Under the pieces are notes generated by a model, which saw nothing but the letters and a program-made list of their open reading frames with translations, searched no databases and had not been told where the DNA came from. The position numbers and the translations under genes are program-made. Below, piece by piece: positions 1 to 49,741 of a DNA stretch of 49,741 nucleotides. How positions within the stretch are numbered: position 1 is the stretch's first letter; each line of letters begins with the position of its first letter. Origin of the DNA: Nemertoderma westbladi. Its lineage: Eukaryota; Animalia; Xenacoelomorpha. Location: positions 1 through 49,741 of the forward strand of contig JAUCBJ010007661.1 of assembly GCA_032718475.1 (NCBI GenBank), in the 5' to 3' direction.

Positions 1-1438
1 ACAATGAAGAGAACAAACATTTGGCTCATCAACGCGACATCACCAGGAAGAAACTCGAGATGGAACAACGCAAGGAGGCATTAATTCTAGAACAACAAAG
101 ACAGTTGGCTGCGGCCAAACCGCAACAGAAGGCCTATGAATTGGAGGATCGACAGCAACGGACTGCTCAAGAACTCGAGCTCAAGAACTAATCAGCAGCC
201 TGAACCATCGATTGTGCGCTTCAACGAGATACATGGAGCCGACACCATAGAAGCACATCAACATTATGCGCAATAAATCTATAGACTGGTTGCCAAGGAT
301 TGGGTGGACCCAGTGGATGCAGGGACTCCTGGAAACCAGGTAAGTCACCCCGGAGGTTGCCATGAGCCCGAACCTAGACACCAATTAGAACCAACCACAC
401 CTCAGGTAACACTCTTTGTCTTGAATCCCATACGACCTCAAGTAGAGTCTCGATAAAGATTTGTGATTAACGAAGGTGATCAAGCCGAGTGGGATGGAGC
501 TCGAGACAGTGAGCGGTTTAATCCAAGTCCTACTCCAGGTAAACCCAACATCCATATGTATCAATTAAATTTAGCAATTAGGGAAGGTAATAAGGAGGTG
601 TGGGATGAAGTCATCCATAGAAAAAGGTAAAGTCCAACATATTCAGTCACAAGTCCATCAGGTGCAGGGACAAGTTCAAACTGTATGTGGTGTTGTGCAA
701 GAAGTGCAGCAAAGAATTCAGTACGTCAAATTTCAGGTGGATAAGGAGTTCGACCATGTTAGGTGTAATATCCCTGAGGTCAATGACAATGTAGAACGAG
801 ATCAACATGAGAATGAAAAGCTTAGAGTACAGGAACAACAGTACCAACGTCCTGAAGACCATCCCAAGTTTAAACCACGAATGCCCAGTTATAAATATTC
901 AGGCAGACTCAGAGTTTGAGACTGACTATAGATCACCAGTCAGTGAGAAGGTAACCTATCACGGGACGAATTCGCGTACTCATCCACAGGTAAGTTATCC
1001 TACTCATCAGTTGAACCGATTCCAACTTATGTCCATCAAAGGGTAGGAAGGGAAGACAATACTATGGTCAACTCAATCACAGTGGAGTTTTCTAAGTTCA
1101 GTCCGAGACACAGTCTTCCACCATTACATCCTCCGCACTTCACTGGTTTATCTAAACATTGGAGAACCTTCATCAACTATATCAAGACTAATGTCGCTCA
1201 ACAGGATTTCTCACCGACTGAGAAATTCAACTACTTATACCAACAGTTGAGAGGTCAACTGAAGGAATTGGTAAGTACGTTTATAGGTGATGACAATGCC
1301 TCTGAGGAGGCTTATGACAGGTTAGTTACTATGTATCGCGGCAATGTAAAGATGGCCAGGTCAGTAATAGTTGAACTAACTCAGGGGGGACCAGCACATT
1401 CCCATATAGAATTAGTTAAGTTTTCAAACTCAATTTGA
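1..1438 (+). mobile_element. Degenerate BEL/Pao LTR retrotransposon gag fragment (coiled coil plus DUF1759-like domain)
   Basis: ORF 1064-1438 reads LPPLHPPHFTG...WRTF...FSPTEKFNYLYQQLRGQLKELV...YDRLVTMY, the BEL/Pao gag DUF1759 pattern. Upstream frames are Q/E-rich coiled coil broken by stops and frameshifts. Truncated on both sides. Confidence 0.75.
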
Positions 1439-1774
1439 CACATCTGATCTTGTCAATTTCACATTGCCAAAAACGTTATTGGAAAGCCCATGATAAATGC
1501 ATTACATAACATGAGTTTCAGATCATTGCAATCATCTATCGCTAGATTTATCGGTAAATTAAAACTGCTATATTTTGTTAAATTACTTATATTTTTTAAA
1601 AAAATTCAATTTTTCAAACTCAATGTGACACATCTGATCTTGTCAATTTCACAATGCCAAAAACGTTATTGGAAAGCCCATGATAAATGCATTACATAAC
1701 ATGAGTTTCAGATCATTGCAATCATCTCTCGCTAGATTTATCGGTAAATTAAAACTGCTATATTTTGTTAAATT
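1436..1774. repeat. Local direct duplication, period about 190 bp
   Basis: tgacacatctgatcttgtcaatttcaca...tattttgttaaatt occurs at ~1436 and ~1626 and is almost identical. This explains the twin MINALHNM ORFs. Confidence 0.9.
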
Positions 1775-2400
1775 TCTCAGATTTTGTGACTCGTGTGACA
1801 CCTCTTCCACTAAATATTTTTCAAAACGGTTTTTTGCATTGTACTTCTACATTAAAATGGCAAAACATGTCGAAGTTTCCAAGCAATTGGGGCAAAAAAG
1901 TGATTTTTGTAACACCCTACTGGGGGGGGGGGGGGGGATAAATTTTGATTGCATCGAAAGAAAAGAACCCTTCTGGGAAAATAAAACATTTTCGAAAATT
2001 ATTCAGTACCGTAATAAATTATTAAATAATTAAATCAAGTATTATTGAATTCTAAAAGAAAATACCCATATATACCCATATACCCATAGGCCTATATATA
2101 GAGAGTGCCTGTTATGAATTACTGTACCAGCAAAAAGTGTTTGTAGCTTTCTTGAGTAAGATTATTAACGCAACCATTATCTTTTTACAAGATGATAACT
2201 TAATTATTTATTCACAGTAATCCTTTGACATACGTTGACATATTAATAATTTGTTATTCCGGTAACGAAGTTGTTACACAATAAACTCTTTGTATGAGAT
2301 ATACTGTAGGCAACCATTTGGTTATTCTATTCTATGTTTAAAATTATTTTGATTGATTTATATTTCAATGCTTTGCTTATTGAATAATCAATAATTAATT

Positions 2401-3175
2401 GATCACAGAGTCAGTGGATCACACATCTAATAGATAATACATCATATATTGGTAGTCGACCATAGAGTCCGCTCGGAGGATCACAGAGTCAGTGGATCAC
2501 ACATCTAATAGATAATACATCATATATTGGTAGTCGAACATAGAGTCCGCTCGGAGGATCACAGAGTCAGTGGATCACACATCCAATAGATAATACATCA
2601 TATATTGGTAGTCGACCATAGAGCCCGCTCGGAGGATCACAGAGTCAGTGGATCACACATCCAATAGATAATACATCATATATTGGTAGTCGACCATAGA
2701 GTCCGCTCGGAGGATCACAGAGTCAGTGGATCACACATCCAATAGATAATACATCATATATTGGTAGTCGAACATAGAGTCCGCTCGGAGGATCACAGAG
2801 TCAGTGGATCACACATCTAATAGATAATACATCATATATTGGTAGTCGAACATAGAGTCCGCTCGGAGGATCACAGAGTCAGTGGATCACACATCTAATA
2901 GATAATACATCATATATTGGTAGTCGAACATAGAGTCCGCTCGGAGGATCACAGAGTCAGTGGATCACACATCCAATAGATAATACATCATATATTGGTA
3001 GTCGACCATAGAGCCCGCTCGGAGGATCACAGAGTCAGTGGATCACACATCCAATAGATAATACATCATATATTGGTAGTCGACCATAGAGTCCGCTCGG
3101 AGGATCACAGAGTCAGTGGATCACACATCCAATAGATAATACATCATATATTGGTAGTCGAACATAGAGTCCGCT
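2401..3175. repeat. 78-bp minisatellite, 10 copies
   Basis: Unit gatcacagagtcagtggatcacacatctaatagataatacatcatatattggtagtcgaccatagagtccgctcggag repeats head to tail with three variable positions and no spacers. Confidence 0.97.
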
Positions 3176-3699
3176 AACTAGAACCATTTTAGTCAAAGGA
3201 TCCCAGAGTTAGTGCTGTTGTTGTGTAAAATATCCGGAAATAGAAACTAACATCACTTATAAACACTGGTCTAACGCCACTCAATCCTTTGGCTCACCCC
3301 CATCTGTGCCACAGTATCTCTATACACACGCGTCTCTCTCGTAACTTTATTTAATTATTCATTTTACTTCGCCACTGCCCAGTTTATTTTATTTTTCCAT
3401 AATTTTACCCCGTGTATGATATCCATATCTTTCTAATTCCATTTCCGCCAGCCGTTCTCTTGGTCTTTTAAAGTGATAGATCGCGCTTTATGGTAATATT
3501 ATTCTTACACTCTTACTGAACATGCTTTTTCGTTCTCCTGTATGTTATGTCATAATGCGCAACAATTATGCAAACAATTAAAGGAAATACAGTAATATTA
3601 AAATTAGGGATTAAATGTATGCGAATAATTATTAAACGAAGTAATATTCATATTGGGGGGTAAATTATACTATTTTGTCTCGAATAATTTTTTTTATAG

Positions 3700-3828
3700 T
3701 GATGCGTTGGACGACAAAGTGGAAGAACCTTTCAAACCTCCTAGAGAATACGTCTTAGGGGCGGTAGGGGGCGCTATCAAAGAGAACGAAAGACTACTAG
3801 TTTGGATCACTGGTGTTCAGGAGACAAG
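3700..3828 (+). CDS. Possible host-gene exon (129 bp)
   Basis: Preceded by tttttttatag, followed by gtttgt. Open frame DALDDKVEEPFKPPREYVLGAVGGAIKENERLLVWITGVQET, with GC higher than the flanks. Product not recognised. Confidence 0.35.
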
Positions 3829-4969
3829 GTTTGTTTGTTACCTAGGAAACATAAAGTTTCTAGAATATACAATATTTCAATTGCTTTAGTCACTTTACTA
3901 TGGTACAGATTGTGTAATCGAATTCAATATTAAAAATATAATAGTATTAAACCTTGTGCAATAATTAATTATTGGTGTGCAAATAATAATTGTATAGAAT
4001 TACAACAATAATATGTAGTGTAGTAGCCCCTTGTTTGCGAACAAATTGCCAATAGTTAATTATTAAAGTAGTTGTGAACAGAGTGAGGATACAGAGCTGT
4101 GAAAAATAGCGGTGCTACCGGTTTGGGTACTACAGTACAGACAGTTTTGTATATGTAGTAGGCCATGATATGTACTGTTGGGTCGTGTAAACAGCTGCAC
4201 AAGTGTTGACGTTATGAATGAGTTGCTAGGCAACATGGTAAACAACGCGGTTTCCCTCTCAATAAGTCGCAAATAATATGAAAGTATTAGAGCCATCTTG
4301 CGGTAATTTACTGTATAGAAGGTAATAAATTGAATTCCTGTTTGTGCCACATATTTCTATAAACTCAAATCATATCAACATTATTTCCTACTTTTTTTAA
4401 TCAATCCAATGCATTCCACATAAATGCCACCATCGACACCTCCACCCTCCGCCCAAACCAAATTTAATACATAGGCCAACATACTATATATATAATTAGT
4501 GTAATATGAATCCCTAGAGATTAATGGAAACCTTTGGGTTGGGATATACAATACAACAGCCTGTATACATACATATACATACAGCCCTACATACATACAG
4601 GGCCCATAGTGGTTAATATAACATTGATAGCGTTTATGTGGTGTTCTATAGTGTGTTGCTACAGGCCTTCATGGGAGTGCAGTATGTTCATTGAATTTCT
4701 AATCATAATAATATCTGCAGGGCTCGCTTTTTTATACTATAATAATTATACTAGAACCACAGCATTGCTAGTTATTCCTTTAGTATAAACCTCAATATTA
4801 GTGTAGAAACGGACTCTATATCCATTACTGTGTGTCTCACTCTCTATAAGATACGATCTAACTTTATGGTAATATCTACTGAAATTTATGGAATAGAAAA
4901 AACGAGAGAAAAATGTTATAAACAAAATAATATAAAGTCTCGATTAAAGGACCACGATCATTATGGTAG

Positions 4970-5594
4970 TAATAATAATATTAAATTAATAATAATAATA
5001 TTAATAACTTAATAATAATAATATTAATAACTTAATAATAATAATATTAATAACTTAATAATAATAATATTAATAACTTAATAATAATAATATTAATAAC
5101 TTAATAATAATAATATTAATAACTTAATAATAATAATATTAATAACTTAATAATAATAATATTAATAACTTAATAATAATAATATTAATAACTTAATAAT
5201 AATAATATTAATAACTTAATAATAATAATATTAATAACTTAATAATAATAATATTAATAACTTAATAATAATAATATTAATAACTTAATAATAATAATAA
5301 TAATATTAATAACTTAATAATAATAATATTAATAACTTAATAATAATAATATTAATAACTTAATAATAATAATATTAATAACTTAATAATAATAATATTA
5401 ATAACTTAATAATAATAATATTAATAACTTAATAATAATAAAATTAATAACTTAATAATAATAATATTAATAACTTAATAATAATAATATTAATAACTTA
5501 ATAATAATAATATTAATAACTTAATAATAATAATATTAATAACTTAATAATAATAATAATAATATTAATAACTTAATAATAATAATATTAATAA
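4970..5594. repeat. 23-bp AT-rich satellite (ttaataataataatattaataac)n, left block
   Basis: The single C recurs every 23 nt (e.g. 5031, 5054), with occasional extra aat units. Confidence 0.97.
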
Positions 5595-5660
5595 ATTCGT
5601 AAGTATTTAAACGGAACAATGGATGGGAAACAAAAATAGAAAAAACAGATTGTTTTTTTG

Positions 5661-5700
5661 GCTATATTTCGGACACCTTACGGTAGACCGTCGTCAGGCT
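5661..5700 (-). ncRNA. Minimal type I hammerhead ribozyme motif of the Penelope pLTR/3' end
   Basis: Minus strand reads gcCTGACGAcggtctaccgtaaggtgtccGAAAtatagc: CUGANGA and GAAA core boxes, a stem II with a GTAA tetraloop, palindromic ATAT at stem III and an AUA cleavage triplet. Stem I is only about 2 bp. Confidence 0.7.
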
Positions 5701-5804
5701 TTAATTTACTTAAACAGTACTGCGAATATTTAAAAATCCCGCCAACAGCAAAATAAACACACTTAGAAATTAACACATTGAAAAGAAGGAGATAATTCGT
5801 AATT

Positions 5805-6385
5805 AAGTAAGTACTGTAGTTATTCTAACTAAATTTACAAAAATGCACAAAAAGGAAAGATTAAAGTAATTAAGACGGTATATATTAAAGGTTTTACTGT
5901 AGGTGCAAATCTGAAAAATAATTAAAATTAACCACACACGTACGGAATGCTCTATTAAGTTGAATGAAAACGTTACTTAGTCAAACCTATTATACAATTA
6001 CAATTGCAAAATTGATTATGTAAGTACTGTAGTTAGTCCCATTAAAATTACAAAAATGCACCAAAAGGAAAATATTAAAGTAGTTAAAACGATTTATTAA
6101 TGGTTTTAGGTGCAAATCCGAAAAATAATAAATATTAACCACGTACGTACGGAAGTTCAATTAAATTGAATGAAAAACGTCTTGTTAGTCTAACAATTGC
6201 AAAATTGATTATGTAAGTACTGTAGTTAGTCCCATTAAAATTACAAAAATGCACCAAAAGGAAAATATTAAAGTAGTTAAAACGATTTATTAATGGTTTT
6301 AGGTGCAAATCCGAAAAATAATAAATATTAACCACGTACGTACGGAAGTTCAATTAAGTTGAATGAAAAACGTCTTGTTAGTGTT
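5805..6385. repeat. About 193-bp tandem repeat (3 copies) in the Penelope 3' UTR
   Basis: 6001-6193 and 6194-~6382 are near identical; a more diverged copy lies at ~5805-5990. Confidence 0.85.
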
Positions 6386-6508
6386 TTGTTAGTCTAACAT
6401 AATATACAGTATATTACAATTGCAAAATGCATCAATACAATTTACTAATTAAACGTATTTATTTATTAATTATTATTATTATAGGGTTTAACCAGGAATA
6501 CAGTAGGA

Positions 6509-7132
6509 TTATAAGAAAGGTAATATGGGGTCCCATTCAGGCGAAACATACCTAGAGTATTCTAAATCTTTGTTTGAGTTTAGTAAGTGGTCTTTGTTCG
6601 CACGTATATATATAGACTCGTATGTTGGTACCAACTTAACATTACGCACCAACTTGATCACAGATACACTACTCTCATCGAAAGTATGTGATATATTATT
6701 ATTTAATACGTGTTCCTCTAGACCAGTATGATCTAAATCAGACTTTTCAACTGCTGTGACATGCTCTCTGTATCTGCTAGACAAATAGCGAACAGTTTTA
6801 CCTATGTAACTATCACACGGGCAGCCGGAACAAGAAATATTATAGATCAGTGATTGCATATGAAAAATGTTAGCAACAGTAGTTTCGTCAGGTCCGTAAT
6901 ATTTGTCAAATAGATACTGACCTAACTTATGGTTGTATGAAAAAACAACATTGAAACCTGTTTTATATAGTATACTTTTAATTTGAGGCGATACAGCTTC
7001 AATATAAGGGATGACACAGGTAGTTTCAGACGTTGATTTATTCCTTACAGTAGGATTATATGTAAATAAGACAGAGTTTATTAGAGACTCGGGGTACCCG
7101 TTATTAAGGAAAATATTCTTGAGAAAACTCAA
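6509..7132 (-). CDS. Penelope ORF C-terminus: RT thumb end plus GIY-YIG endonuclease
   Basis: FLNNGYP...IPYI, then LIYNISCSGCPCDSYIGKT.RYL..R..EH...LEEH...H.FD...ESIYI...LLN...W: the PLE GIY-YIG domain with its Cys/His residues. No true start (truncated). Confidence 0.9.
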   Translation of the reverse strand: MSFLKNIFLNNGYPESLINSVLFTYNPTVRNKSTSETTCVIPYIEAVSPQIKSILYKTGFNVVFSYNHKLGQYLFDKYYGPDETTVANIFHMQSLIYNISCSGCPCDSYIGKTVRYLSSRYREHVTAVEKSDLDHTGLEEHVLNNNISHTFDESSVSVIKLVRNVKLVPTYESIYIRANKDHLLNSNKDLEYSRYVSPEWDPILPFL

Positions 7133-8880
7133 TATTAATAACTTAACTTAATAACTTAATAACTTAATAACTTAATAATAATAATATTAATAACTTAATA
7201 ATAATAATAATAATATTAATAACTTAATAATAATAATATTAATAACTTAATAATAATAATATTAATAACTTAATAATAATAATATTAATAACTTAATAAT
7301 AATAATATTAATAACTTAATAATAATAATATTAATAACTTAATAATAATAATATTAATAACTTAATAATAATAAAATTAATAACTTAATAATAATAATAT
7401 TAATAACTTAATAATAATAATATTAATAACTTAATAATAATAATATTAATAACTTAATAATAATAATATTAATTACTTAATAATAATAATATTAATAAAT
7501 TAATAATAATAATATTAATAACTTAATAATAATAATATTAATAACTTAATAATAATAATATTAATAACTTAATAATAATAATATTAATAACTTAATAATA
7601 ATAATATTAATAACTTAATAATAATAATATTAATAACTTAATAATAATAATATTAATAACTTAATAATAATAATATTAATAACTTAATAATAATAATATT
7701 AATAACTTAATAATAATAATATTAATAACTTAATAATAATAATATTAATAACTTAATAATAATAATATTAATAACTTAATAATAATAATATTAATAACTT
7801 AATAATAATAATATTAATAACTTAATAATAATAATATTAATAACTTAATAATAATAATATTAATAACTTAATAATAATAATAATAATATTAATAACTTAA
7901 TAATAATAATATTAATAACTTAATAATAATAATATTAATAACTTAATAATAATAATATTAATAACTTAATAATAATAATATTAATAACTTAATAATAATA
8001 ATATTAATAACTTAATAATAATAAAATTAATAACTTAATAATAATAATATTAATAACTTAATAATAATAATATTAATAACTTAATAATAATAATATTAAT
8101 AACTTAATAATAATAATATTAATAACTTAATAATAATAATAATAATATTAATAACTTAATAATAATAATATTAATAACTTAATAATAATAATATTAATAA
8201 CTTAATAATAATAATAATAATATTAATAACTTAATAATAATAATATTAATAACTTAATAATAATAATATTAATAACTTAATAATAATAATATTAATAACT
8301 TAATAATAATAATATTAATAACTTAATAATAATAATATTAATAACTTAATAATAATAATATTAATAACTTAATAATAATAAAATTAATAACTTAATAATA
8401 ATAATATTAATAACTTAATAATAATAATATTAATAACTTAATAATAATAATATTAATAACTTAATAATAATAATATTAATTACTTAATAATAATAATATT
8501 AATAAATTAATAATAATAATATTAATAACTTAATAATAATAATATTAATAACTTAATAATAATAATATTAATAACTTAATAATAATAATATTAATAACTT
8601 AATAATAATAATATTAATAACTTAATAATAATAATATTAATAACTTAATAATAATAATATTAATAACTTAATAATAATAATATTAATAACTTAATAATAA
8701 TAATATTAATAACTTAATAATAATAATATTAATAACTTAATAATAATAATATTAATAACTTAATAATAATAATATTAATAACTTAATAATAATAATATTA
8801 ATAACTTAATAATAATAATATTAATAATAATAATAAATTAAATAATAATTAATATAAATAAATAATTAATAATAAATTAA
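7131..8880. repeat. 23-bp AT-rich satellite, right block (about 73 units)
   Basis: Same unit as 4970-5594, with slippage (taact/taataact repeats) at the Penelope junction. Confidence 0.97.
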
Positions 8881-9584
8881 ACCACGTTTATTACAGTACC
8901 GGTAGTACAGGTAACTAATGTTACTGCGAACAACAGTCTTTCGGAATTCACTGATAATATTTTAATTATTAAAACATTTTTAGTGGTTTTTGGAAATAAA
9001 ATACAATTATTTATTGACCTGTTATAAGTAAAGTGTCCTCCTCATTTGAAAGGTTCCATTGATTGAATTTTGAACGAATACGCCTTTATTTAACACGTAA
9101 ACACCGGTTGTTACCGGCTACCCTATACAGATTATTTTACAATTATTCACAATAATTTACTATAACCCGTAGAAGTGCGAACCATTATTTTTCACCTAAA
9201 CAATGAATATGTGGTGCATAAGATTGACAGAATTCTAGTTGACATTCAGTAATTTTTAAATAATTTTTGTTGACATTTAGTAATTTCGTCTCCCGTCCAT
9301 TGCCTATGGGTATGACACGCCATAGCCATAAACTTTTCGCCTGAAATTTTTTCACATCTGGAATAATGATTAATTTTTAATTTGCACACCGTAGTGTACA
9401 AATTTGGAACATTCTACCAGAACACGTTGTGTCGGCTTCAAAAATAAATATTTTTAAGTACAATCTGTTGGAAATATATTTACTACCGGTCCGGTACGAC
9501 TGAGTTTCTGTTTAATTTAAATAAAAATATAATAACATTATAATTGAGGGAGAAAACTGTGAACTGAATTTTGAAAATTACCAA

Positions 9585-10208
9585 TACTACTACAGTACTG
9601 TAGTACAGTACTACTACTAGTACTACAACAGTACTATAATCACGCATGCTGCATTTAAGTTGCACTATGCAATCCGCAGTTCGCATACCCCAATAATATG
9701 CTGTTGTGCATTAAGAATGCTGTGCCGGCTTTTCAACAAAATTGCACCGCCACAACTCCCTATCACCCATGACATTTGCTAGATCATCCGCATCTTCAAG
9801 GCCAGTGTCCTTTAAGATGCGTCTCAAGAAAGTCATGGGCTGTCCACCATGCTTATTCACTCCATGAGGCTGCCAAAGCATAAGATTATGCACTGGCTGG
9901 TCCTCAAGGCGAAAGCAATGTCCTGCAAAGCGGAGGCGACTTTGTTCTAGTGTCAAGCTTGGGGGAACCAATGAGACACCTCCAATGTTATATAGTGTCT
10001 GGTTGGAGATGTGTGCATTGTACTTGACACAATGAACCCGGCGTAGCATTCTTGTGAATTTGCCATCCAGAGATTTGGTGTCCTCAGCAGTTAGAGCCCA
10101 GCAAGGACTCCCGTAGAGGAGTACTGGAACTACTGCTGCTCTAAATAATCGGACCTTAAGTTTCCGCTGATTTCTATGTGACTTCCAAATCCTGGAAAGT
10201 CCATTCAA
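9585..10208 (-). mobile_element. 5'-truncated RTE-clade LINE (family A), ORF C-terminus plus 3' UTR and TAG-type tail
   Basis: LKVRLFRAAVVPVLLYGS..W.LT...LDG.FTRMLRR...RLRFAGHC.R...LWQP...MGDRELWR is an RTE post-RT C-terminus. Highly similar to 14994-15529. Confidence 0.88.
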
Positions 10209-10469
10209 TATTTTTCTGCAGTATTGATTTCATCTATGTCAGCACTATCTGGTGATATCTATCCAGTAATATCTATCTGGTGATATCCATCTGGTGATGT
10301 CTATCACTCAGACTCACGATGTACCTCAAATGTTTCAGGCAATAACCTGTCATTGTTTACAAGCTTCTCAAAGTGGGTCTTCCAACCGTTGTGGCTTTCA
10401 GGGAATTTTTATTGTTTGCCACGTTTTGGCAGATTGCCCGGACACAAGACTAGTAAGTGTGCGACCCCA

Positions 10470-10693
10470 AACATTAGAACTGCTGGGGAAGTGAAAAGAG
10501 CTGATACCAGATCTACCTTTCTGGCAACCAACTCAAGGAAAGCGTAGTCGTGGACGACCGGCCATAACATATATAGATCAACTTGAAAGGGATACTGAAC
10601 TTGGGAGAAACGAAATTGCGACAACTATGGAGAATCGGGAAGCCTGGAATGATCTCATTTCCACTGTCCGAGTTCGCTCGACCTAGTAGTAGT
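10470..10693 (+). mobile_element. 3' end of a second RTE-clade LINE (family B)
   Basis: Frame ELIPDLPFWQPTQGKRSRGRPAITYIDQLERDTELGRNEIATTMENREAWNDLISTVRVRST* is followed by tagtag. A homologous segment lies at 35040-35190 on the minus strand. Confidence 0.85.
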
Positions 10694-11269
10694 TGGAGAA
10701 TCGGGAAGCCTGGAAGGATCTCATTTCCACTGTCCGAGTTCGCTCGACCTAGTAGTAGTTGGAGAATCGGGAAACCTGGAATGATCTCATTTCCACTGTC
10801 CGAGTTCGCTCGACCTAGTAGTAGTTGGAGAATCGGGAAGCCTGGAAGGATCTCATTTCCACTGTCCGAGTTCGCTCGACCTAGTAGTAGTTGGAGAATC
10901 GGGAAGCCTGGAATGATCTCATTTCCACTGTCCGAGTTCGCTCAACCTAGTAGTAGTTGGAGAATCGGGAAGCCTGGAATGATCTCATTTCCACTGTCCG
11001 AGTTCGCTCGACCTAGTAGTAGTTGGAGAGTCGGGAAGCCTGGAATGATCTCATTTCCACTGTCCGAGTTCGCTCGACCTAGTAGTAGTTGGAGAATCGG
11101 GAAGCCTGGAAGGATCTCATTTCCACTGTCCGAGTTCGCTCGACCTAGTAGTAGTTGGAGAATCGGGAAACCTGGAAGGATCTCAATTCCACTGTCCGAG
11201 TTCGCTCGACCTAGTAGTAGTTGGAGAATCGGGAAACCTGGAAGGATCTCAATTCCACTGTCCGAGTAG
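10628..11269 (+). repeat. 66-bp tandem array (10 units) made of the RTE family B 3' terminus plus tail
   Basis: Unit tggagaatcgggaagcctggaatgatctcatttccactgtccgagttcgctcgacctagtagtagt; units start at 10628, 10694, ... 11222. Confidence 0.95.
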
Positions 11270-11487
11270 TGGCCAAAGCAAACACAACGACAGTCGGATG
11301 TGGCTCTAACTCTTTCGATTGATGCTACCCGAAGCTAGGGCTGGGTTCTGTAGTTTTTGTCCCAGTAATTCAATTGGTACTCATTTAATCGACTCCAGGA
11401 GATTCAAGGCTGAGTAGTTCCTGGCGGGGCTCGAACCTATAACCAATAGATTGTAGGCCCGGCGCTCAACCAACTGAGCTACCCGCC
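11270..11487 (-). mobile_element. tRNA-derived SINE with a conserved central domain (Meta-SINE-like)
   Basis: Minus strand: ggcgggTAGCTCAGTTGG (A box)...GGTTCGAGCCC (B box), then ctcagccttgaatctcctggagtcgattaaatgagtacc, which resembles the CTCAGCCTT...GGTCGATAAAATGAGTACC core recalled for metazoan SINEs. Confidence 0.8.
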
Positions 11488-11658
11488 TTAGATAACTTAG
11501 TAACATATAAATTTAGTACGCCTTACCGGTATTAGTATGTAGTAGTAGTATAATATTAAATAATAATATTATAATTATTTATTACATGGGAAAAATGTAC
11601 AACATTTTTCATTATTCTCGATGCATTTTATTTACCGAGCGCAGCGAGATGATTAAAG

Positions 11659-11942
11659 ATTAAAGAACAAAATCGCCTCCGCTTTGCAGGACATTGCTTT
11701 CGCCGTGAGGACCAGCCAGTGCATAATCTTGTACTTTGGCAGCCTTATGGAGTGAATAAGCATGGTGGACAGCCCATGACTTTCTTGAGACGCATCTTAA
11801 AAGACACTGGCCTTAAAGATGCGGATGATCTAGCAAATGTCATGGGGGATAGGGAGTTGTGGCGGTGCAATTTTGTTGACAAGCCGGCACAGCATTCTTA
11901 AAAATGCAGCTGCAATGCAGCATGCCGATCCTAGTAGTAATA
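11659..11942 (+). mobile_element. Short RTE family A 3' fragment with 13-bp TSD
   Basis: EQNRLRFAGHC...PAQHS* plus a tagtagtaatag tail. gagatgattaaag is duplicated at 11646-11658 and 11943-11955. Confidence 0.92.
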
Positions 11943-12525
11943 GAGATGATTAAAGGGTCGAGAAAATATTGAAAAAAAGTATCTACGTTTTTTTCCCCGT
12001 ATAATACCTAATTTTATTTTTAAATTGGTTCTTTCTTGTTGCTCAATTCTTTAATATAAGATAGAGCGATATAGCGTTATAATAAATTTAACTGCAGTAT
12101 TTTACTATATTGCTTCCATAGTTTTACTGCTATTGTAATTATTGTGCTCTTCAACTACTGATGCTGTCTTAACTCAATGTTAAATAATTTAATGTTCTCG
12201 AATATTTATTACGTAACTAGAGAGCCGCTTAACAACAAACTAATATTGGATATTGAGTTCCGTTTTGGTGTTCGCCGCGCAGACACTAAAGTTGCAATAA
12301 CTTTTGAGTGTGAACGGATTTTGCTCAAATTACGTGCAAACATTTTCTACTTCGATGCTCTTTTAACACATGAAATAAAATTCAAGTATAATTTTAAAAA
12401 AGTATAATCAATGCAATGCAAATGCGATAAAGTAACAATTTAAGAATGATAATATTTATTAAACCATATTACGTGTCACATTATTCTTATTCTTATTAAT
12501 ATTAAATTTTTTATTTATTTTTTAG

Positions 12526-12572
12526 TTTTGGAGAACCTAATGGAAACCAAAATGAATCAGAAACAATTGGCG
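12526..12572 (+). CDS. Possible 47-bp host exon
   Basis: T-rich tract plus tttag before and gtaagt after. Phase-compatible with 3700-3828 (joined: VQETSFGEPNGNQNESETIG). Confidence 0.25.
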
Positions 12573-12935
12573 GTAAGTTAATAGTGGGTAAGCGGTTGGC
12601 TAGGTAACGTGGTAGGTTACAAGTGGGTTAGCGGTTGGCTAGGTAACTGGTGGTAGGTTACAAGTGGGTTAGCGGTTGGCTAGGTAACTGGTGGTAAGTT
12701 ACAAGTGGGTTAGGGGTTGGCTAGGTAACTGGCGATAAGTTAAAAGTAGGTTAGCGGTTGGCTAGGTAACTGGTGGTAAGTTACAAGTGGATTAACGGTT
12801 GGCTAGGTAACTGGTGGTAAGTTACAAGTGGATTAACAGTTGGCTAGGTAACTGGTGGTAAGTTACAAGTGGATTAACAGTTGGCTAGGTAACTGGCGGT
12901 AAGTTACAAGCGCGGAAACAGTTTGCTTAGGTTAC
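12570..12935. repeat. 41-bp minisatellite, about 9 copies
   Basis: Unit gttacaagtggattaacagttggctaggtaactggtggtaa (e.g. 12780, 12821). Confidence 0.93.
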
Positions 12936-13349
12936 TTATGTAAATAATGGCTAAACATCTGCTAACAGTATATGTTACTATAAGAGTAAGCAGCACTATA
13001 CTATGAGTTAGAACTGTCATGATGGGTCACTCTAATTTTATACTAATTACATCTCAGAATAAGTCCAATTTAGAACTGTAATAATTCTCAAGAACAATAT
13101 CCACTATATATTCGTTAATTAGGACTAGTTTTTAATGCTACATTATAAAGCTCAGTAGAGGCTTTTCCTTATATTAGTGCAGTGTAGCGGTATAATTTAT
13201 CGGTACCTCACGTAGGTCATTCTGTGTTACTTTTAGTGCGGGTTTTTTTGTTGTCTACGTAAACCCTAGGATATATTGTTGTAACCCCCCCCCCCTTCCT
13301 CCTCCTTCCCCGCGTTCTACTGCTCCATGTTTCACACCCCCGACTTCTG

Positions 13350-15585
13350 TAATTTTTGCTATTCTAGACGGTCAGGGCCCTAGCCATACATAATGTGTTA
13401 AAAAAGTCTACGGTTCTCCGTCTAGGACCAATTTGAGTCAAAAAATCCGCTTCCCTAGCAACCGCGTTGCTATGCGCATATCTCCAGAACAGCTAATGCT
13501 ACGGACTTGGGACCGGCGCCAATCGATAGGCAGCATATGGGTTTACCTTCAAATATCTTTTTTTGGAACGATCAGATCATTATCTTGACCATGATCAGCA
13601 AAGATCAGTTTTGATCAGCAATCGGACACTCAAGGCTTGCTCCAATCGAAAAACTTAACATTACAAAAAGATTCAGCGACCCCAGATTAGTCATGTTTCC
13701 CGTTAAAAGATTTAAAAAAAAGTGAATTCTTCCTGGTCAAAACGCAAGATCATGATCGCGCAAAGATCGGACTAAGCATTTTGGATATAAACAATTACTG
13801 TAGGAAACGTTCAGAACACCGCCCTGAGTCGATTAAAAAAAAATTGGCTCGATCGGACAATCGGTTCTCGAGATCTGATACCTGATCATAAAAGATCAGA
13901 TTTTTTATTTTTTTCGGATTTTCTCGAAAACTTTGTTTGAGAACCCCGATTTTTTTTTACGAATCGACTTCTATGGTGAAGGGGCACCTTTTGTGCATTT
14001 CGAAATTGTCAAAAAGCGATTTGATCAGGCCGCGATCAGAAAAGATCGTGTTTTCGGTTTTATTTCGACGACCAAGTCCTGGGAGTTCACCGTATGGAAA
14101 AACTTAACATCACAAAAAGATTCCTCACCCTCGAATTATGGGTACCTTACTTACAATTATCATTGTAAGAAATGTGCAATGGTCTATTCTGAGTTGATTA
14201 AAAAAAAATTGGCTCGAACGGTCAACCAGTTCTCGAGATCAGCTTCCTGATCATAATAGATTGTGTTTTTCGGTTTTTCCCGATTTTCTCGAAAACTTTG
14301 TTTGAGACCCCCGATTTTATTTTTACTAATCGACTTCTATTAAGAAGGGGCAACTTTTGAGCATTTCGAAATTTTCAAAAAGCGATTTAATCAGGCCATG
14401 ATCAGGAAAGATCATGTTTTCGGTTTTATTTCGAAGACCAAGTCTTGTGAGTTCACCGTATGAAAAAACTTAACATTACAAAAAGATTCCTCACCCTCGA
14501 AATAGGGGGGGGGGGGGGGGTAGCCAAAATTTGACCATAAAAAAGTTCAATTCTAGGGTGTCAAAAGAACATGATCGCGAAATGATCAGTTTTTTCGAAA
14601 TTACTTCTGAGCATTTTTGGGCAAAACTTTCAAACTAAAAAACATTCACAGGAGTGTTCTAAGTAGATTAAAACAAATTTTGACTCAATAGGCCTACTGG
14701 TACCGGAGATATGGTCGTCCAAAGTCTGCTTCCGGTAATTCGAAAATATTTCGAAAACCCTTGATCGAATTTTTTCCTTGAAAATATATGAATGTACAGT
14801 TAGTGGACCTGCATCTAACGATATATCACAATCCATATTTCGGATGACAGGTACCGGTAAAATCAGTCATGTCTCAATCACTCATGTCTGACTATCTCGA
14901 AAACTATAACAGGTATGGAAATACTTTCACTGCAAGAAATGTTCGCCTATCCTACTACTACTAGGATCGGCATGCTGCATTGCAGCTGCATTTTTAAGAA
15001 TGCTGTGCCGGCTTGTCAACAAAATTGCACCGCCACAACTCCCTATCACCCATGACATTTGCTAGATCATCCGCATCTTTAAGGCCAGTGTCCTTTAAGA
15101 TGCGTCTCAAGAAAGTCATGGGCTGTCCACCATGCTTATTCACTCCATGAGGCTGCCAAAGTACAAGATTATGCACTGGCTGGTCCTCACGGCGAAAGCA
15201 ATGTCCTGCAAAGCGGAGGCGATTTTGTTCTAGTGTCAAGCTTGGGGGAACCAATGAGACACCTCCAATGTTATATAGTGTCTGGTTGGAGATGTGTGCA
15301 TTGTACTTGACACAATGTACCCGGCGTAGCATTCTTGTGAATGTGCCATCCATAGATTTGGTGTCCTCAGCAGTTAGAGCCCAGCATGGACTCCCGTAGA
15401 GGAGTACTGGAACTACTGCTGCTCTAAATAATCGGACCTTAAGTTTCCGATTAATTCTAGGTGACTTCCAAATCCTGGAAAGCCTATTCAAGGCTGCCCA
15501 TGCCTTTCCCTTACGTATTCGAAGGTCCTCTATCCAATGCGCTTCTAACTCTGTGCTCGGATTTTGCATAGTGTCAAAACCTAGT
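13350..15585 (+). mobile_element. Non-coding GATC-rich element with a ~366-bp internal duplication; possible non-autonomous Helitron/Helentron-type element
   Basis: 13830-14135 is duplicated at ~14190-14500. The right end reads gtgctcgg + hairpin ttttgcatagtgtcaaaa + CTAG|T. The left end is not defined. Confidence 0.4.
14953..15529 (-). mobile_element. 5'-truncated RTE family A copy with (TAG)n tail
   Basis: DLRIRKGKAWAALNRLSRIWKS...PAQHS*. Probable TSD ctatcc at 14947-14952 and 15530-15535. Confidence 0.92.
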
Positions 15586-16379
15586 ACTTAACCCCACCAG
15601 CGGAGGGAACGGAGTGACCGGAGCGCCAGTACTATCTTTCATTATTATATAGTAATAAGGGCGGTGGGTGGGGTAGGTGGTGAACACTATTTATAAGGTT
15701 GAGGGAGGGTCTAGTATATTACTTTAGGATATTTGAATTCTTTGCAATATAGTTTAGCTGCCTCAGTCTTATTTGTAATATGTTATACATTATACCAAAT
15801 TATATCAAGTTTTAACTTACTACATTGTCTACCTGTGGGAGAAATATACAATGTAGGGCTCATAATATATTTATAAATAGATTTTGTATATTTACATTGT
15901 ATAACAGAGTGAATTGATACTATTACGGTATTATACTAAAGACGCCGCTTTGATATATCTGATCAAATGGCAATTAATTTCTGGTAAATTATTTATTTCA
16001 CTATCTTGGGTATATCATTCAATTTCTAAAACTATAATAATAAACATTTACTTCAGTTCTTGTTTACTCGCATGGATATATTGATATAAAACACTTCAGT
16101 ATAATATTTTATGGGGCCAAACGCAGATTAATCAGAATAATATGTTTAATTATTGTTACAATTGGCACATTGAAGTAAGTAGTACATGAGTTTGATAAAA
16201 TAATTATGAATCCGTATCTTATTCTACTTTGTCTATATGGTTATGTTATATAATAATGTTACTGTATCACTTTGGTTTAAACTCATCTCCTTTATAACTA
16301 CTTACTACCACTACTAACTATTAACTACTATTACTACTACTACTGACTACTGCAGAGTTAGGTGTATATTACAAGAGGA

Positions 16380-19300
16380 CAGGGTTCGTGATTATTAGTT
16401 ATTATACAAGTGCCCCTCGGCTATAGAGAGTCCACCCTCGGTTGCTTACTGGATTCGATCCTACTGATAGTATAATAACTTGTAGTCTATGCACCGATCA
16501 ATATCACTTACCCTGTGGCTCATACCTACTTCCGACTGAACTATTCATTGCTGAGCGAAATCGAACTGACATTTATTGTATATACTGTTATTTTCGAATT
16601 TTCCCTTTTTCCACAGTTAGTACAGATGATTTAGACATATTTCCTGGTTATAATGTATCATCCCAAATTAATATTTTTAATCAAACATTTTCTCATCTCG
16701 ACCCTGATAGTAATTTAACAAACCTAAATATAGACGGAGGTACTTACACTGAGCAAATGTTTAATAACGAAAATAAATTTACAGACGATAATCCTTCGCT
16801 TTCTGTGTTTCAGTTTAACTGCCGTAGTTTACCAGCCAATTTATCTGCCATAACTGATTTTTTATTGACAACAAATTTGACATACTTACCTTTTCTGAAA
16901 CATTTCTAACGGACAACTCACCTGGTAACAGTATAAAAATTAGTGGCTACAAAGATCCATTTTTAGGTAACCGTAAAACTGGCAAATTAAATAGAGGGGG
17001 GGCTGCTATATACGTCAAAGAATCTCTCGAGGTATCAAAAAGGGACGATCTAAAAATTAGCGATCTTGAAAGCTCCTGGATTGAAATAAAACGACAAAAA
17101 TCTAAACCTCTAATTGTAGGAACTCTATACCGTACGCAAGCTATACAACGTGAACACTTTCTCTCTCTACTAGATTCTTCCTTATCTAATCTAGCTAACT
17201 CGCACTGTGACGTCATTATAACTGGAGACACTAACATTAACACACTACAAACATCTAAAGATAATCCCATGGGAATATATTAACCTACTCAACTCATATG
17301 GCTTTATTCAATTAATAAATGACCCTACACGCGTAACTCCTTGGACCAAATCATGTATAGACCATATAATTACGAACATCACAACTTCAGTTACTAAATC
17401 TGGTACTTTTCGTGTTAAAATCGGGACATCTGACCATCAACCGACATTTACTTTACTCCAAAATCATTCTTGTTATTTTAATAAACCAAAAAATTACTCT
17501 GTAATTGACTTTTCTAAATTTAACTCACAGAATTTTATTAAAGAAATTAAATCACCGAATTCCTGGACATTCAACTCAAACAATATTCCAGATAAAGAAA
17601 AATTTGATCTATTTTATAAGGACTTGGAAAATATTTGCAGCAAACACGTACCAAAAAAAATTGTCCCCCCACGAAAGGTACCAAATAAACCCTGGATAAC
17701 TGATGCTCTAATAAATAGTACCCTAACTAAAAATATACTATATCGTCAATACTTAAAATATCCCACAGAAACAAATTCCAAAAAGTTCAAATGTTATAGA
17801 AATAAATTGACTTCAACGTTGCGAGCAGCGGAAAAACAATACTACTCCACTCAATTTGAAAACAATTCTAAAAATATTCGTAAAACGTGGTTGATAATCA
17901 ATCAACCACGGGGAGTTCGGAGGCGGCTTCAGTTCGCGCTCCTCCGCTCCAACTCCCTGTGTTTGCGTGGGGGTCGGCGGTCCTGGAGGTGTCTCGGGTT
18001 CGGGGACGGAGCTGGTCTGCGTGGGTCTGACTTACCAGACAATTATTGATTTGGTGGTGGCATTCTTGCTATTCCTTGGTGGTGCGATTTTTAATTGCTT
18101 TTAATTGTTTGTTCGTTACTTTTATATTGTGTTATCCTGTATAATTATAAAGTAATTATGGTTGATAATCAATACAGCATTAAACAAATCTAGAAAAAGA
18201 AACATTCCAAAACAAATCACAACCCGCACCGAACATTCATTCCAAACCACTAGAGACCCGACCAAAATAGCAAATATTCTTAATACTCACTTTGCTACTG
18301 TAGGTTCTAAACTAAGTAGGGACATCCCCACATCTAGTCGATCCCCGCTCCGCTTCATTTCTAACTCCAACAGGCGCCCTAACTCTTTCTCTCTTGCCGA
18401 AACTAGTCCAGTGGAAGTTGAATATCTACTACTACATCTTAACCCTACATCGGCGACAAACGACTCTTTCCCAACTAAGCTACTCCTACTTGCGGCTAAA
18501 CCCATATCTATATATCTCAGTAAACTAATTAACCTGTCAATTAAATTAGGATTTTTTCCGTGTTCGCTCCAAATAGCTAAAGTTATTCCTTCATACAAAG
18601 CTGACGATCCAACTGATTCTAACAACTATAGACCAATATCACTTCTCAATTCTTATCACTTCAGTAAAATATTCGAACAAATAATAAACTCCCAGCTACT
18701 CGCTTATCTAACTAAATATAAAATATTAACTAATTCCCAGTTCGGTTTTCGGCCCAAAATTTCTACCTCGCACGCACTACTTTCGGTAATAGAAAAAATA
18801 CACCAGGCACTAGACAATAAATACAATACATATGCAATATACATAGATCTAAAGAAGGCATTTGATACCATCAATCCCCAAAACTCATATTGACTATATT
18901 AAAACTAAGATATCCAAATCTGCTGGTATCTTCTATAAGCTACGCCACATATTCCCACTTCGAATTCTCAGACAGCTCTATTACTCACTTATACATCCCT
19001 ACCTCTCATACGGTATCTCACTATGGGGTTCTACCCATTCTAGTACTCTGAAACCTCTACGAATTAAAATAAATAAAATAGTTAGATGTATCACATTCAA
19101 TCACTACCAGGCCTCTTCTAATCCTATCTACAAATCTTTATCTATACTTCCACTGGACTTACTATATAAATATCAAGTACGTCTACTTATGTACGACGTA
19201 AACTCCACGACTAATCATTTACCTACTACAATACAAGATTTATTTAGGAAAACGTTTACAGTACATAAATACCCTACTCGTTCTGCTACCCGTGGGGACT

Positions 19301-19458
19301 TCTATATACAAACTTGTCGTCTAACGTCGTCACAACAATCCATGAGCTTTCAACGTCCTCTTATATGGAACAACATACCGTTAAATATAAAAAATTGTAA
19401 GTCCAAATCTAGTTTCACTAAAAAATTAAAAAACCATTTACTTTCTTCAATCACATAA
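16380..19458 (+). mobile_element. Degenerate L2/Crack-like (CR1-group) LINE ORF2: PHD-like finger, APE endonuclease, internally deleted RT
   Basis: Motifs C..C...YHLPC...YCIYC...FPF, DPD, FNCRSL, GGAAIYV, ITGDTNI, PTR...CIDH, SDH, KPWIT, NYRPISLL, QFGFR and YIDLKKAFDT. It then jumps directly to HIDYIKTKISKSAGI...YGISLWG, so the RT core including YADD is missing. Several frameshifts. Confidence 0.88.
17903..18158. mobile_element. 256-bp unclassified insertion with 15-bp TSD
   Basis: tggttgataatcaat occurs at 17888-17902 and 18159-18173. Removing the insert restores the LINE frame KTWLIINTALNK. Confidence 0.85.
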
Positions 19459-19711
19459 ACCTAAAATTACTTTTCATCTTCTTAATCTTCAATCATCTTC
19501 ATAACTAATATTTTTTCTCCACATCATTTCGCTCAGCAGACTATATGAATCTACTCCGGATAGATATGAGTCGGGTTGACTGATGTAGAAGATGCGGTAC
19601 ACATAGATGTGTCTTTTTTATCTGAATCTAGAATAAACCTCCCACCCCCCCCCCCCCCCCGCCCCCCCGAATATTATTAAGACAACGTAGTGATTGCTAG
19701 AAATATTGGCG

Positions 19712-21034
19712 ATGTCAAATATCGGGCGTCGTAGCTCTACGGCTGGTTCTGTTGGAAATAGTCCCCGTCAGAGCGGCGGCAGCCTTACCGGGAAGGCGAC
19801 GACGAAAAAACAAGGGAAGAATTCGGGCCCTCTGCTGACAGGCGCTGGGCTGAATAAATGTCCACGCCATGACACTTATTCCGCGGCGCAACAACCAACG
19901 GACAACAACCGCGATGATGGTCAAAACGAGATAGAGGTTGAATGCTCCGGCAGCAGGTGTAATGTAGCGATGGTATGCATAGTAAAAGATGACACAGACT
20001 TTGGTCAGGTCGACTTTTACTGTGGCAAATGCGTCGCCAAAAACTTATCAAAAGTTTCTAACGACGTAAATAAGATGGAAGCACGCTTAGAAGAAAAATT
20101 AAACTCTCTCAATGCTGATCTTAAGAGTTTGATTCAGTTCCACGACGATCGGTGTCACAAGGTATTAAGATCATTGCGATCTGATCACGACGATCACGTA
20201 GAGGAGAGTGCAACCAAAGCAGATAATATCGAAACGCAAATAGATACACTTCGGGAGACGTTAGAAGCTCAACGAGAACGAGAGGATCATTCAACTGGAG
20301 GACAGGGTGACGATAACGAAGAATGGCAACAACCAAACACTCGGCGCAATCGTCGGAATCGCCTTCATCGTGAACCGCTGGCGCAAAGCGTTTCAAACCA
20401 AACCATTGTGTCTTCCAATGTTGCACTGTTGGCATGGCAACTAAAGGGAGAAGAGGGGCAACGCGATAAACGTAAAAATAATATTAAAATATCTGGTCTC
20501 TCAAACAATTTGGACGATGATTTGGACAACGTTATTTCGGTGGCAAACGAACTCGGGATTTCCCTATCCATGTCCGATGTATCTGCTATGAGAGTTGGAA
20601 CACTTCGCGACGATAGGCCACAGCCGATAGTCGCCACCGTTCCATCTGCTGAAAGGATCCAGCTACTACAAAATGCGCGAAATCTACGTAGCTCACAGCG
20701 CTTTCAGGGAGTCTATATTTCTCCAGATTATACGCCCGCTGAGAGTCAACTTCAGTTCCAGTTACGTCAGGAACGTCGGGAACGGCAATCTACAGAACCA
20801 AATACAAAATGGATAATCTACCGAGGCAATGTAATAGATGCCGCCATGATATCGAATCGTGGTTCTCATCACGTACCTGCCGCGGTCGATACTAGCGTGC
20901 CTAATACACACTCAGCGCGAACGTTTTACAGATCGAATGGCCCCGCATCTAATCGACAGAATGACAATGACGATCACCAATTGAGTGTGTCCTTCATTCC
21001 CCCCACTCAACTGGATGAGGGACAGTCAGATTGA
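19712..21034 (+). CDS. LINE ORF1 protein (Cys finger, coiled coil, RRM-like/L1-ORF1-like C-terminus)
   Basis: Intact ORF from the ATG at 19712: CSGSRC...FYCGKC, a heptad region, then KRKNNIKISGL...RVG...RPQPIV...LLQNARNLR...GVYISPDYTPAE. Confidence 0.85.
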   Translation: MSNIGRRSSTAGSVGNSPRQSGGSLTGKATTKKQGKNSGPLLTGAGLNKCPRHDTYSAAQQPTDNNRDDGQNEIEVECSGSRCNVAMVCIVKDDTDFGQVDFYCGKCVAKNLSKVSNDVNKMEARLEEKLNSLNADLKSLIQFHDDRCHKVLRSLRSDHDDHVEESATKADNIETQIDTLRETLEAQREREDHSTGGQGDDNEEWQQPNTRRNRRNRLHREPLAQSVSNQTIVSSNVALLAWQLKGEEGQRDKRKNNIKISGLSNNLDDDLDNVISVANELGISLSMSDVSAMRVGTLRDDRPQPIVATVPSAERIQLLQNARNLRSSQRFQGVYISPDYTPAESQLQFQLRQERRERQSTEPNTKWIIYRGNVIDAAMISNRGSHHVPAAVDTSVPNTHSARTFYRSNGPASNRQNDNDDHQLSVSFIPPTQLDEGQSD

Positions 21035-21037
21035 CTA

Positions 21038-24000
21038 TTGCAATACACAATACCAGTAACGGTTGCTGCTTGGTCCCCCGCACCCATAACCGTCGCTGCT
21101 GGGTCCCCTGCACCCACTACCGTCGCTGCTGGGTCCCCCGCACCCACAACCGTCGCTGCTGGGTCCCCCGCACCCACAACCGTCGCTGCTGCGTCCCCCG
21201 CACCCACAACTGTCGCTGCTGGGTCCCTCGAATCCACAGCCATCGCTGCTGGGTCCCCCGCACCCATAACCGTCGCTGCAGGGTCCCCCGCACCCACAAC
21301 CGTCACTGCTGGGTCCCCCGCACCCACAACCGTCGCTGCTGCATCCCCCGCACCCACAACCGTCGCTGCTGGGTCCCTCGAATCCACAGCCATCGCAGCT
21401 GGGTCCCCCGCACCCACAACCATTGCTGCTGGGTCCCTCGAATCCACAGCCATCGCTGCTGGGTCCCCCGCACCCATAACCGTCGCTGCTGGGTCCACCG
21501 CACCTACAACCGTCACTGCTGGGTCCCCCGCATCCACAACCGTTGCTGCTGCGTCCCCCGCACCCACAACCGTCGCTGCTGCGTCCCCCGCACCCACAAC
21601 CGTCGCTGCTGGGTCCCTCGAATCCACAGCCATCGCAGCTAGGTCCCCCGCACCCACAACCATTGCTGCTGGGTCCCGCGCACCCACAACCGTCGCTGCT
21701 GGGTCCCTCACACCCACAACCGTCGCTGCTGCATCCCCCGCACCCACAACCGTCGCTGCTGGGTCCCTCGAATCCACAGCCATCGCAGCTGGATCCCCCG
21801 CACCCACAACCGTTGCTGCTGGGCCCCGCGCACCCACAACCGTTGCTGCTGGGTCCTCTGCACCCACAACCGTCGCTGCTGGGTCCCTCGCAGCCACAAC
21901 CGTCGCTGGTAGGTCCCTTGAATCCACAACCGTCGCTGCTGGGTCTCCCGCACCCACAACCGTCGCTGCTGCATCCCCCGCACCCACAACCGTCGCTGCT
22001 GGGTCACTCGAATCCACAGCCATCGCAGCTGGATCCCCCGCACCCACAACCGTTGCTGCTGGGCCCCGCGCACCCACAACCGTTGCTGCTGGGTCCTCTG
22101 CACCCACAACCGTCGCTGCTGGGTCCCTCGCAGCCACAACCGTCGCTGGTAGGTCCCTTGAATCCACAACCATCACTGCTGGGTCCCCCGCACCCACAAC
22201 CGTCGCTGCTGGGTCCCCTCCCCCTGCACCAACTACCTTCGCTGCTGGGTCCCCCGCACCCACAACCGTCGCTGCTGGGTCCCTCGAATCCACAGCCATC
22301 GCAGCTGGGTCCCCCGCACCCACAACCATTGCTGCTGGGTCCCGCGCACCCACAACCGTCGCTGCTGGGTCCCTCGCATCCACAAAAGTCGCTGCTGGGT
22401 ACCTCACATCCACAACTGTCGCTGCTGGGTCGCCCGCATCCACTACCATCGCTGCTGGGTACCACTCACCCACACATGTTGCTGTTGGGTCCACAACCGC
22501 ATCTAATTCAACCACTGCCATCCCAACTCTGTTGTTATACAACGCTCGTAGCCTTCTAAATCTACACAGGCGATGCAAACTGGCAAATTCAATTCTGATC
22601 CGAGACTACAATATAATATGCATAACTGAAACTTGGCTTACTCCTGAGATACTCGATAGCGAATTTATTCCTCACTGGTTACAACTTAATACGTACGGAG
22701 CGTAGCTCAAAATTTGATTGTATCTCAACACATGGAGGTGTCCTTATTGCTCTACAAAATGGAATTAACTACACGCCAGAATATATTAATGGTGCTTCTG
22801 ATAGATTATCAAGTTCAGTTACTGCCTGTTTGTGCAATATTAACGGTTTAACATATTTACTTGTATGTATATACAACCCACCTGACAAAAGCCCATACCG
22901 CTTAGAAGTTGCTGATTTTTACAAATTACTAGACTACATAATAACATTTAAGGATCACGTTGACGACGTGATCATATGTGGGGATATCAATCTGCCTTCT
23001 GTAGATTGGGAGTCTCACTTTTCTACAGATAACTATGAGAAGGACATTTTATACGCTATTGACAAACACAACTTTAAACAACACATAAATTTTCCTACAC
23101 GGGGAGCTAATACGCTTGACGTTTTCATATCATTAACAGACAATACAATTCTCAACATTGAGATTGACTACAACCTATCTAGACAATTACAGGCAGTTGA
23201 AATCAAGTCAGACCATGACCCTGTCCTGGTTATTTTAAACTCACAATGTAATGCTGCAAAGCAAACACGGCAGCCGATCCAGTCCAATCCCTTGTTGCAT
23301 TATAGTTTTTGTAAAATAGATACACTGAAGGCGACCCAGATTTGTGAATCTCAGCCATTTGACGAAAAATTGTACAATATGACCGATTGTGAGGATCTAG
23401 TTAATAAATGGTATCAATGGCTGAATAATGTTATCGACAACTGTTATCGACAAACCTAAATGAACAGCGCATTGTGCCTCTCAACCACCATGGGTGACAC
23501 AAAAAACCTCACATAAGTTAAATAAATTACACACTCTCCAGCGTAAAATTGCTTCAAAGATATCGCAAACATTAAACCTTCAGGTTAAGATGGAAAGGTT
23601 ACAGGAAGAAGTTGAAAATGATATTTTAGCTGACCAAACAAAGTACGAGATGCAGCTAGCAGACACCCGTTCAATGAAACATCTCTTCAAATATTTCAAA
23701 AGCCTACGGAGGTCTTATTCACTGCCACCAGTAGTACAATACGAGAATCGTACGGCATCCACTCATGAGGATCAGGCTAATCTATTTAACGAGTTCTTCC
23801 ATTCCGTTTTTAAATCCCCGCGAATACCTACTAGCGATATACAACCACCACTTAACGACACAAACTCTGAAAGCTTGAACACGACACACGACTACGACGT
23901 GTCAGTTGACACAGTGGAGAATATACTTACGTCTTTAGATGCTACGAAATCTTGTGGACCAGACAATATTCCACCTTCATTATTTAAATCCCTCGCAAAA

Positions 24001-25195
24001 GTACTAGCACCCTCAATGTCATTCCTATTCGGGAGGCTGAAAAAAAAAACCACTTCCCCGTAGCATGGAAGCATGCACTAATAAATCCTCAACATAAAAA
24101 AGGTAGTAGAATCAAGGTAATCTTATACCGGCCAATATCTCTCTTAGCGATTCCTGGAAAAGTATTTGAGCGTTGCATCTTTATCCCCATCTACGAACAA
24201 GTACGTAGTAGGTTACATGACGCACAACATGGATTTAGGAAGTCAAGATCAATGATCACACAATTACTTACATTTCTAGACAATGTCTACAAGGGTACGG
24301 ATAACGGCCAATTGACAGTAGAAGTAATATACTTAGATTTCCAGAAAGCGTTTGACTCTGTCAGCCACGAATCCGTTCTGCGAAAATTATGGATAATGGG
24401 GGTCCGCGGAAATCTCTGGTATATCCTCCGGAGCTACCTAGCAGGAAGAACACAGTCAGTAAAAGTCGGAAACGCGAAGTCAACTCCCCGATCTGTCGAC
24501 AGTGGCATGGCTCAGGGGTCCCTATTGGGACCACTATTCTTTGTTGTTGAGAGCAATGATCTCCCAGAAGTTTGTCATGTCAGCATACCATTTCTCCTCG
24601 CAGACGATTGCAAATTATTATCAGTATCACATGTCGATTCCATCATCAACACACAATTAGATATTGACCGACTTGTGACATGGGGTCTCGAGGCTGGACT
24701 AGATTTTAATGAACCGAAATGCAAGCAAATAGTCTTCAAAGGCGACATAGAAGCTCGGTCATTGTACTCAAGGACTATATCTCGAGTCGATACAGAGAAG
24801 GATTTAGGAATAACCATAACATCAAATTTATCATGGACCGCCCACATTAAGGACAAATGCAGTAAAGCAAATAGAACATTATACCTGATCCGAAGAAGCA
24901 GTTATTTTCGCCTACCAGTACAATCCAAGCTAAACCTCTATAAATCCATGGTATTGCCAATCTTAACCTATGGGTCGCCTTGTTGGTTTGCCAACAAGAC
25001 GGACGCACACAAACTCGAGTCCATCCAGCGGAGAGCAACAATCTGGATTATTGGTAATGACGATCACACCTACAAGGAGAGACTCATAATATTAAACATT
25101 CTACCGATCTCATTATACTTACAATTATCCGACCAACTAACCTTGTCAAAGATAATAAATAATAAATACGACATTGACTGGTCGCCACATCTAAA
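21038..25195 (+). pseudogene. LINE ORF2 (VNTR + APE endonuclease + reverse transcriptase), disrupted
   Basis: Motifs YNARSL, IICITETWL, HGGVLI, YNPP, GDINLP, PTRGANTLD, SDH, KSCGPDNI, YRPISLL, QHGFR, YLDFQKAFDSV, QGSLLGP, LADDCKL and EKDLGI. Frameshift at ~22675 and stops at 23457 and 24061. Confidence 0.92.
21055..22500 (+). repeat. 30-bp GC-rich coding VNTR, about 48 copies (TTVAAGSPAP)
   Basis: Unit caccca caaccgtcgctgctgggtcccccg, with a 240-bp higher-order duplication (21721 vs 21961). Confidence 0.97.
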
Positions 25196-25734
25196 TGTGA
25201 CGGGATCCAGGAAGGATTCCGGTTTATCCGGTTTGTCAGTTCACGCGTCCCCGCCGTGTGTGAAAGATAAAAGAGTTTGCGTTGTTTGTCGTATATAATA
25301 TTCGGGATATATAATATAGATATAGATAATGGCTGGTAATATATTGTTGTATATGGAAGACGGGAGACGGTAATTGAAGTCCCGGTACTTCCCTAGCTAA
25401 ACTATTGCTACTGTAACACCAATAACACTGAGATAACTGAATGAGATGATTACTGCCAACTGGTTATATTGCACGGGTTGGCCTTGTTACTCTACCTATC
25501 CGATGCCTTTCCCCCCTCTTATTGGTTGATACCCTTGTTGGCGCCCTTTGGAGTGTTCCCGTTCACTCCACCTATTCTCTTTCGGTTAGGGGTTTGGCCC
25601 CTGACCCTCATTGTGTTTCTCCTTCCCATTTTGTTGGGGTGACACGAGTTACTGGTTACCCAATCTCGTGGCCCCCAATATTGCTTATCGGCTTACTTTA
25701 TGGGTTTGGGTTAGCGGGATTGAATAAGCTAACA
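25196..25734 (-). repeat. 3' LTR (539 bp)
   Basis: tgtgacgggatc...gaataagctaaca; about 9 differences from 33035-33572 by manual comparison. Confidence 0.97.
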
Positions 25735-25743
25735 CTACCCCCC
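25735..25743 (-). promoter_or_regulatory. Polypurine tract
   Basis: The minus strand GGGGGGTAG directly abuts the 3' LTR, which fixes the element orientation. Confidence 0.8.
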
Positions 25744-26444
25744 ATGCTATCTTCCCGGTGAGAAGATAGCATCCACCTTAAAGTGCGCTACAATCCCGCT
25801 GGATCCCGATCTAGTATCGGGTGTGGGGTGGAATTCTTTTCCCTCGGAGTCGGCTTTCCAGGCCGCTCCCCATGGGTATGATAACGCTACCCTGTACGCC
25901 TGGCGTCCCATGTCGGGCCGATTGCGCTCACCTCTCACACGACCTTTGTTTCCCCAACACTTTCGCCCTGACTCTACTCTTCTCTCATACAGACTCTCCT
26001 CTCTCCCGCTCTAACTCTCGGACCTCCCTGTCCCTCACTCAGCCTCTTATTCCTACCCCCCCCCCACACTAGAATTGCATCCGCACTCCGCACTATTACT
26101 CCATCCCTCTTTGACTACCTTATCCCTTCTGACGAGTCTCACCCCCCCTCCCGTGCCGTCGCACTCAAGAAGTGTGAAATCGTCTGGTGTCTTGTCCATA
26201 GTACCATAGTCAGTTATCCCCCCAGTCCCAGTAGCTAATTGAGAAAGGTTGTATGACTATAGTATTTACTTCGAATGTATGTTTCGTGACTAAACTACTG
26301 ATTGCTACGTACGTACATATAAATTGCACTTATTTAATTATTTGCATCATTTTGAATTTGTACTTAATAGTTTGTACGTCTTGTGTGGCACCCTCCAAGC
26401 GTGCCACATCAAAGTCTCAGTCTCTCCCTCCCGACCCTGTGAAG

Positions 26445-28901
26445 CTATTTGTCCCCCTTGAGATAGTTCCCTCTGGCGTCCTCCTCCCTGGGTCGCTTCT
26501 TGGTCACTACCGCTCCTCTGGGGTCCGCTTTCTGTCTTCGGACTTTCGCCGCCACCTCTCTACTGATTCCGGTCGTTGGCTCCTTGGGCGCTGGTGTTAT
26601 CAGTGCCCGATATCGCTTTGCCGGTGGCCCCTCCGAGTGGCCCTGTTGTCTCCCCCTGGTGGCGTCCCATAAGATCATCTTCATTGCTCGCGGTACATGC
26701 TCCGCCAAGAAATCCCTAAACTCTCCTCTGTTTTGTGGCGTCCACCTATCCAAATACCTCTGTGTATTTATCACCCCGGCATACGATGCCGCCGTCGCCA
26801 CTTCCTGGTAGGTAAACGGAAGCCTCCGTTTGATAATCTCCATGTGAGCCTCCTGATTGATTAGGAAGAAACCCCACTTAAACTCCTGGGCCTTCATACG
26901 TTGCCGCGTCATGGCCCCGACGTCGGCCCATTCTTCGAAGATCCTGAACTTCTCCTCATCGTCCATCCAGTCGCAGTAGAGACAACTTATCCCTTTCTGG
27001 AATCGGTACAGGCAGCTCCTTTCCTGATGGGTCTGTCTCCCACAGTAGTCACAGCCGAGCACCAATGTCTCCCGCCCCACGTCGTCTTTCGTCCCAAGCG
27101 ATCTCCGCGGTCTGTGGAGTCGCTGATAGGCGAACTTCTGGACGTTAGCGTCCCTGTCTACGTCGATTTCCTCGCCCCTCCCGGGCATCGTCTCCCCGAA
27201 TACTACCCATGGTGCCGTTCCCGGTTGCTCGCCCAACCTGATAGTGCTCCCCGCGAAATCCATCGCCGGCTCCTCGTGCACCCAGGCCCGCTTGCCGGGT
27301 TTGTCCCAGAGGGCTCTCGCCCCACTAGCCGTCACCACCCTCCCGCCAACCCAGTCCGTGTCCGAGTGGCCTATCCTCTCGATGGGCGGCATCTCTCCGA
27401 ACTCGTCGTCGTCTTCGTCCTCCTCTTGCAGTAGTTCCAACCCCGGTATCCCGATGGATCCACTATGTCCCTTCCCGCCTTGGCTCTCGCCCGTAGCTCT
27501 CCATCCCTCTAGCTCCCTTAACTTCCTTGGCGGTTGGTCGCCTTCGGCGCCCGCTGGTATGGGCATCGCTTGCAACCCCGACGTCGACTGTTTCGGCGAT
27601 CCCACCGTCCATCCCAGTTCTCGCCCTAGAGACTCCCCCGAACTCCCTGATGAAGTCCAACGAAGTTCGTCTAAGCCTGCCTGTTCCTCGAAGCCGTAAC
27701 TCTGCGTCCTGGCCTCCTCCTCCCTCTCCTCTGCTTCTATCCTTTCCCGTCTAGCGACTTCTTCCAGTCGCTTTGCCTCTCGTCTATCTGTCTCTAGCTG
27801 CTCCCATCTCTGATATGGCGTATCTACCTCCCCGTCTACCAGATGTCGGCTGTTGTAGTACACCGACTCGCCCTTCAGCCCCAGGTGGTCTACCAGACCG
27901 TCAAAGGCCGTCTTAAAGGCTCTCCTGTAGCTTAGGGGTGATCCTGATAACAGAAATGCCGCTGGTTCCCTCTCGATAACCACGGTCATGAATAAGTTAA
28001 GCAAACTTATCATCATCCAATCTTCCTGCAGGATATATCGCTTCTGATATACCTTTATCGCTCCTCTGCGGAATTGATACACCTTTTGCCTTCCCGGTCT
28101 CGCTCCCCACTTTAGCGAGTTCGCTAGTTCTGCTCCGTATTCCTCCCTGAACTTCCCCCAGTCCATCGGTTTGTGGCATATGAGCCCCAATAGCTGGCCC
28201 ATTGCCACCGCCCCCCATTGGCCTGTGTTCCCGACTACTCCCAACCCATCTGGTGCCGTCATAGCCATGAAGACCTTCTGCATATCCAGGAGGTTGGTGG
28301 CGTCCGGACCGATGATTCTCTCCACGTCCTCGCGAATCGCCGATCCCAAATTCGTCGTCGACTTCTCTCTTACCAGAACTTGCACCGCTTTCGGCAACCG
28401 GTTTAATTTCGGCCCGTCCCTTTTCCCATACGTTCCTAGATCGAATAAGAAAATGTTCCCATTTGGCGCGGCCAAATGTAGGAGTATGGTCCTGGCCGAC
28501 CCCGCTGATCCTCGTCTCGAACCCTCCTCGTCTTCCACGGTTCCCTCGTCGTCTAGGATCATATATCCTCCCCTGTTGACGGACTCTATAAACCTCTTCC
28601 AATCCTTCTTCGGCGACTCCCTCGGATACTTCGGAATCCCGAACTTCGCCTCGTCCCCTTTCACCACGTAGTGGAAGTGTTGGAAGATCGCGTTGTCCAG
28701 CGACGGCGTCCCGTAGGTCCCGACCAGCCGCTGTTCGTGCATCTCCCGGAAGTGGTCCTGCAGCGCTCGTGCCGCGTGGCCCTTTTCCAACCTCTCGTAG
28801 TATCCTCTCGTCTTCTCTTCCGGATGCCTCTTGGTGATATCCACCAGTATCTCCTTTCCTCCTGACTCCGCCTTTCTCTTCCTGATCAGTTTGCTCGCCA
28901 T
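26445..28901 (-). CDS. About 818-aa accessory protein: DEDDy/RNase D-WRN-like 3'-5' exonuclease domain, coiled coil, CCHC zinc knuckle
   Basis: Uninterrupted ORF from the ATG at 28901. ExoI YMILDDEG; LHLAAPNGNIFLFDL; LPKAVQVLV; ExoII GSAIREDVERI; LLDMQ; ExoIII-like YQKRYILQED; CDYCGRQTHQERSC (C-x2-C-x4-H-x4-C). Confidence 0.72.
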   Translation of the reverse strand: MASKLIRKRKAESGGKEILVDITKRHPEEKTRGYYERLEKGHAARALQDHFREMHEQRLVGTYGTPSLDNAIFQHFHYVVKGDEAKFGIPKYPRESPKKDWKRFIESVNRGGYMILDDEGTVEDEEGSRRGSAGSARTILLHLAAPNGNIFLFDLGTYGKRDGPKLNRLPKAVQVLVREKSTTNLGSAIREDVERIIGPDATNLLDMQKVFMAMTAPDGLGVVGNTGQWGAVAMGQLLGLICHKPMDWGKFREEYGAELANSLKWGARPGRQKVYQFRRGAIKVYQKRYILQEDWMMISLLNLFMTVVIEREPAAFLLSGSPLSYRRAFKTAFDGLVDHLGLKGESVYYNSRHLVDGEVDTPYQRWEQLETDRREAKRLEEVARRERIEAEEREEEARTQSYGFEEQAGLDELRWTSSGSSGESLGRELGWTVGSPKQSTSGLQAMPIPAGAEGDQPPRKLRELEGWRATGESQGGKGHSGSIGIPGLELLQEEDEDDDEFGEMPPIERIGHSDTDWVGGRVVTASGARALWDKPGKRAWVHEEPAMDFAGSTIRLGEQPGTAPWVVFGETMPGRGEEIDVDRDANVQKFAYQRLHRPRRSLGTKDDVGRETLVLGCDYCGRQTHQERSCLYRFQKGISCLYCDWMDDEEKFRIFEEWADVGAMTRQRMKAQEFKWGFFLINQEAHMEIIKRRLPFTYQEVATAASYAGVINTQRYLDRWTPQNRGEFRDFLAEHVPRAMKMILWDATRGRQQGHSEGPPAKRYRALITPAPKEPTTGISREVAAKVRRQKADPRGAVVTKKRPREEDARGNYLKGDK

Positions 28902-29394
28902 CCCGAACTCTCCCGATCGCTCACCTATAAGGTGGTGCCTTACCAAGGCGCAATATAAGCGAGTGATGCAGTTAGGATGGTCTGTGTAGTTCGAGAATGG
29001 CCTATTTCTATTCTAACTGCGCCTCTTAGCCTAAATCCCTGTTACTTAATTCTGTAGCTAATAAATGTACCCTAATTTACAATTTTGTCCGTTGCTTTAT
29101 TTATGTTCCAGAATTTTCTTATTGCTGTTACCATAATTTGTAATTTTCTAGCCCTATTTATTCTATTTAATTTTAATTTATTTTTAACCCTACTGTCCTA
29201 CTACTTGCTACTGCCTATCCTATGGATTGTTCTATCTCCTAATCCACATTCTGGCCTACTCTGTGGGCCTGTGCAGTACAACAGTATGCGTCGTGTGGCC
29301 ACACGATTTATCCAGCTGTACTCATATGCCCCCCTCTCGCTACTAATTACTAACTGATATCTATACCATATATACCCTACTACCTCTATCTCTA

Positions 29395-30055
29395 TCTCTT
29401 ACTAACTAGTACTACGTACTTTCTTACTAACTCTTACTTTTTATAACTAACTAACGGTACTATGTACCTTCTAACTCTTACTCTCTCTAACTAACTAACG
29501 GTACTACGTACCCTCTAACTCTTCTAACTCTACTAACTGACAGTACTACGTACCCTCTAACTCTTCTAACTCTACTAACTGATGGTACTACGTACCCTCT
29601 AACTCTTCTAGCTCTACTAACTGACGGTACTACATACCCTCTAACTCTCTAACTAACGGTACTACGTACCCTCTAACTCTCTAACTAACGGTACTACGTA
29701 CCCTCTAACTCTCTAACTAACGGTACTACGTACCCTCTCACTACTCTTCTCTAACTAACGGTACTACGTAACCTCTAACTCTTCTAACTAATGGTACTAT
29801 GTACCCTCTAACTCTCTAACTAACGTTACTACGTACCCTCTCACTACTCTTCTCTAACTAATGGTACTACGTACCCTCTAACTCTTCTAACTAACGGTAC
29901 TACGTACCCTCTAACTCTCTAACTAACGGTACTACGTACCTCCTAACTAACTAACTAACTAACTCTAGGTACTAGGTACCTTCTAACTGACTCCTAACTA
30001 ACTAACTCTAGGTACTACGTACCTTCTAACTGACTCCTAACTTACTAACTCTAAT
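29395..30055. repeat. Variable-length tandem repeat (ctaactaacggtactacgtaccctctaact, ~31-40 bp) inside the LTR element
   Basis: About 17 copies of the gtactacgtacc core separated by ctaa/ctct slippage tracts. Confidence 0.9.
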
Positions 30056-30160
30056 TTTTATTTGTTTTATTTTATTTTATGTGTGGGAAGGGCGTCTCGC
30101 CCTCAATCCCACCCCCCTCAGTCCAAAACTTGGACGACTAAACTCCTCTCTAACTACAAT

Positions 30161-30480
30161 CTAAGGTGCCCCTTCTAATAGACAGCATTTCCCTACAGCT
30201 CTCCTGTAGGTTTTTCTGTCCTTCGCACCTATCTTGCCACCTATCCGCACTTCTACCGATCGGACTCTTCCGTCCTCATCGGAGTAAGTGCCTACAACTC
30301 TCGCCAACCGCCACTGGTTGTTGATGATAGTATCATCCGTAACGATTACGAGATCTCCCTCTCTTAACTCCCTATTCGGCTTCCTCCACTTGCTTCTTTT
30401 ATGGAGCGTGGGTAGGTATTCTTCTACCCACCTCCTCCAATACTCTGCGCTTATTGCTTTAGCGACTTTCCAACTTTGGC
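30161..30480 (-). pseudogene. BEL/Pao pol C-terminal domain (DUF5641-like), not in the supplied ORF track
   Basis: Manual translation: QSWKVAKAISAEYWRRWVEEYLPTLHKRSKWRKPNRELREGDLVIVTDDTIINNQWRLARVVGTYSDEDGRVRSVEVRIGG...YRRAVGKCCLLEGAP*. Confidence 0.9.
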
Positions 30481-30620
30481 GGGAGTGCCCTCTTCTGATC
30501 GGGCTCGACGCTTCGTCCGCCCTCTCACGACGTCAACCTGTCTCTCTCTGCTCGGTCGCACGCCGTTGGGGATACTCGCAATCCCCCTATCATTCTCCGT
30601 CGCCGGGCGTTGCTGTTTAC

Positions 30621-31530
30621 CTATTTCGGCCCGCGCATTATCCATGGACGCCTGTGGGGCACTCTCTGCCCCCCCCCCCCCCTCGCCGCTAACTCGCTGT
30701 TGTGGGGCCCCTGTAGCCCCCCCCCCCCCCACTCGCCACATATCACGCCGCTGCCTCTTACTTCACTTCTATACCCCTCTCCAGTCGACACAATGTTCCT
30801 ACTGCGGCTGGGTCTATTCATTCCCGCCTCTCTCTCTACCACTGCTTGGCCTACCGGGCCTACTCCGGGTTGGCTCAACCCCGCCACCTCCTGCCTACTA
30901 ACTACGCGGCCTACCAGGCCCCCCTTGGGTTGGCTCAACCCCGCCGCCTCCCGCCTACTAACTACGCGGCCTACCAGGCCCCCCTCGGGTTGGCTCAACC
31001 CCGCCGCCTCCTGCCTACTAACTACGCGGCCTACCAGGCCCATCTCGGGTTGGCTCAACCCCGCCACCTCCGGCTCACTAATCACGCGGTCCATTAGGCT
31101 GGTTTCCTGATTATGCACGCCCGACGTGTTCACATTAATAGCACCACAGGCACCGTTATTGGTTAAATCAATTAAATCTTGCACCCCAGTTAAATTATCT
31201 TGTGCACCCAAATTAGGAACGGAATTATTTTGTTCGTTCAAAATAAAGTTTTCCGGATTATTTTGCGCAATTGCGTTACTTAAATTATTTTGTAAGTTCG
31301 AATTCGGGTCATTATTTAAATTATTTTGATTATTTTGTGTAGCTACATTAATATTAGGATTATTTTCTACATTAATATTAGGATTACTCGGGTTTAAATT
31401 CAAATTACTGCCACTAGGCAAGATATTTTCTGCAATAAAGGTTTGGTTAGAGTTGTTCAATACGGTACTATTAATATTAACGACGTCTACTGTAGCATTA
31501 TTATTACCCCCCCCCCCCCCCCCCCCGCCC
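30621..31530 (-). CDS. Asn-rich/low-complexity gag-region segment with a 60-bp repeat x4 (30860-31095)
   Basis: Open frame NNSNQ...EPEVAGLSQPE.GLVGRVVSR repeats, bounded by G homopolymers. Probably a frameshifted continuation of the upstream ORF. Confidence 0.5.
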
Positions 31531-31536
31531 GTACGG

Positions 31537-32964
31537 TCACACCAGTTTTGTGTCTGTGTGTGCGGTCCCTGTAAGTGGGGTATTAATAAATGTATCCACG
31601 GCCCCTGGCTCCTCGAAAATATTCGAGCCAGTCCCTCTCTCAGACACCCCTATCCGCGCCAGTTCCACTTCGCGCACGCGTCTAACTCCGTACTCTATAA
31701 GCACACTTTGGCGTTTTCCCAACTCTTTTCGCTCACGTTCCTCTCTTTCCACTCTCTGCCGACACTCCCGTGCGCTCTGCTCGGCCAACTCTGCCACTCT
31801 CCTAGCTCCCTCCCATCGCCTTGTCTCACGCTCTTTACGTTCCTTTTCCTCTCTCGCCTCACGCTCCTTGCCTTCCGCCTCACGCTCTTTGCGTTCCTTT
31901 TCCTCTCTCGCTCCATGCTCCTTGCGTTCCTTCTCCTCTCTCGCCTCGCACTCCCTGCGTTCCACCACACGCTCCTCTTGTTCCTTTCTCTCTATTTCCT
32001 CACATTCCCTAAGGCTTTTCACAGCCCTTTCGGCCCTCTCTCCTGTTTCTCTAATCAGCACCATTTCCTTCTCCAGCAGCATTCTCCCCTCCTCTAACCA
32101 TCTATCTACCTCCCTCTGACCTTGCGCTATCAGGTCGAGATGGTACGTGGCATTTATCTCTCTCACCCGTCTTTCTTTTACGGAGGATGTAGCAGACTTA
32201 TCGGTCGTGACGGATTCTCTCCGCCTCCCCGTCCTACTAACTTTCCCCCGCCTCCCGGAACTCCCTCCGACCGACGAGGCCGAATCCTCGGGGTTAACCT
32301 CGGATTCGCCCTCCTCAGGTCTCCTCCAACCCACAAATTTTATACCCTGGGCATCGACCAAGTATGGCCCTATGTACACTACATATGGTTGCATACCCCT
32401 ACACCGCCATAAGTCACACAGTTCCTCGGCAACCCCTCTCGCTCTCTCCTTGGCCAGTTCTCTCTGCCCGAAGCGCATTAGATAATTAAAATGTCCATTT
32501 GACTCACCTAGTCGTTTCCTCAGTCTCACCTCGTCTATCTTCGCCCCCTCCCTGGCTTCCTTTAGTAGTTTCCGGGTCGCGTTGTAGGCCCATCGAAGTC
32601 GATCAGAAACCCCGACGTCCTCGTCGCCGACCTCTCTTCCGTCTCTCCGGGTCTGACGTCGAACCGGTGGCCCCACCGTCGCCGTTTCGGTGGGCCGTTC
32701 GTCGCCCTCGGCCTGTGGCTGGCCGGCTACGTCGGTACGTCGACCCTCGTTCCGTGTCGACTCGTCTCCTTCTCCCTCCGTCTCGCTCTCTCCTTCTCCT
32801 AACTCGACCTCTGGCTCCAGACGGCCCCCCTCATCCTGAACTGCCGGATGACCCGTTACCGATGGGTCCGGCGTCGTGGGCCTATACCGTCTGGTCGCGG
32901 CCTCGCGGATCGTTAGTTCTTCGTCCGGGGTCCGCGTAGGTGTCGTCTCTCCTGACTGACTCAT
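31537..32964 (-). CDS. Gag-position ORF (475 aa, acidic N-terminus, long E/R coiled coil)
   Basis: ATG about 70 nt inside the 5' LTR boundary. PEDSASSVG motif followed by a coiled coil, as often seen in BEL/Pao gag N-termini. Confidence 0.7.
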   Translation of the reverse strand: MSQSGETTPTRTPDEELTIREAATRRYRPTTPDPSVTGHPAVQDEGGRLEPEVELGEGESETEGEGDESTRNEGRRTDVAGQPQAEGDERPTETATVGPPVRRQTRRDGREVGDEDVGVSDRLRWAYNATRKLLKEAREGAKIDEVRLRKRLGESNGHFNYLMRFGQRELAKERARGVAEELCDLWRCRGMQPYVVYIGPYLVDAQGIKFVGWRRPEEGESEVNPEDSASSVGGSSGRRGKVSRTGRRRESVTTDKSATSSVKERRVREINATYHLDLIAQGQREVDRWLEEGRMLLEKEMVLIRETGERAERAVKSLRECEEIERKEQEERVVERRECEAREEKERKEHGAREEKERKEREAEGKEREAREEKERKERETRRWEGARRVAELAEQSARECRQRVEREERERKELGKRQSVLIEYGVRRVREVELARIGVSERGTGSNIFEEPGAVDTFINTPLTGTAHTDTKLV

Positions 32965-33034
32965 CTCTCTTCTATAGATTGGTGCTAGCTTTAGTTACTG
33001 AGTTCAACTAGGGCGGCAGCTCTGTTTCAATTAC

Positions 33035-33572
33035 TGTGACGGGATCAAGGAAGGATCCCGGTTTATCCGGTTTGTCAGTTCACGCGTCCCCGCCGTGTGT
33101 GAAAGATAAAAGAGTTTGCGTTGTTTGTCGTATATAATATTCGGGATATATAATATAGATATAGATAATGGCTGGTAATATATTGTTGTATATGGAAGAC
33201 GGGAGACGGTAATTGAAGTCCCGGTACTTCCCTAGCTAAACTATTGCTACTGTAACACCAATAACACTGAGATAACTGAATGAGATGATTACTGCCAACT
33301 GGTTATATTGCACGGGTTGGCCTTGTTACTCTACCTAGCCGATGCCTTTCCCCCTTCTGATTGGTTGATACCCTTGTTGGAGCCCTTTGGAGTGTTCCCG
33401 TTCACTCCACCTATTCTCTCTCGGTTAGGGGTTTGGCCCCTGACCCTCATTGTGTTTCTCCTTCCTATTTGTTGGGGTGACACGAGTTACTGGTTACCCA
33501 ATCTCGTGGCCCCCAATATTGCTTATCGGCTTACTTTATGGGTTTGGGTTAGCGGGATTGAATAAGCTAACA
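33035..33572 (-). repeat. 5' LTR (538 bp)
   Basis: Direct repeat of 25196-25734 with TG...CA ends. Confidence 0.97.
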
Positions 33573-33577
33573 CTAAA

Positions 33578-33887
33578 GATGAAGCAAACAAACCTCAGAA
33601 GAAACACTCGTAGCGCTAACCGACCCTCGTTTGATCTCACACACCCCCTAAAGTGCATATCAAAACAAAATTTCTGGTTTCGCGCACCACAATTGGCAAA
33701 TCAGCTTCCCCTTCAGACAGAGTATTTTAATCACGTTGGTTTAAAGGCGCGCCTATTGAATCTGTTCTGGGCCCACTTTCACCAACATTACGATGTTGAC
33801 ATCACTTGCAGTTGGAACATTAACTGTGACTGTACACAGATGAACTGCAACCTCCGAATATTGAACCTTAACAACTTACTCACTTGA
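33578..33887 (+). pseudogene. C-terminus of the interrupted LINE ORF2
   Basis: Joining across the TSD gives WSPHL-KMKQTNLRRNTRS...NFWFRAPQLANQLP...TCSWNINCDCTQMNC*, a CR1-group type C-terminus. Confidence 0.85.
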
Positions 33888-33909
33888 TTTTATTACTTGC
33901 TAAAATATT

Positions 33910-34130
33910 TATATTTTTATCACCTGCTGTACCTTCTGTTGATGTATATATATTTTCATCACTTGCTCTGTTGCTGTATTTATAATTTTATCACTTGCTG
34001 TATATATACCTGCTGTTGCTGTATATATATTTGTATCACTTGCTGTATATATATTTTTATCACTTGCTGTATATATATTTTTATCACTTGCTGTATATAT
34101 ATTTTTATCACTTGCTGTATACATATATTT
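33910..34130. repeat. 24-bp tandem repeat (atcacttgctgtatatatattttt) in the LINE 3' UTR
   Basis: About 7-8 copies, increasingly diverged leftwards. Confidence 0.85.
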
Positions 34131-34572
34131 TTTATTTACCAATTTCAGTACGTACATTGCACAACATATGAACAAACAGGATTAAACATAAATATATTTT
34201 AATTTTCTCGGATAACGAATACTGGATTGACTTTATTTTAATAGTGCTACTCAGTCTAAATTGTATATTTTTGTTAGTCTCCATGAATAACGTTTTTATT
34301 TCAGGGGGCGACCCCTACACTATGTGTAAATCCTTAATAATAATAATAATAATAATATTGCCTTGATGCTGCAGCATATATATAAATACAATAAGTCAAG
34401 TACAGTATAAGTGATTGTGTATTGTGAATATTCTAATGGAAGTAATTGTTGGAAAGAAATTAAATTAGAATTAGAATTAGAAGTAACTGTATTATTAAGG
34501 ATGATACTGTTAGATGTTGAATACTATCAACTATAGAAAAGCTGTTGTATAGCTTTCTCAATTCTAACTATT

Positions 34573-34710
34573 TACATACTTGTGTGTAAAGTAACACTTT
34601 ACAGTGTGATGATCCGAGTGGCTTTGTTACACGAACGAACCTTAGTGAGTGAGTGAAAATAAAGCCACGAGGATCAGAACACTGTAAAGTACTTTGCAAC
34701 AAGTATGTAT
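34573..34710. repeat. Imperfect palindrome, probable MITE remnant
   Basis: Nested arms tacatacttg/caagtatgta, actttacagtg/cactgtaaagt, gatcc/ggatc and gtggcttt/aaagccac. Confidence 0.7.
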
Positions 34711-35039
34711 GTAGTTTTATTCCAAAATTTAAACATTACGAAATTATTGTACATATACATTATAAGTGATAGAAACTGCACAAATTATATTAGTTGCTGT
34801 AAAAATAAATGTAAAAATGACATAAATTATGTTATAAATAAGTTAGCTTATATTTATGGTGGCGTTTGGAGCCATGTTATAATAATATAGCTAGGCCCTT
34901 ATTAATAGCTGTACCCCGCCTACCGGTAGATAATGCAGCATGGCTGTCAGGCAAATTTCCTCCTATTGTTTACGTGGTAACCATGACGGCGTTATGTAAT
35001 GTCCACTAAGGGGACATTACTTAACGCCGTCATTGGATC

Positions 35040-35690
35040 CGTATCCGTTTCCCGTTCAAGTTGATCTATATATGTTATGGCCGGTCGTCCACGACTACGC
35101 TTTCCATGAGTTGGTTGCCAGAAAAGTAGATCTGGTATGACCTCGTCTTTACTTCTCCAGCAGTGCCCACTGAATCTTAATCTGCGTTCACGGATGGTGG
35201 TTGATACAGGTGGTATACTACTACTGTACTACTACTACTAGGATCGGCATGCTGCATTGCAGCTGCATTTTTAAGAATGCTGTGCCGGCTTATCGACAAA
35301 TTTGCACCGCCACAACTCCCTATCACCCATCACATTTGCTAGATCATCCGCATCTTCAAGGCCAGTGTCCTTTAAGATGCTTCTCAAGAAAGTCATGTGC
35401 TGTCGCACCATGCTTATTCACTCCATGAGGCTGCCATGATGGTATTATTGTACCATAGAGCTCGGCGTTTGTCATGTGTTGTCTCCAGCTGATGTTTAGG
35501 GCTGCCCTTAGTAGTCTTGTGTAGCAACCATCAATTCGTTGTTCAAGCGATTTAGTCAGTGTCCAGGTCTCACCCCCGTATAAAAATACACTTTCCACTG
35601 TGGCTCGAAAGAACTTGGTCTTAAGGTGCCTGGAGGTTTCCAGATGGTATCCATTTTTGATAGAGCCACGCAGTACCAATGCCTTGGGGG
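35040..35690 (-). mobile_element. RTE family B fragment with a nested RTE family A 3' fragment (~35217-35436)
   Basis: Family B reads LKTKFFRATVESVFLYGGETW...ELYGTI, is interrupted by WQPHGVNKHG...+(TAG)n, and resumes IPPVSTTIRERRLRFSGHCWRSKDE...GRPAITYIDQL. atacca is duplicated at the junctions. Confidence 0.85.
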
Positions 35691-36502
35691 GGGGGGGAGA
35701 TAATATCTATAAAAAATATGGAACAGTAATAAAAAAAATTCTCCATAAGTCAATAATATAATGTTTGTGTTTCTGTTGAATTAAAAGTGCAAAGTTCAGG
35801 CAGGGAGTGGTATGATAGCAATTATTACTTCCTTATTGTTTTATGTAAGTAAAGCCATCAATTAGGCAGTTTATATTAAATATAGATATATATATATTGA
35901 GAAAGTGATTCACCGACTGTGACTGGTACTTCTTACTATCTGGGATGGGGTTGCTATTGCTGTAACATGTAAACATTTGAAATTTATCAAATTATACCAT
36001 GAATTAGTAATGCTTTATACTTCTATACTGTACCATAAATCATTAAGGAACCTATAGCGTATTTGTTACTATTGTCAAGGCCGACTCAGTGGTTTATTGA
36101 GCATTTTTAGTTCGAATAATTTCTAGAAATTCATTGCTACAAAATTTATGTAAGAATTTATTTAGGAAAGTTAAAACATAACATATAAAATAAAAAAATA
36201 CTAAAATAATATTGAAAAAATATCATAAATTCGAACCAGAACCCTGTACCTGCATGAAAAAGCAGGGTCAAATTTTGAAAATATAATTCTATAAATTAGC
36301 AGTGGTGTGACATGAATGTTCTAGAAATTAAATTTGCATATTTAATTCTAGATTAAGATTTGGGAACAATTTATGTAAAACTTAAAAACTAAGTAGGTAA
36401 GGCCTGCGACACTATCACACTTTAAAATAACAAATGAAATTATTCAAATGATGAAATCTAACTCTTGAACATTCATATCTATGATGTATACGTTGTTCCA
36501 AC

Positions 36503-37656
36503 GTAACGCATTAGTATCATGTGCTAACGTGTTACGTACGTTCTTACGCATTAGTATCATGTGCTAACGTGTTACGTACGTTCTAACGCATTAGTATCAT
36601 GTGCTAACGTGTTACGAACGTTCTAACGCATTGGTATCATGTGCTAACGTGTTACGTACGTTCTAACGCATTAGTATCACGTGCTAACGTGTTACGTACG
36701 TTCTAACGCATTAGTATCATGTGCTAACGTGTTACGTAAGTTCTAACGCATTAGTATCATGTGCTAACGTGTTACGTACGTTCTAACGCTTTAGTATCAT
36801 GTGCTAACGTGTTACGAACGTTCTAACGCATTAGTATCATGTGCTAACGTGTTACGTACGTTCTAACGCATTAGTATCATGTGCTAACGTGTTACGTACG
36901 TTCTAACGCATTAGTATCATGTGCTAACGTATTAGGTACGTTCTAACGCATTAGTATCATGTGCTAACGTGTTACGTACGTTCTAACGCATTAGTATCAT
37001 GTGCTAACGTGTTACGTACGTTCTAACGCATTAGTATCATGTGCTAACGTGTTACGTACGTTCTAACGCATTAGTATCATGTGCTAACGTATTAGGTACG
37101 TTCTAACGCATTAGTATAATGTGCTAACGTGTTACGTACGTTCTAACGCATTAGTATCATGTGCTAACGTGTTACGTACGTTCTAACGCATTAGTATCAT
37201 GTGCTAACGTGTTACGTACGTTCTAACGCATTAGTATCATGTGCTAACGTGTTACGTACGTTCTAACGCATTGGTATCATGTGCTAACGTGTTACGAACG
37301 TTCTAACGCATTAGTATCATGTGCTAACGTGTTACGTACGTTCTAACGCATTAGTATCATGTGCTAACGTGTTACGTAAGTTCTAACGCATTAGTATCAT
37401 GTGCTAACGTGTTACGTACGTTCTAACGCATTAGTATCATGTGCTAACGTGTTACGTAAGTTCTAACGCATTAGTATCATGTGCTAACGTGTTACGTAAG
37501 TTCTAACGCATTAGTATCATGTGCTAACGTGTTACGTACGTTCTAACGCATTAGTATCATGTGCTAACGTGTTACGTACGTTCTAACGCATTAGTATCAT
37601 GTGCTAACGTGTTACGTACGTTCTAACGCATTAGTATCATGTGCTAACGTGTTACT
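36503..37656. repeat. 40-bp satellite, about 29 copies
   Basis: Unit taacgcattagtatcatgtgctaacgtgttacgtacgttc; highly homogeneous, no spacers. Confidence 0.98.
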
Positions 37657-38009
37657 AAAAAAATATTGCTCTTCACAAAAATCCCATTAGGGGCTCAGTA
37701 ACTTTAAAATTGCACGGTTCAGCACTCTGCTGCCGGACTATAAGATTTCTATAAACATTAGAGGAGGGTAGCCTACACGTATCCGAATTTATATAAACAT
37801 TAGGAGGGTAGCTACACGTATCCGAATTTATAAAATGAAAAGCCTGGTTCGCAGATACAATTCACGGTGACAGTGACGGCATTGCGTCGCATTTTGAATG
37901 CATCGCCACTTTGACATCGCTGTCACCGAATTCAAACTTTGCTCTAACCAAAAATCAAAACGTTGTGATTGACAAGCATTGCCATTCCAGACGATCTCAC
38001 AGCCCTGCG

Positions 38010-39513
38010 GATTTCAGGTCAAAATGTCGAAAGAGTCAAATTGTCGAACAGGTCAAAATGTCGAAAGAGTCAAGTTGTCGAACAGCCATGTCAAATTATC
38101 GAAAAAGCTTTCGACACAGACATGCCAAATTGTCGAAAGAGACATGCCAAATTGTCGAAAGAGACATGCCAAATTGTTAGAAATAGCCGGAAGCATCCAA
38201 GAGAAGCGTTCGATAGAGCCCTGCAAACTGTCGATATTAAGTACCAGGAGTATGGAGGACAGGTAGCTGCCGAAATTAAGGGGAAACCATCTGCTGGGTA
38301 CGGCTTCGACTCAAAACGCCGGTCATTAAGCAGAAACCGAGTGCATGGTGTGGTGGGTGGAGAGCCCCATGTTTTAGGATACGCTCTGATGAAGGGACAA
38401 TCGGAAGGAAGCTACATCAGGACGTTTACTGCTTTAAGATATAACATTTATCATCTTTGCGGTGAAGGTGGCAGACTTAATACAGCTAAGTGGCTTTTCG
38501 ATTTCGAACTTGCAGTAATGAATGCTTGCAATATAGTTTTCCCAATGGTGACCATGTTAGGTTGCGCTTTTCATTTCGCTAAGGCCATAAACGAGAAGCG
38601 AGACAGTCTTGGCCTCAAAGGTGTTTGTGTTGAAGATACAGCAGAGGGTAAAACTGTAAAGTATTGGTTCAAAGAGATTCGTTCTTTACCATTCCTTCCT
38701 GATGGGTATCGCTATCAGGTTGCCTATACTCTGATCAACGAACAGCTACCAAACCTGTCCGCTTTAACAGCCAATAAAGTTTTCCAATTTCGACAATATT
38801 TCATTGGATTTTGGCTTCGGCAGGATGTATTCATCAGAAGGGGACAGTTCGGAAATACCGGCCCTAGGACCAGCAACTGTGCTGAAGGTTTCCACAATGG
38901 GCTTCATTCCCGGCTCACCAGCCTCCATCCGTGCCTTGGAGAGATCCTGGAATTTTTCCAGTTAAATCAACATACTTCCCAGCAGCGCATGAAGGCCTTG
39001 CTAGAACCGAATACTATTGCTGTTCCCAAACCAAAGTCTCCACATATCTAGATACGGGACCAACGCTTGGTTGAGGAGATGGGGCGATTCGCAAACTATA
39101 TGGCTACATGGCCTAATAACATTTATTATAATAACTGTAAGATGTACATGCGTTGTTTGATGGTCATTGGACTGGTACCCCAGGCTTTAGAGGGGTAATG
39201 CCCAATGGTCAGCTAGTCAAGATAACTCTTACTGTATAGGCCTATATTGCCCATTGCTATTGAGATATTATACACAATTCGTTAGCCATATCAATTATCA
39301 GGTTTCAAATTTCTCAGGTTCAACAATTTAGTATCAAAATTCAAAAGTATCTAAAAAAGGATAAACGCCATATTGTCGAAAGGGGTGCGCCATATTGTCG
39401 AAAAAAAATTCGACATTTTGACATGCACAAAAACTTTTTCGACAATTTGACTCTACTTTTCGACAATTTGTCTCTTTCGACATTTTGGCTCTTTCGACAT
39501 TTTGACCATAAGC
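38010..39513 (+). mobile_element. MULE/MuDR DNA transposon, internally deleted
   Basis: TIRs ggtcaaaatgtcgaaagag.../...ctctttcgacattttgacc with subterminal tgtcgaaa repeats. cagccctgcg is duplicated at 38000-38009 and 39514-39523 (TSD 8-10 bp depending on where the end is placed). Confidence 0.92.
38180..39198 (+). pseudogene. MULE transposase remnant
   Basis: YALM...SY...F, DFELAVMNA, GCAFHFAKAI (CxxH) and RTSNCAEGFHN. The first catalytic Asp region is missing, and there is an in-frame stop at 39049-39051. Confidence 0.88.
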
Positions 39514-40249
39514 CAGCCCTGCGCTGTCACCACGGTGAAGTACAGTATTTGTGAACAGAGCCGTCTTGAGGCCTGTACCAACTCCCAACTCTCTTCTACT
39601 GTACCACTTATTGTGTTACTCAATGCAGCTTTATAATGCCTCTGGTGACCCATAAACATTTTAATGTATTAAGCTTACTGCAGTATAGGTTAGGCACACC
39701 GGTACAGGCTGATAGTATGAGCTTTAAAATTGGTTCCAGTTTCAAGTTAATAACATACAATATAACTGTACAGAAGGCCTAACACTGAACTACTGGTAGG
39801 CCTACCGGGTACCTGACATTCGCCTGTTCTGTAGGCCTATATAGCAGTATAGGGGGCAGTGGCGGTATGGCTAATGTCGCGTCACGGAAAGTCGCGTTTC
39901 GGCTAATTTTCAGAGTAGCCGTAACGCGACTTTGAAAGTCGTGGTACGGCTACTGAAAAAGTCGCGTTACGGCTATGTCTTGGTTTTACATAGGGAATTA
40001 TTATCAATATTATTCTATGGTGTTTACGTACAGATGAGAAAGGTCCGAAAAATGTAATGTAATTCAAATGTTTTAAGGCATTGGAGTATCCAAGGGAGGG
40101 GGGATTTTAACCAAAAAAAATTAATTTATTAATTATTGTATTATAGGGCCTAATGTTTAATGGTTCCTCGATCAATCTGTCAGAAAATATTAAATTATTA
40201 TATTAAATATTATATATTAAATTATTATATAGGCCTAATTAAATTATAC

Positions 40250-41151
40250 AGCAAACCTGATCATATAATCGTTGATCTTAGACGGCGAATCGGTATCTGT
40301 TCTTCTGCGTTCCATCAGAAGGGATGGACAGTCAGACAATACCTTCTTGATGTTGTCAGTAAACTGTGGAACACAATAGCTGTCCCGTTCCTTTGCTACG
40401 GCATGGAGATCCAAGTTGGAAGTCTTTCCTTGTCGGACATAAAGCGGTTAGATTCTCAATACAGGAAATCTCTACGTGGTCTTCTTTATGCGGGAAATTA
40501 TATCAGTACTCAGACACTGGAAATTGTGTTTGGTAATGCTTGTACAGTATCTCAACTACTGTACTGCCTTCAAGAGATTGGCCAATCTGATAGAGCGCAT
40601 TAAGTGTTACGCTAAATACGACCTTCAACATATGATGCGGTTTTTATGCTCGATAGGTCAATGGGATGGTTACCTAAATAATAATCTGTCTAGTATTGCA
40701 GCTTCTTATAGTAAGGGCAGGAAGTTATATGCGCTACCATCATTGTTTATCATATTTAATTTTGATTACTTTTACAAGAAACTGACACAGAGAATGTCAC
40801 CAGGTGCACCAAACATAAGTGATTGCTGTAGCGCGGATTTTCTCTTTATGTACTACTCCAATAATGGACTCAGTTTCAAAAGAAAACGTAAAATATTTTC
40901 CTCTTACTACAATAGAACTGATGAATAAATAATTAAGTCAATAAGACTTTTAGAGTAGTTGGCTTTTTAGTTTTAGGTTTAGTCACTTTTTAATTTAATA
41001 TTATGCAATGTGGCATTCTTTTAATCTCCTGGTCAATTCATAAGACCTTTTTTAAAACCATTTTTAATGTGTCAATTGTTAACTGTTAATTATAATAATA
41101 ATTAAATGCCAGCTCGACTGGTGCTGCGCGAATAAACTAAACTAAAAAAAA
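40250..41151 (+). mobile_element. Old 5'-truncated LINE 3' fragment
   Basis: KLWNTIAVPFLCYGMEI...LSDIKRLDSQYRKSLRGLL resembles a post-RT LINE C-terminus. Ends in aataaactaaactaaaaaaa. Confidence 0.6.
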
Positions 41152-41319
41152 CTATTGTTGTATTGAGTACCACAGTAAACAGTACCATAGGAATTTTGGT
41201 CGAAAGTATATCATAATTTTGCCGAAATATTGCACTTTAAATTTATCATTATAATAATCAAATAAAAAATATATAATACTAAAGCTCTTGAATTAGCCAG
41301 TCATCGCCCGTGTATGTCA

Positions 41320-41580
41320 CTTGGTTCGGTGGTGGGGTGGGTTGGAATTGTTCGGCCGCGAAGTGGTGGTTTGAGGGTGCGATGGTTTGGAATGGTTCGG
41401 CCGCGAAGTGGTGGTTTGAGGGTGGGATGGGTTGGAATGGTTCGGCCGCGAAGGGGTGTGGTGGTTCGGTGGTGGGGTGCATTGGAATGGTTCGGCCCCG
41501 AAGTGGTGGTTTGAGGGTGCGATGCTTTGGAATGGTTCGACCGCGAAGTGGTGGTTCGAGGGTGGGAATGGGTTGGAACC
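41320..41580. repeat. About 44-bp G-rich tandem repeat, ~6 copies
   Basis: gtggtggtttgagggtgNgatggNttggaatggttcggccgcgaa repeated. Confidence 0.85.
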
Positions 41581-42758
41581 CCTCCCAATGCAGCTGGACA
41601 TTCAACTGGGTGATCGGCGGCCGGAAGAACGGCCATTGCCTGCTTGTCAGTCCCCAGACAGAACGCAATATCGTCTAGGTAGCGAGCCAGAGCCAGGCGT
41701 TTGTTAACAACATCGATATGAAGTAGCGGAATATGTTCCATGAAACCATTCATTGCTTCTTTGGCTGCTATTATTGGCTGTAATCCGTATATGTGCTTAA
41801 GGCTGTGACTAAGAATACCATAGAATACAATAATTTATTGAAATATTGAATGTGAGGTTGTCAAAGAACATACAGTATGTAAGATGGTAAAATCGCCCCC
41901 CCCCCCCCCCCCCCCTCACCTCTTCTAAATACTTCCATGCTGTGAAACATTATTACATTACATTTTACGGACCTCATCTATACGTAAACTCCATAGAATA
42001 ATATTGATAATGATTCCCTATGTAAAACCAAGACAATAGATTAGCCGTAACGCGACAATTAGTCGTAACGCAACTTTTAGAGTCAGCCATACCGCGACTT
42101 TGAAAAGACGCGTAACGACTAATCTCCCAAAAACTTAGACGTAACGCGACAGTAGCCGTAACGCAACGACACCCTATATACTGTAGTACTGTACTTTACT
42201 ATCAATTTGCAATGCCACAACACTTACTGCATGGATGTTATTAATCGTAATTAATACACTACGAAAATCTATTTGCAATAACATTTTAGATAAATTAAAT
42301 ACCAGTAGGCCTACTCTGGCACCTACAAGCCCTCGGTACCAGTAGTGTGATCTTGGCGACGTTTGTTTATTATTGTTGATGCCTTTTTGCTACTTTAATT
42401 TGGAATAATTATTACAAACTCTTCCCACTATTTTTTTACTAGTGAAATGTTGTTGTTAGATGTAAAGATGATAAATTAATTCCTGGAATGGCATTTTAAC
42501 GAGAAAATTCGTAAATTGTGATATCAATTATGAGCGATGTTTTATTTCTTGAAAGAAAAAATATAAAATTTTTATTTAAAACATTTTAATTTTTATATTT
42601 TTAAGTAAACTCCGGCTCCCGCTCTGGTTCCGGCCAAATTCCAACTCCTATTGGGCTATTTATACCAGTAGGCCTACAGTATAGCATATAGCAGGTATTT
42701 TATAACTAATTCTGATACTTTTGTACTTGAAGATTAATTAACTAACTCAGATAAAACA

Positions 42759-44138
42759 ATGGCAGCTGCTCCATCGAATCGAAAAGGTGAAGATAATATA
42801 TTGCTGTTCGACCTCCAACATTTCCCGGATGGAGACAAGTTCCTGTACGCCGGTTCCGAGGGCGTCGTTGTTTGCGATGCAACGAACCTCGGAGTTATCG
42901 GGCGGTACAAAGATGAGGATAAGAGACGAATAAACCGATGCGCTATATCAAGTGATGCCAAGAGAGTCGCGGGAACTGTCTTTAGTGAGGACGGTGGGGG
43001 CGTAAATGTTTGGGATACGGAGAGTCGTGAGCTGTTGTTCCACGTCGCTCACAATAAACTCCGTATAAACTCGGAGTCTACAGAAACTATCGGTGGGCTC
43101 TCACCTTCTCCCCATCGGACCCCAACGTGTTCTCAACATGTTGTAATGATGGAACTTTATCCATCATTACAATAAATCCTTCCGGTACCGCAACAGGTAA
43201 TTTATTTACTCATAAAACTTGGGCGGCTCACAGTGACTGGGTAACCGACATTGTATTCTCTACAGATGGTTCTCAGATAGTTAGCGGTTCCAGCGATGGG
43301 ACCGCTAAACTCTGGGACCTCAAAGGGAACCTAATAAAGGTTCTTATGGAAGGGGAGAGGAGAGTCTGGTCGGTAGCGTTTAATACAGATGGTACTAAAC
43401 TGTTAATAGCGGGTGACGGGTTCACTAAATGTATTTCCTTTATAACCGGTGCGGAATTATGGGAACAGAGTGTAGATGGGTCGGAGGTTAAATGGGAACC
43501 TCAGGGTGGGAGGGTTGCTGTGTGGAGCTGGTTTATAGATGGTTCATCGTGTATAAGTATATTAGATGGAGAATGGGAGGGTAATAAAGAAGTTTGTGGG
43601 TCGGCCGGGTGGGGAGTGGAACTGGTTCCAATCTATTAACTTCCACCCAGAAGGGAATTACCTACTGATTGGTTATAGAAAGGGAACTATTATTAAAATT
43701 AATATAAACCAAACCGATCAGATAGAACATATTAATGTAGGAGAAGTTAGTGAGAAAATAAAAGGAGCAAAAAAATGGGAAGAAATAGGGAAATACGTTG
43801 GGAAGGTGGGTCCGTTAGGGGAAGAGATACAGACGGTAGTTAAGGGAATTATTGATGAAACAGTTAGAAATAAACTCACAGAGGGACAATACGAATTGGC
43901 TACTAAATTAGAATCAGAAGTTCTACTAATTTATTTATTAAGTAGATTTGTTATCACTGGGGATCAGATAGATATAATTAAAACACTTCCAGGTAGCATC
44001 GCACAAAATAATAAACTTATTGAATTCCTTAAGAAACGGCCCTACAAAGACTTTCTTACATTCTGTGACGGACTTAGGGAAACTAACCAAGAACACTTAG
44101 CTGAAATTATTGAAATAAAACCGCCTCTTCCTAAATAA
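42759..44138 (+). pseudogene. Intronless WD40-repeat protein with a C-terminal CARD (death-fold) domain; two frameshifts
   Basis: WD repeats such as AHSDWVTDIVFSTDGSQIVSGSSDGTAKLWD, VWSVAFNTDG and FQSINFHPEG. The C-terminus VLLIYLLSRFVITGDQIDII...QNNKLIEFLKKRPYKDFLTFCDGLRETNQEHLAEII fits a CARD. Frames shift at ~43090 and ~43569. Confidence 0.8.
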
Positions 44139-45184
44139 ACAAGTGAAATTAATTGAAATAAAGTTATAGGATGAAAAAAAGTATTGGAAAGAGGAACTTT
44201 TAATCTTTAGTTAAACTCACCGAATTTAAACTTTTTAGTTTGGGAAAATATAAATAAAGTTAAAAATTAAACGTTACGATTTATGGAAATACATTTAGTG
44301 CTGTTGTTATTAATTAGTTAATTAATAATTAGTCTACCATCCATTGTTGTGTGTTTGTAACATATATTGTGTTGTTATATATAGTTTCAGAATCTTTGAA
44401 TTATATTATTTAATTATCTTTTACAAATAGAATTACTTTTCTGTTTTATTAATCATTTCGTCTTAGAGATGAAACAGACAGGGGGGATTCGAGGCAATAA
44501 AAATACATCCCTCTCCAGGGGAAAATCTACGCAAATAACAGCTGATTACTCCCACAAATACAACTGTAATATGTGCTATTGTTTATTGTTTTGGTTATAA
44601 TAACGTGCCTCAGTAACCTGCTCCTGTAGGTGTCTCACCCCCTGTCTCAGCGAGAAAACATTGTCTATTAAATAATTAACTTTATTGTTAAACAATAATA
44701 GATTCTTTGGTTAAAAAGAGTTATTAATATATAATATACGTATAGACCCTATTGGTAATATAGTTATAAAATATATAGCCTTAGTAATTAATTATATACA
44801 ATTTAAATTAATTATTTGTTGGTAATTTGGTTGAAATTAAAATTAATCTTTTGACAGACAAACTGTTCGGTAAATTGTATTTTATAATTGTAGATTGGTT
44901 GGTTACCTGGGAACAGCTGTGCAGATTTACTAAACTGTTTAAGAGTCTAATTATTTTGTGCTTTTTGCATATTGTATTATATATCTGGATTTTAAATAAT
45001 TCGAGTTAATTTAAATATGTCGGTTTGGTCTGTTTCTAATAAGATTATTATATTTTATTTATAATATAAACCACATTAAATATTAATTAATTTCTATTAA
45101 TTACTCTTGATAAACATTAAATAAACTTCGTGACTTTATATACTTTTCTAGAAACAGTTAAATTTTCCCAAAATCTCTATAATC

Positions 45185-45420
45185 GGCGAGCTGCATTGCA
45201 GCTGCATTAAGAATGCTATGCCGGCTCTTCGACACTATTGCGGCGGCACAACTCTCTATCACGATGTTTTTCACGAGATTATATCCACTATTAAAAAGCA
45301 CAGTGTAGTGTCCTATACGAGGCGTATCAAGAATGTCATGGGCTGTCCAACATACTTATTGCTTATTCTCTAAATGTGGCCGCCAAGATGCACAAGTTTG
45401 TGTATCGGCCTATTGTGCCC
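45185..45420 (-). mobile_element. Diverged RTE family A 3' end
   Basis: gctgcattgcagctgcattaagaatgctatgccggc...cacaactctctatcac...gtcatgggctgtcca matches the other copies. Confidence 0.75.
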
Positions 45421-46053
45421 ATATCGGCCTGTATTTATAAGGAGAGACATGACCTCACACACCAAAACAATGTCCGTCCACACTTCTCAGTCATCCATAT
45501 GTATTAGGAAACCAGTTTCCAACGATATGGGTGCATTGCTTCTGCAAGGTAATACTTGTTTATAGCGACTGCATTTCGGCGATCTCATTTCCACTGCCCC
45601 TGCTCGCTCGCTCGACCTAGTAGTACTACTTGTATGCCTTCTAGGTGTAGGCCCGGCCCCTACTACCGGTGCTGTGGGAGAGAGTTCCTGGAAGTTTAGC
45701 TTCCTGATTCCTCCCAATTAGACATTATTAGATGCCCATAGTTGGGAGAAATATTCAGGCAGGAGACAGCAAACCCCAAGAGATTGGCCTCACGTCTGGT
45801 CATATATCAAATCCAATGCGCTGCTCAGGTGCAACATGTAGGATGCAGCACTTTGGCACTTCAATGTATTGCAGCATGCAGCTTAAAACCACATTGATAG
45901 TAAAGAAAATACCCTTGCCTTATTATTTCCAAACTTGAATTAGCTAATCAACGATGATTGGGGAATGGATAAGGGACTTAACATTAAAATGGTGTTACAG
46001 CACAATCAGTTAATTATTAACACCATGCCACGGAATGTAAATCAATGACACAA

Positions 46054-46084
<31 letters not shown>

Positions 46085-46285
46085 AAAAAATATTTATACA
46101 AATCGTAATGAGATTACATGAAATTTGAAACAGAGTTAGTTCCATCTCCCTCCTCCTCCGTGGGTGAGTCAGAATTGTTATTTTTGCTTTCAATCTTTTT
46201 TACAATCATCGTTTAAAAAACAGTGACTCCATCGATATTGCACCAGTGCCACCGCAGATATTCTTATACCTTATAGCTTATCAAT

Positions 46286-46942
46286 AATTCCAAATATGTA
46301 ACACAATCTGAATTTCGTTGAAAAATAGCTGAGATTGTGTGTTTCATGGTTGGTTATGCATCTGCACAAGGCTATTTTATTCCATTTAATACAGGCATCA
46401 TATATTCTGTAACATGTTGTTTATCCAATACGTAGCTGGGCAACAATGCAGTACATCATTAATCAAACTATTACGTTGCTATTCATACAATAACAAAATG
46501 TCCCAGAGTAAAGATGATGCATTTATTAAATATAATAAAATAGCCTCGCGTAGTCAAATTATTTTATTTATTTGTATGTAATTAATTTCGCACTTCCAAA
46601 ATCGCCAAGCCGACATATTTTCCATCTTTATATCGCAGTGCGACATTATTTCTCACTATGTCCCTACGCCATACATTTTACTATGTATTTCCAGTATATC
46701 CATTATGTCACCGCGACTTATTAGGTTGTTCTAGAAAGTTTAAGTGCATAACTACAAATAATTCTCCATAAATAAATAAAATTAGATTCGCCGTTGTTCA
46801 TAATTAGCTTTCCCTCGTTCGGCCTTACAGCTCGGCCCTCGGTTTATTATTTCCCTCGCTATGAACAATGACGTATATAGTTAATATCATTATCTCAGCT
46901 ATTTCCCAACCAAATTCAAATATTTTTACATTATTTGGAATC
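46286..46942. mobile_element. Possible old MITE
   Basis: attccaaatatgtaa...gaatttcgttgaaaaatagctgagat (~46286-46336) is imperfectly inverted at ~46892-46941. Internal hairpin at ~46780-46880. Confidence 0.45.
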
Positions 46943-49741
46943 CATGTGAAAAATTATTTTTAAATACAGTTGTAGTTGGAATCGTTACACAGCCAGCTTT
47001 CTATCAGAACCAATAAAACACTATAATGTTGAATGAGGAGCGACGAATCGTGTCATTGATTTTCTACTCTATATTCCGGGGCTTCATGCATGGAAGTGTC
47101 CTGCAGATATTAGTCTTTCTAGTCCGGCAGATATTGCATGGAGTTGATAGTAAATGGTTTAACTGATTCGGGTAGGTAATATTGTTGTCATCAATTATCC
47201 TACTGATGCCTAACTGGCATATTGAGGATTTTCTTAAAAGTTACCAAATTCTCAACCAGATCAAGACTTTATATGCATGAGCAATACGATTTTCGGTCCC
47301 ACAGGGGTGTGTTCCAGAACGTTTTTACTCACTAATATTCCAATAGGAGCAACCTCGGTTTCAAATTCAAATGTGTGCTATATCATAACGATAATGAAAT
47401 TTTATACAAGTAAATTAATTTAAAGAAATAAACAAAAAATGAAAATTTTATAAGCTGGGTATAATAATTTTCATGAAAAATAGAAGTAGTCCCAGGAGGA
47501 CCCATAATGACAACATTTGTGATATTCTAAAAACTAATAGTGTGGCATTGTTGGCTAGCGTTAGTAGGTTTTTTAAGAAGTTGAATCGAATGTGATTATA
47601 TTCGATTTACAAAAATTTAACTGGATGCTATTTTTCGTGCACCTAAGAAGTGGGCGTGGCACTTAAAATTTTGAAAAATACGATATTCGGAAAATACACC
47701 AAATGGAGAATTTAACTCATTTTTATAGGTTTACTGATTAAATTTTAAGAAGGCAGTTGTATTGGAGTAGTAGCTAAACAGTGCTAAAACTATGTATAGG
47801 TTAATGACCTCTTCAAGTTTACTAAAGATAATGTTGCGGTCTATGTTGTAAAGCAGATTTAAGTGTTAACGCACGCCTCGAATATCTTAGCCAAGCAGTG
47901 ATTAACAGTGTCAATGGGCCTGTACAATGTAAAGGATAATGTGGTGTATGTATAGAGATGCATGGCTATGAAGGTTAACAATGCCAAACTGTCCTGCATT
48001 GTTCAGAAGTGAAATTTCAATCCTTTCAGTTTTCAGCTTCTATTTCAGCTGCAGTTGAATCAACCACAAAGATTTCGGTCACCTTTCTAGAAATTGAATT
48101 CCCCATCAATAAACCATTTTCTTCACAAATCGTCTACTTTTTCTGATCCAAGTGAGAGAACCATCCCCCAAAAATAATAGGCGAATTTCATAGATTAAAT
48201 ATTTTATGTATTTTCATTGTCCGTTAAGGTGAAGCGTCAATTCATTCTACAATAAACCTCGGTTTGTGATTGGATGGTAATTCTATCTCGTTAGTTCCTA
48301 TTGGTCGATTGTTGGATATCTACCTGCTCTGATGTGCATTGAGTTTTACAAACACTCTCATTCACTAAACACACTTATACATAAATCTATCGTAGTAAAA
48401 CAGCCCCGCGCAATATTAATATTTAATTTATTCATTAACCTATTTTCGTGGGTTGACTGTGTGTCAGTGTATATTGAATTGCCGATAAAATGCCACCCAA
48501 AACCTTATCGAATAACATTTACATAGCGTGCAGTTTAGTATATTTCATAGTTATTAGCTTTTTAGTTATTTTAATTTTATAAATTCTGCACTTATAAATT
48601 CCATTGAATTATTGTGGATAAATCTTTGTTCAAAGAATTGTTCTAAAATTTTAATTTTTGAGAAACAACTAATATTAAATACGAAATATTAAATTCTGTC
48701 AAAATGAATTTAACCTTCAAATAGGGATAATTACAAATGGAGACTTTCTTCCAGATAAAACGGACAGTGATTGTGGAAAAATATGTCTTGGACGCTTATA
48801 TCCGGACAAGTTGAATTTCATATGGTTCAATTTGATTACTCATAATTAAATCAAAATTTGAAAAAATATATCTAATAATATAATTGTATTATTCATTAAT
48901 TTCTTTAAATATTAGAAAAAATAAATGTAAAAATAATCTCGCGGTATTTAAAAATAAGTTGAAAAGTTAAAATGTTAAATATATGGAAATTTAGAAATGC
49001 CAGGTATAGGATTTCTATTTTAGAACACAACAATCAAACAACAGGTCGAACTGGTGGCAGGCCTGCCTCCAGGCTGCTACGCCACTTACACATGTATACA
49101 GTACTTTATTCATAAATACAAAAAAATAAAAAATATAATAAAAATTCCAGAAATTCCAGAAACAGTTACCTTTAGAAAAATTGTGATACACATAATGTAG
49201 GATTCAGTTACAGAGCAGTTGTTGGTGCGAGAAAAAATTGTTGGGATTGAAACAATTGAATGTCGGGGTAACAAGGTGCCTTGAATCGAGTGGCGGGGTG
49301 TGTTTTTTGTAAAAACTCGAGGAAACGGTCTAAATGGCGGGTTTAAGTGAGCGCGGGAAGCCCATTTTCAATCTAAAAGCTCTGAATCCAGTTACGGGGT
49401 GTGTTGTTTGTTGTTTTTTTGTAATAAATTGATAAGTTGTCAAAACGGCGGTTATAATTTTTTTAAATCACTTCCTATTATAATTAATTTTTTTTTATTT
49501 TATTAATTAATCCTTTTATGTAGACCTATATTTATTTATAAGACCTCTACAACTAAATAACGGTTGACGTTATACGAATTAAAGTTTATCCTATTTAATA
49601 CTGACTAAAAATTTTAAAATACAATGCAATTTTACTTAAATATTTGTGCTAAAGTCGTCCAATTCAAATTTTGCTCAATGCTAATAACAACGGAGTACTC
49701 TCAAAAATTAATAATATATTATCCTGTTCTATTGACTCAGG

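Follow-up and report, generated by a model that had tools for sequence, protein, structure and literature searches.

A probable DEDDy exonuclease gene in the env position of a likely BEL/Pao retrotransposon of Nemertoderma westbladi

ORF3 is an 818-residue gene carried in the env position of an LTR retrotransposon, likely a member of the BEL/Pao superfamily, in the xenacoelomorph Nemertoderma westbladi. It is a multi-copy cargo of its family and is under purifying selection among the other copies, and its residues ~90-314 probably form a DEDDy/RNase D-like exonuclease domain, as judged from its sequence. We tentatively read ORF3 as an accessory gene whose product, a catalytically active DEDDy 3'-5' exonuclease of the two-metal kind, would trim RNA 3' ends and thereby blunt the small-RNA or surveillance response of the host, a reading that we place ahead of the others and yet somewhat below an even chance. 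The copy described here lies in a stretch of 49,741 nucleotides (contig JAUCBJ010007661.1 of assembly GCA_032718475.1), referred to below as the window, and its features are collected in Table 1.

Table 1. Features of the element and its insertion site, in order along the element's sense strand (window coordinates)
Feature	Position	Strand	Remarks
Target-site duplication, 5 bp, upstream copy	33573..33577	.	identical to downstream copy
LTR element, whole	25196-33572	-	8,377 bp
5' LTR	33035..33572	-	538 bp, TG...CA ends
9-nt LTR segment complementary to primer site	33209..33217	-	occurs in 3' LTR too
Primer-site position	33026..33034	-	first 9 nt after 5' LTR, complementary to LTR 33209-33217; self-priming candidate
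ORF1, gag position, N-terminal part	31537..32964	-	E/R/K-rich repeats; no Pfam match or knuckle
Second gag-side open frame	30621..31649	-	Asn-rich, 60-bp repeats, different frame from ORF1; no Pfam match
Integrase C-terminal tail (DUF5641)	30161..30487	-	sole pol remnant; Pfam E 6.1e-26
Non-coding spacer	28902..30160	-	1.26 kb; 32-43-bp tandem repeats
Branch-point-like and AG acceptor-like bases	just upstream of ORF3 start, within 28902..30160	-	read by eye
ORF3	26445..28901	-	818 aa, intact; ATG at 28901, stop ends 26445
Predicted DEDDy (RNase D/EXD/WRN-type) 3'-5' exonuclease domain, residues 90-314	27960..28634	-	candidate site D117, E119, D192, Y289, E293/D294
E/R-rich helical segment, residues ~373-397	27708..27785	-	putative coiled coil or single helix, from sequence
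CX2CX4HX4C zinc knuckle, residues 617-630	27012..27053	-	further CxxC at 640-643
Purine-rich tract adjoining 3' LTR	25735..25750	-	
3' LTR	25196..25734	-	539 bp
Target-site duplication, 5 bp, downstream copy	25191..25195	.	target is the RT region of a LINE (Pfam RVT_1)

Structure and placement of the element

On its sense strand the element runs from the 5' LTR through ORF1, the Asn-rich frame, the integrase tail, the spacer, ORF3 and the purine tract to the 3' LTR. ORF3 starts 1.26 kb past the stop of the DUF5641 tail and ends ~0.7 kb upstream of the polypurine tract and 3' LTR, which is the env position that an earlier note on this DNA had given it. The two LTRs are identical at 530 of 538 aligned bases (98.5%), with one gap in addition. 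This copy lacks protease, RT, RNase H, the core of the integrase and the greater part of gag, and its gag side contains no zinc knuckle and no Pfam family, consistent with deletion; the window copy is a young internal-deletion derivative that carries ORF3 along. Its boundaries are confirmed by the empty form, found as one contig in each of the DNA runs X1, X2 and X3 that joins position 25190 to 33573 with five letters shared. These contigs suggest that the insertion is polymorphic, but the target is itself a repeat and such a contig might derive from another copy of the LINE.

The element likely belongs to BEL/Pao, a placement for which DUF5641 and the 5-bp duplication are the grounds. Its last pol domain is an integrase C-terminus of the BEL/Pao type (DUF5641), which we take to be a marker of BEL/Pao integrase tails; a homologue search with this tail against longer proteins gave no match. 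The earlier note's assignment to BEL/Pao is thus backed by DUF5641 and the duplication, RT, on which a tree would be built, being deleted in this copy. The LTR lengths of 538 and 539 bp, their TG...CA ends, the element length of 8,377 bp and the 5-bp duplication lie within the ranges of the ICTV profile of the Belpaoviridae (LTRs of 0.2-1.2 kb, elements of 4-10 kb (4.2-10 kb), a short target duplication; PMC8742986). The same profile describes an 18-nt primer site for tRNA-Arg or tRNA-Gly (PMC8742986), whereas none is present here, there being no TGG within the first 40 nt past the 5' LTR; this qualifies BEL/Pao membership without excluding it, since the primer site is a typical ICTV feature and not a defining criterion.

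Third genes resembling env are known in BEL/Pao, as in Atlas virus, in Roo and in the case of Chuviridae-like glycoproteins, according to the available text of PMC13524379. The element shares with these Belpaoviridae its overall size, its LTR length and a third gene after pol, but the third genes described in that text are envelope glycoproteins. ORF3 has a hydrophilic N-terminus, no signal peptide or transmembrane anchor of the env type and no transmembrane-like segment (highest 19-residue hydropathy 1.35), and because of this last feature it is ruled out as an envelope gene.

The ORF3 protein and its predicted nuclease domain

The description of ORF3 in the earlier note is borne out: the frame is intact on the element's sense strand between the pol remnant and the 3' LTR, its 818 residues contain zero internal stops, and the named motifs are all present in the order given, starting at residues 115 (ILDDEG), 141 (LHLA), 150 (IFLFDL), 169 (LPKAV), 186 (GSAIRED), 204 (LLDMQ) and 289 (YILQED). 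The CCHC knuckle is likewise present, with a score below the cut-off of Pfam zf-CCHC_4 (E 0.075-0.16). An ESM Atlas search with residues 585-770 returned scores of at most 0.83 with some zf-CCHC among them, which we treat as a lead only, and a homologue search with residues 585-790 came back empty.

The DEDDy motifs alone are within chance, as ORF3 agrees with the DEDDy family at 7 of 14 conserved columns, a count that 38 of 300 shuffles equal (p ~0.13); support for the domain comes from profile scores. A profile built from 40 bacterial PF01612 domains, which we hand-picked from search matches, gave the ORF3 domain 7.1 bits, a score that 1 in 2000 shuffled sequences attained, and the PF01612 profile set ranked ORF3 first among the 36 long frames of the window; two sub-profiles of 20 sequences were weaker (11/2000 and 409/2000 shuffles did as well). 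With hhalign the alignment reached an E value of 2.6e-4 at a probability of only 42%, over 89 columns that extend from ExoI to just beyond ExoII. In the ESM Atlas, the features of residues 90-360 gave scores of 0.93-0.94, with 24 of 30 matches in the PF01612 set and 165 of 256 features in common, where the best cluster of that set has PF01612 on 34% of its members and shuffled proteins score 0.9 in 4-10 of 100 cases. The exonuclease proposed in the earlier note is therefore probable through the Atlas, profile and hhalign results, and its motif argument is one that shuffled sequences reproduce.

Direct sequence searches returned no relatives. The domain had no match in Pfam, NCBIfam or PDB sequences at E values up to 10 and no homologue among 1.84 billion representative sequences, residues 60-370 found nothing in a homologue search, metagenome, viral and genome contigs gave no homologue, and plasmid sequences gave only noise at E 6-8. 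The donor of ORF3 cannot be named, as cellular DEDDy proteins lack detectable sequence similarity to it and the fold matches are tied within ~1 Z.

A single-sequence fold model reached a pLDDT of 35, with an order of strands and helices that fits DEDDy at strands 2-3 and the helices that follow; its structure matches were generic helical bundles and were discarded. AlphaFold2 supplied with 34 of the 40 PF01612 domains as alignment gave a pLDDT of 70.6 and a pTM of 0.68. This guided model matches RNase D, WRN, Nibbler, trypanosome RNase D, Rrp6 and Exd1 (Z 11.5-12.7, rmsd 3.1-3.8), WRN and family-A polymerase domains score level with the RNases (Z 12.2-12.7, rmsd 3.2-3.3, ~170 residues aligned), and Egalitarian, Nibbler, Exd1 and RICE1 are among its structural neighbours; because the input alignment already implied the fold, these circular matches show compatibility only. 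Nibbler/Mut-7, EXD1, EXD2, WRN, Rrp6 and Egalitarian thus share the predicted fold (Z 9-12 to the circular model) but have no detectable sequence similarity to ORF3. The fold check proposed in the earlier note accordingly yields a guided model that is compatible but circular, and an unaided one that failed at a pLDDT of 35.

That the N-terminal domain is no DEDDy nuclease at all, its motifs being chance and ORF3 being a conserved accessory protein of another fold, we consider very unlikely. Such a reading draws on the lack of a direct sequence match in any database searched, on the motif count and on the shuffles that reach an Atlas score of 0.9, but language-model features, HMM profile and hhalign agree on one family, and the unaided model's order of strands and helices already matches it in part.

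At the predicted active site, D117 and E119 (ExoI), D192 (ExoII) and Y289 align with invariant columns of the reference DEDDy domains, so that the DxE of ExoI and the Asp of ExoII are in place. The Yx3D of ExoIII is replaced by a variant motif in which Y289 is kept, Glu293 stands at Y+4 and Asp294 at Y+5; the position of Glu293 is Asp in 34 of the 34 reference domains in the alignment. The predicted catalytic set is D117/E119/D192/Y289 together with E293 or D294. Codons 117, 119, 192 and 289 are untouched by any of the 40 best supported of 96 differences among copies, and the differences listed among these 40 at codons 293 and 294 are synonymous.

Copies of ORF3 and selection on the nuclease domain

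Five of the six listed DNA runs, from three studies of one organism, contain the stretch, and the short contigs that fall on the element and also on ORF3 number in the thousands. The 641 bp of the nuclease domain are covered by 839 contigs in X1 and 1,307 in X2, from two studies, at 80-100% likeness, with 226 and 286 of them, respectively, less than 90% alike; X4 has 2 contigs on the same segment. Read depth was not taken as copy number. The earlier note had considered that the ORF might be absent from other members of the family, and these contigs place its nuclease domain in other copies.

Selection was counted on the 40 best supported of 96 differing places in the domain, each judged singly from depth-weighted shares in X1 and without a tree. 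These 40 comprise 27 synonymous, 13 non-synonymous and 0 stop-creating differences, where 30% synonymous would be expected. Among those segregating in the other copies, 19 of 22 are synonymous against an expected 0.30 (p 6e-8, pN/pS ~0.07; best 40 of 96), so that the comparison among copies suggested in the earlier note reveals strong constraint. Multi-copy presence and the synonymous excess rule out a one-off host capture. The only indels in the domain among those listed are one compensated pair.

The window copy itself differs from the others, at sites where it departs from at least 85% of the depth (a cut that we chose), by 8 synonymous and 10 non-synonymous changes (n=18, p 0.14 against neutrality; best 40 of 96). 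CpG decay was ruled out as their source, with 4 of the 18 in TpG/CpA context. At the age implied by the LTRs, the chance of finding no stop in ORF3 is ~0.5, indels not counted, and since the copy's own differences look near neutral as well, the intactness of ORF3 in this pol-less copy needs no selection. The survival of the frame while pol was lost, which the earlier note had taken as a sign of function, thus loses that meaning.

In run X4, four contigs part from the window sequence at 30487, where the integrase tail has its upstream edge; this is the pattern to be expected if the deletion of the window copy is missing from other copies. We infer that intact pol is linked to ORF3 in such copies; no contig shown joins both.

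Proposed function and comparison with known systems

In the reading that we favor, ORF3 would be expressed from a spliced or subgenomic RNA, and its CCHC knuckle may bring RNA to the nuclease by analogy with the zinc fingers of trypanosome RNase D. The predicted two-metal site would then trim the 3' ends of guide small RNAs or RNA-decay intermediates, and this trimming could blunt a small-RNA or surveillance response of the host. Nibbler, Exd1 and RICE1 have small-RNA roles. Counter-defence is preferred over a core replication step because LTR elements mostly manage replication without a gene of this kind, because bdelloid rotifers gained one at least twice (available text of PMC5408684) and because the fold kin include small-RNA trimmers. 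A suppressor acting in trans would invite free-riding, and the strong selection among copies fits it less well than a function in cis; for the bdelloid DEDDy ORF3, the accessible part of the same source gives no clear link to copy number (PMC5408684).

A cis function, which would fit the strong purifying selection, is at the center of an alternative that we regard as unlikely, in which the active nuclease serves the element's own replication, held by its knuckle on the genomic RNA and trimming unpaired 3' ends so that primers, especially a self-primer, are generated or cleaned up. A tRNA-type primer site is missing, and the 9 nt that directly follow the LTR can base-pair with a segment inside it, a complement that arises in 25 of 5000 shuffles at offset 0 and in 56 of 5000 at offsets 0-5. 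The predicted RNA fold retains the primer-site helix and extends it into U5, but at a z of -1.69 (10 of 200 shuffles) the self-priming signal is modest, and it was recognized post hoc. The complement lies in the LTR and may fall inside the transcript; none of the LTR introns considered extends or creates a primer complement of at least 9 nt. Tf1 reportedly generates its primer without an extra nuclease, which counts against this role. The complementarity of the primer site to the element's own LTR is reminiscent of self-priming in Tf1 and Tj1, as these are described in the available part of PMC4600332, and processing of the 3' ends of element RNAs was suggested for bdelloids in the accessible text of Rodriguez 2017 (PMC5408684).

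Quite unlikely, in our estimate, is a DEDDy fold with little or no activity that acts as an RNA-binding adaptor or decoy in the manner of Exd1 or Egalitarian, for instance in RNA transport or in titrating a host silencing factor. Both proteins are structural neighbours of the circular model, and the helical and knuckle modules would suit an adaptor. The Asp-to-Glu change falls on a metal-ligand position of ExoIII; in trypanosome RNase D the corresponding residue holds the A-site ion, according to the available text of PMC7797062. However, the remaining catalytic positions are kept, Asp294 could take over the role of the replaced Asp, codons 293 and 294 show only synonymous changes among the differences listed, and the bdelloid ORF3s likewise have one Asp-to-Glu change (DEED) in the accessible description (PMC5408684). 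The catalytically altered RNA binder of the earlier note therefore retains the Glu at the ExoIII position and is opposed by the kept Tyr289 and the acidic Glu293/Asp294 pair with its synonymous differences.

Least probable is that ORF3 acts on DNA, as a WRN/PolA-type 3'-5' exonuclease with a part in proofreading or in trimming the ends of element cDNA. The tie of WRN and family-A polymerase domains in the circular fold search would allow this, but copies differ by up to 20% with the usual transition-rich spectrum and no hint of proofreading, and CCHC knuckles occur more typically in RNA-binding proteins. The DEDDy family acts on both RNA and ssDNA, as stated in the available part of PMC5408684.

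The bdelloid precedent cited in the earlier note exists: DEDDy ORF3s are described in the LTR retrotransposons Juno1/2 and Vesta2/5 and in Athena/Terminon retroelements (Rodriguez, Kenefick, Arkhipova 2017, PMC5408684; further accounts in PMC6431247, PMC5718144 and PMC6338049, all as far as their accessible texts go). Compared by published description and not by sequence, ORF3 resembles those of Juno and Vesta in being an ORF of its own that follows pol and takes the env position, with an RNase D-like DEDDy domain, one catalytic Asp-to-Glu change and no transmembrane segment. In the available text, however, the bdelloid carriers lie outside BEL/Pao, in the rotifer-specific Juno/Vesta lineages and among Penelope-like elements; they show a DEED motif, whereas ORF3 keeps the ExoII Asp and has Glu/Asp in ExoIII; and they are said to be without coiled coils, with no CCHC knuckle described, whereas ORF3 has a knuckle. 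The same text reports no selection test for the DEDDy ORFs (PMC5408684).

In Trypanosoma brucei RNase D (TbRND; PDB 7c42/7c45), CCHC zinc fingers bind RNA and raise cleavage, as given in the accessible part of PMC7797062, and the order of a DEDD exonuclease domain followed by CCHC is that of ORF3, with a Z of 11.8 to the guided, circular model. TbRND is nevertheless a cellular enzyme with four fingers ~30 residues past its domain, whereas ORF3 has one knuckle 300 residues away, and the two have no sequence similarity that we found. Dada DNA transposons of Laccaria and Ectocarpus also carry a DEDDy domain with its catalytic residues kept, but in the available text of PMC3706591 it sits inside the DDE transposase, with a presumed role in the processing of DNA ends, and is no retroelement ORF3.

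The searched literature holds no report of a DEDDy ORF in BEL/Pao, although Repbase entries, subscription journals and supplements could contain one; the word exonuclease is absent from the main texts of the BEL/Pao survey PMC3118150, of the annelid and mollusc surveys PMC8556966 and PMC6238403, and of PMC13524379. A DEDDy ORF3 in the env slot is already known, and what is new here is the host superfamily, the ExoIII signature, the added knuckle and the lack of sequence relatives. The strongest form of the case, a self-priming BEL/Pao lineage with an active knuckle-tethered DEDDy nuclease of new ExoIII signature, whose gene would be the first of its kind in Belpaoviridae and which acts as a suppressor of piRNA/siRNA silencing or as a primer-maturation enzyme, is doubtful when taken as a whole.

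To our knowledge, the idea that animal retrotransposons carry enzymes of their own to counter small-RNA silencing is still largely a hypothesis. If the strongest form of the case is true, ORF3 and the bdelloid Juno, Vesta and Terminon elements would together mean that unrelated retroelement superfamilies repeatedly place RNA-trimming enzymes in the env slot. For the bdelloid ORF3s, no activity has been shown and no selection test reported since 2017. The present case extends the DEDDy arrangement, as a probable one, to a second LTR superfamily, with strong purifying selection on the nuclease domain. The missing sequence relatives suggest that such cargo escapes standard annotation, and ORF3, as an intact protein with a predicted nuclease-plus-knuckle layout, is directly assayable.

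ORF3 nuclease domain and C-terminal region

In the predicted nuclease domain of ORF3, the frame in the env position (27980-28620, minus strand), the window copy is unlike nearly all other copies of the family in sequencing-run contigs at 18 of the best-supported 40 of 96 variable sites, ten of these 18 differences being non-synonymous. The 18 sites make up about 2.8% of this stretch, while divergence between the two LTRs is lower, at 1.5%. The window copy is possibly a member of a relaxed, pol-less sub-lineage. Further downstream, residues 585-770 look like a folded region, and searches with this region for relatives gave no match.

Gag-side frames and primer site

On the gag side, the reading frame switches close to a run of about 23 G (31500-31650, minus strand), and comparison of joints in the contigs with the element showed that the E/R/K-rich repeats upstream of this switch differ in length between copies. 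No tRNA-type primer site lies directly after the 5' LTR (33026-33034, minus strand); the 9 nt there are complementary to an LTR segment (33209-33217, minus strand), a pairing that is a candidate for Tf1-like self-priming.

Neighboring features

The second LTR element is probably also BEL/Pao. An open frame (6509-7147) that breaks up the 23-bp array resembles, by eye, a GIY-YIG/Penelope tail, and a Pfam search with it gave no match. The WD40-CARD gene is apparently intronless or frameshifted, and its domain order would fit the layout of an immunity- or apoptosis-type gene.

Features of the window and their coordinates
Feature	Position	Strand	Remarks
DUF1759 gag fragment, second LTR element	947-1438	+	
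A+T-rich 23-bp tandem array, long	4780-9000		G+C as low as 7%
LINE, insertion target of the element	19694-25195 and 33573-33890	+	ORF1-like frame, endonuclease and RT domains
LINE ORF1-like frame	19694-21034	+	
G+C-rich tandem repeat, 1.6 kb	21035-22600	+	Open in several frames; immediately upstream of LINE endonuclease
CxxC, ORF3 residues 640-643	26973-26984	-	Downstream of zinc knuckle
MULE transposase fragment	37969-39051	+	
WD40 repeats, then C-terminal CARD domain	42738-44138	+	Spread over three overlapping frames
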